A DNA stretch of 39,492 nt from a virus. Positions 1 to 39,492 of this stretch are shown piece after piece; the first letter of the stretch is position 1; the number at the start of each line of letters is the position of its first letter. The translations under genes were made by a program, and so were the position numbers. Below the pieces are notes generated by a model. It was not told the origin of the DNA and did not search any database. It saw only the letters and a program-made list of their open reading frames with translations. The stretch is taken from positions 1 to 39,492 of the IMG/VR virus record IMGVR_UViG_3300030419_005136. The stretch is one strand, 5' to 3'.

Positions 1-99
1 CCGCAATAGCACCGGCAATAGGCGCAGCGGCGCGGCGCAGCACGGCCAAACCTTGGCTAGTGGCGTTAACGTCTTGGTTAAACTGACGGCTACGGCGGG
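1..99. repeat. 99-bp terminal direct repeat, identical to 39394..39492; contig overlap of a circular molecule
   Basis: Bases 1-99 recur exactly at 39394-39492. The tape-measure reading frame runs through the junction in frame. Confidence 0.9.
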
Positions 100-223
100 A
101 GCCGCGGTCAAAGCCCTGGTTGAGCTTGCCCAGCTCGCTATCGGTCGCCCGTATTGCGCGAATGCCGCCGCTAGCGTCGCCGGTAATGATTAACCCTGTT
201 TTATGTTCGCGTCCACGGGACAT
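1..223 (-). CDS. 5' end of the tape measure gene (ATG at 223); continues across the circular junction into 39393..34733
   Basis: Minus strand reads gaggtgccgccATG then MSRGREHKTGLIITGDASGG...ATSQGLAVLRRAAAP with no stop. It is in frame with ORF 34733..39442 (223-49=174 nt). A GAGGTG SD lies upstream. Confidence 0.8.
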   Translation of the reverse strand, partial: MSRGREHKTGLIITGDASGGIRAIRATDSELGKLNQGFDRGSRRSRQFNQDVNATSQGLAVLRRAAAPIAGAIA

Positions 224-245
224 GGCGGCACCTCAAATAACGGGC

Positions 246-271
246 AAAAAAAATGCCCGCACTAGGCGGGC
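246..271 (-). terminator. intrinsic terminator after the moron, just upstream of the tape measure start
   Basis: Minus strand GCCCGC-ctagt-GCGGGC followed by A+T8. Confidence 0.7.
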
Positions 272-290
272 TCGGGCTTATCGTGAATTT

Positions 291-641
291 CTAGTATTGA
301 AAATGGTCTGAAATATAATGAATATCGCGGGTCAATCGCTCCTGACTTCGTATGTGTTGCTGCATGCGGACGTTATCTACTCCTAAAAACGCCTGATCAC
401 CGTCGCGCTGGAACCTCTCCATAAACGCATCCGAAAGAGGCTCATAACGTTCATCCAGATAACGGTGAAATACTTCACAGCGATCTGCACCACCACCACC
501 ACGAATTTCTCTACGGCAATTAGCTGCCAAGTCTCTCGCCATTTCGGTGGCAGCTTCATACTCAACGAACGTTACCCCTCCATACACGGGCAGCGCTGTA
601 CTAAAAAGAACCACTGATATTGCCAATAATCGCTTGATCAC
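291..641 (-). CDS. small secreted or periplasmic protein (moron gene 2), function unknown
   Basis: ORF 291..695. The likely start is GTG 641, giving the signal-peptide-like N-terminus VIKRLLAISVVLFSTALPVYG. The mature part has 2 Cys. G+C is visibly lower than in the flanks. The start codon is uncertain (GTG 695 is the alternative). Confidence 0.5.
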   Translation of the reverse strand: MIKRLLAISVVLFSTALPVYGGVTFVEYEAATEMARDLAANCRREIRGGGGADRCEVFHRYLDERYEPLSDAFMERFQRDGDQAFLGVDNVRMQQHIRSQERLTRDIHYISDHFQY

Positions 642-669
642 TTTCGCTAACCTACGTAATTGATGGTAT

Positions 670-972
670 TCAAATCGGCTTACCACAGTTATCACACGTT
701 TTGCGTCGGTCTGATACCTCCGCTTGGCAGCTTCTGCATACCACCCTACCGCCCGCTATCGGCGCGGCTTCCTGATTCGCCGCTTTAGAATTACTCACGG
801 CTGAAACAAGCATCCACACTGACCCAACAGCTACAACTAACGCCATCAAACCGCCAAAAATAACCAAGTGCAGGCCATAAACAGCCGCCAACGCTAAAGC
901 GACACCCAACAGCCAAGGCGCCAAGATCACCGCGATAATGACCAGCACCACAAGTATTAATATTTGCACCAT
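670..972 (-). CDS. small polytopic membrane protein with C-terminal CxxC...CxxC zinc ribbon (moron gene 1)
   Basis: ATG 972 with a GAGGTG SD. About 60 hydrophobic residues (2-3 TM helices) are followed by CRSCQAEVSDRRKTCDNCGKPI. G+C is low. Confidence 0.6.
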   Translation of the reverse strand: MVQILILVVLVIIAVILAPWLLGVALALAAVYGLHLVIFGGLMALVVAVGSVWMLVSAVSNSKAANQEAAPIAGGRVVCRSCQAEVSDRRKTCDNCGKPI

Positions 973-1028
973 TGCCCTTCACCTCTCACTGAACCAAAAG
1001 GCAACTTAGCGCACTTGGCCTGCATTGG

Positions 1029-1879
1029 CTACGCCACAAACGCCCCATCCCCATACCCAGCGGGCAGGTGCTGCACGTTCATCAGCTCCTGCGCGTTGAT
1101 ACGCTGCTGGCATTCCAGCTGATAGCTCAGCTCGGCGCGGGCGTCGATGGCCTGGGTGATTCGCTGCTGCTCTTCGGCCTCCTGCTGTGCCAGGGCGTGG
1201 TGTTCGTTCAGGGCGTCGAGCGCGCCCGCTTCTATGTGCTGCACCTGCGCCAGCAGGGCATCCTGTTCATCGAACCCCAGCCGGGCAAATTTGGGGTGTC
1301 CGTAGAGGGCGGTGTAGTCAATCCCCTGGTGATGGGCACCGCCCATGCCTGCGACCACGCGCCACTGGGTGCGCATGGCCAGAAACAGCTCCAGCGCTGG
1401 CCAGTGTTCCTCCCATACGCCGTAGGTTTCCGGCGCGGGAGCGCGGGGCTTGTTGCGCTGGATGCCCCACGCCTTGGCGTCTTCCTCGGTGTGGTCTTTA
1501 ATCGACCGGGCACCCGCCCACCACTGGCCAGCGCCGCTTAGTTTTTTGCAGCGGCCTGGCTGCGGCCTTCTTGGGCAGCGAACCAGGAGAGGATCAGCGG
1601 GCGGCGAATGTAGGTGGTTTGCATGAGCTGTTCTACCAGCTCTTTGTTGAACGGCATGTCGTTGCCGTTTTCGTCCTTGATGCCGCTCACGCTTTCCAGA
1701 TCGTCGAGCAACTCTTCGTCGTGTTTCTCTCCCTTCTGTTGCGCTTCGACCGTGGCGCGGTAGGTATCCCAGTCGTGCAGCTTCCACGTGGCTTGGATGG
1801 TGGAGGGCTTCTCTTCGCCCGGCACTTGAACAGGTACATCCACGGTGGTGGTGGGGATCTTTTTCAGCACTAATGACAT
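1029..1879 (-). CDS. tail assembly chaperone G-T fusion made by -1 programmed frameshift
   Basis: The G frame ends ...GCA AAA AAC TAA. The -1 frame continues KKLSGAGQWW... to the stop at 1029. The position between the major tail and tape measure genes matches lambda G/T. Confidence 0.7.
1538..1879 (-). CDS. tail assembly chaperone (gpG-like)
   Basis: A 113-aa acidic protein directly downstream of the major tail gene, ending at the slippery site. Confidence 0.75.
   Translation of the reverse strand: MSLVLKKIPTTTVDVPVQVPGEEKPSTIQATWKLHDWDTYRATVEAQQKGEKHDEELLDDLESVSGIKDENGNDMPFNKELVEQLMQTTYIRRPLILSWFAAQEGRSQAAAKN
1541..1547 (-). other. slippery heptamer A-AAA-AAC for the -1 frameshift
   Basis: Plus strand gtttttt at 1541-1547 is AAAAAAC on the minus strand in X-XXY-YYZ phase with the G frame. 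It lies immediately before the G stop codon. Confidence 0.7.
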
Positions 1880-1956
1880 GGTGTTTTCCTTGAAATGGGT
1901 AGGGGTAGAACAAACACGCCGCCCATTGGACGGCGTGGTGTGGCTGGTTGGTTGGG

Positions 1957-2904
1957 TTAGGTGAAGACGTATTTCACGTCGTCGTCGTTGCTGCCGGTGG
2001 GTAGGTAACGGATTTCCATGCCGTAGTGCATGATGCCTTGGTTGTCGCTGGGCGTGATGTTCGCGGCCTGCGCCTGCAGCCCTTCGGCTTTGATGATGTT
2101 GCCGGGGGTGGTGCCGTGAGTGAGCGCGACTGCGCCCAAGGTCACGCCCTGGTGGCTTTCGACTTTCTCGAAGGCGTTGAAGTCGGCCAGCGCGGGGGCT
2201 TCGATGGTGATGTTGCCCGTTACGCGGCGGTCGGTGATGTGAACGCCTTCGTAGCCGACGAGATTGCGGTATTCCACTTGGTTGCCTGCGTTTTGGCTAA
2301 ACGCTTGCAGGCGCGCCGGGTAGCCGAACAGGGTAAACGTGCTGTTCTGTTTGTTGATCGGAACCTCACCGGCCACGGTGCTTTCTGCGCCCTGCACAGT
2401 GGGGGCGTTTTGGGGGCGGCTGTAAAGGCCGGTGAGGTTGAACTGCCAGTACGGAAGGCTTTGGGCATCCGCGCCAACCTCGTAGGTGCCACGAGCGCCC
2501 CTAATCTCTTGCACTTGGCCATCTTCGTACCACCAGATTGTGACGCTATCCATGCCCTGAGAAACGGGCTGGTAGGTGACGCTTTCGCTACCAGTGGTGT
2601 TGTCGATGGTTTCCGACAGCGCACAGGCCCGCAATAGCGGGGAGTACGCGGGCGGCTCGCCAGCGGTACCGGAGCCGGAGAACGGCACGCGAATTTGGCG
2701 TTCAACGCTGGGGCCGGTGTTGATCTGCTCAAAGTTGCCGAAGCCGTAGCGCATGCGCTCACGCTCGACGGTGTTACCTGCGTAGGGGTTGCCTGCGTCC
2801 AGCATGACCACTTCTAGAATGGTGGCGGTGGCGGGGTCCGGCGCTACGCCGTACTGGGTTTCTACGGCCACCACGGCTAGGCGGCGTCGCCATTGCTTAC
2901 TCAT
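1957..2904 (-). CDS. major tail tube protein
   Basis: A 315-aa ORF with a GAGGT SD, located between the tail terminator and the G/T chaperones. The assignment is positional; I did not recognise the family beyond that. Confidence 0.65.
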   Translation of the reverse strand: MSKQWRRRLAVVAVETQYGVAPDPATATILEVVMLDAGNPYAGNTVERERMRYGFGNFEQINTGPSVERQIRVPFSGSGTAGEPPAYSPLLRACALSETIDNTTGSESVTYQPVSQGMDSVTIWWYEDGQVQEIRGARGTYEVGADAQSLPYWQFNLTGLYSRPQNAPTVQGAESTVAGEVPINKQNSTFTLFGYPARLQAFSQNAGNQVEYRNLVGYEGVHITDRRVTGNITIEAPALADFNAFEKVESHQGVTLGAVALTHGTTPGNIIKAEGLQAQAANITPSDNQGIMHYGMEIRYLPTGSNDDDVKYVFT

Positions 2905-3082
2905 TGGTATCTACCTCTTGCTTGGCCGCTGCCTTAGCGGGCTTGGGTGCTGCATCGGTTTTCACTGGCGCGGCGGGTTGCGTGTTTGCCTCCGTGGCGG
3001 GCTTTGCGGGCGCGGGCTGGGTGTTGTGCACGAGCACGCGCTTGCCGCCACGGATCTCGTAGCGGCCTCCTGCATTGGGCAT
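2897..3082 (-). CDS. small Lys/Ala/Pro-rich hypothetical protein
   Basis: ATG 3082 is preceded by GGAGGA. The 61-aa product is MPNAGGRYEIRGGKRVLVHN...KPAKAAAKQEVDTNE. It overlaps the major tail gene start by 8 nt. Confidence 0.4.
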   Translation of the reverse strand: MPNAGGRYEIRGGKRVLVHNTQPAPAKPATEANTQPAAPVKTDAAPKPAKAAAKQEVDTNE

Positions 3083-3100
3083 GGGGCTTCCTCCAGGCAT

Positions 3101-3123
3101 AAAAAAACCCGCACGCGGCGGGG
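3101..3123 (-). terminator. intrinsic terminator between the tail terminator gene and the small ORF/major tail gene
   Basis: Minus strand CCCGC-cgcgt-GCGGG followed by T7. Confidence 0.6.
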
Positions 3124-3142
3124 TGTTGGGTGGTGGTGATGG

Positions 3143-3541
3143 CTAATTGCGCAGCCAGGTGTCGGTGGTCCAGAACTCTCGCCACCAGATCAGCTCGCCG
3201 CGAATGTCGGTCGTTTGCCCACCCCGGTACTGCATCGGGTTGTGCTGGGGGCTAAAGCCGTGCCCCATCAGCGCCTCGCGCAGTGCTTGGCGCTGGGCTT
3301 TGAACTCGCTGCGCTTGCACACCAGCCAAATGCCGTAGGTCAGGCGCACTTCCTGCACTGGGCGCGTGGTCTGGGCATCGCCTTTGGCGGAATCCTCCGC
3401 AAAATAGGCCAGCGCGGCGGGGGTTTGGGCTTCGAAGTTGTCGATGGGGTCGGCAAACCACGCTTCTTGTACGGTGGCCATGCCTGGGCATTTGTCGCGC
3501 AAACGCGCCAGCAGGTCGTCGATAATGTCCGGGTCGGTCAT
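3143..3541 (-). CDS. tail terminator protein (gpU position)
   Basis: A 132-aa ORF whose size and order (after Z-like, before major tail) match lambda U. Its start forms an ATGA-type overlap with the upstream gene. Confidence 0.6.
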   Translation of the reverse strand: MTDPDIIDDLLARLRDKCPGMATVQEAWFADPIDNFEAQTPAALAYFAEDSAKGDAQTTRPVQEVRLTYGIWLVCKRSEFKAQRQALREALMGHGFSPQHNPMQYRGGQTTDIRGELIWWREFWTTDTWLRN

Positions 3542-4140
3542 GTTAGGCCTGCTTTGCGGTTGAGGATGTAATTCAGCCGGTCGTTAAACTGCTGGGGTAG
3601 GTCGTCGCGCACCAGCTCCTGCGCGGCTTCCATGACCTGCTGGTTACCGACCATTTCAGGGACTGATGGGCCAAAGCGCATTTCCGGGGTGCTTTTGTTG
3701 TCGTCCTTGTCGCTGCGGCGGTAGATGTGGTTTTTGGCCAACCAGCCACCCTGCACCAGCTGCCGCCCGCGATCCTTGCGCACTCGCACCGTCACGCCTC
3801 TACGGCGCGCCATGCTGCCCTTACGGGGGCCGCTTTGTACCCGCCGCTTGGAACTCACCGTCACCCAGCGCTCACGGGGCTTGAACTGCGCCAGCGGTAA
3901 CCGCCTGCCGGTGTAGAGAATCGCCCGCCCATCGCCACGGTCTAACCGCTGAATGCGTAGGCGCTTGCGAATATCCCCCGCGCTAATATCGTAACGCTGC
4001 CGGGTTTCCCGACTAATCAGCGTGGCCGCTTTGCGAGCGGTGGCGTTCACCGCCCAGCTCAGCGCTTTTTCTACGTCTTTGGGGTCGAACTGCTGTTTCA
4101 GCTCCTGCAGATCGCGCACATCAAATTGCAGGTTGGGCAT
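3538..4140 (-). CDS. minor tail protein Z-like (tail completion)
   Basis: ATG 4140 with a GGGGGAG SD. The 200-aa basic protein has an Arg/Lys-rich centre (...SSKRRVQSGPRKGSMARRRGVTVRVRK...), as in lambda gpZ. Confidence 0.6.
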   Translation of the reverse strand: MPNLQFDVRDLQELKQQFDPKDVEKALSWAVNATARKAATLISRETRQRYDISAGDIRKRLRIQRLDRGDGRAILYTGRRLPLAQFKPRERWVTVSSKRRVQSGPRKGSMARRRGVTVRVRKDRGRQLVQGGWLAKNHIYRRSDKDDNKSTPEMRFGPSVPEMVGNQQVMEAAQELVRDDLPQQFNDRLNYILNRKAGLT

Positions 4141-4156
4141 AACTCCCCCTTTGGCG

Positions 4157-4465
4157 CTACGACACCCACACTCGCCGCCACTGGCCATCGTCCTCTAACA
4201 CCTGCTGCACCCGCCACGTGCGATCCGGCAGCGCGACGGTATCGCCCTGCCGGGATTCCGGCACCCGCTCAACAGGCAACAGGATTGTGGCCACGCGCAT
4301 GGCCACTTGGTCCTGGTCGTAGACTTCGTGGCTTAGATCCAGCTGATACGGCACTTCCAGCAGCGCGGGGCCGCTGACGGGGGTGTAGGTGGCGGTGCCG
4401 TCGGTGAGACGATCCATAAAGACACGGTTAGCCCGCGCCGTAGCGCGGGCAAAGCGGCTGGCCAT
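4157..4465 (-). CDS. head-tail joining protein (gpFII-like)
   Basis: The C-terminal block RQGDTVALPDRTWRVQQVLEDDGQWRRVWV resembles lambda FII RRGDTLTIGEENFWVDRVSPDDGGSCHLWL. Confidence 0.6.
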   Translation of the reverse strand: MASRFARATARANRVFMDRLTDGTATYTPVSGPALLEVPYQLDLSHEVYDQDQVAMRVATILLPVERVPESRQGDTVALPDRTWRVQQVLEDDGQWRRVWVS

Positions 4466-4779
4466 TACTGCACCAACAGGAAGTCAGCAGTGCCGTTCGC
4501 CTCGTCTGCCGTTAGCTTGCCGCACGGGGTCGATCCTGCCGTACCATCGGCGACCAGCTCACCGGCCAGCACAGCCACTTTAGAGCCAGCAGTGAGGCCG
4601 TTAGCACAAGGAACGTTCCACACGCCGCCCGTGTGACCAACGAACGGCTCTCCGGCGGCGGCGTCATCCAGCGGCACGACCACTAGGTCGTTAATCGCTA
4701 CGGGGATGCCCGACAAAACGCCGCCAGCGGGGGCGATGAACGTAGGCGCGGAACCGCTTTGCACAAAATTCTTAGCCAT
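4465..4779 (-). CDS. DUF2190-like head protein (decoration or cement candidate)
   Basis: ATG 4779 with a GGAGGT SD. A 104-aa Gly/Ala/Val-rich protein immediately after the capsid gene. Confidence 0.5.
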   Translation of the reverse strand: MAKNFVQSGSAPTFIAPAGGVLSGIPVAINDLVVVPLDDAAAGEPFVGHTGGVWNVPCANGLTAGSKVAVLAGELVADGTAGSTPCGKLTADEANGTADFLLVQ

Positions 4780-4812
4780 GGGGTTTACCTCCAAGGGTTA
4801 ACAAGCGCCCAT

Positions 4813-4833
4813 AAAAAAACCGCTCAAGGCGGC
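4813..4833 (-). terminator. intrinsic terminator after the capsid gene
   Basis: Minus strand GCCGC-cttga-GCGGT followed by T7. The 21-nt string aaaaaaaccgctcaaggcggc is identical to 30134-30154. Confidence 0.55.
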
Positions 4834-4862
4834 TGATTATGGGCGGTGGATTGGCCTAGCGG

Positions 4863-6992
4863 TTATGCGCCGGGCATCTTAACGATGGTGCGGTACGACA
4901 TAGGCGCAACGCCTGCATCCATGCGCACCTTGAACACCGCACCATCTACCGTGAAGCCTTGCTGCTGCTCAAGGTAGGGCTGATCGTTGCCGTCTAGGTA
5001 AGCCACCTCAATGGTGTCATGCTGGCTGGGGTCCGCTACTAGGTAGCTATCTAATGCGCTTTGATCATCAAGGCGCGCATCGGAAATAACCTCTACCAAA
5101 TTGCGCACGGGGTTGGGTACTTTGGCCTCAGCCATAGCAGGGTCGTACTCAGCCGCCAGCAGCGCCTTAGCAGTGCTCTCCAGGCCCACCGGCACCAGTT
5201 GGTAAGCGGGGCGAATGTTGAGCACCGCGTTACCCTCTTTCTGCTTGCGCATCATCGTTTTGCCTTGGTCGTAGCGGGCAATCGACAACGCGCCAGCGCT
5301 GAGCTGGTTATTGTGGTCAGCGTGGAAGAGCGCTTTGCCATCGCTCATTTTCGGGTTACTTCCCAAAATGGCGTACACAAGATCACCCACCGTGCGAATC
5401 GCGGCGCGGCCCATCATGCGAGGGATGCGGGTAAACGCGCCGAGATCATCGTTGATAATCATCTGCCGGGTAATGCTCAGCAGCTCACCGTAGGTGGCCA
5501 GGGCGATCTTCTCTTTGCGGTCGCCCACGCTGGCGTACTTGTATTCCGCACCCTCGCGCACTTTGCGTAGGCTGGGGAACGAGGTCAGGTCGACGCGCTC
5601 CATTTCGCGGAAGTCGGGCAGCGAGCCGCGCGCCGTCCAGCGCTGGAACGTCTCTTCTGCCTCTTCGTAACCGCGCAGCATTTGACGGCGGGCCACGTCC
5701 GACAGGATGTTGCCAAAATCGCCCGTGGTGTGGGTGAAGGCCGCGCCCACCATGCCCATGACGTCGCCGCGATAGCTGGCAATACCAACGCCGTTATCGA
5801 CTAGATACGCCCGCGCCATTTCACGCAGCGACATACCCGCGTAGGCGTTGTCGCTTTCCAGCGTCTCCAGCTGCACACGGGCCGCTAGCGAGTTTTGCAG
5901 GCCGTCGCGCACGATGTTGCCGTTGCCCGCGTGAATGTGCGCGTCCGGGCGCGGCGGGGCGGTGGGCGTGGTGCCACTGCCCAATGCCTGCAGCAGCTTG
6001 TCCTTAGCGGCGGCGGCATCAATCGTAAAATCGTTCAGGCACTCTTGCTGCAGCGCTGCGTGAGTAGTGCCAAACGGGGCGAACACGGCGGCGACCGCTT
6101 GGCGGCGCTGCTGCTCTTCCTGCTGGAACTGCTCACGGGTGTAGCCTGCCGTCGGGACCGGGTTAGCCGGTGCCGGGTTAGCGGGCGCGGTGGGTGCAGC
6201 GCCAGAAGGAGCCGGGGCCGGTGCCGGGTTAGCCGGGGGACTGCTATTTTCAGGAGGCTGTGAATTGCTTTGCGCACGCGGTGCGATTAGGTTTTTGAGC
6301 TTCTCAGGCATTTGGTCAAACTCCTCAATTCGTTTTGAACTTAGCGATGCAGCTATTTTCAATGGCTGCATAAGTTGATCGGCAAAGCCATGCTCTACCG
6401 CTTGCGCTCCGTCAAGCCAGGTTGTTTCAGCCAGCATTTGATGAAGCTCATCTGCCGATTTTCCTGTTTTGGACGCATAGGCTGGAATAAATGTGTTTTC
6501 TACCAGGTCTAACAGCTTCGCGTATTCACGCATGTCATTAGCATTACCAACCTGCATTCCCCAAGGCTTATGGATCATCATGAATGCATTTTCAGGCATG
6601 ATGATCACATCACCCACCATCGCAATCACCGAGGCCATAGAAGCTGCAAGGCCTAGTATTTCCACCTCAATTCGAGCCGGGTGTTTCATCAGCTGGTTAT
6701 AAATATCAGTACCTTGAAAAACATCACCACCGCCGCTATGGATATATAGCTTGATTAGTGAAACGTTTTTCAGGGCATCAAGCTCTGCTTTGAAGTCTCT
6801 TGCAGTAAGCGCCCCCTCTCCTATTTCGTCATAAATCGCAATCTCAACAATGCCACTACCGCTTGCATTAATTTTGTACCAGTCGCCTTTTTTTACTGTA
6901 TCAATCGGCGTGGCTTTAGCTTTCGGTGCCAATAACAGGCTCCCGGTTAGCGCGGCGGGCAGCGCCTTGAGGGGGTGCGTTAGGTGATCCAT
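4863..6992 (-). CDS. prohead protease - scaffold/linker - major capsid protein fusion
   Basis: ATG 6992 with a GGGAG SD. The N-terminus is ClpP/S14-like (GLAASMASVIA, MIHKPWG). A Pro/Ala-rich linker follows. The C-terminus is Mu gpT-like capsid (IINDDLGAF, LFHADHNN). It is one uninterrupted 709-aa frame. Confidence 0.75.
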   Translation of the reverse strand: MDHLTHPLKALPAALTGSLLLAPKAKATPIDTVKKGDWYKINASGSGIVEIAIYDEIGEGALTARDFKAELDALKNVSLIKLYIHSGGGDVFQGTDIYNQLMKHPARIEVEILGLAASMASVIAMVGDVIIMPENAFMMIHKPWGMQVGNANDMREYAKLLDLVENTFIPAYASKTGKSADELHQMLAETTWLDGAQAVEHGFADQLMQPLKIAASLSSKRIEEFDQMPEKLKNLIAPRAQSNSQPPENSSPPANPAPAPAPSGAAPTAPANPAPANPVPTAGYTREQFQQEEQQRRQAVAAVFAPFGTTHAALQQECLNDFTIDAAAAKDKLLQALGSGTTPTAPPRPDAHIHAGNGNIVRDGLQNSLAARVQLETLESDNAYAGMSLREMARAYLVDNGVGIASYRGDVMGMVGAAFTHTTGDFGNILSDVARRQMLRGYEEAEETFQRWTARGSLPDFREMERVDLTSFPSLRKVREGAEYKYASVGDRKEKIALATYGELLSITRQMIINDDLGAFTRIPRMMGRAAIRTVGDLVYAILGSNPKMSDGKALFHADHNNQLSAGALSIARYDQGKTMMRKQKEGNAVLNIRPAYQLVPVGLESTAKALLAAEYDPAMAEAKVPNPVRNLVEVISDARLDDQSALDSYLVADPSQHDTIEVAYLDGNDQPYLEQQQGFTVDGAVFKVRMDAGVAPMSYRTIVKMPGA

Positions 6993-8487
6993 TCTCTTTA
7001 CTCCCGTAATGGTCGTGGTAGGGGTCTGAGCTGAACACCAGCCCTTTTTCGCGGTTCTCTTTAATCTCCGCTTCACGGCTCTTTTTCAGCTCTTGGGGGT
7101 TACGGCCACGGGCGCGGGCTACTTCGGCCTCATCGGCAAAGCCTGCGGCTACCAACTCTTCCCATGCGCGCGCTTCGTGCTGCGGGTTAATCCATGGCAT
7201 TACCGGACCTAGGTAAAACGCGTTGTAGAGCGTGCGTTCGTCCAGATCCGGCGGCAGGGCAATATCACCGTTCAATACAGCCATGCTTAATGCGCTGCGG
7301 TAGACGCGACGGCACCAACCGGCGATAAACTCATCCTGTAGCAGTTCATAGCCAAGCTGGGCTTCCACCAGCTCTTGGCGCTGTGCGCTGTAGGTGCCGT
7401 CGTAATCCCGCGACCACGTAGACGCCCCGCCCCGCGTACCGGCGGCAACGGCTTTGATCATCGCGCCCCGGAACCCTTCGACCAGGGCGTTAGGGCGGTT
7501 CGATTCGATCATGCCCACGTCTTCACCGGGCAACAGGCCGTCGAACGTCATTCCCGGCGCGATGGGTATTTGCCGGGAACCTGGGGGCAGGTTGCTATTG
7601 CTGCTGTTGTTGCCCGCCTGAGTGGGGTCGGTGAATGTGGCCGGGTCGCCTTTCTTGATATACATCGTCATCGCTGCCGCAATGCGGGCCGCTACGCGCT
7701 CTGACTCTTCGTAATCCTTTAGATCGGCTAGCCGGGTAATCACCGAGTGCAAAATGGTGATACCCCGGCTCTGCTGTAGGCGCTTGCGGTGGGCGAGGTG
7801 AATCATTCGCTCCGCTTCGACGCGCTTGGTATTCAACAGCCAGCCGCGCATGTCGCCGGGGTGGCTTTTGTAAATGTGGTAGGCCCGCACGCGCCGCCAT
7901 TCGTTGCGCTCGATCCCGGCAAAGATGCCCCGCTTTGGGTCGTCTGCATCTAGTGGAAGGTAATCCGCTTCTAGCAGCTCTAACGCGTAGGGCGTGGCCG
8001 TTAGGTACTGATAGCTAGGGATACGCCCACGCAGCTCTTGGGCTAAAACCTCACCATCACGCAGCCAGCTACGGCAGACCAAGCGCTCCATTTGCGGGCG
8101 GGTTAGCTCGCCGGTGGTTTCCGGGTGCAGCGACCACTCGGCCCACCACGTTTTAATTTGCGCGGCCAACTCGTTCAGGCGGTTGCCCGAACGGTCTAAC
8201 GGTATCGGCTCAATGCCGATGCCATCCGCACCCACAACGCGCTCTTCCAGACGGTCCAGAATACCCGTGACTAAATCATGGTTTTCATCCAGATAGCGGG
8301 CCTGCTCACGCAGTGAGCGCCCGGCCAGCTGAACCGCCATGTCCGCGCTTTTGGCTTCGCCCTTGGCCTTGTGCAATCGGCTAGGGGCGGCAGCTTCATA
8401 GGCGTAGATCATTTGCCGGGCGGCTAAGCGCTGAGCCACGCGACCGGGGGCGAACGGCTCTAGGGCTTTGTCGATCCAGTTTTTCAT
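6916..8487 (-). CDS. portal protein (lambda gpB type)
   Basis: A 523-aa ORF between the gpW-like gene and the protease. ATGA overlap with the gpW-like gene. The N-terminus MKNWIDKALEPFAPGRVAQRLAARQ is typical of lambda-type portals. Confidence 0.8.
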   Translation of the reverse strand: MKNWIDKALEPFAPGRVAQRLAARQMIYAYEAAAPSRLHKAKGEAKSADMAVQLAGRSLREQARYLDENHDLVTGILDRLEERVVGADGIGIEPIPLDRSGNRLNELAAQIKTWWAEWSLHPETTGELTRPQMERLVCRSWLRDGEVLAQELRGRIPSYQYLTATPYALELLEADYLPLDADDPKRGIFAGIERNEWRRVRAYHIYKSHPGDMRGWLLNTKRVEAERMIHLAHRKRLQQSRGITILHSVITRLADLKDYEESERVAARIAAAMTMYIKKGDPATFTDPTQAGNNSSNSNLPPGSRQIPIAPGMTFDGLLPGEDVGMIESNRPNALVEGFRGAMIKAVAAGTRGGASTWSRDYDGTYSAQRQELVEAQLGYELLQDEFIAGWCRRVYRSALSMAVLNGDIALPPDLDERTLYNAFYLGPVMPWINPQHEARAWEELVAAGFADEAEVARARGRNPQELKKSREAEIKENREKGLVFSSDPYHDHYGSKENGSPNAPPQGAARRANREPVIGTES

Positions 8488-8693
8488 AGGAACCTCACAA
8501 AGCCAGGGCCACCGGATGCGCCACGGCTACGCTCTAGCGCCAGCTTACGCTCCCACTCTTGCCGCCCTTGGCGTATGGCGGGCAGGTCTACCATGGTGAG
8601 CGTTCTGCCATTTTGGGTAACCGTGCGGCCCTCTAAAACGTCGCGCTCTGCCTGAATGTAAAAATCAAGCATCTGCTGGGCGGTGTAGCTCAT
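8484..8693 (-). CDS. head-tail connector gpW-like
   Basis: 69 aa (lambda gpW is 68 aa). The C-terminus GGPGFVRFL resembles lambda RGPAGFYV. ATGA overlaps on both sides. Confidence 0.7.
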   Translation of the reverse strand: MSYTAQQMLDFYIQAERDVLEGRTVTQNGRTLTMVDLPAIRQGRQEWERKLALERSRGASGGPGFVRFL

Positions 8694-10663
8694 AACCAGC
8701 TGCCTCCTTGAGTTTGCAGCCAGCCGCCACCCGCTGCCGGGGCTTGTGCCTGGGCGGGGGCGGGTGGCGGTGTTTTATCCGGTGGCGGGGTGGCCATGAC
8801 CGGCTGTTGGTTGGGGTCAAAGCCAAAGCGCTGCATCGACACGTAGAGCGCCGCCAAGGCGTACACCAAGCAATCAAGCGCTTCGTTTCGGCGCCCGCCG
8901 GAATCCCATAGATATTTGCGCTGGCCTTTCACCACACGGGGTAGCTTCACCTCGGCGGTGAGCTGCTTTAGCTCGTCCTCGTCACACAACTCGTCGTTAG
9001 CGGGAAAGTGAATACAGCCCTCGACCGGCACGCCGGGTTGTGGCTGGATTTTCAGACGGTTATAAATCAGCTCTTTGGCGTTATTGGTGCCTACCTCAGT
9101 GAGGTAAACGCCTCTATGCTTCTTGCGCGGAAAGTTAGCAATGGGCTTGCCGTAGTCGTTGGCCCCCCTCACGGGCACCACCCACATCAGGCCGTGCTTT
9201 TTCGACTGGCTGTAAACCTCGTCGGTGTAGCTGCCGCCCGAGTCCCAACCCCAGCGAATGACGCTCATCACGCCGCCATCTTCGCGGGTGTACGTGCGGT
9301 GCAGGCGCTCGCCCACTTTTTTCAGCAGCTCCGCGCCTGCCGGGTCGCCGTAGAGTATCCAGCGATCCACCAGCCACATTTCTTGGCCAGCGCCCACCGC
9401 CCATACGCGGCCCTCGTAACGGTCGTCTTGGGTGTCGATGCCGCCAAACAGCCCCACGGCGCGGTTGGGCACCTGGGCGTAAACCTCGCGCCTGCCGTAG
9501 AGCAATTCCCAGTCCAGCTTTTCGCCGTACTCGTCTTCCCACGTTTCGCCCAACGTCGTATTAACAAACGTCTTGAGCTTGGTGGCGTCGCCTTTGGCGT
9601 CGAGGAAGTCGTAAACGATTTGCGACCAGGTGGTGAGCGGGCTGTAGGCGGTCCAGATATGAAATGACACGGTGCGCGGGGTGGGTATCGGCTGGTCGTC
9701 TTTATCGAAAAAGTCGATGCCGTCCCGCGTCCAAATACCGGTTTTCTCACAGACGTAGCGGGCCTGGGCGATGCTGTGCGTACGGTTTTCGTCATGCAGC
9801 TCATGTTGACGGATCACACAGCCGTTATGCTCACACAGGTAGAACGCGCTTTCCGCGTCCCCCTTGTCCCACTTGAACCCGTAGGGCTCGTCTTTGCCTC
9901 CCCACTTCAACACCTGCTCTTCACCGCAATGTGGGCAAGGCACGTTGCAGCGCAGTAGGTGGGGCGACTCCTCAGCGGCAAGGGTTATCTGACACGACCC
10001 GGCCAGCTTGGGCGTCGAGCCGCGCACCGACTTGGGAAACGTCGCGCCTTCAAGGCGCTTGTCGCCCAACGTGGTAGGCGTACCTTCGCGCTCGATGTCG
10101 CTATCAAAACCAGATAGCTCGTCGTAAAAAACGCCATCGGCGCTTATCTCGCGGTAGTTGCGAGCCGCCTTACCACCGTGCATAAACAGCTGCTTGCCGT
10201 TGGCGAAGCGCTTGGCGGCGGTGGTGTTGTCCGTGTGTTTCTTGCCGTGCCAGGGTGCCAGCGCCAGCACCACCGGAATGTCACGGATCATGGTTTTAAC
10301 GTGGGTTTTGCTGAACTTGTCCCGGTCGTCGTCGGTGGGCGAGAACGTCAGACAGTTACGTTTCTTATGCTCCAGCAGATACCCAATCGCGGCCAACATC
10401 ATCTTGGTGTAACCAAGGCGGGCCGACTTGACGATATTGACCTTGCGGATCTCGTCGTTACCCATCGCGTTCAGAATGGCGACCTGAAACGGCAGGGTTT
10501 CCCACCGGCCTTCGTGGTAGCTCGATTCCGACGACAGGTAAAAGTGTTCGTTGGCCCATTCCACGGTGGTCATGGGTGGCGGGCGGTGTAAGGCCGCCAA
10601 ACCAAGGCGCACCGCCTTGGCCAGCTCTTCTAGCTGCTCAGTTGTTGGCGGCGATAAATTCAT
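8690..10663 (-). CDS. terL: terminase large subunit (lambda gpA family)
   Basis: 657 aa. The motif KSARLGYTK matches the lambda gpA P-loop KSARVGYSK. It follows the small subunit with an overlap. Confidence 0.85.
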   Translation of the reverse strand: MNLSPPTTEQLEELAKAVRLGLAALHRPPPMTTVEWANEHFYLSSESSYHEGRWETLPFQVAILNAMGNDEIRKVNIVKSARLGYTKMMLAAIGYLLEHKKRNCLTFSPTDDDRDKFSKTHVKTMIRDIPVVLALAPWHGKKHTDNTTAAKRFANGKQLFMHGGKAARNYREISADGVFYDELSGFDSDIEREGTPTTLGDKRLEGATFPKSVRGSTPKLAGSCQITLAAEESPHLLRCNVPCPHCGEEQVLKWGGKDEPYGFKWDKGDAESAFYLCEHNGCVIRQHELHDENRTHSIAQARYVCEKTGIWTRDGIDFFDKDDQPIPTPRTVSFHIWTAYSPLTTWSQIVYDFLDAKGDATKLKTFVNTTLGETWEDEYGEKLDWELLYGRREVYAQVPNRAVGLFGGIDTQDDRYEGRVWAVGAGQEMWLVDRWILYGDPAGAELLKKVGERLHRTYTREDGGVMSVIRWGWDSGGSYTDEVYSQSKKHGLMWVVPVRGANDYGKPIANFPRKKHRGVYLTEVGTNNAKELIYNRLKIQPQPGVPVEGCIHFPANDELCDEDELKQLTAEVKLPRVVKGQRKYLWDSGGRRNEALDCLVYALAALYVSMQRFGFDPNQQPVMATPPPDKTPPPAPAQAQAPAAGGGWLQTQGGSWL

Positions 10664-11189
10664 CTAGGAATCCAGGCAGGCGGTCATCTAACCCCGCTGC
10701 CTGATTCCGCGCCTTCGCCAGCTCGCGCATCAGTGTCTCAAGATGGCGGGTTTCTAGGTCGGGGTGTTTCCGTTTCATGGTTAACGGCAGGGTGTCTAGC
10801 ACGGTGGCAATCTCTGCCGCCATGCGAGAAAGCGCGAACGTGGCAAATCCCGCATCAATTAAGCGCTTGGCTTTCTCCGCGTTTTTCTGCTCTTGCCCCT
10901 CTGACTGAGCGGCCAACAATCGGCGGCGCTCAACGTCAATTTTGTACTCGATGTTGTGGTCTATCTCTTCGCCGTCATCAGTTGCGTTGGGTTGGTGCTT
11001 CGCTGCAATCTCTGCCAGCCGATGCTCCAGCACGGCGCGGGCATCAAAGTAAACAGAACGGCCCTGCCGTGCCACAGGCTCAACACCCCATTTATCAAAG
11101 GCTTGCACGGATATTCTGAGGCTAGCGGCCATATCCTTTTTGTTCAGCCAGCCGGGGTGAAGCTGGACGACGTTATCGTTCTTAGACAA
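10638..11189 (-). CDS. terS: terminase small subunit (Nu1-like winged helix)
   Basis: 183 aa. The N-terminus LNKKDMAASLRISVQAFDKWGVEPVARQGRSVYFDARAVLEH parallels the lambda Nu1 N-terminal DNA-binding fold. It lies directly upstream of terL. Confidence 0.7.
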   Translation of the reverse strand: MSKNDNVVQLHPGWLNKKDMAASLRISVQAFDKWGVEPVARQGRSVYFDARAVLEHRLAEIAAKHQPNATDDGEEIDHNIEYKIDVERRRLLAAQSEGQEQKNAEKAKRLIDAGFATFALSRMAAEIATVLDTLPLTMKRKHPDLETRHLETLMRELAKARNQAAGLDDRLPGFLDEFIAANN

Positions 11190-11308
11190 AACAACAACCT
11201 CCCCCCAGAAAAAACTCGTACATACGCAAATTCCGCGACTGATTCCCCCCGTACTCTAGGGGGTGGGGTCGGGAGTACCTTTTTATTTTTCTGCACCGCG
11301 TTGGTGCA
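11190..11308. other. candidate cos region (cosN/cosB) upstream of the Nu1-like gene
   Basis: The location matches lambda cos (between the lysis genes and Nu1). GTACTC (11251-56) and GAGTAC (11273-78) are inverted and flank a G-rich 16-mer, with A/T tracts on both sides. No ends are visible in this permuted contig. Confidence 0.3.
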
Positions 11309-11581
11309 TTACTCGGCCTGCCGGTTGCGGAAGATCAACGCGACGGCGCGGCGGTCGGCATTGAAGCGGATGCGCAGGGCTTCGTAGTCGGCTAGCAGCT
11401 GCAGCAGGTCGCGGTTGGTGTGGATCTCTCGAACGGGTGCGGGGCGTGGCTCAGTCAGGAACCACGGCAGCGCTTGGGGTGTCGGCTCCGCTGGTGTCGG
11501 GGCGGGTGAGGCGGCGCACCCAATCAGCAACGCCGATAGGCACAGGCTGGCCAGCCCACGCCCTAGAATCTGAATCCGCAT
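11309..11581 (-). CDS. o-spanin (Rz1-like outer-membrane lipoprotein)
   Basis: Signal peptide with lipobox LLIGC and a Pro-rich mature part. It starts inside the i-spanin gene and extends beyond it (overlapped architecture). Confidence 0.75.
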   Translation of the reverse strand: MRIQILGRGLASLCLSALLIGCAASPAPTPAEPTPQALPWFLTEPRPAPVREIHTNRDLLQLLADYEALRIRFNADRRAVALIFRNRQAE

Positions 11582-11873
11582 CGTTCACCCCCATGGCTTC
11601 GGCCTGGGCGCGCAGTCGGTCGATGCGCTGCGCGCCGTCGTTTAATTCACGTTCGCGCACATCTAACGCTTCAACTAACAGCCGGTTACGCTCTACCTGC
11701 ACCGCCAACGTCGCGGCGGTCACATCAAGCGCGGCTTGTGCTTTCGCGTGCTGCTGCTGGGTCTGCTCTAACTCAGCCTGTAACCCACTGAGTCGCCACA
11801 TCAAACCAATGCCAGCGACCAGCGCTATCACCAGCGCCCACGGAATCAGCTTCGTTAGCAGCCTGCTCAGCAT
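11451..11873 (-). CDS. i-spanin (Rz-like)
   Basis: An N-terminal TM helix (LIPWALVIALVAGIGLMW) followed by coiled-coil-like Ala/Gln/Glu/Arg-rich sequence. A GAGGGGGG SD precedes the start. Confidence 0.75.
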   Translation of the reverse strand: MLSRLLTKLIPWALVIALVAGIGLMWRLSGLQAELEQTQQQHAKAQAALDVTAATLAVQVERNRLLVEALDVRERELNDGAQRIDRLRAQAEAMGVNDADSDSRAWAGQPVPIGVADWVRRLTRPDTSGADTPSAAVVPD

Positions 11874-12339
11874 CCCGCACCCCCTCTAAACACACATCAC
11901 GCTCAACGGCGCGGCGTCTTGCCAGCCCGCGCAACCGCTCACCACCGGCATACACCCAGCGGGACAACTCATTGCATGCAGCCTCAAGCTCCCCAGCATT
12001 CGCCAGCCGGGCCAGCGTCGAACGCTGCAGGTTGCCCGCGCCCACGTTGAACGTGAACGAAACGAACGCGGCGCGGGTATCATCGGGAAGGGGCGCGGTA
12101 ATGATGCGATCCACCGCGCTCAGCGCCTCGCGCATGTCCTGCTCTAGCAACGCGTCACACTCTGCCGGGGTGAGCGTTTGGCCTGGGGCTGCCGTGGCCG
12201 TGTGCCCGGTGCATACCGTCCACACGCCTACCGCGTCGCGGTAGCTCTCCAGCTTGGTGCCCTCGAACGGCACGATGATGCCCGCCGCTATCGCCATTAC
12301 TGCGCCCACTCCGGCGCTAATCGCTCTCTTGTTGGCCAT
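11773..12339 (-). CDS. SAR-type endolysin (GH24 / T4-lysozyme-like muramidase)
   Basis: ATG 12339 with a GGAGAG SD. The weakly hydrophobic N-terminus AISAGVGAVMAIAAGIIVP is followed by the catalytic E-x8-D-x5-T pattern FEGTKLESYRDAVGVWTVCTGHT. Confidence 0.8.
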   Translation of the reverse strand: MANKRAISAGVGAVMAIAAGIIVPFEGTKLESYRDAVGVWTVCTGHTATAAPGQTLTPAECDALLEQDMREALSAVDRIITAPLPDDTRAAFVSFTFNVGAGNLQRSTLARLANAGELEAACNELSRWVYAGGERLRGLARRRAVERDVCLEGVRDAEQAANEADSVGAGDSAGRWHWFDVATQWVTG

Positions 12340-12610
12340 TGCGCTCTCTCCGGCGGTTGTCAAAATGCTTCCAAATATCGAACGCCAAGCGCAGCCCGAC
12401 GAACACCAGACCGCCAACGCTCACCACATCAGCCGTCACCACGTGAACGCCTCCCATCTCAAACCATGGCGCATTCAGTAGCGACACCACCTCGCCGGGC
12501 GAGGGTGAAATATCCATGACGGCGGCCGCGCTGGCCTTAGACGTTTGCGACACAGCAGACACGCCACTGCCGCCCACGTACGCAATCACACGGCCAGCGT
12601 CGACTTTCAT
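12317..12610 (-). CDS. putative holin or pinholin
   Basis: A 97-aa ORF directly upstream of and overlapping the endolysin. It has a C-terminal TM helix (VVSVGGLVFVGLRLAFDIW) plus a charged tail. The family was not recognised. Confidence 0.5.
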   Translation of the reverse strand: MKVDAGRVIAYVGGSGVSAVSQTSKASAAAVMDISPSPGEVVSLLNAPWFEMGGVHVVTADVVSVGGLVFVGLRLAFDIWKHFDNRRRERNGQQESD

Positions 12611-12634
12611 AAGCAATCACCAAATCGCAGACAT

Positions 12635-12659
12635 AAAAAAACCGCCCGGTGAGGGGCGG
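12635..12659 (-). terminator. promoter-proximal intrinsic terminator upstream of the holin (tR'-like)
   Basis: Minus strand CCGCCC-ctcacc-GGGCGG followed by T7, ending 25 nt before the holin ATG. Confidence 0.7.
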
Positions 12660-12755
12660 CATGTCTAAACACGGAACATTAAAGGGCTTGCTGCGGGGCT
12701 AAGGGAACGGAAATACCCCACATGCCATAAACGATAGATCAAAGTGCCACCGGAT

Positions 12756-12774
12756 GCAACACTTAGCGTGTTAA
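12756..12774. promoter_or_regulatory. ACAC-N5-GTGT operator-like palindrome overlapping a candidate -35 of a late or lysis promoter
   Basis: The site reads gcAACACttagcGTGTTaa. On the minus strand its arm overlaps TTGCAT-17nt-TATCGT, about 75 nt upstream of the terminator at 12635-12659. Confidence 0.4.
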
Positions 12775-12857
12775 ATGCCCCTCAAGAGTGTTACACACCA
12801 GCATGCCAACCACCATCACGGCACGTGCTGGATACTCTTAACAGATAGGTTTGCTCA

Positions 12858-14126
12858 TTACCCCGCCACCCCTTGCCACCACTGGGGCTGGTCGCTGTTG
12901 TGATAAAACGACAATCTTGGTTCTGTCTCGGTCAGAAACACGCTAAAACCGCGCTCACATAGCCAGGTATGCCAGCGCTCCAACGCATCGAGAATCTGCC
13001 GCTCAGCGTAGGTATGAATGTAGGTACGGTCGAGCTTCGATAGCGCATGGTTCAGCAACAACTCACCGGCCAGATACTCGACCCCGAGGTCAGCCCACGT
13101 TGTACGGGCCAGCTTACGCAGGTCATGGGAATGCCACCGCGCACCGCTGGCACTCACCACCAAATCAAACACGGCTGAACGGGATAGCGGCTTTCCTTTG
13201 GATGCACCAGGGAACAGATACACGCCCCGGTAACCGTTCGCCTGCTGATAAGCGCGGTAACGGGTTAGCAGCGTCACGGCCATGGGCGTTAACGGCAGGC
13301 GGTGTTGTCGCTTTGATTTTGTGTTGTCGGTAGGGATAGTCCAGGTGCGCGCTTCCAGATCGAACTGAGGCCACTTCGCTAAACGCGTTTCCCCTATGCG
13401 GGTGCCAAACAGCAGCATCAACAACAGCAGGAAACACCCCGGCGGTTCGCACGAACGCAAGGCGCTTATCAGATCGGGCACATCGGCAGCGGTTAGCGCC
13501 CCCGCCTTAGCTGGGGTTTTCGCGTCGATGAAATCACCCACATTCACGCCTGCGAAGGGGTCAGTATCCAGCAGGTTCAGCTTACGGGCTTGCTTAAACG
13601 CGGCTTTGATCACGCCAAATATCAAACGAACGTAAGCAACGGAATAATGCTCTTGCAGCGGCCACACCAAGCCACTGTCGATACACGCCGGGGTAATGCC
13701 TGCCAACGGCTGGGCACCGAACAGGGGCAATAGGTGCCGATTAACGGCGGTTTTGATCGATGATTTTCGAGTAGCGGATAACCGGCCATGAGACGCCGAA
13801 CGGTCACGATACCAACACAGCAGGTCAGCCACGGTTTCCCACGCATCGACGCCCACCGGCCCCGCCGGATCAAGCGCCAGCTTGGCCTCCAACTCAGGCA
13901 ACCGCGCCAGCAGGGCGCGGGTCGTCAACTCCGGGTAATTGCCCACCCGATGCCAATGGCCACGCCCACCCGCGTAGCGCACCACGTACCAGCTGGCACG
14001 CTCACGGGAAGCATGAAAGCGCACCCGCACCGGGTAGCGCGGGTCGCGCAACTGGAAAATATCAGGGTCAGGTAGGTGCCGCTTAATCGCAGCATCAGAG
14101 AGGGGAACAGCGAGGGTTTTAGGCAT
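12858..14126 (-). CDS. int: tyrosine integrase (P4-like)
   Basis: 422 aa. The C-terminal catalytic region reads ...RIGETRLAKW...HSHDLRKLARTTWADLGV...LLNHALSKLDRTYIHT (R, H-x-x-R, H, Y). Confidence 0.85.
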   Translation of the reverse strand: MPKTLAVPLSDAAIKRHLPDPDIFQLRDPRYPVRVRFHASRERASWYVVRYAGGRGHWHRVGNYPELTTRALLARLPELEAKLALDPAGPVGVDAWETVADLLCWYRDRSASHGRLSATRKSSIKTAVNRHLLPLFGAQPLAGITPACIDSGLVWPLQEHYSVAYVRLIFGVIKAAFKQARKLNLLDTDPFAGVNVGDFIDAKTPAKAGALTAADVPDLISALRSCEPPGCFLLLLMLLFGTRIGETRLAKWPQFDLEARTWTIPTDNTKSKRQHRLPLTPMAVTLLTRYRAYQQANGYRGVYLFPGASKGKPLSRSAVFDLVVSASGARWHSHDLRKLARTTWADLGVEYLAGELLLNHALSKLDRTYIHTYAERQILDALERWHTWLCERGFSVFLTETEPRLSFYHNSDQPQWWQGVAG

Positions 14127-14188
14127 TGGCTCAAACTCCGAGACAGCAACGCCCCCGCTCGGGGGTCAATGCGCCGGGCTGAGCCGTT

Positions 14189-14224
14189 GCGTTATTGCGT
14201 TATATCACGCTAGCGTTATAGCGC
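14189..14224. repeat. variant copy of the dispersed GCGT/ACGC-box 30-mer, just upstream of int
   Basis: gcgttattgcgttatatcacgctagcgttatagcgc shares the aacgctagcg core and the GCGT/ACGC boxes with the other copies. Confidence 0.5.
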
Positions 14225-14225
14225 T

Positions 14226-14438
14226 CTAATTAGTGATAGGGGTTACTCGATTCGCCGGAACGTAGCGAATGCGTGACTTATGCTCCATATCCCTCCAATT
14301 CCGGTCACCAAACACCTTTAGCTTTAAGCGACCATCCGGCATTTCCTTCAAGACGTGACAACGCATGTGATAACGCTTCACCCATCGGCAGCAGTGGTAA
14401 CACTCTAATAGGTGAGTGGCGTTTTCAGATGTAAGCAT
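14226..14438 (-). CDS. small Cys/His-rich hypothetical protein (low G+C)
   Basis: ATG 14438 with an AGGGAG SD. The 70-aa product reads MLTSENATHLLECYHCCRWVKRYHMRCHVLKEMPDGRLKLKVFGDRNW... Confidence 0.5.
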   Translation of the reverse strand: MLTSENATHLLECYHCCRWVKRYHMRCHVLKEMPDGRLKLKVFGDRNWRDMEHKSRIRYVPANRVTPITN

Positions 14439-14814
14439 CACGCTCCCTCACACGATCCTTGAGCGCCTCTAACGCCCGCTCAATCCCTAGCAGCGCCTCA
14501 GCGTTATAGAGGTTCGCATGCGGCCCATCTTAAAAACGCTCAAGGCGGTCAGCACACACCGCCAGCAACGCTTCTATGCTCACACCGTTAGGCCCAACCT
14601 CCTGCGGGTTGCCGTCCTGAAAGCTGATACACCCCAGCACCTGAGCGCCACCGCTCATCATCTCACAGTCAGCGCCCACACCAATGAGGTAATGGTTTTG
14701 GGCACCACCTGGGGAGTACGGCCCGTGAGCGATAACCGCTTGGCCCATGTCACCGCGCCCGTTGGGGCTAACGGCATGCCCGGTCACTAACCGGGGCTGA
14801 TCGAGATTAGGCAT
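14425..14814 (-). pseudogene. phage accessory gene interrupted by an in-frame TAA (14530-14532); possible Acb2/Tad1-hairpin-like C-terminus
   Basis: ATG 14814 with an AGGAGG SD gives 94 codons, then TAA. The same frame continues for 34 codons (DGPHANLYNAEALLGIERALEALKDRVRERDAYI) to a TGA that overlaps the next gene start. Confidence 0.5.
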
Positions 14815-14871
14815 TGCATGCCCTCCTACTGTCGGTTCTGAATAGCGCGCCAACGCTCATTGCCATTTGCT

Positions 14872-14901
14872 GCGTTATAGCGTGCTAGCGTTATTTCACG
14901 C
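14872..14901 (-). repeat. dispersed 30-bp GCGT/ACGC-box repeat, copy downstream of Q
   Basis: gcgttatagcgtgctagcgttatttcacgc. Its reverse complement matches the copies at 19628 and 20988 at nearly every position. Confidence 0.7.
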
Positions 14902-15048
14902 TTACCACTCGATGCGCCCCAAAGCGGGCGATAACGCTTGTTCTTGCTGCCTTCTTGGTAGTGCTGGCAGGCACCACCATAGAAAACGTCTTAGGCTTCC
15001 TGCCTTCCAAAACGGTCACGCGGAATACACGGTTAACCGCTTTGGAAG

Positions 15049-15474
15049 TCACAGCCCTAGCACCTGCTCAACATGCAAACGGGCCTTAGCCAACCGCCGC
15101 TTGTACGTTCTCACCCCCATTTCTAACGCGTGGGCCTTCTGCAGCTGCCCTATATTGCGGTGGTCATAGCCACGCAGCTTGCGGCGGCTCACCACCCGCG
15201 CCACGCCCGCGTTGTACTCCAGGCGCAGCACGTCGGCGGTCAACAGATCCTCACGCGCCAGCGATACCACCGCATACTCGATGCGCTCTTCGAGCGGGTA
15301 CGACTCCGCACCCATGGGCGGGGCGCCGCCAGCGGTCGAACGGCTCACCACCCCGCCGTTATCGATCAACACGCCCAGCAGCGACGTACCCAGCGCAGCA
15401 CCGCCGCCCTGCAGGCACCAGCGCGCCCAGCGCTCTAACAGATCATCCAGATCATTTGCTGCCCGACGCCCCAC
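15049..15474 (-). CDS. Q-like late antiterminator
   Basis: GTG 15474 with a GGAGG SD. The N-terminal LLERWARWCLQGG and the C-terminal region-4-like HTH (GVRTYKRRLAKARLHVEQVL) fit my recollection of the Phage_antitermQ family. It is the last gene of the early-left operon. Confidence 0.55.
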   Translation of the reverse strand: MGRRAANDLDDLLERWARWCLQGGGAALGTSLLGVLIDNGGVVSRSTAGGAPPMGAESYPLEERIEYAVVSLAREDLLTADVLRLEYNAGVARVVSRRKLRGYDHRNIGQLQKAHALEMGVRTYKRRLAKARLHVEQVLGL

Positions 15475-15476
15475 CG

Positions 15477-15809
15477 CTACGCCTCCACAATCGTCAGCGG
15501 GTACAACTCCTCGACCTGCCGCTTTTTGAGCTTATACATATCGGTACGCATGCCCTTCACGTCGATCCACTCCACCGAGCCATCAGCGCGGAACACCACA
15601 AAATCAACGATGTATTTCACCCCACCCGGTAGGGCGATAGGCACTTGCATTAGGAACATCGTCACGCGGTCGGCCTGCTGCTCGCTCAGCAGGTACAGGT
15701 AGTAATTCGCCTCTTTTTTCGAGTCGAACGTATGGCCGTGAATGGTCACTTTCTTGTTGTTGTACTTAGCCGCATTGGGCGCACGGCGGCGCATGTTATG
15801 CCGTTGCAT
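15477..15809 (-). CDS. DUF1064-type protein (putative Holliday-junction resolvase or nuclease)
   Basis: ATG 15809 with a GGGAGG SD. Motifs KYNNKKVTIHGHTFDSKKEANYY ... YIVDFVV ... IDVKG are typical of DUF1064. Confidence 0.6.
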   Translation of the reverse strand: MQRHNMRRRAPNAAKYNNKKVTIHGHTFDSKKEANYYLYLLSEQQADRVTMFLMQVPIALPGGVKYIVDFVVFRADGSVEWIDVKGMRTDMYKLKKRQVEELYPLTIVEA

Positions 15810-16035
15810 GCTGCCTCCCCACCCAGCGGTTAAAATCACTCACTAGTGCCAAATAGGCGCGCCCAGCGTCGAGATTCCCGTCTAGCTCACGGCGGCTAAG
15901 CACCCCACACGCCAGCCGCACCTCTGCCGCCGCCGTGGCGGCATCCGGCACTGCGCGCCCAGTGGTAGCCGTGAGATAGTCACGAAATAGCGGGTTATTG
16001 CACAGCATCGCCGCGCCCTTGGCGTATCGGCTCAC
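15796..16035 (-). CDS. hypothetical early protein
   Basis: GTGA overlap with the upstream gene. 79 aa: MSRYAKGAAMLCNNPLFRDYL... Confidence 0.45.
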   Translation of the reverse strand: MSRYAKGAAMLCNNPLFRDYLTATTGRAVPDAATAAAEVRLACGVLSRRELDGNLDAGRAYLALVSDFNRWVGRQHATA

Positions 16036-16442
16036 GCAACACCCCGCTTAGCCCACAGCTCAGACAGCGCCGCCTCACCATCGATAAAATGGCGGTGGCC
16101 ATCCTTGGTGGCGGTGGCCAGCAGATCCCCGCGCACAATGGGCACCTCGTCGCTGGGCACGCCCTCCACATGCACCACGTGACCGCCCAGTTTACGGATG
16201 CGGTCAGCCTCTACCCGATGCACCACGTGGGCCACCACCAAGCACTCCGCGCCCTTGGCCGGGGTCGCGCTAATCATCCCCTCAAGGCGCTGCATGCGGC
16301 GTGCCACTTCGGCATGAGAGCCAAAGCGCTGCGCGGGCGCATCGGTATAGACCGACACGGTACAAATCTGCGCATCACGCATTGCCCGCGCCACGCGCTC
16401 GCGTGCCGTCGCGTTAGCGCCAGCAATTCCAATCAATAGCAT
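16032..16442 (-). CDS. hypothetical early protein with degenerate P-loop-like N-terminus
   Basis: ATG 16442 overlaps the upstream stop. The product begins MLLIGIAGANATARERV...; no confident family. Confidence 0.4.
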   Translation of the reverse strand: MLLIGIAGANATARERVARAMRDAQICTVSVYTDAPAQRFGSHAEVARRMQRLEGMISATPAKGAECLVVAHVVHRVEADRIRKLGGHVVHVEGVPSDEVPIVRGDLLATATKDGHRHFIDGEAALSELWAKRGVA

Positions 16443-16999
16443 TCGACGGCCTCTCTGAGTCGTTGGGCGCGATGCGCCTGCAAAATGTCGTGCAACACGG
16501 TCACCTTGGCCGCATCGCCCTGACGCAACGCCGCCTCGACTGCCGCGCTCATATCCCCCACGGTCACACGGGAAACGCACCAGCGGGCGAAATAGCGCAG
16601 GTTATCGGGGTGGTTCGCCACGTGGGGCGGGTAAGCCAGATCATTGATAAACCACGCCGCCCACTGCTCGGCGCGGTGATAAAGGGTGTCATCGGTGGGT
16701 GCCTGGGCAGGGTCTGCGCGTTCAAGCGTCGGGCAATGCACCGTGAGTGATTCGCCATCATCCTCGACGATCAACAGCCCCTGCGCTTGGTAAAACGCCA
16801 TAAACTCACGGGCGCTATCGTCGTCGGCCTGCATCAAATCGCCCCACGCCACATAGGTTTTTTGTACCGGCCCGGTAGCGGCGGCTAGGGTTTCCAGCAC
16901 CAGCAAATAGCGGGCATAGCCAATCAACCCATACTCAGCCGCCACGGTGGCCACGCCCTCGCTGTGCGCAAGCCCGGCGGGGTGAACAAACCCACTCAC
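16433..16999 (-). CDS. hypothetical early protein (possibly replisome-organiser N-terminal-like)
   Basis: GTGA overlap with the Cro-like gene. The segment VAAEYGLIGYARYLLVLETLA recalls DUF4373-type domains. This assignment is weak. Confidence 0.35.
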   Translation of the reverse strand: MSGFVHPAGLAHSEGVATVAAEYGLIGYARYLLVLETLAAATGPVQKTYVAWGDLMQADDDSAREFMAFYQAQGLLIVEDDGESLTVHCPTLERADPAQAPTDDTLYHRAEQWAAWFINDLAYPPHVANHPDNLRYFARWCVSRVTVGDMSAAVEAALRQGDAAKVTVLHDILQAHRAQRLREAVECY

Positions 17000-17280
17000 G
17001 CCGCCACCCCGTCGCGCTCAGCCAGCACCGCCGCCCAAGGGCCATAGATGCCGTTATAATCCACCGCGCCAGCGGTCAACCGCACGATGCGCCCAGCGGT
17101 GCGTAAACTCGGGGCACGATCAAAGCGATACCAGCTCATCACCGTACGGGGCTTCTCGCTGAGCAGCGCGCCCGCACAGTCCGGCCCGCCCACTTGATCA
17201 ATCCAATCATTCAGCAACACTTTAGCGCACCATTTAACACGAATTGTGTTAAGCCTAGCGCGAAGATTGCCCACGTACAA
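16996..17280 (-). CDS. Cro/YdaS-like HTH regulator, first gene of the leftward operon
   Basis: It is divergent from the CI-like gene. The HTH-like segment is GGPDCAGALLSEKPRTVMSWYRFDRAPSLRTAGRIVRLTAGAV. The start codon is uncertain (TTG 17280 or an internal GTG). Confidence 0.5.
   Translation of the reverse strand: MYVGNLRARLNTIRVKWCAKVLLNDWIDQVGGPDCAGALLSEKPRTVMSWYRFDRAPSLRTAGRIVRLTAGAVDYNGIYGPWAAVLAERDGVAA
17234..17252. promoter_or_regulatory. operator-like perfect palindrome TTAACAC-gaatt-GTGTTAA
   Basis: 7-bp perfect arms with a 5-bp spacer, at the 5' edge of the Cro-like ORF facing the CI gene. Confidence 0.6.
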
Positions 17281-17298
17281 AGGTTTTTTTATTCCACA

Positions 17299-17317
17299 CT
17301 TACACGCTTTGTGTATT
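17299..17317. promoter_or_regulatory. operator-like palindrome cTTACAC-gcttt-GTGTAtt in the cI/cro divergent region
   Basis: It has the same ACAC-N5-GTGT core, in the 131-bp intergenic region between the divergent regulators. Confidence 0.55.
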
Positions 17318-17411
17318 ACTATTGCCTAAGAGGTAATATTTACCCGAAAATTAATCACCGAAGGCGCACACGGACGGCATCAACGGCGGGATAGATAACG
17401 GGAAGCGGAAA

Positions 17412-18065
17412 ATGTCACAGCAAAGCGACAGACAGGACAAAAAAGAGCTAATCGCACAGCGACTAGTGGAAGTGCGCACCCACTTAGGGTGGTCGATCCG
17501 CGACGCAGTCGAAGCGCTCGGCTACGTGCGCTCTCGTTATACCAACTGGGAGCTAGGCATTCGCATGCCCGGCTATCAAGAATTGGAAGACATCGGCAAC
17601 GTAACTGGCTGCAACCCCGGCTATTTTGTCGGCTGGACAAACCGCATGATCGACAGCAGCTACGTCGTGCTAGACCGCACCACGGTTAAAACCCGTGGCG
17701 GCTCGATCACCGTGCAAAACGCCACCGATGTAGCCGCCTACCGCGACGACTACCTAGCCGAAAAAGGGCTAAAGCCCAGCAGTATTATCACCGTCAAAGC
17801 CGAAGATGACGCCATGGAAGGGGTTATCAGCAAGGGCGATTTAGCGCTAATCGACATGAGCCGCAAGCCCGATGCCGTGCGCGACCTGTTCGCCATCCTC
17901 GTGGGTGATCGTATCTGGCTGCGCTGGATACGCCCGGAAATCAACGGCAGCTACACCATGAGCGCCGAAAACAGCCACCAATACCCGGATGAAACCCTCA
18001 CCACCGAGCAGCTACAACAGCTCAACATCATCGGACGCGTCGCCATCATCGAGCACGAACGCTAA
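17412..18065 (+). CDS. CI-like repressor: XRE HTH + S24 peptidase-like domain lacking the catalytic Ser and Lys
   Basis: The N-terminal HTH is LIAQRLVEVRTHLGWSIRDAVEALGYVRSRYTNWELG. The C-terminal LexA/CI-like fold has DDAM in place of GDSM/GNSM and WLRWI in place of VKRL/FKKL. Confidence 0.75.
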   Translation: MSQQSDRQDKKELIAQRLVEVRTHLGWSIRDAVEALGYVRSRYTNWELGIRMPGYQELEDIGNVTGCNPGYFVGWTNRMIDSSYVVLDRTTVKTRGGSITVQNATDVAAYRDDYLAEKGLKPSSIITVKAEDDAMEGVISKGDLALIDMSRKPDAVRDLFAILVGDRIWLRWIRPEINGSYTMSAENSHQYPDETLTTEQLQQLNIIGRVAIIEHER

Positions 18066-18098
18066 CCCCCGCCCAGCGGAAAAACACCCCACTCCTAG

Positions 18099-18126
18099 AA
18101 CGGCACCTACAAAGTGCCGTTTTTTG
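18099..18126 (+). terminator. intrinsic terminator after the CI-like gene
   Basis: AACGGCAC-ctacaaa-GTGCCGTT followed by a T-run. Confidence 0.75.
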
Positions 18127-18135
18127 GCTTGCCGA

Positions 18136-18174
18136 ATAACACAATTAGTGTCACTCTTACACAGACTGTGTAAT
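18136..18174. promoter_or_regulatory. two adjacent operator-like palindromes (aTAACAC-aatta-GTGTCac; cTTACAC-agact-GTGTAAt) ahead of the rightward operon
   Basis: They have the same ACAC-N5-GTGT core as the sites at 17234 and 17299. They lie between the cI terminator and the gene at 18191 and overlap the -10-like TGTAAT. Confidence 0.55.
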
Positions 18175-18190
18175 CAAGAGGGTTTCACTA

Positions 18191-18448
18191 ATGACCACGC
18201 AAGCGCTAGCCACCGTTGCCGCATCGCCCCCCATCGCCTGCACGCCACAAGCGCTGCACCAAGCACTGCGCGAAAGCGTGGCTATCGCCTGCGGCCTCGA
18301 AAAAATGGCCCAATGCGCGCTAGATGAAGGCGAGTACCCAGCGGAAGAACTCGACAACCTTTTTGCTCTCATTAACCGCCACCGCCGCGATTTAGAAGAG
18401 ATCAAGGCCGCGCTGGCCGAACTCGCCACGGGTGGCCGCCATGAATAA
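18191..18448 (+). CDS. hypothetical early protein
   Basis: ATG with an AGAGGG SD. 85 aa, acidic, no recognised motif. Confidence 0.5.
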   Translation: MTTQALATVAASPPIACTPQALHQALRESVAIACGLEKMAQCALDEGEYPAEELDNLFALINRHRRDLEEIKAALAELATGGRHE

Positions 18449-18842
18449 CGCCCTCACATGGCGCGACAACGACGCCCTCGCCCAGCCCGGCCAAGCCCTC
18501 AGCGACCAAGAGCTAGCCCACCTGCTCGCCCTCGCCAACGGCAACGCCCCTAGCGCCATTGCCGCCATGAACGGCACCAGCCGCGCCCAACAGCAGCAAC
18601 TAGAAAGCAGCCTGCGGGCCAAGCTGGGCGCGTTCAGCAAAGCGCACCTCATTACCCGCGCGTTCGTGCTGGGCGTGCTGCTACCTCGCTGCCTCACCGT
18701 GCTACTGATCGTCGCCACACTCGGTAATGGCGCCCAACAAGATGCCATCGCCCAGCGCCTACCCCGCCGCCCCACGCAAACCGCCAGCGCCCGCCTAATG
18801 CGTACTCAGCGGGGCAGTAGCGCAGGGGGTCGCCGCACATGA
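18441..18842 (+). CDS. LuxR/GerE-type HTH protein with hydrophobic C-terminal segment
   Basis: LSDQELAHLLALANGNAPSAIAAMNGTSRAQQQQLESSLRAKLGAFSKAHLITRAFVLGVL resembles the LuxR C-terminal HTH. The start could instead be GTG 18432. Confidence 0.45.
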   Translation: MNNALTWRDNDALAQPGQALSDQELAHLLALANGNAPSAIAAMNGTSRAQQQQLESSLRAKLGAFSKAHLITRAFVLGVLLPRCLTVLLIVATLGNGAQQDAIAQRLPRRPTQTASARLMRTQRGSSAGGRRT

Positions 18843-19141
18843 AACCGCACACCCTCACAGGTCCACGGCGTCGGCACTGCCGCTGTCGCGTCTGTCACGG
18901 GCGGCAGGTCAAGGCCAAACACCCGGACGACTACACCCGCCGCATTCGCTGCAAACACTGCGGGCGGTTCGACACCCTGGCGGTCGACAAATGGGCCGAT
19001 AACCGGGGCTGGCGTAAATACACGTGCTATTGCGATGGCTACCACTTCCCGCACCGCATCCGCTCAGAATTCTGTTTTGAAAACCCACACTACGGCGACC
19101 ACGAAGAACGCCGGTTAACCGCTTACGGGGTGATGGCATGA
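18839..19141 (+). CDS. Cys/His-rich zinc-binding hypothetical protein
   Basis: ATGA overlap with the upstream gene. Multiple CxxC/CxC pairs (CRCRVCHG, CKHCG, CYCDGYHFPHR). Confidence 0.5.
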   Translation: MKPHTLTGPRRRHCRCRVCHGRQVKAKHPDDYTRRIRCKHCGRFDTLAVDKWADNRGWRKYTCYCDGYHFPHRIRSEFCFENPHYGDHEERRLTAYGVMA

Positions 19142-19653
19142 AAATTATGGCGACCGACCTACCACTAAGCCACTGGCAGCGCATTGCCGAACAAAACGGC
19201 ATTCAGCGCAGAACGTTTCTCTATCGCCTGAAAACCATGGACGCGAAAAAAGCCGCCACCAAGCCGCTCAAAAAAGGTGGCATAAAGCCCAGCGCCCAAA
19301 GCAAGCGCCAAAAAAGCCTAGCCGCCGGGCTAGATGAATGCGCCCTAAGCCGCTACCGCCGCGAACACCCCGAAAGCCAGCTAAGCGACGAAGCCGCCCT
19401 AGCCTTTCTGCAAGCGCGCAAAGCCAAACTGCAAAACACCCTACGCGAACGCGCCCTTGCAGCAGGGCTAAGCCCCCAGCTGGTGTATCACCGCATTAGC
19501 CGCAACTGGCCGCTAGATAAAGCACTCAACACCCCGCCCATGCCCACCAGCCACGCGGCCCGCATCGGCGGCAAAGCCCGCGCCCAGCAAAAGCGCGAAC
19601 GCCGCCAGAAGCGGCTTCAGCAAGCAGCGTTAAAAAACGCTAGCACGCAATAA
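19138..19653 (+). CDS. basic hypothetical protein with two HTH-like repeats
   Basis: ATGA overlap with the upstream gene. The stop codon lies inside the 30-bp repeat at 19628-19657. Confidence 0.5.
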   Translation: MKIMATDLPLSHWQRIAEQNGIQRRTFLYRLKTMDAKKAATKPLKKGGIKPSAQSKRQKSLAAGLDECALSRYRREHPESQLSDEAALAFLQARKAKLQNTLRERALAAGLSPQLVYHRISRNWPLDKALNTPPMPTSHAARIGGKARAQQKRERRQKRLQQAALKNASTQ

Positions 19654-19657
19654 CGCA
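19628..19657 (+). repeat. dispersed 30-bp GCGT/ACGC-box repeat
   Basis: gcgttaaaaaacgctagcacgcaataacgc differs from the copy at 20988 at one position. Confidence 0.75.
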
Positions 19658-19684
19658 AACAAAACCGACACAGGAAGCCCCGCC

Positions 19685-20854
19685 ATGTGGTTTACCAACA
19701 TCACCGTTTACCAGCTCCACAACGCCCAAGCGATCGACAGCATAACGCTGCATGAAACGCTGCAAGCAGAAGCCGCCAAGCCGTTAGGCAATACCGACGC
19801 CAAGCGCCTTGGCTGGACACCCCCAGCAGGTCGCGCCAGCAACGCCTATTTACATGAAAGCCAAGGCCACCGCCTGCTCAGCATGCTCAAACAGCAACGC
19901 ATGCTGCCGCCCAAGGTCGTCAAAGCAGCGGTCGAGGAAAAGGTCGCGGAAGTCGAAGCCAACGAAGGCCGCAAGGTCACGCGCAAAGAAAAAACCGCCT
20001 TCAAAGAACAGATCACCGAGGAGCTGCTACCCCGCGCCTTTATCGATAGCGTCAAAATCGACGCATGGTGGGACGTAGAAAAAAACCGCATCATCATCAA
20101 CAGCGGCAGCCGCGCCCGCTGCGAAGAGCTGTTAGACCTGCTACGCGAAACCCTCGGCAGCCTCAAAGCCACCCCGCTCAGCACCCAAACGCTACCCATC
20201 CGCGCCATGACCACCTGGGTAGGCGACGCCAGTCACCGCCCCGCCAACCTCCAGCTCGGCGACAAAGCCACGCTCAAAGCCAAAGGCGACGACGGTAAAA
20301 TAGCCGCCACGCAAGTGGATCTCGACAGCGACGAAATACAGCAGCTACTCGAAAGCGGGCGCCAAGCCACCAACCTCGCCATTACCATCGACGAACGCGT
20401 GAGCGGCGTACTCACCGACAGCCTGCAGCTAAAAGGGCTGCGCTTTAGCGACAAGCTCATAGAGCAAGCCGACATGACCGAAACAAAGAGCGACGACGGC
20501 GACGACGCCATCGCCCGGCTGGAAAGCGACTTTTTCCTCATGGCCCACGCCCTAAGCGACACGCTGGATAGCCTCGTTCACATGCTGGGCGGTGAAACCG
20601 TACGTGAAGTAGCAGCAGAAAAAGGCACACGCCCCGACGACAGCCACCCCGGCGAACAGATCGGCGGCTTTGAAAAAGAAGAGCCGTTATTGAAAGAGGC
20701 CATCGAGCTAGTGAAGCGCTCCCCGCGTGACAAGCTCACGGTTTCCAAGCTCCAGCGTCATTTCAAAATTGGTTACAACCGCGCCGCATGGATGCAAGCC
20801 TACCTGATCCAAAACGGCCACATCCCCGACCACTACGCGCAGCTAACCCCATGA
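19685..20854 (+). CDS. rdgC: RdgC-like recombination-associated protein fused to an FtsK-gamma-like winged helix
   Basis: The N-terminus MWFTNITVYQL matches E. coli RdgC MLWFKNLMVYRL, with colinear RdgC blocks for about 300 aa. The C-terminus DKLTVSKLQRHFKIGYNRAAWMQAYLIQNGHI matches FtsK gamma [28 protein letters not shown]. Confidence 0.75.
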   Translation: MWFTNITVYQLHNAQAIDSITLHETLQAEAAKPLGNTDAKRLGWTPPAGRASNAYLHESQGHRLLSMLKQQRMLPPKVVKAAVEEKVAEVEANEGRKVTRKEKTAFKEQITEELLPRAFIDSVKIDAWWDVEKNRIIINSGSRARCEELLDLLRETLGSLKATPLSTQTLPIRAMTTWVGDASHRPANLQLGDKATLKAKGDDGKIAATQVDLDSDEIQQLLESGRQATNLAITIDERVSGVLTDSLQLKGLRFSDKLIEQADMTETKSDDGDDAIARLESDFFLMAHALSDTLDSLVHMLGGETVREVAAEKGTRPDDSHPGEQIGGFEKEEPLLKEAIELVKRSPRDKLTVSKLQRHFKIGYNRAAWMQAYLIQNGHIPDHYAQLTP

Positions 20855-21003
20855 ACACCGCCACCCTCTACCGCTGCTACAACCCCAAATGCAACCAGGG
20901 CAACACCCCCGGCTGGATGCTAGGCGCTAACCCCATTTGCCCCAAGTGCGGCCACTGGCTCACGCGCCAGCCCAACGATAACGCCAGCGTTAAAAAACGC
21001 TAG
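20851..21003 (+). CDS. 50-aa zinc-ribbon protein
   Basis: ATGA overlap with rdgC. Two CxxC pairs (CYNPKC ... CPKC). The stop codon (TAG) lies inside the 30-bp repeat. Confidence 0.45.
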   Translation: MNTATLYRCYNPKCNQGNTPGWMLGANPICPKCGHWLTRQPNDNASVKKR

Positions 21004-21017
21004 CACGCTATAACGCA
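20988..21017 (+). repeat. dispersed 30-bp GCGT/ACGC-box repeat
   Basis: gcgttaaaaaacgctagcacgctataacgc. Confidence 0.75.
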
Positions 21018-21036
21018 ACCAACAGGAACCGATGCC

Positions 21037-21168
21037 ATGCCCACCCCGCTAATGCTACTGATCGGGCTAGCCGCTGCCGCCGTCGCCTACGCCGGGTGGC
21101 AGTGCAAGCGCGAAATGGAACAGCTCGACCACAACGGCGACCCCATCGAGAAGGACGAACAGCCATGA
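21037..21168 (+). CDS. 43-aa single-TM peptide
   Basis: Below the ORF-track cutoff. The product is MPTPLMLLIGLAAAAVAYAGWQCKREMEQLDHNGDPIEKDEQP. Its stop overlaps the next ATG (ATGA). Confidence 0.35.
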   Translation: MPTPLMLLIGLAAAAVAYAGWQCKREMEQLDHNGDPIEKDEQP

Positions 21169-21410
21169 TCATCGACCACCGCGCCAAAAACGCCCAGCGC
21201 ATTCCCTGCAAAGAGTTTCGCGGTGAATGCCGCATGTGCCAAAGCGGGTTTATTGCCCGCAGCGGGGTATGCTCGGGCGTCAACCCTGACAGCGCCAGCG
21301 CGCCCGACTGCCTGCGGGACGAAGTGCCAGAACACCTATGCCAGCCCAACGGCCTGCCGCTAGGATGGGGTAAATTCACGCAGGATAGCGCCAGCGAGGC
21401 CCGACAATGA
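21165..21410 (+). CDS. 81-aa Cys-rich hypothetical protein
   Basis: ATGA coupling on both sides. The product begins MIIDHRAKNAQRIPCKEFRGECRMCQSG... Confidence 0.45.
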   Translation: MIIDHRAKNAQRIPCKEFRGECRMCQSGFIARSGVCSGVNPDSASAPDCLRDEVPEHLCQPNGLPLGWGKFTQDSASEARQ

Positions 21411-21991
21411 GAAATTCACCTATTTCAAAGCTGAAAGACCACCAGAGGCCAGCAGACAGCACAGCTCTAAGGGTTGGTTTTTTCAAAGGTGAAAACTTTG
21501 AAGTTGAGTTCACTCACTCTCGGCCCAAGAGACGGATAACGCTAGAAAACCCGCCGCCAAAGCCAAAGATGCCTGCAACCGCCAAAGACTACGCAGGAAT
21601 GCGCAACGGCAGAATGACCGCGTTTTTCTGGTTTAGAGAGTCACCCAGCAAAACCAGCTCAATATGGGTGGTGAAGTGCGACTGCGGCAGATATGAATTC
21701 AGAAAAAAAATAGGACGCTGGATAAAAGGTTATAAAGACGGCAACGACATGTGCGAGATATGCGAGAGAGAAAGAGAAATGCTCACCGGGCGCACATCAA
21801 AAGAAAACGAAGGAAAAAGGCGACTGCGTTTCATTGAAAAAATGCGTACCAAGGGTCTTCAAGACAATGATATAGAAAGGCTAATGCGCTTGGGAGTAGG
21901 TCTTGAAACGGCTAAAACCAAAAGCGAAATTCTAGACGCCATCGACGCTAAAGAAGCTAGCTTGAAAGAATACCAGGAGCGCCAGCATTGA
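21407..21991 (+). CDS. low-G+C hypothetical protein with CDCG...CEIC zinc motif
   Basis: 194 aa. The block YAGMRNGRMTAFFWFRE...IWVVKCDCGRYEFRKK...DMCEICERE resembles a widespread phage GRLTV...W.C.CDCG motif family. G+C is much lower than in the neighbours. Confidence 0.55.
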   Translation: MRNSPISKLKDHQRPADSTALRVGFFKGENFEVEFTHSRPKRRITLENPPPKPKMPATAKDYAGMRNGRMTAFFWFRESPSKTSSIWVVKCDCGRYEFRKKIGRWIKGYKDGNDMCEICEREREMLTGRTSKENEGKRRLRFIEKMRTKGLQDNDIERLMRLGVGLETAKTKSEILDAIDAKEASLKEYQERQH

Positions 21992-22257
21992 CCACAAAAC
22001 TGCATAGCGCTACTCTGCCCGAAGTCGCTGCAAAATCAGCGACCGGGTTTAGCAGCTCAACGGACATTGGCGCACAAGCGCCCCCAATCATCGTGTAGGC
22101 GCTATTTTTGTGCCCGCGTGATGCACTATGGCGGGCCGTGCGTGGGGCGCTTCGGCGCGCCGGGTTTCCAATGTCCCCGGTCTGCTAACCCGCGTACGGT
22201 TCGCCTCCATCGTTTAGCAGCGACAGGCGAACTCCAACAGACTTGGAGAATCGCACC

Positions 22258-23040
22258 ATGAGCACCCCCACTATCACAGTGTCTGGCGTCACCCTTCCCT
22301 ATATTGAATATCAGCAGCAACCCGTCGTCACTTTCGCCATGATCGACGGCGTACATTCAAAATCCAAGGCGACGGCACGACGCTCATTTCAGCGAAACAA
22401 AAAGCATTTTATTGAGGGTGAAGACTTCTATGCCCTTGATTCTGAAAGGTTGGGACAAATTGTCACTACCTATCCCGACCTGTTTCCGGCGGCAACCACA
22501 CGCCTAACCCTCTTCACCGAAACCGGCTACCTTATGCTGGTCAAATCGTTTACCGACGACCTCGCATGGCAAGTACAGCGCCAGCTCGTCAAAAGCTATT
22601 TCCGCGTCAAAGGCGCGATGCAGCCCACCACCGCCGAGCCCATCCCCACGCCCATCGACCACCGCCAGCGCGAACAGCTCACCAACGCGGCTAACGCCGT
22701 GTTTCGCAATTTCCACGGCATGCGCCAAAGCGCCACCGGCTGGTTTTACAACGGCGTGCGCACCGACTACTGCCTAAAACGCATCGAAGATTTAAGCCAG
22801 GACGACTTCCCGGCGGTGATGGAACGCCTCCAAGCCCTACGCCCCAAGGTGCGCCAATACGAAGATTTTAGGTATGACTTTCAACAGTCGTTTTTAAAAG
22901 AGGTGGTAGGCGAAGGCCAGCCCTACACGGCATGGATCAGCAAGCTAGCCGGTGGCCAACACCACATCGGCCAACGCCCCAACTGGAAAGCGATAGCCAA
23001 GCAAGTGCTAATCCACAACGGCTTACTCACCAAACAGTAA
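22258..23040 (+). CDS. ORF6N/KilA-N domain protein (antirepressor-type DNA-binding protein)
   Basis: ATG 22258 with a GGAGA SD. The N-terminus QPVVTFAMIDGVHSKSKATARRSFQRNKKHFIEGEDFY...LFTETGYLMLVKSFTDDLAWQVQRQLVKSYF fits ORF6N. Confidence 0.6.
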   Translation: MSTPTITVSGVTLPYIEYQQQPVVTFAMIDGVHSKSKATARRSFQRNKKHFIEGEDFYALDSERLGQIVTTYPDLFPAATTRLTLFTETGYLMLVKSFTDDLAWQVQRQLVKSYFRVKGAMQPTTAEPIPTPIDHRQREQLTNAANAVFRNFHGMRQSATGWFYNGVRTDYCLKRIEDLSQDDFPAVMERLQALRPKVRQYEDFRYDFQQSFLKEVVGEGQPYTAWISKLAGGQHHIGQRPNWKAIAKQVLIHNGLLTKQ

Positions 23041-23063
23041 GCCCACCCGCGCCAGCCCACCCA

Positions 23064-23088
23064 AGCCCGCCACCGCGCGGGCTTTTTG
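23064..23088 (+). terminator. intrinsic terminator after the ORF6N gene
   Basis: AGCCCGC-caccgc-GCGGGCT followed by TTTTG. Confidence 0.7.
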
Positions 23089-23102
23089 CTGCCTGAACGC
23101 CT

Positions 23103-23225
23103 GCGTTATAAAACGCTAGCGTTTTAGCGTTTTATCTTGCACCCCTAGCAGCGCTTTTCTATACTAGCGTTATTGCGTGCTAGCGTTATTTAACGCTGTA
23201 ACGCCAGTGCGCAAAAACGCAACGT
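23103..23225. promoter_or_regulatory. array of GCGT/ACGC tetramer boxes (candidate partition site and par operator)
   Basis: The core reads GCGT-tatt-GCGT-gcta-GCGT-tattta-ACGC-tgta-ACGC-cagt-GCGC-aaaa-ACGC (23167-23220). Three more boxes lie at 23103-23130. The array ends 20 bp before parA. Confidence 0.55.
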
Positions 23226-23244
23226 TAGCCAAGGGGAAACACCA

Positions 23245-23895
23245 ATGGGATACAAAATTGCCTTCGTGAGCCAAAAGGGCGGCGTCAGCAAAAGCACCCT
23301 AAGTCGAGCACTCGGCACCACCTATGCGGCGGCGGGCTGGAACGTCAAAATCGCCGACCTCGATATTAACCAGTCCACCTCGTTTACATGGCTGCAGCGC
23401 CGCCTCAAAAGCGGCGTAACGCCCGAGGTGGCGGTGGAAACCTTCGGCACGGTGGCCAGCGCCCTCAAAGTAGCTGACACCTACGACCTAATGATTTTCG
23501 ACGGTGCGCCCCACGCCACCAAAGCCACCGCCGAAGTGGCCCGGCTTGCGGATCTCGTCGTTCTGCCTACCGCGTTAAGCGTTGACGACCTTGAACCCAC
23601 CGTAAGGCTGGCCAACACACTCACCGGCCAAGAGGGCGTACCCATTGAGCGCATCGCCATCGCGCTGAGCAAAGTAGGCAAGAGCAAAACGCAGCTGCAG
23701 GATGCCCGCGCCTACCTCGCCCATACGCCCTATTTTGTACTCGATGGCCAAGTACCCGAGCGCGACGCGTTTGTATTAGCCCAAGATAAAGGGCTGTCGA
23801 TTGTTGAAACCCCCTTCAAAGGCCCGAAGGCCCAAGCGGATGAACTGATACAAAACATCATCAACCGCTTTGAATCACTCGTTCAGTCAGCGTGA
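23245..23895 (+). CDS. parA: ParA/ParF-type partition ATPase (small, type Ib)
   Basis: Deviant Walker A KGGVSKST in MGYKIAFVSQKGGVSKSTLSRALG. 216 aa, with no N-terminal HTH domain. Confidence 0.8.
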   Translation: MGYKIAFVSQKGGVSKSTLSRALGTTYAAAGWNVKIADLDINQSTSFTWLQRRLKSGVTPEVAVETFGTVASALKVADTYDLMIFDGAPHATKATAEVARLADLVVLPTALSVDDLEPTVRLANTLTGQEGVPIERIAIALSKVGKSKTQLQDARAYLAHTPYFVLDGQVPERDAFVLAQDKGLSIVETPFKGPKAQADELIQNIINRFESLVQSA

Positions 23896-23919
23896 AATAA
23901 CGCTAGAACGCTAACACGC
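23890..23919 (+). repeat. degenerate copy of the 30-bp GCGT/ACGC-box repeat between parA and parG
   Basis: gcgtgaaataacgctagaacgctaacacgc. Confidence 0.55.
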
Positions 23920-23932
23920 AGGAGTAAGCAGC

Positions 23933-24175
23933 ATGGCGAAACCGTCACTTAAACCCAGCAGCAAAGGCGCACCACCCACGGCAGCTACCCCCGGCCCGGT
24001 AGTGGGCAACAACACCAGCAAACCGGAAAGCGGCGAAAAGGTGCCGCTGAATTTCCGCGTTGATCCTGAAATGCGCCGGGAGTTTAAAGCGTTTGCCGTA
24101 GAGCATGACATGCAAATGGTGGACGTACTCAAGGAAGCCTGGGCAGCGTATAAGCGGGAAAAAGGGAAGGGCTAA
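23933..24175 (+). CDS. parG: ribbon-helix-helix ParG-like centromere-binding protein
   Basis: 80 aa with an AGGAG SD. It has a flexible basic N-terminus, then VPLNFRVDPEMRREFKAFAVEHDMQMVDVLKEAW (an RHH beta-strand plus helices). Confidence 0.6.
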   Translation: MAKPSLKPSSKGAPPTAATPGPVVGNNTSKPESGEKVPLNFRVDPEMRREFKAFAVEHDMQMVDVLKEAWAAYKREKGKG

Positions 24176-24178
24176 ACC

Positions 24179-24535
24179 ATGGCGATCAACGAAACTGCCG
24201 AGCTTGAACGGCTGATACCCAGCTATGAGCTGGCACTATGCACTATCGCTGGGCGGCTGAATGACAACAACAAATACGCCATGGAAGCGGTGCTGATCGG
24301 CTCGCACCCAAGCGGGAAGGGCGTAACCGCTGCCATCCGTTGCGATGCACGCTGGGGAACGGCCTACGCACTGCAGGAAGCACCCTACAGCACCTATCAA
24401 GACGCGCTAAGCGCTTTTGGCGTCATGCTAGACGACATTACCGCCCGCAACGAAGGCCGCGCAAAATGGAAGGATGAAGCGTGGTGGGAACAGCACCACG
24501 ACGACTTGAAAGCCCGCTATGGCTTTGAGCTATAG
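24179..24535 (+). CDS. hypothetical protein
   Basis: 118 aa, starting 3 nt after the parG stop. No recognised motif. Confidence 0.45.
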   Translation: MAINETAELERLIPSYELALCTIAGRLNDNNKYAMEAVLIGSHPSGKGVTAAIRCDARWGTAYALQEAPYSTYQDALSAFGVMLDDITARNEGRAKWKDEAWWEQHHDDLKARYGFEL

Positions 24536-24613
24536 CACACACTAAAACGCCCACCCGGTGGCTAGGCCGGGCGGGCGTTACGCAACGACATAATACCAAT
24601 GGGGATTACTATC

Positions 24614-24769
24614 ATGTCAGCAACAGAATATACCACGATTGCACGCACACCGTTAAACCAGCTGCATACGCTGCCGCTGCACCTGCTGTGCGCCTACCTA
24701 TACCAATGCCCAACCATCAGCCGCCGTGCGCTAGAACGCATCGTGCGTATCCATGAGGAGGTCGTATGA
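24614..24769 (+). CDS. 51-aa hypothetical protein
   Basis: Below the ORF-track cutoff. ATG 24614 has a GGGGA SD. The stop overlaps the next ATG (ATGA). Confidence 0.35.
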   Translation: MSATEYTTIARTPLNQLHTLPLHLLCAYLYQCPTISRRALERIVRIHEEVV

Positions 24770-25065
24770 TTAATTACTTCCAAGACAACCCAATGGAGGC
24801 GCTAACGCGCCTCATTAAAGCGGCCCAAGGAGACAGCCACCAAAGCCACCACGTGCGTCGATTCCTGCTTGGTTTGTACAACGCTGAAGAATGGCCCTTT
24901 GAAATGAATCGCCTCAGGGCGCTGGATCGTCAGCTGCAAATGGCCTGCTTTCGGGTGTTAGAGCTTGATGTCGTGACATGTGAGCGTGATATACACGAGT
25001 ACCTGGAAAATGGCGGCACTATTTTTCAGCAATTCTGGCAGCAGGAAAGCGCCAGCAGTGATTGA
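24766..25065 (+). CDS. hypothetical protein of a plasmid/ICE-associated family
   Basis: 99 aa. The block VRRFLLGLYNAEEWPFEMNRLRALD resembles a conserved plasmid/ICE accessory family, which I recall only imprecisely. Confidence 0.45.
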   Translation: MINYFQDNPMEALTRLIKAAQGDSHQSHHVRRFLLGLYNAEEWPFEMNRLRALDRQLQMACFRVLELDVVTCERDIHEYLENGGTIFQQFWQQESASSD

Positions 25066-25081
25066 CCTTTTAGCGGCAAGC

Positions 25082-25113
25082 AATAGCCCGGCCAATGAGC
25101 CGGGCTATTTTTA
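25082..25113 (+). terminator. intrinsic terminator ending the rightward operon
   Basis: AATAGCCCGG-ccaatgag-CCGGGCTATT followed by TTTTA. Confidence 0.8.
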
Positions 25114-25125
25114 TGCCTGAGCAAC

Positions 25126-25160
25126 GAAAAAGCCCCAATCCGGGCAGACTGGGGCTTTAT
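25126..25160. terminator. second hairpin, possibly a bidirectional terminator
   Basis: gAAAAA-AGCCCCA-atccgggcagac-TGGGGCT-TTAT. Confidence 0.45.
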
Positions 25161-25326
25161 GTGTATGAGGCATTGGCGTGCCTTCATACAAAGGTAAAAA
25201 CCTATCGATAAAGCTAACAAGAAAAAATTAACACAATGAGCGGCAGGATCAAGCCTGTTTCCTCCTCGCATGTAATCAGGTTAATGACCTGACTAAGCAG
25301 CGGGCCGCGATTGATAACGGTATATA

Positions 25327-25356
25327 AAATTAAAAACCCCACCGGTAAGGCGGGGT
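25327..25356 (-). terminator. intrinsic terminator after the GNAT toxin gene
   Basis: Minus strand CCCCGCC-ttacc-GGTGGGG followed by TTTTTAATTTT. Confidence 0.7.
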
Positions 25357-25364
25357 AGGTTTTG

Positions 25365-25877
25365 CTATCGCAACGATTTAACCAGTGTCAGCTCATCGCT
25401 GGGCAAAGGCTTAAAACCGTATCGCTTATAAAAATCCACCGCATCAGGCAACGCGTTTATCATCAGGGCCACAGACCCCACTAAACGCGACTGATCGGCT
25501 GCAGTTTGCCAAGCAGCCAGTAGCAAACGGCAACCGACCCCCTTGCCTTTTAGTCGGCTATCGACGGCTAAACGCCCTAACGTGGTCACGGGAACGCTTC
25601 GGGGCATGTTCTTTTTTAACTTGCCCATCATTTTTTCGCGGTCCACTGCACCAGATGCAAGCGCAAAATATCCTAGCACTAGCTTTGTGCCTGGGGCGCA
25701 CACTACATAGACCGTAGTAGCACCACTTTGATGGTTGCCTAACGCTTCACTGGCTAAAAACTTATTTAGCGTGAACACGCCACAATCGAAGTGGCTTAGG
25801 TCGTGCTGAGGCGTTAAGAGCTCTGGGGCTGCGACGACGCCCAAATCGGTGTTTTGTTGAGAAGTTTCTGAAAGCAT
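25365..25877 (-). CDS. GNAT-family acetyltransferase toxin (TacT/AtaT/KacT-like)
   Basis: GGAGGA SD. The N-terminus has PELLTPQHDLSHFDCGVFTLNKFL and the acetyl-CoA loop RLAVDSRLKGKGVGCRLL. It pairs with an upstream RHH/DUF1778-like gene. Confidence 0.75.
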   Translation of the reverse strand: MLSETSQQNTDLGVVAAPELLTPQHDLSHFDCGVFTLNKFLASEALGNHQSGATTVYVVCAPGTKLVLGYFALASGAVDREKMMGKLKKNMPRSVPVTTLGRLAVDSRLKGKGVGCRLLLAAWQTAADQSRLVGSVALMINALPDAVDFYKRYGFKPLPSDELTLVKSLR

Positions 25878-26122
25878 GGGTCCTCCGATGCTGGCTGTTT
25901 AATAGCCTCTTCGAAGAACGCGTAGTCGGTTTCATTCAGCATGTAGAATCGTCGGTTCAGCAGTACCTCTTCGGCTTTTCGACATGCGGCTTCCACCACG
26001 AAACTGGTTCGATCTCCCCCCAGCTCCGCTACGGCTCTATCGATCAAGGCGCGTTTTTTAGGGTCAACACGCATATTGAGTGCCAGTGGCTTAGCCACTG
26101 CCTCAGCAGCTGTGCTTTTCAT
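25814..26122 (-). CDS. DUF1778/RHH antitoxin (TacA-like)
   Basis: LNMRVDPKKRALIDRAVAELGGDRTSFVVEAACRKAEEVLLNRRFYMLNETDYAFFEEAI. It overlaps the toxin start by 64 nt. Confidence 0.7.
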   Translation of the reverse strand: MKSTAAEAVAKPLALNMRVDPKKRALIDRAVAELGGDRTSFVVEAACRKAEEVLLNRRFYMLNETDYAFFEEAIKQPASEDPCFQKLLNKTPIWASSQPQSS

Positions 26123-26456
26123 GATGTATGTCCTATCGCTGTTTAAGGGTGTTTCTCTCCTTAGCCTTGCTCAGCAGCTTGTTGCTGCCTGCAAGGCGCG
26201 TTTAGTTTATGGGTTCTGTTGTGCCTTTGGTTGGGTTAGCCATGTGTCATCTCCTTGGTTTTTTAGTAATGGTTTTGCTTTCTTTGCCTGTGTTGGTTGC
26301 CACGATATATAGCAAAATACATGCGGCAACAATTTCAGTATAACATATTATGTAGCTCAAAACTACACAATGTAGCACAGAGCGTTACGCTGCTTTAGGT
26401 ACTCCCTAAGCGCCCACTGGTGGCCCGCCTGATCAATCAGGCGTTTTAGTCAAACC

Positions 26457-26502
26457 CCCACCCAAAACGCCCACCTGCTAAACTGCCCACCCAAAACGCC
26501 CA
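26457..26502 (+). repeat. two 17-bp direct repeats CCCACCCAAAACGCCCA upstream of the serine recombinase
   Basis: Copies at 26457-26473 and 26486-26502, with a 29-bp period. They end 21 bp before the recombinase ATG. Confidence 0.7.
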
Positions 26503-26523
26503 AAACACCGCCAGGGGGAACGC

Positions 26524-27171
26524 ATGTACGTCAGGGGATACCTACGCGCCAGCACGGCAGAGCAGAACGCCCAGCGGGCACGCAGCACGCTAGAACACTT
26601 CGCCGCTGAACATCGCCGTGAGGTAGTGAGCTGGTATATCGAGAATGTGAGCGGCGCTAGCAGCCAGCGCCCGGAACTCAGGAGGCTTCTGGAAGACGCC
26701 AAGCAAGGTGATGTGCTACTGATCGAATCGGTAGACCGCCTTTCCCGCCTGGGGGCGGCAGAGTGGCGGCACCTGCGGGGGCAGATTGAGGCGCTAGGGT
26801 TACGGGTGGTGTCGCTGGACCTTCCCACTAGCTACGCAGCCATGGCCACGCCCAGCCAGGGCGAGGATTTTACCGCCCGCATGCTCGATGCGCTGAATAC
26901 CATGATGCTAGACGTACTCGCAGCGGTAGCCCGCAAAGACTACGACGACCGGCGAACGCGCCAGCGCCAGGGGATAGAGCAAGCAAAGAAGGAAGGCAAG
27001 TACCAGGGAAAGCGGCCCAACAAGGCACTACACCAGCGAATTGAAGCGCTATTGAACGCCCGCGATGGTGAAGGCAAACCGTTCACCACGGCGCGCATTT
27101 GCGAGCTAGCCGGGTGCGGTGAAACCACTGTGAAAAAGGTAAAGCGGGCTATGCGCGAAAAGGCACACTAA
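26524..27171 (+). CDS. serine recombinase (resolvase/invertase family)
   Basis: The catalytic N-terminus is MYVRGYLRASTAEQN. The block VLLIESVDRLSRL and a C-terminal HTH (ARICELAGCGETTVKKV) are present. Confidence 0.8.
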   Translation: MYVRGYLRASTAEQNAQRARSTLEHFAAEHRREVVSWYIENVSGASSQRPELRRLLEDAKQGDVLLIESVDRLSRLGAAEWRHLRGQIEALGLRVVSLDLPTSYAAMATPSQGEDFTARMLDALNTMMLDVLAAVARKDYDDRRTRQRQGIEQAKKEGKYQGKRPNKALHQRIEALLNARDGEGKPFTTARICELAGCGETTVKKVKRAMREKAH

Positions 27172-27440
27172 GCGCCACGTGAACGCCGCTTTCTTACCCG
27201 GCCCTGCAACCGCTGCCACCATTCGCCGGGTAGCCAGATCGACACCCACCGCAATAGCAATTCAGCCCGGCGGGCGTCCGGGTAATCGTCGGGGTAGTGG
27301 GTAAAGTCGCTGGCCAGCGCCAGCAGTTGGGCCTTGCCTTGCTGTTCTACGGCATCGTGGGCGGGGTCAAAGGCAGCATCTAGCAGCACAGCTAACCACG
27401 TGGCCACTTCATCGGCGTTCATTTGCTTGGGGCGGGGCAT
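27168..27440 (-). CDS. hypothetical protein
   Basis: ATG 27440 with an AGGTG SD. 90 aa. Convergent with the recombinase and overlapping it at the stop codons (CTAA). Confidence 0.35.
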   Translation of the reverse strand: MPRPKQMNADEVATWLAVLLDAAFDPAHDAVEQQGKAQLLALASDFTHYPDDYPDARRAELLLRWVSIWLPGEWWQRLQGRVRKRRSRGA

Positions 27441-27483
27441 AGCGGGCACCTGTTAGCGTGACATATTCCCACTATAGCAGCCG

Positions 27484-27768
27484 CTAATCACCCCGGAAAT
27501 TGTTTTTGAGTATCCAGTTATCCGGCGTGCCGGTGTTTTGACGCCGGGCGTGGGCCGCTGCCTGCTGTGATCGGGTGCGGGCAATCACGCCAATGGCCAA
27601 GCGATCTAACCGGCGGCTGCCTGGGTGCTGCACATAACCCACCTCGGCACACGCAGCGCATGGGAAGCGGTGAAAAAGCCCATGCGTAAAGCCGTGGCCG
27701 TTGCAGTGCGTGCAAGTGGTGGCCTGCAGTTGGGCAAGCGTGCGGGGAAGGGAAGGCGGTAGCGTCAT
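27484..27768 (-). CDS. hypothetical zinc-finger protein (CxxCxGxG-type)
   Basis: CTHCNGHGFTHGLFHRFPCAAC. The SD is weak and the region is high in G+C, so coding status is uncertain. Confidence 0.35.
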   Translation of the reverse strand: MTLPPSLPRTLAQLQATTCTHCNGHGFTHGLFHRFPCAACAEVGYVQHPGSRRLDRLAIGVIARTRSQQAAAHARRQNTGTPDNWILKNNFRGD

Positions 27769-27998
27769 GCGCTTAGTTTACCGGGGGTTGTGGGTTATGT
27801 CGCGCTAGCGACATGCAAGCCGCCCACTGAACTATAAACAGGAATTATACCTGCGCGGCGAACGGGCGTTAGCCCGCCCAACTATGCGGCACCCCTTGCC
27901 ACTGCTAAACGGGGTTTGGGGTGGTTTTTAGCGGGGTCCAGGGGTGCAACCCCTGGGACAACCAGCCCGGCAGGGCTGGGCGTCAGTGTAGAGCGGTT

Positions 27999-28205
27999 CT
28001 GCGCTTGCGCAGGCATTTAAAGCCCTTGACCTTGTGCCCTTAAAAGAGCTTCCGCGCTTGCGCGGGCATTGTGGATAAACCCCACGTTAGTGGGGGTTAG
28101 CTGAACCTATTTAATTACATAAGAGAAGCATATTAACGGTGTACAGCTAATTTAATCTCATATTACCTAATTCTATTTTCAAATCACTTAATTTTACATC
28201 TTTAA
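27999..28205. other. candidate plasmid-type origin downstream of repA
   Basis: 14-bp palindromes CTGCGCTTGCGCAG (27999-28012) and CCGCGCTTGCGCGG (28052-28065), each followed by gcatt. Then a DnaA box, an AACCCCAC/GTGGGGTT hairpin, and a roughly 105-bp AT-rich tract with three CTAATTTAAT-like repeats. Confidence 0.5.
28070..28078 (-). promoter_or_regulatory. perfect DnaA box TTATCCACA
   Basis: Plus strand tgtggataa is TTATCCACA on the minus strand. It lies between the palindromes and the AT-rich tract. Confidence 0.55.
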
Positions 28206-28389
28206 AGGGGGTTCGAATCAGCGGCGGGGTTTGGGCTTTCCGGGGGTGTTATCGGGCTTAGATCGGTGAGATTTTGCGCCAGCGCGGCGCTAAAACAGGC
28301 GGGGAAGTGAGGGCAGGGCAACGCTTAACCACGGGCGATGCGCCCGGCGTGGGCGCTATGTGGCGTTTTTAGGTGGGGTTAGCAGCGGG

Positions 28390-29355
28390 CTAGTAACGTC
28401 GCTGCCGGTCTAGCCACTCTTCATACGGCGGGTACTTGATGCGCACCAGCTTGTTCACCTCGGCATGGCTGGCACCGGGGTTATCGCGCACCACCTGGGC
28501 AAAGTAGGCGTTTGCCTCTTGGTTATAGCGGCGCTGCAGTTCTTTTTCATCGTTGGCGTCGGGTAGATCCTTCTTACCCCGGCGCTGCTTCTGCATCGCT
28601 CTGGGGCCGCTGCCTGCCATCGCTAGGCGGCTACGGGCCTGGGCGGCGTCGTACGCCTTGGGGTGCTGTTCGCGGTGCTTACGGCGGGCTTTCTTAATGC
28701 GGTTGCTGCACCAGTCGCGGAACTCCTTAAACTTCTGGTAGCCCACACGCCCCAGCGCCAGCAGAAAATCCGGGTTGAGTAGCTTCACAGCAGGCCGGGC
28801 GCGCTTAGTACCGTCGGCTTTCACCTCATGCTGCAAATGCACCGTAAACGCGCCAGCGAGCTTTAAGCGCCGGAAGGCGCGCCAAAAACGTTGGCTAGGC
28901 TCGGGGGCTTCCGGGGTGCTGCCGGGTGCCAGCAGGCCCGCCACGCGGGCAATTTCCGCACAGCTACGGTGTTTAAAACCACCATCCGCTAGTGGGGTGC
29001 CCACGCGCAAACTGGCGAACTCGGTAAACTGAATGATGGCAGAAAGCACCAGCGACTCAGCAGCGCGGGCCTCAGATCGGTTACAGCGGGGGTTGCCATC
29101 GGCGTTGGCCTTGCCGTTCAGGTTGGCCAGCGTGGGCAATAGGCCGGGGCTGGTGTAGTAGGCTTTGGCACCGTCTACCAGCGCTTGCAGTGTGGCGGGT
29201 AGCCGCCCCTTTTTAACGGGCTGGCAATAGCGCTCAAATTCCCCTTTCGCGGGGTTATGCCCGCACCGGTTACCGGTGCCCCACCACTTGCCGGGGTGTT
29301 CGTATGGCACGCGCCCCCACGTGAGGGGCTGCGCGTTCTCTGCTGCAGCATCCAT
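28390..29355 (-). CDS. repA: plasmid replication initiator, IncFII RepA-like
   Basis: 321 aa from ATG 29355. The central block ...SEARAAESLVLSAIIQFTEFASLRVGTPLADGGFKHRSCAEIARVAGL...RFWRAFRRLKLAGAFTV... and the basic C-terminus are colinear with IncFII RepA as I recall it. Confidence 0.5.
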   Translation of the reverse strand: MDAAAENAQPLTWGRVPYEHPGKWWGTGNRCGHNPAKGEFERYCQPVKKGRLPATLQALVDGAKAYYTSPGLLPTLANLNGKANADGNPRCNRSEARAAESLVLSAIIQFTEFASLRVGTPLADGGFKHRSCAEIARVAGLLAPGSTPEAPEPSQRFWRAFRRLKLAGAFTVHLQHEVKADGTKRARPAVKLLNPDFLLALGRVGYQKFKEFRDWCSNRIKKARRKHREQHPKAYDAAQARSRLAMAGSGPRAMQKQRRGKKDLPDANDEKELQRRYNQEANAYFAQVVRDNPGASHAEVNKLVRIKYPPYEEWLDRQRRY

Positions 29356-29411
29356 TCGCAAAATCTCTGTAGAGACTTGCCCGCGCCTTGTGCAGCAGTT
29401 AAACTCTGGGG

Positions 29412-29491
29412 AGTCGGTTTTGTGCCCCAGTCGCTAGTGCTGCTGCCCAAAACATCCGAGAAGCCCCAGCGCCAACTGGGGCTTTTCTTTT
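29412..29491 (+). ncRNA. candidate antisense (countertranscript) RNA against the repA leader
   Basis: Plus-strand TTGCCC (29377-82), a 17-nt spacer and TAAACT (29400-05). The terminator AAGCCCCAG-cgccaa-CTGGGGCTT+TTCTTTT (29461-29491) works only on the plus strand. The RNA would lie 57-136 nt upstream of the repA ATG. Confidence 0.35.
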
Positions 29492-29597
29492 GGGTGTCTA
29501 TCTAGTTAATTTGTATGTCTTTTTTGCCTTCCAACCAACGCCGTCCGGCGCTGGCCATCAATTCACTGTTTGCCAATCCTAGCATCCCGAAAGCGTT

Positions 29598-29616
29598 TTG
29601 ACACGAACTGTGTTAA
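29598..29616. promoter_or_regulatory. operator-like palindrome TTGACAC-gaact-GTGTTAA upstream of the repA leader
   Basis: It has the same ACAC-N5-GTGT core and TTAACAC-type arms as the immunity-region sites. Confidence 0.5.
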
Positions 29617-29658
29617 AAAAAATTCCTCAAAACGCTCTCAACCTGGGCGAATGCGGGG

Positions 29659-29871
29659 CTAGTGAGGGCCGTGCTTGCCCGCTCGCTGCAGCTCATGCCC
29701 CAGCGCATCGCGCACCATCGCTAGAATCATGTGATTGCCCGCGTGCGGCTCTTCGCCAGTCACCTGCATAAATTCCATCATCACATCAATGTTTTGCAGC
29801 GTATCGCGCTGGTTAATGCCCACCAGTACGTTAGTGTTATATCGCTGCGTCGTTCCCTGCTGCTCGCTCAT
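29659..29871 (-). CDS. 70-aa orphan protein under a LexA-box promoter (candidate SOS-induced antirepressor)
   Basis: ATG 29871 with a GGGGAGG SD. The product begins MSEQQGTTQRYNTNVLVGINQRDTLQNIDVMMEFMQVTGEEPH...; no recognised family. Confidence 0.6.
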   Translation of the reverse strand: MSEQQGTTQRYNTNVLVGINQRDTLQNIDVMMEFMQVTGEEPHAGNHMILAMVRDALGHELQRAGKHGPH

Positions 29872-29910
29872 TGTGTCGCCTCCCCGGTGCGCGTTTGCGC
29901 ACACCTAAAA

Positions 29911-29926
29911 CTGTTTATACATACAG
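29911..29926. promoter_or_regulatory. LexA (SOS) box CTGT-ttatacat-ACAG
   Basis: A perfect CTGT-N8-ACAG with an AT-rich spacer. On the minus strand it lies immediately downstream of the -10-like hexamers TAGTAT/TATGAT. Confidence 0.65.
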
Positions 29927-30095
29927 CATCATACTACACCGCATGACGCTAATGGAAAATTGCTAAGCGGTTTTAAGCGCTTACGCGGATGTTAGCGGCC
30001 CTGAACCCGCGCTCGAAATAACGCTCAACACCGCCAACACCTTTATCAAAACACGAGCGACGTGCCGCGCAAGCATCCGAGAGACTTCTGTGCAG

Positions 30096-30154
30096 AAAAA
30101 GCCCCGACGGGTACCGGGGCGTTTTTAAGGCACAAAAAAACCGCTCAAGGCGGC
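30096..30154 (-). terminator. tandem intrinsic terminators ending the late operon (the first is bidirectional)
   Basis: Minus strand GCCGC-cttga-GCGGT+T7 (30134-30154), then GCCCCG-gtacccgt-CGGGGC+T5 (30096-30120). The second also has a T-run on the plus strand. Confidence 0.75.
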
Positions 30155-30175
30155 CCGTGTACTAATCCCTCACCA

Positions 30176-30592
30176 TCACGACTGAACGTACCCAAACCAA
30201 TCCTGGGTATACGAATGCTCGACGCCCTCGTCATCGGTGTAGGTTTTCACGCGATCCCACACGCTCTCGTATTTCGCCAACGCTTCGGGGTCGGCAAACA
30301 GCGTCGCGTATACACGCTCATGGGTGTCGCGTTGGCCGTCGATGCGCGGGGCTTCGGCTAGTATTTCCACACCCGGCGTGCCGCGCCACTTCTCAGCCTG
30401 GTCGTCTTTAAAAACGCAGTATGCTAGTAAACTATCGCCCCTCATTTCAGCTCGGGTGCGCGTGAATGCAGTGACGTTGGGCGGCATGGCCATTGCGCCG
30501 TTAGCGTCGCGGGCCAGGGTATCGGGCGCGTGTTCGTCGAGGTATGCCACTAGCGAAAGGAAATTGGGTACGTAGATAATGGCGTCAATCAT
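30176..30592 (-). CDS. hypothetical protein, last late gene (tail fibre accessory or assembly candidate)
   Basis: ATGA overlap with the fibre gene. 138 aa, no recognised motif. Confidence 0.5.
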   Translation of the reverse strand: MIDAIIYVPNFLSLVAYLDEHAPDTLARDANGAMAMPPNVTAFTRTRAEMRGDSLLAYCVFKDDQAEKWRGTPGVEILAEAPRIDGQRDTHERVYATLFADPEALAKYESVWDRVKTYTDDEGVEHSYTQDWFGYVQS

Positions 30593-32424
30593 TGGCTATC
30601 CTCTAAAGAAACCAGACGTTGAAATTCAGGTTCAGAGACAGCTTTCGGTATAGCTTTTACTAACCGAACTACTCCGTTCAAATAAAACGCATTTTCTGAA
30701 TTTCTACCCAGTAGCGCTTGTGTGATATTTGGTAGTGACGCTGGCACACTGCTAACCGTAGTGCCATTAACACCGAACATCGCTAATCCGTTTTTGAATG
30801 TAACCCCGGCCCTTATTTTTCCCGCCAATACAGGTGTGATTGGGGGGTTATAGGACACGCCGTTTGCAACAAATCGATTAAGTATTGCCCCGTCGCTTGT
30901 AGAGTAGTATTGCGCGATGCGGTTATTATCGCTATCACCTAAAAAGTACAATGTTTGCGTAGTTTCTGAGGCATCTATTTCACACTCGATGATAAAAGTG
31001 CCCTCACTTGTATTAAACTCGGCCCCTAACTGCCGCGATATATTGTCAGCAGCGCGGGTAACAGGCGCACTCTCAGTGACGATTACGGGGCCGGGGACGG
31101 TGCCTTCGACGAGTTGGGCGTGGGCCAACAGAACGCTACCCGTCAGTGTTCCACTCCCAGGACTGGTTAGATTATCCCGAGACGCTGGGCGTAGCGTCCA
31201 ACGCGCCCTATTGTTCCCCAATCCGTTGTTTTCAACAGAGCATGAAATCCTGAAAACCCCACTAGAAATTTCATCCACTTTAGCTACAGCGTTTCCGTTT
31301 GTTAAAAACTCGCCAGTTGTTAGATCAACCCATACGCCTTCCTCTCTAACCGTGCCACCAGTATATGCAATCGATAGCCTCACCACATTGCTCGTTCCCG
31401 CAGAAACAATAGCCGATGCGGTTCTAGTTACAGTGTCGTTGGGGACTGCAATACTTCGGCCCAGGTATTCGTCAGCCGAATTGCTATTATCAGCCACTTC
31501 ATAAAACACGCTACCGTTAAACGGGGACTGTACCGAAGATGCACTGACAGAAACGGAGCTGTTCCACGCCGCATTACTAAAATCCGTAGACCACAACAAC
31601 TCATTCGTCACCGCCCCCGAAATCTGCGCCTGATACTGCTGCGTTTCAGGGTTCCACTCTCGCGCAATAACATTAGGCGGCACATACACGTATTTCAGCG
31701 AGCCATCGGCTGTATGCTGATATGCGAGCGTTCCACCTAGTCGCTCGAAGCCGTTCCAGAGTTCTTCGCTCTCTACTGCATCTTGCACCCCTCCATAAAG
31801 CGGCGTGCCTAGGCCATAGGCGGCTAGATTAAAATCTGAGTGCAGCGTTTGCCCGTTATCGCCTAGCCGTTGTAGCGAGCGATTCAAGCGCACGGCGGCG
31901 GAGTGCTTGGCGTCTACGCCTGTTTTTGTGTAGTACGTCGTGATGAGCGTGGCTGCGCCTGCATCGTTGCGGTAGACGCTGACACGCTCGGCTTCCGGCG
32001 CTTCGATCACGCGGAAGTAGTTCGTGTCTACCGTACCCGCTAGGCCCGCTGAAACGCTGGCGTAAGTAGCGGTGGCCTGGGCCACGGCATCGGCCATATT
32101 GCTCGCCGTAGTCGCACTACCGGCGGCGTCTACGGCACTGGCGTCGGCATCGCTGACCAGCCCATTGAGGGTTTGCAGGTCGAGATTGATACTGTCGCGG
32201 TCGTTGCTGGCTTGCTGCGCTGCGGCGCTGGCGGTTTGCGCTGCGCTATCAGCTTCGCCCGCTTTCTGCACAGCGTGACCGGTCATGGCTAGGCCCTGCT
32301 GCAGGGCGGGTACAAATCGCTCGATGTAGCCGGTGCCGTCTAGGCCGGTCGTGGGGTCGGCATCATCGGTAATAGTGATGCCGCTACCGCCGTACTCCGT
32401 GGGAAACGTGACGCTATTAGCCAT
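30589..32424 (-). CDS. tail fibre / receptor-binding protein
   Basis: The N-terminus ITITDDADPTTGLDGTGYIERFVPALQ followed by Ala/Ser/Gln-rich coiled sequence is typical of phage tail-fibre N-termini. The C-terminal half has much lower G+C. Confidence 0.65.
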   Translation of the reverse strand: MANSVTFPTEYGGSGITITDDADPTTGLDGTGYIERFVPALQQGLAMTGHAVQKAGEADSAAQTASAAAQQASNDRDSINLDLQTLNGLVSDADASAVDAAGSATTASNMADAVAQATATYASVSAGLAGTVDTNYFRVIEAPEAERVSVYRNDAGAATLITTYYTKTGVDAKHSAAVRLNRSLQRLGDNGQTLHSDFNLAAYGLGTPLYGGVQDAVESEELWNGFERLGGTLAYQHTADGSLKYVYVPPNVIAREWNPETQQYQAQISGAVTNELLWSTDFSNAAWNSSVSVSASSVQSPFNGSVFYEVADNSNSADEYLGRSIAVPNDTVTRTASAIVSAGTSNVVRLSIAYTGGTVREEGVWVDLTTGEFLTNGNAVAKVDEISSGVFRISCSVENNGLGNNRARWTLRPASRDNLTSPGSGTLTGSVLLAHAQLVEGTVPGPVIVTESAPVTRAADNISRQLGAEFNTSEGTFIIECEIDASETTQTLYFLGDSDNNRIAQYYSTSDGAILNRFVANGVSYNPPITPVLAGKIRAGVTFKNGLAMFGVNGTTVSSVPASLPNITQALLGRNSENAFYLNGVVRLVKAIPKAVSEPEFQRLVSLEDSQ

Positions 32425-33300
32425 TTATAGGATCTCCAGCAAAGCCATCGGGTTTTCGTAGTTAGCAAAATAGGGGTGGGTGATGGGGTTTAACGTCTCT
32501 TGCCTGCACAGCATCGCCCGCGCAAAGTTGGCGGGGCTGGGGGTCACTGAGTAGACGTAGAGTAGTTCGCCGACGATGTCCTGGGTGCGCTGTAGGCGGT
32601 GCAAACGTAGGAATGCTTCGTCTTCATTGAGAAGTTTCAGGTCAAACGAGACGGTGCGCTTGGGCGTCACCTCATCGGCGTACTCAGTGCGTGAGGGGTC
32701 GCGGGCCTCAGTCATCGTGGTGCCGCTGTTGTAGCCGTGCTGCACGCCGTAGCTGATGTTGTACTCCGGCTGCCAGGCATCGGTGAGTATGACGCGCCCC
32801 AGCTCGATGGCCCCGTCGGGGTTGCCGGGGTCGCTTAGCTCGACGTCTACCGCCGTGCCGATCACCCGCTCGTCAAAAAACAGGATCATCAGCGGCGTGT
32901 ACGTGGCGCGGTCTTCCTCGCTGAGCCTGCGGTTCCAAAAATTGTCGTCGCCCCATATCACGTCGTTGAGCGTGTAGACGATGGGCCAGACGTTTTGCAC
33001 GCCCGTATCGGCGATCTCGTCGGTACGCTCGGCATCGCGGTACGCTCGGGCGCGAACCGTGGCCGTAGGGCTGAGGTTGTGGGCGGCGATGGCCACAGCG
33101 TGCAGCCGCCGCCGCCCGGGAAGGGTGAGCGTAAAACGCGTATCGGCGGGATCTAGCGATGCAGTTTTGGCAACGACCGATAGCCGCCGGTCTTGTACGT
33201 GGGCCAGCGGCAGCGTAGGCACCCAACTGCCCCCGCTGAGCGTGGCAGCGGGCACGTAGTTCGGCCAGCACAGTACGATTTTGTTGGGATCAAGTGCCAT
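32425..33300 (-). CDS. distal tail / baseplate-like protein
   Basis: ATG 33300. A 291-aa ORF between the post-tape-measure gene and the fibre. The assignment is positional. Confidence 0.5.
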   Translation of the reverse strand: MALDPNKIVLCWPNYVPAATLSGGSWVPTLPLAHVQDRRLSVVAKTASLDPADTRFTLTLPGRRRLHAVAIAAHNLSPTATVRARAYRDAERTDEIADTGVQNVWPIVYTLNDVIWGDDNFWNRRLSEEDRATYTPLMILFFDERVIGTAVDVELSDPGNPDGAIELGRVILTDAWQPEYNISYGVQHGYNSGTTMTEARDPSRTEYADEVTPKRTVSFDLKLLNEDEAFLRLHRLQRTQDIVGELLYVYSVTPSPANFARAMLCRQETLNPITHPYFANYENPMALLEIL

Positions 33301-33302
33301 GG

Positions 33303-34736
33303 TTAGCCCCACAGTTGCAGTGTCAGTTCTTGGTTTTCGGCGTTGAGCCGGTAGCCGGTCACGCGCATAGCGCGGCCTGCGCCGTAGCCCAGCCGGGGAG
33401 TGGTGGGCGTCACGCTACCGCCCACGGTGGGCGTGAGGGTTTCGCGGGCCTCGATCTCGACGGTATCCCGCCGCACGCTGAGCAGCGCTAGCACGCGGTT
33501 GGCGACTTGCTGGGCGATGGCGCGATCAGTGAGCCGTGATTGAATCGTTAGCTCCCCTGCCAGCGGGTGCCGGTCGCGCACGGCTTGGGCGCTGGCGATA
33601 ACGCGGCGATAGGGTTGCGCCACGCGGGCGCGTCGCTCGTCGCTAACGTTGCCCGCCAGGTCGTCTTGAACCGTGCCGTTGGGGTCGTATTCGACGGTGA
33701 CGCGCCACACTGGCAGCCCGTTTTCACCCGCGCCGGTACTACTGCGGGTGATGCTGCTCATGCTGTAAGGGTGAATGGCGTTGTTGTTGGGCTCGGGTTC
33801 CAGCCACTCGCCCATACGCAGATCACCCTCAGCGGGTGATGTAAGGTAACCGCCGATGCTCTCGGCCAGTTCGTCTAACAGGGTGAGCGTGTCCGTATCG
33901 CTGTTGAGGTACACGCTCACGGCCCCGAAAGCATTCAGTGTGGTCACATCATCAGCGTGCAGCGTGTAGCCGCGCTCGGCTGCCAGCGCGGCGGCGACGG
34001 TGCCCAGCGTGGGCGTGGCTTGCTCGGCATCCACCGTTACCGTACCCACTGGGCTTGCCCCTAGGCGGAAATACCCCTGATAGTGCCGGTACTGGCCCGC
34101 TGCTGGTGCGGTGCTTTGCAGCTGGGCTATGTCGGTGTAAGTGCCGCCGTTCGTCAGCGCCACGCCACGGTCATACACGGCGGTTACGTTGCAGTCAGCA
34201 AGCGACGACACTTGGTAAATCAATTTGCTGGTGTTGACCAACACCGGCTGAGCGTTGCGTACCCGGCCCCACACCTGAGGCTTGGGCTCGCCCGCTATGT
34301 CGTCCTCAGTGCCTTCCACGCCATCCGGAAGCACGTTGTCCCCAGCGTAAACGTCCATCGGTTGCGGGCTGCGCAGTGGTTCTAAAGGGTCTCGCAAGAT
34401 CACGCCCACTTCGTTCTCACGAAACGCGAGCCGGGAGACGGTACCCACCACCTGCAGCTGTTCGTCAAACCTCAGCTGCATGGTGCGACCGTCTACGGCG
34501 TAATCGGCTAGATAGTCCAAGGCGCCGTCGCTGTTCTCAAGCGTGGTTTCGCCGTGGCCGCTGCGCCCCTGTTGCAGTAGTTGGCCCGCGTATAAACCCG
34601 CTTGATACAAGCCTGGTTGCAACATGCGCGGATCATAAAACGCATCGTCCGGGGCGTCGTAACGCCCCAGGCTAAAGCGCAGGGTTTCCGGCTCATTGGC
34701 GGCATTCAGCGCTTCAACGGTGAGGGTCCATGTCAT
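33303..34736 (-). CDS. distal tail protein (first gene after the tape measure)
   Basis: ATGA overlap with the tape measure stop. 477 aa. The assignment is positional. Confidence 0.5.
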   Translation of the reverse strand: MTWTLTVEALNAANEPETLRFSLGRYDAPDDAFYDPRMLQPGLYQAGLYAGQLLQQGRSGHGETTLENSDGALDYLADYAVDGRTMQLRFDEQLQVVGTVSRLAFRENEVGVILRDPLEPLRSPQPMDVYAGDNVLPDGVEGTEDDIAGEPKPQVWGRVRNAQPVLVNTSKLIYQVSSLADCNVTAVYDRGVALTNGGTYTDIAQLQSTAPAAGQYRHYQGYFRLGASPVGTVTVDAEQATPTLGTVAAALAAERGYTLHADDVTTLNAFGAVSVYLNSDTDTLTLLDELAESIGGYLTSPAEGDLRMGEWLEPEPNNNAIHPYSMSSITRSSTGAGENGLPVWRVTVEYDPNGTVQDDLAGNVSDERRARVAQPYRRVIASAQAVRDRHPLAGELTIQSRLTDRAIAQQVANRVLALLSVRRDTVEIEARETLTPTVGGSVTPTTPRLGYGAGRAMRVTGYRLNAENQELTLQLWG

Positions 34737-37700
34737 CGTTTCGCCGCCTCCAACCGTGCGTCATCTTCCAGTTTTTTCAGCATCTTGTTGCCTTCTTTAG
34801 TAGCGGCAATCTGCTGTGTGGCAGCGGCTCCGCGCTGGTTGTTGGCGGCTGCTAGGTGGGTGTTGCTGTCATTGAGCAGGCGCTCGATAGTTTTGCCCTG
34901 CTGTTCTATCGTGCGCTGCATGTCGCGCATTACCTGCGTTACATCGCTCTTACCCAGCAAGGGGAATTGTGGCATGGGAGGTAGTTCGGCACGCACGCCC
35001 AGCGAGCCATTGCTATGGCGAGTTAACGGCATAATCGCTTCATCACCGCTTTCACCCATTAAGCCCATGTCAAACAACGTGGGTGATGAAACGATGCTAT
35101 TAGTGAACACGCCGCCCTTGGCGAATTTGCGGCCTTCGTCTATACCGTGAAGCAAGAAGTGTTGAAAGCCGCTATAGACCTCGCCGCGGCCTATAGCCTC
35201 TGCGATGTCCGGGTTTAGTCTCAGGTAGTTAGCCTCGTCAAAACCCACAGCTGAAATCAGCTTGTCTACGTTGTTTCTAGCAACGGAAGGTGCGAGCGAT
35301 CCTGAGTTAAAGTCGCCTGCTAGAGAGCGGGAAAACGCTCTTTGCGAGCTATCGCCCCTCATGGTTTGTTTTAAAAACGAGAAATTATCGCTAGCATCAA
35401 CCAGTGAAGTTACTTGCGATCTAGTCAAAGTTTTTCCGGCAGGCTGACTAGGCGATGTGTCAATATCGGAGCCGCCACCAGAGCTAAACTCAAGATTTCT
35501 AATGGCCTTTTCAATTTCAGCCAACGCCCCAATCTGACGAACCATGTAGTTCTGGTTGCCACTCCCGCCGAAGAACTCCGCGAACGTCTGTGCTAACGGC
35601 ACTTGCTTCGCCAGCGGCCCCGCTAAACCAGTGTTGGTGGCAACGTTCTTGAGTTGATCGACCATTGCCTGTAGCTGCGGGTCGATGTCCTCTAGTTCAT
35701 CGCTACCTAAACGGCTCGCTAAATCATCTAGACTGCCCTCTACGAGTGCCTGTGCCTGCTGATAGATATTCCCGCTGGCACCGTATGCCTCGGCAGCGTT
35801 CAAATACTGCTGAGCGATGCCGGTAATACCGCTGATCGTGTCCTGTACCAGCGCGCTATCATCGCTGGTGTAGATCGTTGAGATGGCGGCCAGGAATGAC
35901 TCTTCAGCATTCTGATACGCCGTTTCGGGTGAGACGCCCGCGCCGCCGGTATTCTGCAGCGACTCGACAAACTGGCGGATGTTCTGCCCGGCGCTCATCA
36001 TGGTCCGCGCTTCTTGCTCTAACGCACGGATGCGCTCTTGTTGTGCGCGCTCCGCTTCTTGCATTGCGGCGCGCTCGTCCTCAATGGCCCAGATGCGCTC
36101 TTGCAGGGGGCGATTGCTTTCTGCTAGTTGAGATAACTCATAATCACGCAGTGCGTTGGCATTCCCTTGCACGCGTAGTAGCTGCAGCTCTAACTGAGTG
36201 CGCTCACGCATTGCATCCGCGCCACCGATGGCAGCAACGCTAGCCGCTTCCGCAGAGTTCGCAATGTTCCATAGAGCGCCATCAAGCGTCAGTGAACCAG
36301 AGGCTACCCGATCAAACCAATACTCAAGGCCAGCAGTATCCGGCGCACGGCCTAGCTCGCTCTGATACGCCTGCTCAATCGCTTGGCGTACCGCCGCGTT
36401 GGTTTCGCGCAACGCCGGGGCAAGCTGCATCAGCTGATACGCTAGTTGACCTCCGGCCTCTGTATTAAGGTCTTGCGCTTCGACTAGGGTACGCAGGCCC
36501 GCAACAGTGGTCGGCACTTCATCCGTGACGTTGGATAGCGAGCTGTAGAGATCTAACTGGGCGTTGCTTAGGCGCTCGGTTTCGGTGAACGCGGCGTTGT
36601 AATACGCCTGATTCACGGCAGCGATGTTATCCAGCCCGCCGACGTAGTCAGACAAGCCGGCGGCGGCATTGAGCGCTCCTTCTGCGCTGGCGTCGAATTG
36701 CAGGTTGAGGCGAGCGCTATTGCTGTCGAGGAGTTGCATCGCGTTAGCGGCCTGCACCACGCGCCCGGTGATTTGCTCGGCATCCAGCCCCAGACCGCGC
36801 AAGGCGGCGGAAAAATCACCGTCGATAACGTCAACGACAGCCAACGTGCGCGTAGCGAGCTGGTTAGCGATCCCGGCGGCGTCGCTGGCGTTCAAGCGCA
36901 CAGCCTGGGCGGCGCTGGCCATGGCCTGCGTTTTCTCTGCGCCGTTATCTAGGTTGGCGGCTGCCCCCACCAGGGCGTTATCTAGCGCGGTGATGCCGTC
37001 TAAAAACGCCTTGGCGTTATCGAAGCCGTCGAACGTTTCTTCCAAACGGGCAGTGTTAGGGTCATAAAACCCTACGGTGCCCAGCGCGCCACGGCTGTAG
37101 ACGCCCTCTCCATAGTTCTCAAACAGCCCGTGCCGGGTGGGGTCTACGTCCTGCCCTACGGTAGCTAGCTCGAATTTAGGGGCGGTTTTGCGGCCACCGA
37201 ACAGGCCGCTAATTCCGCCCACGATGCCGTCAACGATGCCCAGCCCGAGCACGTTATCAACCAGCGCCCCACCTGCTAGCCACGGCATTGCGGCGCTGGC
37301 AGCGCTCATAAAGCCGCCGGAGGCGGTGGTTGCCGCACCAGTTAGGGCATTGCCGTAAAGGCCACCCACGGCAGCGCCCGTTGACGCGCCCGCGTACAAG
37401 CCGCCCGCTGCCGCGCTGCCCGTGAGCGCATTGGCGTACAAACCACCCGCTGCAGCACTTGAACCGCCAAAACCTAGCGCACTACCGGCGCTACTAATGG
37501 CATCGCCTATATAGGGGAGATTGGTAGCGCCGGTGTAGAGCGAGCCTAGCGAGCTGAGGTTGAAGCCGCCGCCACCCCCACCGGGCATGCCGGCGGTATC
37601 CAGCCCCATCATGCCCGCCACATGGAAAGTCAGGCGCTGGGTAGTGAGCATGTGAGCGATTTCTGCCAGCGTTTGCTGGAAACCGCGTTTGACGGTATCC

Positions 37701-39492
37701 AGCGCGCTTTCAGAACCGTCGATCAAGCCTAGCCACAGGCTTTGGCCGGAATCATCAATACGGCGCAGGGTGTTATCCGCGACGGTTTCCCAGCTAAGGA
37801 AGCTGTTGGCGATGCGCTGGCTGGCGTCTTCTGAGGCGGTGGCGGTGTTTTCTGCTTCCCGCTGCGCTGCTTGAAACGACTCCTGCAGCATGCCCATGGC
37901 CTGCATGTACTGCACGGCATTGATGCGGCCCGTGGCCAGGGCCAAATTCAGCGTGCCCACGTCCTGCGCGTACTGCCGCGCGGCGCGGCGGTTGGGCTGA
38001 ATGCGGTCTAGCAGGTTTTCGTAGCTGTTGGCGAGGGTGGTGGTTTGTTTGGCGGCGTCACGGGATGCGGCGGCGGCGGTGTTGGTGGATGCACTGGCAG
38101 CATCCGCAGTGACTACTATGTCTTCAAGCGCCTGAGCACCTGCGCGGTCGGCGCTAGTGGCCTGCTCTCTCGCTTCTCGGTTTTTGCGTATAGCTGTTTG
38201 CAGCTCGACTTGACGAGCCCACAGGTCTGCCAACGCTTCTGTTTGTTGATCCACTGCACCAGACACACTATCTGCCATGCCTTGGTGTGAGTTTTCATAG
38301 AATGCTTGGCGAGCTTCCAGTTCTGTTAGCTGCGCCATGGCTTCTTGAGCCTGCAGCGAAACAGCCTCAAGAGAGTTAATTAGGTTGTCGTACGTGGCAT
38401 CCAGGGCAGCGGCAGAACCGTCACGTATAGCGGCGCTATTATCATCCAGTGCAATAGTTGCGTTTTTTGCTGCTGCATCGACAAAGCCAAGTTCTTCGCG
38501 GAAATAGAACAATGAGCCAACCGCTATCACAGCTGCGCCAGCTGGCCCACCCACTAACGTTAACGCCCCAGAAACACCACGGACTGAAGCGGCTAACGCG
38601 GTTTGGCTGGCGACCACAGTCGTACTAACGCCCGCCATGCGCGCCAGCGCCATTTGATAGGCGATAGACTGCTGGGTAGCCGCCAGTTTTGCCGCCGTAG
38701 CGGTGGCAAACGCGCCCGCGTAGCGGCCTGCCAGCAGTGCGGCAAGCACTTGAGCGCCATCGGTGAGGTGGCCAACCACCACCTCTGCTCCGCCAACCTC
38801 TTGGATAAACGCATTGACGTTTTGTAGCCCTGCCGTAATCGCAGGCACTAGCTCAGAAAGCAGTGTTTGGCTGACACCTTGCGCGGCAAACTTTAGGCGA
38901 TCGACTTCATCGTTATAGCTTGCCATGGCGTTGGCGGTGTCTTGACTGATCGTTAGGCCCAGCGCGTCAGCCTCCGCGCGCATGGCAGCAATGGCATCAG
39001 TGCCGCTGTTGACGATCTGCACCAGTTTCACGCCTTCACTATCCCAAAGCTGCTGTGCAAGGCGCACCCGCTCACTGCTGTTTTCCACGCCTTGCATGGC
39101 TTCCGCAATGCGTTCGAACTGGTCTTCTGGGGCCAGTTGGTTCAGCTCTTGGGCACTAAGGTTGAGGCGATCCAGCGCCGCAACCGCAACACCAGTGCCT
39201 GCAGCGGCTTCGGCAATGCGGCGGGTTTGGCGCTGCCATGCCGTCGTTAGCTGGTTGAACTCGACGCCAGAGAGGCTGGCGACGTAGTTGTACTGGCTCA
39301 GCGCTTCCGTGCTGGCACCAATCCGCAGGTTGGTTTTCTGTAGCTGGTCGCCCCAGTTGATCTGGTTTTGCAGCGAGTTAGCCGCAAACATGCCCGCAAT
39401 AGCACCGGCAATAGGCGCAGCGGCGCGGCGCAGCACGGCCAAACCTTGGCTAGTGGCGTTAACGTCTTGGTTAAACTGACGGCTACGGCGGG
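34733..39492 (-). CDS. tape measure protein, body and 3' end (5' end is at 223..1 across the circular junction; total 1627 aa)
   Basis: A long Ala/Gln-rich helical protein with a Gly-rich hydrophobic centre. The C-terminus GGVFTNSIVSSPTLFDMGLMGESGDEAIMPL is typical of lambda-like gpH. The track start at 39442 is a TTG inside the frame. Confidence 0.85.
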   Translation of the reverse strand, partial: RRSRQFNQDVNATSQGLAVLRRAAAPIAGAIAGMFAANSLQNQINWGDQLQKTNLRIGASTEALSQYNYVASLSGVEFNQLTTAWQRQTRRIAEAAAGTGVAVAALDRLNLSAQELNQLAPEDQFERIAEAMQGVENSSERVRLAQQLWDSEGVKLVQIVNSGTDAIAAMRAEADALGLTISQDTANAMASYNDEVDRLKFAAQGVSQTLLSELVPAITAGLQNVNAFIQEVGGAEVVVGHLTDGAQVLAALLAGRYAGAFATATAAKLAATQQSIAYQMALARMAGVSTTVVASQTALAASVRGVSGALTLVGGPAGAAVIAVGSLFYFREELGFVDAAAKNATIALDDNSAAIRDGSAAALDATYDNLINSLEAVSLQAQEAMAQLTELEARQAFYENSHQGMADSVSGAVDQQTEALADLWARQVELQTAIRKNREAREQATSADRAGAQALEDIVVTADAASASTNTAAAASRDAAKQTTTLANSYENLLDRIQPNRRAARQYAQDVGTLNLALATGRINAVQYMQAMGMLQESFQAAQREAENTATASEDASQRIANSFLSWETVADNTLRRIDDSGQSLWLGLIDGSESALDTVKRGFQQTLAEIAHMLTTQRLTFHVAGMMGLDTAGMPGGGGGGFNLSSLGSLYTGATNLPYIGDAISSAGSALGFGGSSAAAGGLYANALTGSAAAGGLYAGASTGAAVGGLYGNALTGAATTASGGFMSAASAAMPWLAGGALVDNVLGLGIVDGIVGGISGLFGGRKTAPKFELATVGQDVDPTRHGLFENYGEGVYSRGALGTVGFYDPNTARLEETFDGFDNAKAFLDGITALDNALVGAAANLDNGAEKTQAMASAAQAVRLNASDAAGIANQLATRTLAVVDVIDGDFSAALRGLGLDAEQITGRVVQAANAMQLLDSNSARLNLQFDASAEGALNAAAGLSDYVGGLDNIAAVNQAYYNAAFTETERLSNAQLDLYSSLSNVTDEVPTTVAGLRTLVEAQDLNTEAGGQLAYQLMQLAPALRETNAAVRQAIEQAYQSELGRAPDTAGLEYWFDRVASGSLTLDGALWNIANSAEAASVAAIGGADAMRERTQLELQLLRVQGNANALRDYELSQLAESNRPLQERIWAIEDERAAMQEAERAQQERIRALEQEARTMMSAGQNIRQFVESLQNTGGAGVSPETAYQNAEESFLAAISTIYTSDDSALVQDTISGITGIAQQYLNAAEAYGASGNIYQQAQALVEGSLDDLASRLGSDELEDIDPQLQAMVDQLKNVATNTGLAGPLAKQVPLAQTFAEFFGGSGNQNYMVRQIGALAEIEKAIRNLEFSSGGGSDIDTSPSQPAGKTLTRSQVTSLVDASDNFSFLKQTMRGDSSQRAFSRSLAGDFNSGSLAPSVARNNVDKLISAVGFDEANYLRLNPDIAEAIGRGEVYSGFQHFLLHGIDEGRKFAKGGVFTNSIVSSPTLFDMGLMGESGDEAIMPLTRHSNGSLGVRAELPPMPQFPLLGKSDVTQVMRDMQRTIEQQGKTIERLLNDSNTHLAAANNQRGAAATQQIAATKEGNKMLKKLEDDARLEAAKR
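39394..39492. repeat. second copy of the 99-bp terminal repeat
   Basis: Identical to bases 1-99. Confidence 0.9.

Follow-up and report, generated by a model that had tools for sequence, protein, structure and literature searches.

A lambda-like temperate phage genome that carries a plasmid maintenance module

How would the prophage of a lambda-like phage be maintained when one genome encodes both a tyrosine recombinase and the replication, partition and stability genes of a plasmid? The question is raised by a viral sequence of 39,492 nucleotides, analysed here over its whole length (the window). An earlier note had described a temperate phage of lambda-like type that carries, at 23.1–30.0 kb, a full module for plasmid maintenance. 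All the features that it listed there are present, at or near the positions it had assigned to them, and the description as a whole is supported by syntenic relatives deposited as circular plasmids.

A closed lambda-like genome and its relatives

The two ends of the contig match exactly over 99 nucleotides (1–99 and 39,394–39,492). This terminal direct repeat is an assembler overlap that closes the contig, which bears out the self-closure noted earlier, and the resulting 39,393-bp circle is the complete genome. A circular contig of this kind could equally be virion DNA, a replicating form or an excised form. The genome is that of a temperate, lambda-like phage. Its packaging and head genes are of the lambda type (Nu1, the gpA terminase, a lambda-family portal and a ClpP-capsid gene), and we also found gpZ, tail tube and lysozyme genes, an S24 repressor gene, and a C4 RNA with an antirepressor. 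The literature describes hybrids and defective phage-plasmid-like elements as frequent (PMC12977533), and several open reading frames here are without annotation, as might be expected of a plasmid with a captured defective prophage or of a phage-plasmid cointegrate that no longer functions as a phage. However, the packaging, head, tail, lysis and immunity genes form a full, syntenic set in which we saw no disruptions, and the size is phage-like, with 33 of 50 related IMG/VR contigs being 35–45 kb long. We therefore regard a defective element as extremely improbable.

Complete genomes of Halomonas qaidamensis, Edwardsiella ictaluri and Aeromonas veronii include syntenic relatives recorded as circular plasmids of 45.9 kb, 36.7 kb (pEI-2083-2) and 37.2 kb, respectively, and the E. 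ictaluri relative has been seen as a plasmid in another six isolates (PMC11840174). In draft genomes, close relatives of RepA lie on contigs of 36.6–42.7 kb. Deposits named 'plasmids' can be circular phage genomes from induced cultures.

The RepA replicon and its control elements

Among the early genes, Pfam and PHROGs searches found no O/P-type initiator, helicase or primase (several open reading frames being unannotated), which agrees with the proposal that RepA is the only identifiable initiator. The repA gene (28,390–29,355, minus strand) encodes 321 residues from its ATG. The protein matches phrog_20951 (3.5e-33) and has no sequence match in Pfam, NCBIfam or the PDB. The earlier note had called it IncFII-like and suggested a search with the Pfam IncFII_repA profile as a check; that label fails. 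PF02387 was unmatched by the query and by 46 homologues, even at E ≤ 1, hhalign against R100 RepA gave a probability of 1.1%, and we rejected the assignment as an IncFII RepA. Homologues occur in 176 plasmid records, where they are often annotated 'plasmid replication protein repA'. RepA is 47% identical to the RepA of pP27494_2, which gave the RepA-Pa family its name, and 31% identical across the N-terminal 177 residues to the RepA of pRA2, a functionally defined replicon (PMC5304414). Judged by these sequence comparisons, it is a member of the RepA-Pa plasmid family, distantly related to pRA2 RepA. An AF2 model (pLDDT 87) predicts a winged-helix-like core.

The repA leader contains a candidate antisense (counter-transcribed) RNA unit on the plus strand (29,377–29,491), consisting of a pair of promoter-like elements and a terminator of 12 bp. 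The −35 element TTGCCC (29,377–29,382) is separated by a 17-nt spacer from the −10 element TAAACT (29,400–29,405), and the predicted RNA of about 80 nt (approximately 29,412–29,491) folds with −33 kcal/mol (z −3.5). Its terminator stem (29,458–29,487, with the loop CGCCAA at 29,470–29,475) is the best terminator-like site of the region. TTGC and TA-ACT of the promoter are invariant across 26 distinct relatives, and the terminator hairpin is present with 12–16 bp in 34 of 34 distinct relatives, its inner pairs covarying. This conservation and covariation strongly support the leader antisense RNA that had been put forward as a candidate.

A putative repA promoter lies on the minus strand at 29,576–29,614 (−35 TGTCAA, 29,603–29,598; −10 TAGGAT, 29,581–29,576). 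Neither this promoter nor the antisense promoter passed a strict consensus scan. The putative promoter is overlapped by the inverted repeat ACAC-N5-GTGT; the block is kept in the Halomonas plasmid, and relatives have the same kind of inverted repeat at the same place. Upstream of repA, a 70-residue protein is encoded at 29,659–29,871 (minus strand). It is 70% identical to its Halomonas plasmid counterpart and 28% identical to an E. ictaluri product encoded at the same place, and Salinicola has a similar open reading frame. We found no family match for it, and no similarity to R100 CopB or to the pRA2 open reading frame at the repB position; its place in the replicon is that of a small replication regulator.

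Downstream of repA we found a candidate replication origin (27,992–28,206). It comprises two 26-nt repeats (27,992–28,017 and 28,045–28,070), a DnaA box (28,070–28,078) that matches TTATCCACA perfectly, as no other site of the window does (0.09 expected), a hairpin CCCCAC-GTTA-GTGGGG (28,080–28,095) and, at 28,107–28,206, the AT-richest 100 nt in the window (23% GC versus 58%). The region is near-identical to the Halomonas plasmid despite being non-coding. An AT-rich block is found 150–230 nt after the rep stop codon in 25 of 26 relatives, 18 of which also have a DnaA box (at most one mismatch), and the conservation gives strong support to the origin-like region noted earlier. Two small open reading frames separate the origin from the serine recombinase gene (27,168–27,449 and the Cys-rich 27,484–27,768, minus strand). 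They are 86% and 71% identical to the Halomonas plasmid (phrog_5085, 2.5e-10), with counterparts also in Salinicola and Kushneria.

Partition, addiction and resolution genes

The parA gene (23,245–23,895, plus strand; 216 residues) encodes a ParA partition ATPase that matches Pfam CbiA (5e-13), phrog_164 (ParA-like; 4.5e-34) and, below that model's cut-off, NCBIfam ParA_partition (8e-28). Its best solved relatives, TP228 ParA (5u1g) and ParF (4dzz), align end to end over residues 5–211, which assigns it by sequence to the small ParF-like type that is without an N-terminal DNA-binding domain; the Halomonas plasmid ParA is 96% identical. Directly 3′ of parA, an 80-residue ribbon-helix-helix (RHH) protein (23,933–24,175, plus strand; 94% identical to its Halomonas plasmid counterpart) is a candidate ParG-like centromere-binding partner. 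It matches phrog_6024 (2e-13), and its family matches in Pfam and NCBIfam are all sub-threshold, with weak similarity to RHH_10 (6e-4, under the gathering cut-off) and to PrgO (5e-4). The par promoter lies in an operator- or centromere-like array (23,096–23,235, plus strand) whose (T)AGCGTT/AACGCT units point both ways. The window has 17 copies of TAGCGTT where 4.9 would be expected; five of them fall within 23,112–23,187, around a TTGCAC-N17-TATACT promoter, and two additional units (23,899–23,913, minus strand) separate parA from the RHH gene. Inspection of the array also shows the palindrome AACGCTAGCGTT. The array is kept in the Halomonas plasmid, and we infer a centromere role for it.

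Three accessory open reading frames follow on the plus strand (24,179–25,065). The first (24,179–24,535) gave no match and the third (24,766–25,065) is DUF7673 (1e-26), both being without a counterpart in the Halomonas plasmid; the second occupies 24,599–24,769. On the minus strand, a TacA-type (DUF1778, RHH) antitoxin gene (25,814–26,122; Pfam TacA1 1.1e-18, 67 bits versus a cut-off of 21) lies immediately upstream of a GNAT acetyltransferase gene (25,365–25,877; Acetyltransf_10 3e-9, phrog_1758 2.5e-30), whose product is a candidate TacT-like toxin. The serine recombinase of the resolvase/invertase class (26,524–27,171, plus strand; Resolvase 3.5e-25, phrog_125 6e-41) is small, has a C-terminal HTH, and resembles Sin/Bin3 (2.6e-11) and gamma-delta resolvase (8e-6) in the PDB. 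It is missing from the Halomonas plasmid, and Salinicola relatives carry a 60%-identical copy at the same position adjoining repA. We consider it a candidate multimer resolvase. Just upstream are two perfect 17-nt direct repeats CCCACCCAAAACGCCCA, 29 nt apart (26,457–26,502, plus strand), possibly recombinase or regulator sites.

Antisense-RNA copy control, partition, addiction and resolution, taken together, are hallmarks of stable low-copy plasmids. The RepA family also occurs beyond plasmids, which counts against a plasmid prophage: ten Aeromonas and Pseudomonas genomes deposited as phages carry homologues of 31–41% identity, and in Vibrio vulnificus a chromosomal element of conjugative type has a 50%-identical homologue at its edge. 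These occurrences, together with an integrase-family gene and an S24 repressor as in integrative lambdoids, would suit an ordinary integrative temperate phage that uses RepA and its origin for lytic or early replication only, with par and toxin-antitoxin genes as accessories and the circle as a virion or replicative form. We judge this very unlikely, given that relatives form circular replicons of their own in finished genomes, that those in isolate drafts occupy contigs of about the size of the element, and that all four plasmid functions are encoded in one contiguous module. The genes for plasmid replication, partition and stability form a complete module in this element, and its prophage is therefore most likely a free plasmid rather than a chromosomal insert.

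The tyrosine recombinase, the prophage state and known systems

The tyrosine recombinase (12,858–14,126, minus strand; 422 residues, PF00589 6e-15) is encoded between the early and lysis genes. R243, K270, H334, R337, H360 and Y369 do not vary among 33 homologues, and the sequence thus predicts a catalytically intact enzyme, the nearest solved catalytic domain being that of XerD. The 'P4-type' label given to it earlier is weak: the catalytic set is intact, but a Pfam search found no arm-binding domain and we found no tRNA-like att; we also found no Xis-like gene. The stop codon is followed by a block (12,700–12,857) in which AACAC/GTGTTA motifs occur in either orientation; although it is non-coding, it matches the Halomonas plasmid at more than 90% identity. 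In relatives, the block has conserved motifs, variable spacers and two allelic forms, and it is a candidate recombination site.

The intact catalytic residues and complex adjoining site resemble an integrase with its attP, which speaks against a plasmid-only element. A dual lifestyle, in which the phage integrates through the recombinase and its site, persists as a plasmid through RepA and Par, and switches between the two, would also account for the two allelic forms of the motif-rich block of about 160 nt, as expected of attP specificity variants, and for retention of the gene in every plasmid-state relative; the literature allows for phage-plasmids that alternate in this way, such as P88 (PMC7969092). 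However, homologues of at least 53% identity are found only on contigs of at most 43 kb. We examined four chromosomal homologues of about 45% identity, and none is at a prophage end: three lie inside prophages, again between early and lysis genes, and the fourth is the second recombinase of an island whose own P4-type integrase sits at the edge. A narrow exact-pattern scan of the metagenome and viral contigs with the core of the site found no attB or junction. With these observations and the missing accessory features of an integrase, a dual lifestyle appears unlikely, and the recombinase probably does not integrate the element.

The earlier note had left two choices, a phage-plasmid whose integrase has another role or a switch between integrated and episomal states; the evidence leans to the former. 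We conclude that the prophage is probably a low-copy circular plasmid, that is, a phage-plasmid, with the tyrosine recombinase serving another role. Directly observed are the gene identities, the conservation, the covariation and the plasmid state of relatives, and from these we infer the state of this particular element and every biochemical step of the following scheme. RepA would bind about 180–400 nt downstream of its own gene, in the region with the 26-nt repeats, the DnaA box and the AT-rich stretch of some 100 nt, and together with host DnaA would open that stretch, so that host enzymes could carry out theta replication. The antisense RNA, made from a constitutive promoter inside the leader, would limit RepA synthesis by pairing with a leader stem-loop whose loop is 5′-UUGGCG-3′, and the operator-like inverted repeat and the 70-residue protein may add transcriptional control. 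The ParF-like ATPase and the RHH protein would segregate copies via the TAGCGTT array at the par promoter, the TacA/GNAT pair would kill segregants that lack the plasmid, and the serine recombinase would resolve multimers. The tyrosine recombinase probably acts on its conserved adjoining site to do something other than insert the element into the chromosome, such as resolving multimers or concatemers.

The phage-plasmid lifestyle is already known, and this lineage is barely described. Compared with IncFII replicons, only the layout is alike and the RepA family is different. The antisense hairpin has a match in Pseudomonas plasmids, namely SaL1 of their REx-C control module (PMC5304414).

Phage genes and plasmid relatives

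Bases 1–99 of the 39,492-nt window are identical to its last 99 bases. Such end identity is the usual sign that an assembler has closed a circle; the unit is therefore 39,393 bp long and free of host flanks, in agreement with the self-closing contig described in the earlier note. The window has a GC content of 58% and encodes a complete temperate-phage gene set for packaging, head, tail, lysis, and immunity, in a gene order shared with a plasmid of Halomonas qaidamensis XH36. Lambda-type genes serve packaging and head formation (Nu1, gpA terminase, a lambda-family portal, a ClpP–capsid protein, and gpZ), and are accompanied by genes for a tail tube protein, a lysozyme, and an S24/HTH repressor, and by a C4 RNA with an antirepressor. 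The C4 antisense RNA (RF01695; 22124–22211, plus strand; Rfam 66.7 bits, E 6e-11) is followed directly on its 3′ side by the ORF6N-domain antirepressor (22243–23040, plus strand), which lies just ahead of the partition module. This arrangement resembles that known from the immI region of P1/P7. The ClpP-type prohead protease (residues 99–237) and the major capsid domain (residues 420–733) are joined in a single 737-aa ORF (4863–7076, minus strand), which, from its listed GTG start, shares about 160 nt with the end of the portal gene; in the Halomonas relative, by contrast, protease, decoration, and capsid proteins are encoded by separate genes.

Among the early genes, Pfam and PHROGs gave no match to an O/P-like initiator, a helicase, a loader, or a primase; they revealed instead a DUF1064 Holliday-junction resolvase, an RdgC/FtsK-gamma fusion, an HNH-like protein, and proteins of unknown function. 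The scans leave RepA (321 aa; 28390–29355, minus strand) as the only recognisable predicted initiator, as the earlier note had held, though several ORFs carry no annotation. The fusion protein (19685–20854, plus strand) consists of an RdgC-like protein (PF04381, 4e-85) and a C-terminal FtsK-gamma winged-helix domain (PF09397, 4.5e-9), which in E. coli is the domain that activates XerD. We considered a link between this fusion and the XerD-like recombinase of the window and dropped it, because the fusion is missing in the Edwardsiella and Aeromonas relatives.

A megablast search of 50,697 phage records returned no related or near-identical phage. The one plasmid match was the circular 45.9-kb "plasmid unnamed" of H. 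qaidamensis XH36, in which the head, lysis, recombinase, early, repressor, RdgC, antirepressor, ParA, ribbon–helix–helix (RHH), RepA, and tail genes follow one another as in the window. RepA proteins with 54% identity are encoded by two further circular plasmid records, Edwardsiella ictaluri pEI-2083-2 (36.7 kb) and Aeromonas veronii pWP8-S18-ESBL-11_1 (37.2 kb), both of which carry a lambda-type head, contractile-tail genes, a LexA-like repressor, ParA, both recombinases, and RepA. Close RepA relatives in draft genomes lie on contigs of 36.6–42.7 kb (Salinicola, Kushneria, Aeromonas rivuli, Pseudomonas, and Pontibacterium), and 33 of the 50 related IMG/VR contigs are 35–45 kb long. An integrated prophage normally assembles within a larger chromosomal contig. 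The relatives are extrachromosomal, as circular plasmid records in three finished genomes and as element-sized contigs in drafts, and they provide good indirect evidence that the lineage is episomal; the window contig itself shows only circular closure. Six further isolates carry the Edwardsiella element as a plasmid, and the literature describes it as a plasmid with T6SS genes (VgrG/Pvc8; PMC11840174). Because the annotation of the record includes a full phage tail, head, and packaging set, we read these "T6SS genes" as the baseplate genes of a phage-plasmid.

By its predicted gene content, the window element is likewise a phage-plasmid in kind, with its prophage state read from the relatives. 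The earlier note had described a lambda-like temperate phage with a plasmid maintenance module at 23103–29960, and everything it listed there is present: besides the full phage gene set we found RepA with a leader antisense-RNA candidate and a downstream origin-like region, ParA, a GNAT/RHH toxin–antitoxin pair, and a serine recombinase. As predicted from these parts, the element combines a RepA-Pa/pRA2 replicon under REx-C-type control with a type Ib ParF/ParG-like partition system and a TacAT-type addiction module.

The RepA initiator with its predicted antisense RNA and origin

Although all parts of the module were recovered, the label "IncFII-like" given earlier to RepA was not borne out. 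RepA had no sequence match in Pfam, NCBIfam, or the PDB (phmmer and a 47-sequence profile), its 46 aligned homologues matched no Pfam family even at E ≤ 1, and PF02387 (IncFII_repA) was matched by none of the 47 family members including the query. Furthermore, hhalign of the family profile against R100 RepA gave a probability of 1.1%. Hence RepA is not an IncFII RepA, and this assignment is ruled out. RepA aligns over 95% of its length (residues 11–314; 46.8% identity, E 6e-81) with RepA of Pseudomonas antarctica pP27494_2, the plasmid after which Bardaji et al. 2017 named the "RepA-Pa" replicon family (PMC5304414). Its N-terminal 177 residues are 31% identical to RepA of pRA2 (E 1e-18), whose replicon was defined functionally by Kwong et al. 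1998, according to PMC5304414. In that study the four Rep families are called non-homologous, whereas RepA-Pa and pRA2 RepA align here (E 1e-18). The homology points to RepA as a RepA-Pa/pRA2-related initiator, the function of the RepA-Pa clade being a predicted one. The earlier note had raised the possibility that profile searches would move the 321-aa protein to a non-replication family, and they did not; the label changes and the function stays.

The AF2 model of RepA is confident (pLDDT 87, pTM 0.84) and has a winged-helix-type core of helices and strands (approximately residues 94–193) followed by long C-terminal helices. A Foldseek search with this model found nothing significant in the PDB, only weak winged-helix matches to TFIIE, RTP, and the DnaD N-terminal domain, and matched one unnamed viral protein in BFVD. 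The family forms 116 clusters in a big protein collection, many of them on 34–46-kb contigs and a few named "plasmid replication protein repA" at source, and tblastn located it in 176 plasmid records, mainly of Pseudomonas (99), Aeromonas (50, including pAsa5-type plasmids), and Legionella (9). A 50%-identical RepA is encoded in the chromosome of Vibrio vulnificus (97.7-kb contig), directly beside fur and pgi at the edge of an element with Integrase_1, TraH, and TraG_N genes and with a DnaA box and AT-rich block downstream of rep; the replicon family is therefore also found in an integrated conjugative-type element. Since RepA homologues are encoded by ten deposited phages as well, the RepA family alone is no proof of a plasmid lifestyle. 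More distant homologues (residues 1–239, about 28–30% identity) are spread over different contigs of one Gammaproteobacteria MAG (CBDALO01), 15 copies in all, and homologues of the N-terminal part only (approximately residues 27–202) are encoded in genomes of Competibacter, Thiocapsa, and Desulfovibrio, in some cases chromosomally, which suggests that the N-terminal domain may also be used by another kind of mobile element.

The repA leader contains a candidate antisense transcription unit on the opposite (plus) strand. Its −35 hexamer TTGCCC (29377–29382) and −10 hexamer TAAACT (29400–29405) are separated by a 17-nt spacer, and the strongest terminator-like hairpin of the region, with a T run (29458–29487, plus strand), lies about 50 nt beyond the −10 hexamer. 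The predicted antisense RNA of about 80 nt (29412–29491) folds with −33 kcal/mol and a z-score of −3.5. We gathered this region from relatives in the genome and IMG/VR collections, and found that TTGC of the −35 and TA-ACT of the −10 hexamer are invariant in 26 distinct sequences while the spacer and the RNA body vary. The terminator hairpin (12–16 bp) folds in all 34 distinct sequences, and its inner stem positions show three or four Watson–Crick pair types, that is, compensatory change. Covariation was counted by folding each sequence and tallying its stem positions, a procedure that replaced MAFFT plus RNAalifold, in which an alignment that was not structure-aware had blurred the signal. 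The invariant promoter parts and the covarying hairpin both support the antisense-RNA candidate. No Rfam family matched it at threshold; a weak match to ctRNA_p42d (20 bits against a threshold of 50) covers essentially the terminator hairpin.

The same arrangement of A run, hairpin, and T run is found in the RepA-Pa plasmid, the element reading AAAAGCCCCAGTTGGCGCTGGGGCTT in the window and AAAAGCCCCGGTTGGCGCCGGGGCTT in pP27494_2, with hairpins one compensated pair apart. In the Pseudomonas replicons this element ("SaL1") was assigned to the terminator of a putative antisense RNA within the REx-C control module (PMC5304414), and on sequence the window hairpin corresponds to it. The antisense RNA lies 57–136 nt upstream of the repA start codon, so its inhibition of repA would be indirect, through RNA structure, a leader ORF, or transcription. 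An 18-codon leader ORF (29455–29399) has a conserved ATG after the hairpin, with length, frame, and stop differing in the Halomonas plasmid and Salinicola. Two features upstream of the antisense unit are inferred to be regulatory: an inverted repeat lying across a weak promoter-like pair and, ahead of it, a conserved 70-aa ORF. The 70-aa protein resembles neither R100 CopB nor the ORF that occupies the repB position in pRA2.

Downstream of repA, about 184–283 nt past its stop codon, lies an AT-rich block (28107–28206, 23% GC) that is the AT-richest 100 nt of the whole genome. It is followed by a short hairpin and then by a DnaA box, TTATCCACA (28070–28078), the only perfect one in the window against 0.09 expected. 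Beyond the DnaA box, further from repA, are two 26-nt repeats that each contain a palindrome. The non-coding origin stretch is almost identical in the Halomonas plasmid, although the aligned part of the module is about 82% identical. The layout recurs in relatives: the AT-rich block is located 150–230 nt past the rep stop in 25 of 26 distinct relatives, and a DnaA box with at most one mismatch is found in 18 of them. The predicted origin is consistent with the account of "essential downstream sequences" in the related Pseudomonas replicons (PMC5304414). Near this region, a small Cys-rich protein with CxxCxGxG and CxxC motifs (27484–27768, minus strand; phrog_5085, weak anti-TRAP-like match) is kept beside the origin in the Halomonas, Salinicola, and Kushneria relatives.

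Predicted partition, addiction, and recombination functions

ParA (216 aa; 23245–23895, plus strand) is a small ParF-like ATPase whose best solved relatives are TP228 ParA/ParF, to which it aligns end to end (residues 5–210 with ParF residues 4–206). The gene behind parA encodes an 80-aa protein with an RHH-like C-terminal half, which scores 20.4 bits for RHH_10 against a cut-off of 27, reaches no family cut-off in Pfam or NCBIfam, and has no match in the PDB. With 17 copies in the window where 4.9 would be expected, the heptamer TAGCGTT is over-represented relative to shuffled sequences. Upstream of parA, five copies are packed into 76 bp that surround a TTGCAC-N17-TATACT promoter; the interval between parA and the RHH gene has another two, and the array is kept in the closest relative. 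These repeats round the par promoter could double as operator and centromere. Thus, of the parA–parG pair with a centromere-like array proposed earlier, the ParF-like ParA and the repeat cluster stand, and the RHH partner scores below the family cut-off.

The TacA1 antitoxin (25814–26122, minus strand; 1e-18) and the GNAT toxin (25365–25877, minus strand) are encoded by overlapping genes on one strand (Pfam), and this pairing of GNAT and DUF1778/TacA proteins in one predicted operon is that of a TacAT-type addiction module. The serine recombinase (215 aa; 26524–27171, plus strand) has a Resolvase catalytic domain and a C-terminal helix–turn–helix, and is closest to Sin/Bin3 and gamma-delta resolvase. 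Upstream of its gene we recognised no res architecture, but saw an AT-rich stretch with the palindrome TGTAG...CTACA (26340–26380) and two perfect 17-nt direct repeats (26457–26502), either of which may be a res site or an operator. The accessory genes of the plasmid module turn over, since the H. qaidamensis plasmid has neither the toxin–antitoxin pair nor the serine recombinase, and instead carries a reverse transcriptase/maturase-family gene (25638–26696 of that plasmid) and other cargo between repA and the tail genes.

The tyrosine recombinase (422 aa; 12858–14126, minus strand) had been labelled a P4-type integrase, and this label does not hold. Its sole Pfam match is the catalytic domain PF00589, no arm-binding domain (PF13356) was found, the P4/CP4-57-type model PRK09692 gives 49.9 bits against a cut-off of 434, and the nearest solved catalytic domain is that of XerD. 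Near the gene we found no tRNA, tRNA-like fragment, or Xis-like gene, and the only att candidate is one short inverted repeat. R243, K270, H334, R337, H360, and Y369 are invariant in 33 homologues, and the recombinase is therefore probably active.

Homologues with at least 53% identity occur only on contigs of up to 43 kb. Four homologues inspected on large chromosomal contigs are 43–45% identical to the window recombinase, and none has the edge position of a P4-type integrase: three lie inside prophages, between the early/replication and the Q/lysis genes with phage genes on both sides, which is also the position in the window, and the fourth shares its island with a canonical P4-type integrase, which occupies the edge, and is the second recombinase there. 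A non-coding block after the recombinase stop codon (12700–12857), with AACAC/GTGTTA motifs, is more conserved than the recombinase gene itself and is a plausible recombination site; close relatives have one of two alleles of it, that of the window or one other. Exact-pattern scans of metagenome and viral collections found no other copies of its core. We read these observations as evidence that the recombinase family acts on its own element, as a resolution system or a switch, and not in integration. The chromosomal homologues are distant and number only four, which leaves some room for the reading in which the element integrates by means of the recombinase and also persists as a plasmid, a reading that we hold quite unlikely.

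Significance and comparison with known systems

Phage-plasmids carry genes from phages to plasmids and back, and are frequently misclassified as plain phages or plain plasmids, as in the case of the Edwardsiella relative, a "plasmid with T6SS genes" in the literature with a full phage gene set in its annotation. The present element adds to this class a well-resolved replicon in which every part has been mapped by prediction (initiator, origin, antisense RNA and its promoter and terminator, partition site, addiction module, resolvase), and which lends itself to direct cloning as a mini-replicon or vector for Halomonas. Among the new details, the mapping of the antisense-RNA unit and of the origin has the best support. 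The element also links phage to the RepA-Pa/pRA2 family of plasmid replicons, members of which were formerly without family annotation, and the presence of a tyrosine recombinase family inside prophages rather than at their ends poses a testable question.

It is possible, if somewhat doubtful, that two things hold together: that this is a phage-plasmid lineage unrecognised in the literature searched, and that its recombinase belongs to a non-integrating family. The lineage would be widespread across Halomonas, Salinicola, Kushneria, Aeromonas, Edwardsiella, Pseudomonas, and Vibrio-related hosts, and would be defined by a RepA-Pa replicon with an antisense-RNA control module common to ordinary Pseudomonas plasmids; if so, it is a concrete example of the exchange of replication-control modules between plasmids and phages. 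The recombinase family would sit where early genes give way to late ones, both in plasmid prophages and in integrated lambdoid prophages, and may serve as a Cre-like resolvase or switch on a site beside its own gene.

The order of parts in the replicon is that of IncFII plasmids (R1/R100; copB–copA–tap–repA–oriR), the R100 layout being taken from the R100 record; details of the R1 origin are reportedly given by Nordstrom (Plasmid 2006). In both there is a small upstream gene, an antisense RNA of about 80–90 nt against the rep leader and well upstream of the rep start codon, the initiator, and, about 0.2–0.4 kb downstream, an origin that has a DnaA box and an AT-rich stretch but lacks a long iteron array. 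Unlike IncFII, the window has no Rfam CopA match for its antisense RNA, and its 70-aa protein is unrelated to R100 CopB, the resemblance being functional only; nor was a conserved Tap-like leader peptide recognised, the 18-codon ORF not being kept in the Halomonas plasmid. The replicon parallels IncFII in layout and would work like it, but, matching none of the IncFII sequence criteria, is not a member. With the RepA-Pa/RepA-RA2 replicons (pP27494_2 and pRA2) it shares Rep homology and the REx-C-type leader hairpin, and, as described for pRA2, a small gene upstream of rep and important sequences downstream (PMC5304414); unlike in those Pseudomonas plasmids, the replicon sits in a phage genome.

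In the repA mRNA leader of the window, a stem-loop presents the loop 5′-UUGGCG-3′, the same as in the IncI-alpha/IncB type of antisense control (ColIb-P9 Inc RNA), and many relatives have other loop sequences. The title of the paper by Asano et al. (1998) names this motif for the RNA targeted by ColIb-P9 Inc RNA. Unlike in IncI-alpha/IncB plasmids, neither a pseudoknot partner sequence nor a conserved leader peptide was identified in the window. The partition system compares with the type Ib ParF–ParG–parH system of TP228 in that ParA is a small Walker ATPase without an N-terminal DNA-binding domain and is followed by a gene for a protein with an RHH-like C-terminal half; it differs in the low identity of ParA to ParF (E 7e-7), in a candidate RHH protein that falls short of every family cut-off, and in a TAGCGTT repeat unit peculiar to the lineage of the window.

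As to phage-plasmids themselves, searches with the replication and partition proteins gave no match to the named groups. In the literature searched we found no publication that calls this lineage phage-plasmids, and the catalogue lists that were searched gave no match to the accessions of the relatives. Phage-plasmids are typically without an integrase (PMC12977533), and the element departs from this trait in encoding a catalytically intact-looking tyrosine recombinase. Tyrosine recombinases and resolvases are already known from P1 (Cre) and the SSU5 supergroup (PMC7969092), and the combination is hence not new in principle. Like the phage-plasmid class (P1, N15, SSU5; groups of Pfeifer et al. 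2021, PMC7969092), the element joins a phage genome to plasmid replication, partition, toxin–antitoxin, and recombinase functions, and its relatives occur as plasmids in finished genomes; unlike P1, N15, and SSU5, it has structural genes of the lambda type with cos packaging (Nu1/gpA).

Follow-up and report, generated by a model that had tools for sequence, protein, structure and literature searches.

A LexA-boxed small gene upstream of repA encodes a candidate antirepressor in a plasmid-like phage of Vreelandella/Halomonas

How does a plasmid-like temperate phage sense DNA damage when its repressor appears unable to cleave itself? The question is raised by a viral DNA of 39,492 nucleotides (IMG/VR record IMGVR_UViG_3300030419_005136), the whole of which we refer to as the window. 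An initial annotation, made from the letters alone, had singled out an SOS box ahead of a 70-amino-acid open reading frame (ORF) that reads towards repA, and had proposed that this small gene encodes a LexA-controlled antirepressor. Here we examine the locus, its relatives in other elements, and the competing explanations for its arrangement.

Results

A strong LexA box overlaps the putative promoter of the small gene

The features of the locus, in the order of transcription on the minus strand, are as follows.

30156-30138 and 30120-30101, minus strand: two intrinsic-terminator-like hairpins at the end of the tail-gene operon (terminator scan)
29931-29959, minus strand: putative sigma-70 promoter of the small gene, read from the sequence
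29909-29928, gene strand: LexA (SOS) box, the 20-mer TGCTGTATGTATAAACAGTT, with its CTGT-N8-ACAG core at 29926-29911
29902-29887, minus strand: 5′-UTR hairpin GUGCGC-AAAC-GCGCAC, just 5′ of the ribosome-binding site
29659-29883, minus strand: Shine-Dalgarno sequence GGAGG (29883-29879) and 70-aa coding sequence (ATG 29871, stop codon ending at 29659)
29598-29616: operator copy TTAACAC-N5-GTGTCAA between the small gene and repA, with its ACAC-N5-GTGT core at 29613-29601

The core of the box, CTGTATGTATAAACAG at 29926-29911 on the minus strand, is a perfect match to CTGT-N8-ACAG, as had been reported. The earlier remark that no second copy was seen by eye in the other intergenic regions is borne out by a pattern search of the whole window, which finds this one only. 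The single count is not significant by itself: 0.46 copies of the bare 16-mer are expected per window, and 36 of 100 shuffled windows hold at least one. The full site, however, scores far above its null. When the whole window is scored with a LexA matrix, as the initial annotation had suggested, the 20-mer reaches 26.9 bits, at the top of the training range, on an E. coli-type matrix (21 E. coli sites) that may not be that of the host. The maxima of 200 shuffled windows have a median of 11.1 bits, a 95th percentile of 15.0 and a highest value of 20.8. The matrix also picks a strong site ahead of the N15 umuD homologue, and the annotated LexA site of 186 p95 has the same form, so its performance on established SOS sites is as it should be. 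Neither the window nor the complete H. qaidamensis plasmid (45.9 kb) holds another strong site by this matrix, and the box ahead of the small gene thus appears to be the only SOS input of the element.

The putative promoter combines a weak -35 hexamer (TTTTCC, 29959-29954), a 17-nt spacer and the -10 hexamer TAGTAT (29936-29931), all on the minus strand; an alternative -10 hexamer, TATGAT (29933-29928), overlaps the latter. A strict consensus promoter scanner does not call it, so the assignment is tentative. The block TGTAGTATGATGCTGTAT is nevertheless kept in four Halomonas-type elements whose flanks have diverged. At the level of sequence the LexA box overlaps the promoter core, and since it begins 5 nt past the -10 hexamer, the expected transcription start would be covered. 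Host LexA would be expected to bind at 29909-29928. A literature search gave nothing on LexA boxes in Halomonas or on how the relatives named here are regulated.

Two further elements frame the promoter. Upstream, the paired hairpins at 30101-30156 would keep late transcription from reaching the SOS promoter; the first of them is kept in relatives together with its T-run, as judged by alignment, and a blastn search of 5 kb against phage records returned only a 37-bp terminator match. Downstream, the 5′-UTR hairpin has a folding energy of -16.1 kcal/mol (z = -2.5) and possibly stabilizes the mRNA. A Halomonas metagenome-assembled genome is identical to the window across this hairpin, a hairpin with a different stem is predicted at the equivalent place in a second relative (locus L002), and a GC-rich palindrome can be seen there by eye in H33-56; the structure is weak in H. 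qaidamensis. The positions first given for the -10 hexamers, this hairpin, the GGAGG, the ATG at 29871 and the operator copy were all confirmed.

The small gene is selected and belongs to a widespread family

Compared with two relatives, the 70-aa ORF shows dN/dS values of 0.11-0.27, with changes mostly at third positions. It is therefore a real gene under purifying selection. The original description of it as an orphan does not hold, for a profile search recovers at least 57 clusters of homologues (61-89 aa), which together make up a family without a name. Searching 1.84 billion representatives with a narrow Halomonas alignment gave only three matches, and scans of contigs for more relatives gave none; the family was reached by synteny, upstream of RepA homologues, followed by BLASTP (4e-5) and profile search. 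Its carriers are phage-plasmids of about 36-46 kb from Halomonas/Vreelandella, Aeromonas, Edwardsiella, Vibrio, Pseudomonas and Delftia; Salmonella and Citrobacter appear as source labels only. In one relative, pVPGX2, a divergent helix-turn-helix (HTH) gene lies beside the small gene.

The protein is acidic (pI 5.9, charge -3), as are most members of the family (median pI 5.2); it is helical and has no DNA-binding domain. An AlphaFold2 model (pLDDT 77) places helices at residues 21-38 and 44-66, and predicts a two-helix hairpin following an N-terminal segment that bears the conserved motif of the family. Outside the two helices, nothing in the family alignment is strongly conserved except this motif, G-N-P-L-[IV]-G, in which N14 and L16 are invariant and P15 is present in about 90% of members. 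Neither the window protein (none at E <= 0.01) nor 10 relatives could be placed in a Pfam, PHROG or NCBIfam family, and searches of the same three collections with the window protein gave no match of the DinI, PsiB or SulA type. Foldseek searches of the PDB and BFVD with two AlphaFold2 models returned only generic helical hairpins (E > 0.5), with the exception of an identical protein, BFVD A0A516KYL4. We also considered that the protein might repress repA as CopB does in IncFII plasmids, and rejected this: the protein is acidic, has no DNA-binding motif, and such a role leaves the LexA control unexplained.

Conservation of the box extends as far as the gene could be followed among the loci compared. 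All 16 homologous loci carry a LexA box ahead of the small gene, within about 90 nt upstream, with scores of 19.6-25.7 bits and centers 22-80 nt 5′ of the start codon. These loci represent about 10 lineages (Halomonas, Aeromonas, Edwardsiella, a Salmonella-type contig, Delftia/phage PARCL1pr, a metagenome, three Vibrio groups and two Pseudomonas groups), with hosts from four gammaproteobacterial orders and one betaproteobacterium. The CTG and CAG arms are invariant, the spacer varies, and the surrounding promoters cannot be aligned. Among shuffled upstream regions, 1 in 8000 reaches 19 bits, and in the 286,797 bases of the loci there are 18 sites of at least 19 bits, 17 of them ahead of the small gene and one elsewhere. 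It could be argued that a chance motif lies beside a non-functional ORF, given that one CTGT-N8-ACAG per 39 kb (0.46 expected) is not unusual. The score of the full site, the presence of the box in 16 of 16 loci, the purifying selection on the ORF and the size of the family leave that explanation hardly any probability, and we consider it effectively refuted.

The repressor is predicted not to cleave itself

The presumed target and its operators lie elsewhere in the window.

17412-18065, plus strand: 217-aa CI-type repressor with an HTH and a degenerate S24 domain (Pfam HTH_3/HTH_19; Peptidase_S24, 1.4e-9)
17237-17249 and 17302-17314: two operator copies between the repressor gene and the divergent early operon
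18139-18151, 18159-18171 and 12759-12771: further operator copies

The S24 fold signal is shared with the autoproteolytic proteins LexA, CI and UmuD, whose family is marked by a Ser-Lys dyad and an Ala-Gly or Cys-Gly cleavage site, but the dyad and the cleavage site are absent. Alignments with LexA, lambda CI and UmuD uphold the earlier reading that the self-cleavage residues are missing: DDAM stands in place of G-x-SM, and WLRWIR in place of the V-K-R/K-L that holds the catalytic lysine. The nucleophile is thus changed from Ser to Ala and the general base from Lys to Arg, and there is no Ala-Gly site. In the clade to which this repressor belongs the change from Lys to Arg is universal, whereas the Ser position holds S, A or C, which argues that the nucleophile is not under constraint. 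Several members retain the Ser, and that of P. lundensis even an Ala-Gly. A Lys-to-Arg mutant of LexA retains some RecA-stimulated cleavage; residual self-cleavage is therefore conceivable in the relatives that keep the Ser, whereas the residues of the Ser-to-Ala protein of the window predict none. The 230-aa proteins of loci L001 and L002 were tried as homologues of the repressor and proved unrelated by alignment; the genuine homologue is encoded in the full plasmid record.

The motif ACAC-N5-GTGT, named earlier as an operator, occurs six times in the window against 0.39 expected, including the copy between the small gene and repA, and from this excess appears to be a genuine repeated operator. 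The block at 29598-29616 is identical in three Halomonas elements.

A different candidate for the induction factor, the ORF6N 'anti-repressor' encoded at 22243-23040, was rejected because it lacks a LexA box and its conservation does not follow that of the repressor clade. In the P2-like relatives no ORF6N protein occurs between parA and the repressor gene, which is its place in the window.

The small gene tracks the repressor and not the replicon

The small gene (29659-29871) and the repressor gene (17412-18065) are about 11.6 kb apart on opposite strands, so that the former lies outside the immunity region. Its flanks in the window hold no regulator gene; upstream are the terminators and a tail gene. 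The two genes nevertheless occur together in every element checked, even where the initiator is unrelated. Each plasmid record with a match to the small gene is among the top matches of the repressor search, and distant repressor homologues (V. alginolyticus p1, Vibrio sp. HDW18) are accompanied by a LexA-boxed small gene, which is unannotated in one of them. When seven elements are compared, every repressor is homologous to the others (E <= 1e-17), and homology links the small proteins into a single network. The initiators of these elements, in contrast, fall into four groups without detectable similarity, one of them IncFII_repA. Four unrelated initiator families downstream argue that the small gene follows the repressor and not the replicon. 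The virion modules of the carriers differ as well, being P2-like myovirus, Mu-like-baseplate or siphovirus-type.

The replication gene and its leader

Two features follow the operator copy downstream of the small gene.

29458-29487: hairpin in the repA leader (terminator scan)
28390-29355, minus strand: repA-like replication initiator of 321-323 aa (ATG 29355; in-frame upstream TTG 29361)

The naming of this gene as repA was sound: its product has homologues, by tblastn, in 185 plasmid records, many of them annotated 'plasmid replication protein repA', and matches phrog_20951, while having no Pfam family. The operator at 29598-29616 overlaps the -35 hexamer (GTGTCA, 29604-29599) of a putative repA promoter, read by eye, whose -10 hexamer would be TAGGAT (29581-29576). 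On the plus strand the leader hairpin is a textbook intrinsic terminator, which implies that an antisense RNA is directed at the leader; read in the repA sense, the hairpin has no more than a poor T-tract behind it. The same architecture of A-run, stem and TTCTCGG, with different stems, is found in Aeromonas, Edwardsiella, Delftia and phage PARCL1pr.

Between the stop codon of the small gene and the repA promoter and operator, a terminator scan of the gene strand finds no terminator-like site. Read-through into repA, raised as a possibility from the beginning, is therefore geometrically plausible, and the SOS transcript probably runs on into the repA leader.

This geometry invites the explanation that the LexA-gated promoter mainly serves to transcribe the initiator by a route that avoids both the repA promoter under repressor control and the regulation by antisense RNA, with the small protein acting as a replication accessory that, for example, counters copy-number control. 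Wherever the downstream gene is visible, the small gene does lie directly 5′ of an initiator that shares its orientation, a position that could indicate a replication role and that counts against an antirepressor; the open path to the repA operator and promoter and the antisense-RNA-type hairpin in the leader point the same way. We nonetheless think this explanation unlikely. The small protein is conserved throughout four groups of dissimilar initiators, so a factor specific for a Rep protein or a leader RNA is not to be expected, and two ordinary plasmids with a RepA homologue of the same family have no annotated small gene upstream of it and no strong LexA site in the loci compared. It would also leave the dead-protease repressor without any SOS input, while read-through as an extra output fits an antirepressor equally.

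Discussion

A candidate DNA-damage input

Given a conserved SOS switch and repressors that appear unable to cut themselves, the small protein most likely wakes these phages after DNA damage. The reading we favor, and hold to be probable, is that it is a LexA-controlled antirepressor that works like N15 AntC or 186 Tum without being homologous to either. Through this locus a plasmid-like temperate phage of Vreelandella/Halomonas would sense DNA damage. During lysogeny, LexA of the host would occupy 29909-29928 across the transcription start and silence the 70-aa gene; once damage to the DNA led to cleavage of LexA, the gene would be transcribed. We infer that the small protein then binds the 217-aa repressor, which, its S24 domain being catalytically dead, could not answer RecA by self-cutting. 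The bound repressor would leave the TTAACAC-N5-GTGTTAA operators, and both the early lytic operon and the repA promoter that it controls would open; the same SOS transcript would probably also enter the repA leader. A small, acidic, helical protein whose model shows no DNA-binding domain fits such a role. Against it stand the weak -35 hexamer and the lack of likeness, in sequence or fold, to known antirepressors.

It is also conceivable that the protein is SOS-induced cargo parked beside the replicon, directed at the host or modulating the SOS response (a cell-division inhibitor, a RecA or LexA modulator of the DinI, PsiB or gp7 type, or a superinfection or defense function), and that induction is achieved otherwise. 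Many LexA-regulated prophage genes are of this kind, among them the DinI homologues in the SOS operons of Gifsy (PMC3121763) and 186, and a small protein without a recognizable domain would suit the description. We assign this possibility a low probability. No likeness to DinI, PsiB or another family emerged from Pfam, NCBIfam or PHROGs; the alternative inducer, the ORF6N protein, has no LexA box and is missing from its window place in the P2-like relatives; and strict co-occurrence with one repressor clade across differing virion modules is unexpected for cargo.

Relation to known systems

Among the closest parallels to the proposed antirepressor is N15, which, as the work of Mardanov & Ravin (2007) is cited in later papers (PMC3121763, PMC10432266), is induced via the LexA-controlled AntC. 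Its CB repressor, reported as non-proteolytic (PMC10432266), likewise combines an HTH with a degenerate S24 domain, with Ser changed to Gln and Lys to Gln. N15 is also a plasmid prophage with a strong LexA box ahead of a small ORF (~75-79 aa) outside the immunity region, which we take to be antC, and its repressor controls the repA promoter, an operator being annotated beside the replication gene. N15 differs in its linear form, its protelomerase and the size of its RepA (1324 aa); moreover, the ORF behind its LexA box does not adjoin repA. The window element is of a circular-plasmid type with integrase, ParA and a 321-323-aa RepA, and its small gene is directly 5′ of repA.

In phage 186, the repressor of which is not RecA-cleavable (PMC3121763), a very similar LexA box, TACTGTATGTTTATACAGTA, overlaps the -10 hexamer of a dedicated promoter. 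The tum gene starts about 20 nt downstream and, as with the small gene of the window, is located beside the replication gene, away from the immunity region. Tum differs in its length of 146 aa and its DinI-like C-terminal half. 186 CI is not known to contain an S24-like domain, and the phage integrates instead of being propagated as a plasmid. Homology of the small protein to either Tum or the presumed AntC was rejected by hhalign, which gave the family alignment (A4) probabilities of 0.3 and 0.1, respectively.

Other small antirepressors have been described. GfoA, GftA, GfhA and FsoA of the Gifsy and Fels-1 prophages are directly LexA-controlled, encoded outside the immunity region, and bind repressors that cannot be cleaved, thereby inactivating them (Lemire et al. 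2011, PMC3121763). From their description they are set apart by their targets, 136-aa repressors without an S24 remnant, and by their dinI-antirepressor-irsA operon in integrated lambdoid prophages. The TF-smORF/Qtip proteins are experimentally shown antirepressors of ~57-79 aa, without mutual homology, that are encoded beside replication or partition genes of plasmid-like phages and put their cognate cI out of action by a non-proteolytic route (Silpe et al. 2023, PMC10432266). The window shares with them a small ORF adjoining the replication gene of a plasmid-like phage. They differ in having an adjacent phage transcription factor (TF) as a switch, in being SOS-independent and in acting on a cI that is also self-cleaving (PMC10432266); in the window the input is a LexA box, no regulator gene flanks the ORF and the partner repressor has no catalytic dyad. 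Phages with non-proteolytic repressors were explicitly set aside in that study (PMC10432266).

A more specific form of the antirepressor proposal deserves mention. The motif G-N-P-L-[IV]-G resembles the cleavage-site strand of LexA, A-G|E-P-L-L, and the small protein might be a pseudo-substrate of the fossil S24 domain, its GNPL motif docking in the vestigial cleft and disrupting dimerization or DNA binding, while the LexA-gated transcript deliberately delivers the initiator as a second output. The position of the gene 5′ of initiators from four unrelated Rep families suggests that deliberate delivery may hold. We regard this combination as a long shot; if true, one promoter would control immunity and copy number together.

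Significance

The mechanism of a LexA-controlled antirepressor is already established, so what is new here would be the family and how widely it occurs, whereas the principle is not. If the antirepressor reading is right, it names the missing SOS input of widespread circular phage-plasmids, carried by marine Vreelandella/Halomonas and Vibrio, the fish pathogens Aeromonas and Edwardsiella, Pseudomonas aeruginosa and Delftia. The repressors of these elements are annotated 'S24 peptidase' or 'LexA family', yet are predicted to be non-self-cleaving. The candidate would fill the class set aside by the 2023 TF-smORF study, plasmid-like phages with non-proteolytic repressors. It also provides a searchable signature: a LexA box followed by a 61-89-aa GNPL-motif protein directly 5′ of a replication gene, together with an HTH/pseudo-S24 repressor bearing W-x-R-W/Y-I/V/L-R. 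Such a signature would correct annotation and help to predict which phage-plasmids are inducible by DNA-damaging antibiotics.

Probable SOS control of the small gene

The initial annotation placed a LexA box ahead of a 70-aa gene on the minus strand that reads toward repA, and every coordinate it gave is correct when that strand is read. In the direction of transcription, the elements are:

30156-30138 and 30120-30101 (-), two terminator-like hairpins at the end of the tail operon (terminator scan)
29959-29954 (-), weak -35, TTTTCC, in the AT-rich stretch after the tail-operon hairpins
29936-29931 (-), good -10, TAGTAT (sequence reading)
29926-29911 (-), SOS box CTGTATGTATAAACAG, five bases past the -10 TAGTAT
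about 29904-29885 (-), 8-bp hairpin before the Shine-Dalgarno sequence (fold -16.1 kcal/mol, z = -2.5), enclosing the 6-bp core first described, correctly, at 29902-29887
29883-29879 (-), GGAGG
29871-29659 (-), 70-codon ORF with ATG at 29871

The CTGT-N8-ACAG pattern, the general LexA motif of most Gamma- and Betaproteobacteria, occurs only once in the window by pattern count, as reading of intergenic regions by eye had suggested. About 0.5 copies per window are expected by chance, and thus the bare pattern proves nothing alone. For scoring we used an approximate LexA matrix of 20 positions from 21 E. coli sites. The box reaches 26.9 bits, third-best against the training sites, while the best sites of 200 window shuffles have a median of 11.1, a 95th percentile of 15.0 and a maximum of 20.8 bits. 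On known sites the matrix performs as it should: it recovers a strong site ahead of the N15 umuD homologue, and the annotated LexA site of 186 p95 has the same form as the matrix sites. The sole other window site above 14 bits (30694-30713, 15.7 bits) lies within a tail-fibre gene and is at the 95% level of the null. Control of the small gene by LexA in the window is very probable. That Vreelandella LexA would bind the box we infer from its retention in five Halomonas-hosted elements and from how general the motif is.

The box itself is confirmed as an observation, being kept in all 16 homologous loci examined, where the best matrix site within 120 nt 5' of the start codon scores 19.6-25.7 bits and is centred 22-80 nt upstream of that codon. 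Only 1 of 8000 shuffled upstream regions attains 19 bits. Spacer sequence and flanking promoters vary by lineage, such that the CTG/CAG arms alone are constant; in Aeromonas, for example, the box lies over the -35 region of a TAGAAT promoter, and in Halomonas it comes after the -10. Across 286,797 bases of compared loci, 18 sites score 19 bits or more, and 17 of these precede a gene of the small-protein family. Two ordinary plasmids with a RepA homologue have no annotated small gene upstream of it and no strong LexA site. Together, the sequences are strong evidence that the SOS regulon includes the small gene in every setting where it is found. The one remaining site (P. lundensis pPL-38ph, L007 1567-1586, 20.8 bits) immediately precedes the gene of a DNA adenine methylase.

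A widespread family carried by phage-plasmids

Nucleotide changes in the 70-aa ORF fall mostly at third codon positions (dN/dS 0.11-0.27 against two relatives), which marks it as a genuine gene. Translation from an in-frame GTG at 29904 would yield 81 aa. The conserved start, however, is ATG 29871 with its Shine-Dalgarno sequence, and the length of 70 aa is shared by close homologues. In an alignment of 48 family sequences, N14, L16, G45 and A56 are invariant and P15 and T24 nearly so, giving the motif G-N-P-L-[IV]-G ... D-T, in which the window protein has Val at position 15. The AlphaFold2 model run with this alignment (pLDDT 77) has helices at 21-38 and 44-66, preceded by a motif-bearing N-terminal segment without regular secondary structure whose residues 1-8 fall below pLDDT 50. 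Structure searches found no structural neighbour of the model. Family members are mostly acidic, with a median pI of 5.2.

The description of the gene as an orphan is not borne out, since at least 57 homologous clusters were found, all labelled 'hypothetical'. A word-indexed search with the small protein returned six close clusters only, and a full HMMER scan with a narrow profile three representatives only. The wider family was reached by synteny, looking upstream of RepA homologues. RepA-annotated homologues of the 323-aa protein encoded downstream occur in 185 plasmid records. The nearest carriers are P2-like plasmids of ~37 kb from Aeromonas veronii and Edwardsiella ictaluri; at the equivalent position these have a 69-aa ORF that matches the window protein at E = 4e-5 (pairwise BLASTP). 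Searches by tblastn and profile added members from Vibrio parahaemolyticus, Pseudomonas lundensis, P. aeruginosa and Delftia lacustris, and from Pseudomonas phage PARCL1pr and Vibrio phage VPHZ6; Salmonella and Citrobacter appear only as source labels, on two further clusters. Database entries identical to the window protein come from Vreelandella (Halomonas) aquamarina, from Tara Oceans data and from over 50 contigs. We found no paper describing the family in the literature.

The carriers are phage-plasmids. The window, which may integrate, replicate as a plasmid or do both, combines a tyrosine integrase (12858-14126), ParA (23245-23895) and RepA (28390-29355), and close relatives are complete circular plasmids (e.g., H. 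qaidamensis, 45.9 kb). The longest family-bearing contigs cluster at 34-46 kb, and all 11 plasmid records inspected for typing are non-mobilizable.

Several other genes were noted. At 25365-26122, the gene of a TacA-like antitoxin (102 aa) and a GNAT acetyltransferase toxin-like gene (170 aa) overlap. The two probably form a plasmid addiction module and also occur together in a Halomonas MAG relative (L011). A 265-aa ORF6N-domain protein (22243-23040) matches PHROG 'anti-repressor' families (3e-40) and has no LexA box; it was found in Halomonas relatives and not between parA and the repressor gene in P2-like relatives. Downstream of the repressor gene, 18432-18842 encodes a 136-aa protein with a weak match to a PHROG 'sigma factor' family (1.7e-8). 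Beside tail-fibre genes, the H. qaidamensis plasmid (L001 7081-8762) and the Halomonas MAG (L011 7358-8555) encode a reverse transcriptase and a bAvd protein, which look like a diversity-generating retroelement; no obvious counterpart was noticed between the tail genes of the window and the small gene.

A repressor without self-cleavage residues

By Pfam, the 217-aa protein at 17412-18065 pairs an HTH domain with an S24 match. It had been said to lack the self-cleavage residues, and alignment with LexA, lambda CI and UmuD bears this out: Ala replaces the nucleophilic Ser (A-E-D-D-A-M), Arg replaces the general-base Lys (W-L-R-W-I-R), and the Ala-Gly site is also absent. Among 12 aligned repressors, the Lys position is always Arg and the Ser position holds Ser, Ala or Cys. 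By this alignment, the S24 domain appears to be a fossil retained for folding or dimerisation, not catalysis.

The sequence ACAC-N5-GTGT, extended to TTAACAC-N5-GTGTTAA, is likely the operator of this repressor. It occurs in six copies in the window versus 0.39 expected:

17237-17249 and 17302-17314, repressor/early-operon intergenic region
18139-18151 and 18159-18171, just past the repressor gene
12759-12771, single copy
29601-29613, single copy, over the -35 GTGTCA (29604-29599) of a putative repA promoter with -10 TAGGAT (29581-29576)

Because the last copy overlaps the putative repA promoter, the repressor probably throttles replication too.

A repressor homologue is present in every plasmid record carrying the small gene. 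More distant repressor homologues occur in V. alginolyticus p1 and Vibrio sp. HDW18, where tblastn missed a small gene; direct inspection revealed in each a family member with a LexA box immediately 5' of the initiator. In p1 (L022) this divergent, unannotated member (9886-10122) has a 24.3-bit box at 9854-9873 and sits 5' of an IncFII-type repA. In V. parahaemolyticus pVPGX2 (L018, record 31857-32682), the repressor homologue is split between two frames and annotated in its N-terminal part alone, reflecting either a frameshift, perhaps inactivating, or a sequencing error.

Partner of the repressor or of replication

The small gene always lies directly 5' of a replication initiator, and could therefore serve replication. 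No terminator-like site was found by terminator scan between its stop codon and the repA promoter. The only hairpin en route lies downstream of repA's own promoter and is thus no absolute block to read-through, and SOS transcription probably adds to repA expression, as we infer. This repA leader hairpin (29458-29487, with 29440-29500) comprises, in the repA sense, an A-run, a GC stem, a UUGGCG loop and then UUCUCGG. Its plus-strand reading forms a textbook intrinsic terminator, which implies copy-number control by an antisense RNA, and the loop resembles the motif known from antisense control in IncI/IncB/IncFII systems. This architecture, with other stem sequences, is shared by the RepA leaders of Aeromonas, Edwardsiella, Delftia and phage PARCL1pr.

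BLAST comparisons over seven elements treated repressors, small proteins and initiators separately. The repressors are all homologous (E <= 1e-17), and the small proteins form a single homology network whose tightest pairings match those of the repressors. By BLAST the initiators sort into four mutually dissimilar groups, of which one is IncFII_repA (Pfam), and a protein matched to the repressor fits this distribution. Recognition of one particular Rep protein or leader RNA is unlikely on these comparisons. The constant position may nonetheless be relevant. A replication accessory is an improbable identity for the small protein, and we consider an SOS factor directed at the host similarly doubtful. 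An antirepressor is the best-supported reading of these comparisons, and a reasonably probable one.

Relation to known antirepressors

Phages N15 and 186 and the Gifsy prophages have a repressor without self-cleavage and a LexA-controlled antirepressor encoded elsewhere (PMC3121763). The window locus would follow the same logic. The closest system is N15, whose CB (gp38) likewise combines an HTH with a degenerate S24 domain and has Gln at both catalytic positions. In the gap between N15 genes 47 and 48 (L027 19563-19832; record 39562-39831), an ORF of 75-79 aa that the GenBank record leaves unannotated comes after a 21.9-bit LexA site; we take this ORF to be antC. Profile comparison detected no homology of the window family to Tum or the presumed AntC; it is a new family outside theirs and a probable functional analogue.

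The principle of a LexA-controlled antirepressor is thus already known, and the family is broader than initially thought. Silpe et al. 2023 demonstrated antirepressor function for small ORFs, unrelated to one another, that adjoin repA or par genes in plasmid-like phages (PMC10432266). That study covered only SOS-independent, TF-activated modules in phages with cleavable cI, and the non-proteolytic class was explicitly set aside (PMC10432266). For circular phage-plasmids, the small-protein family would occupy that class.
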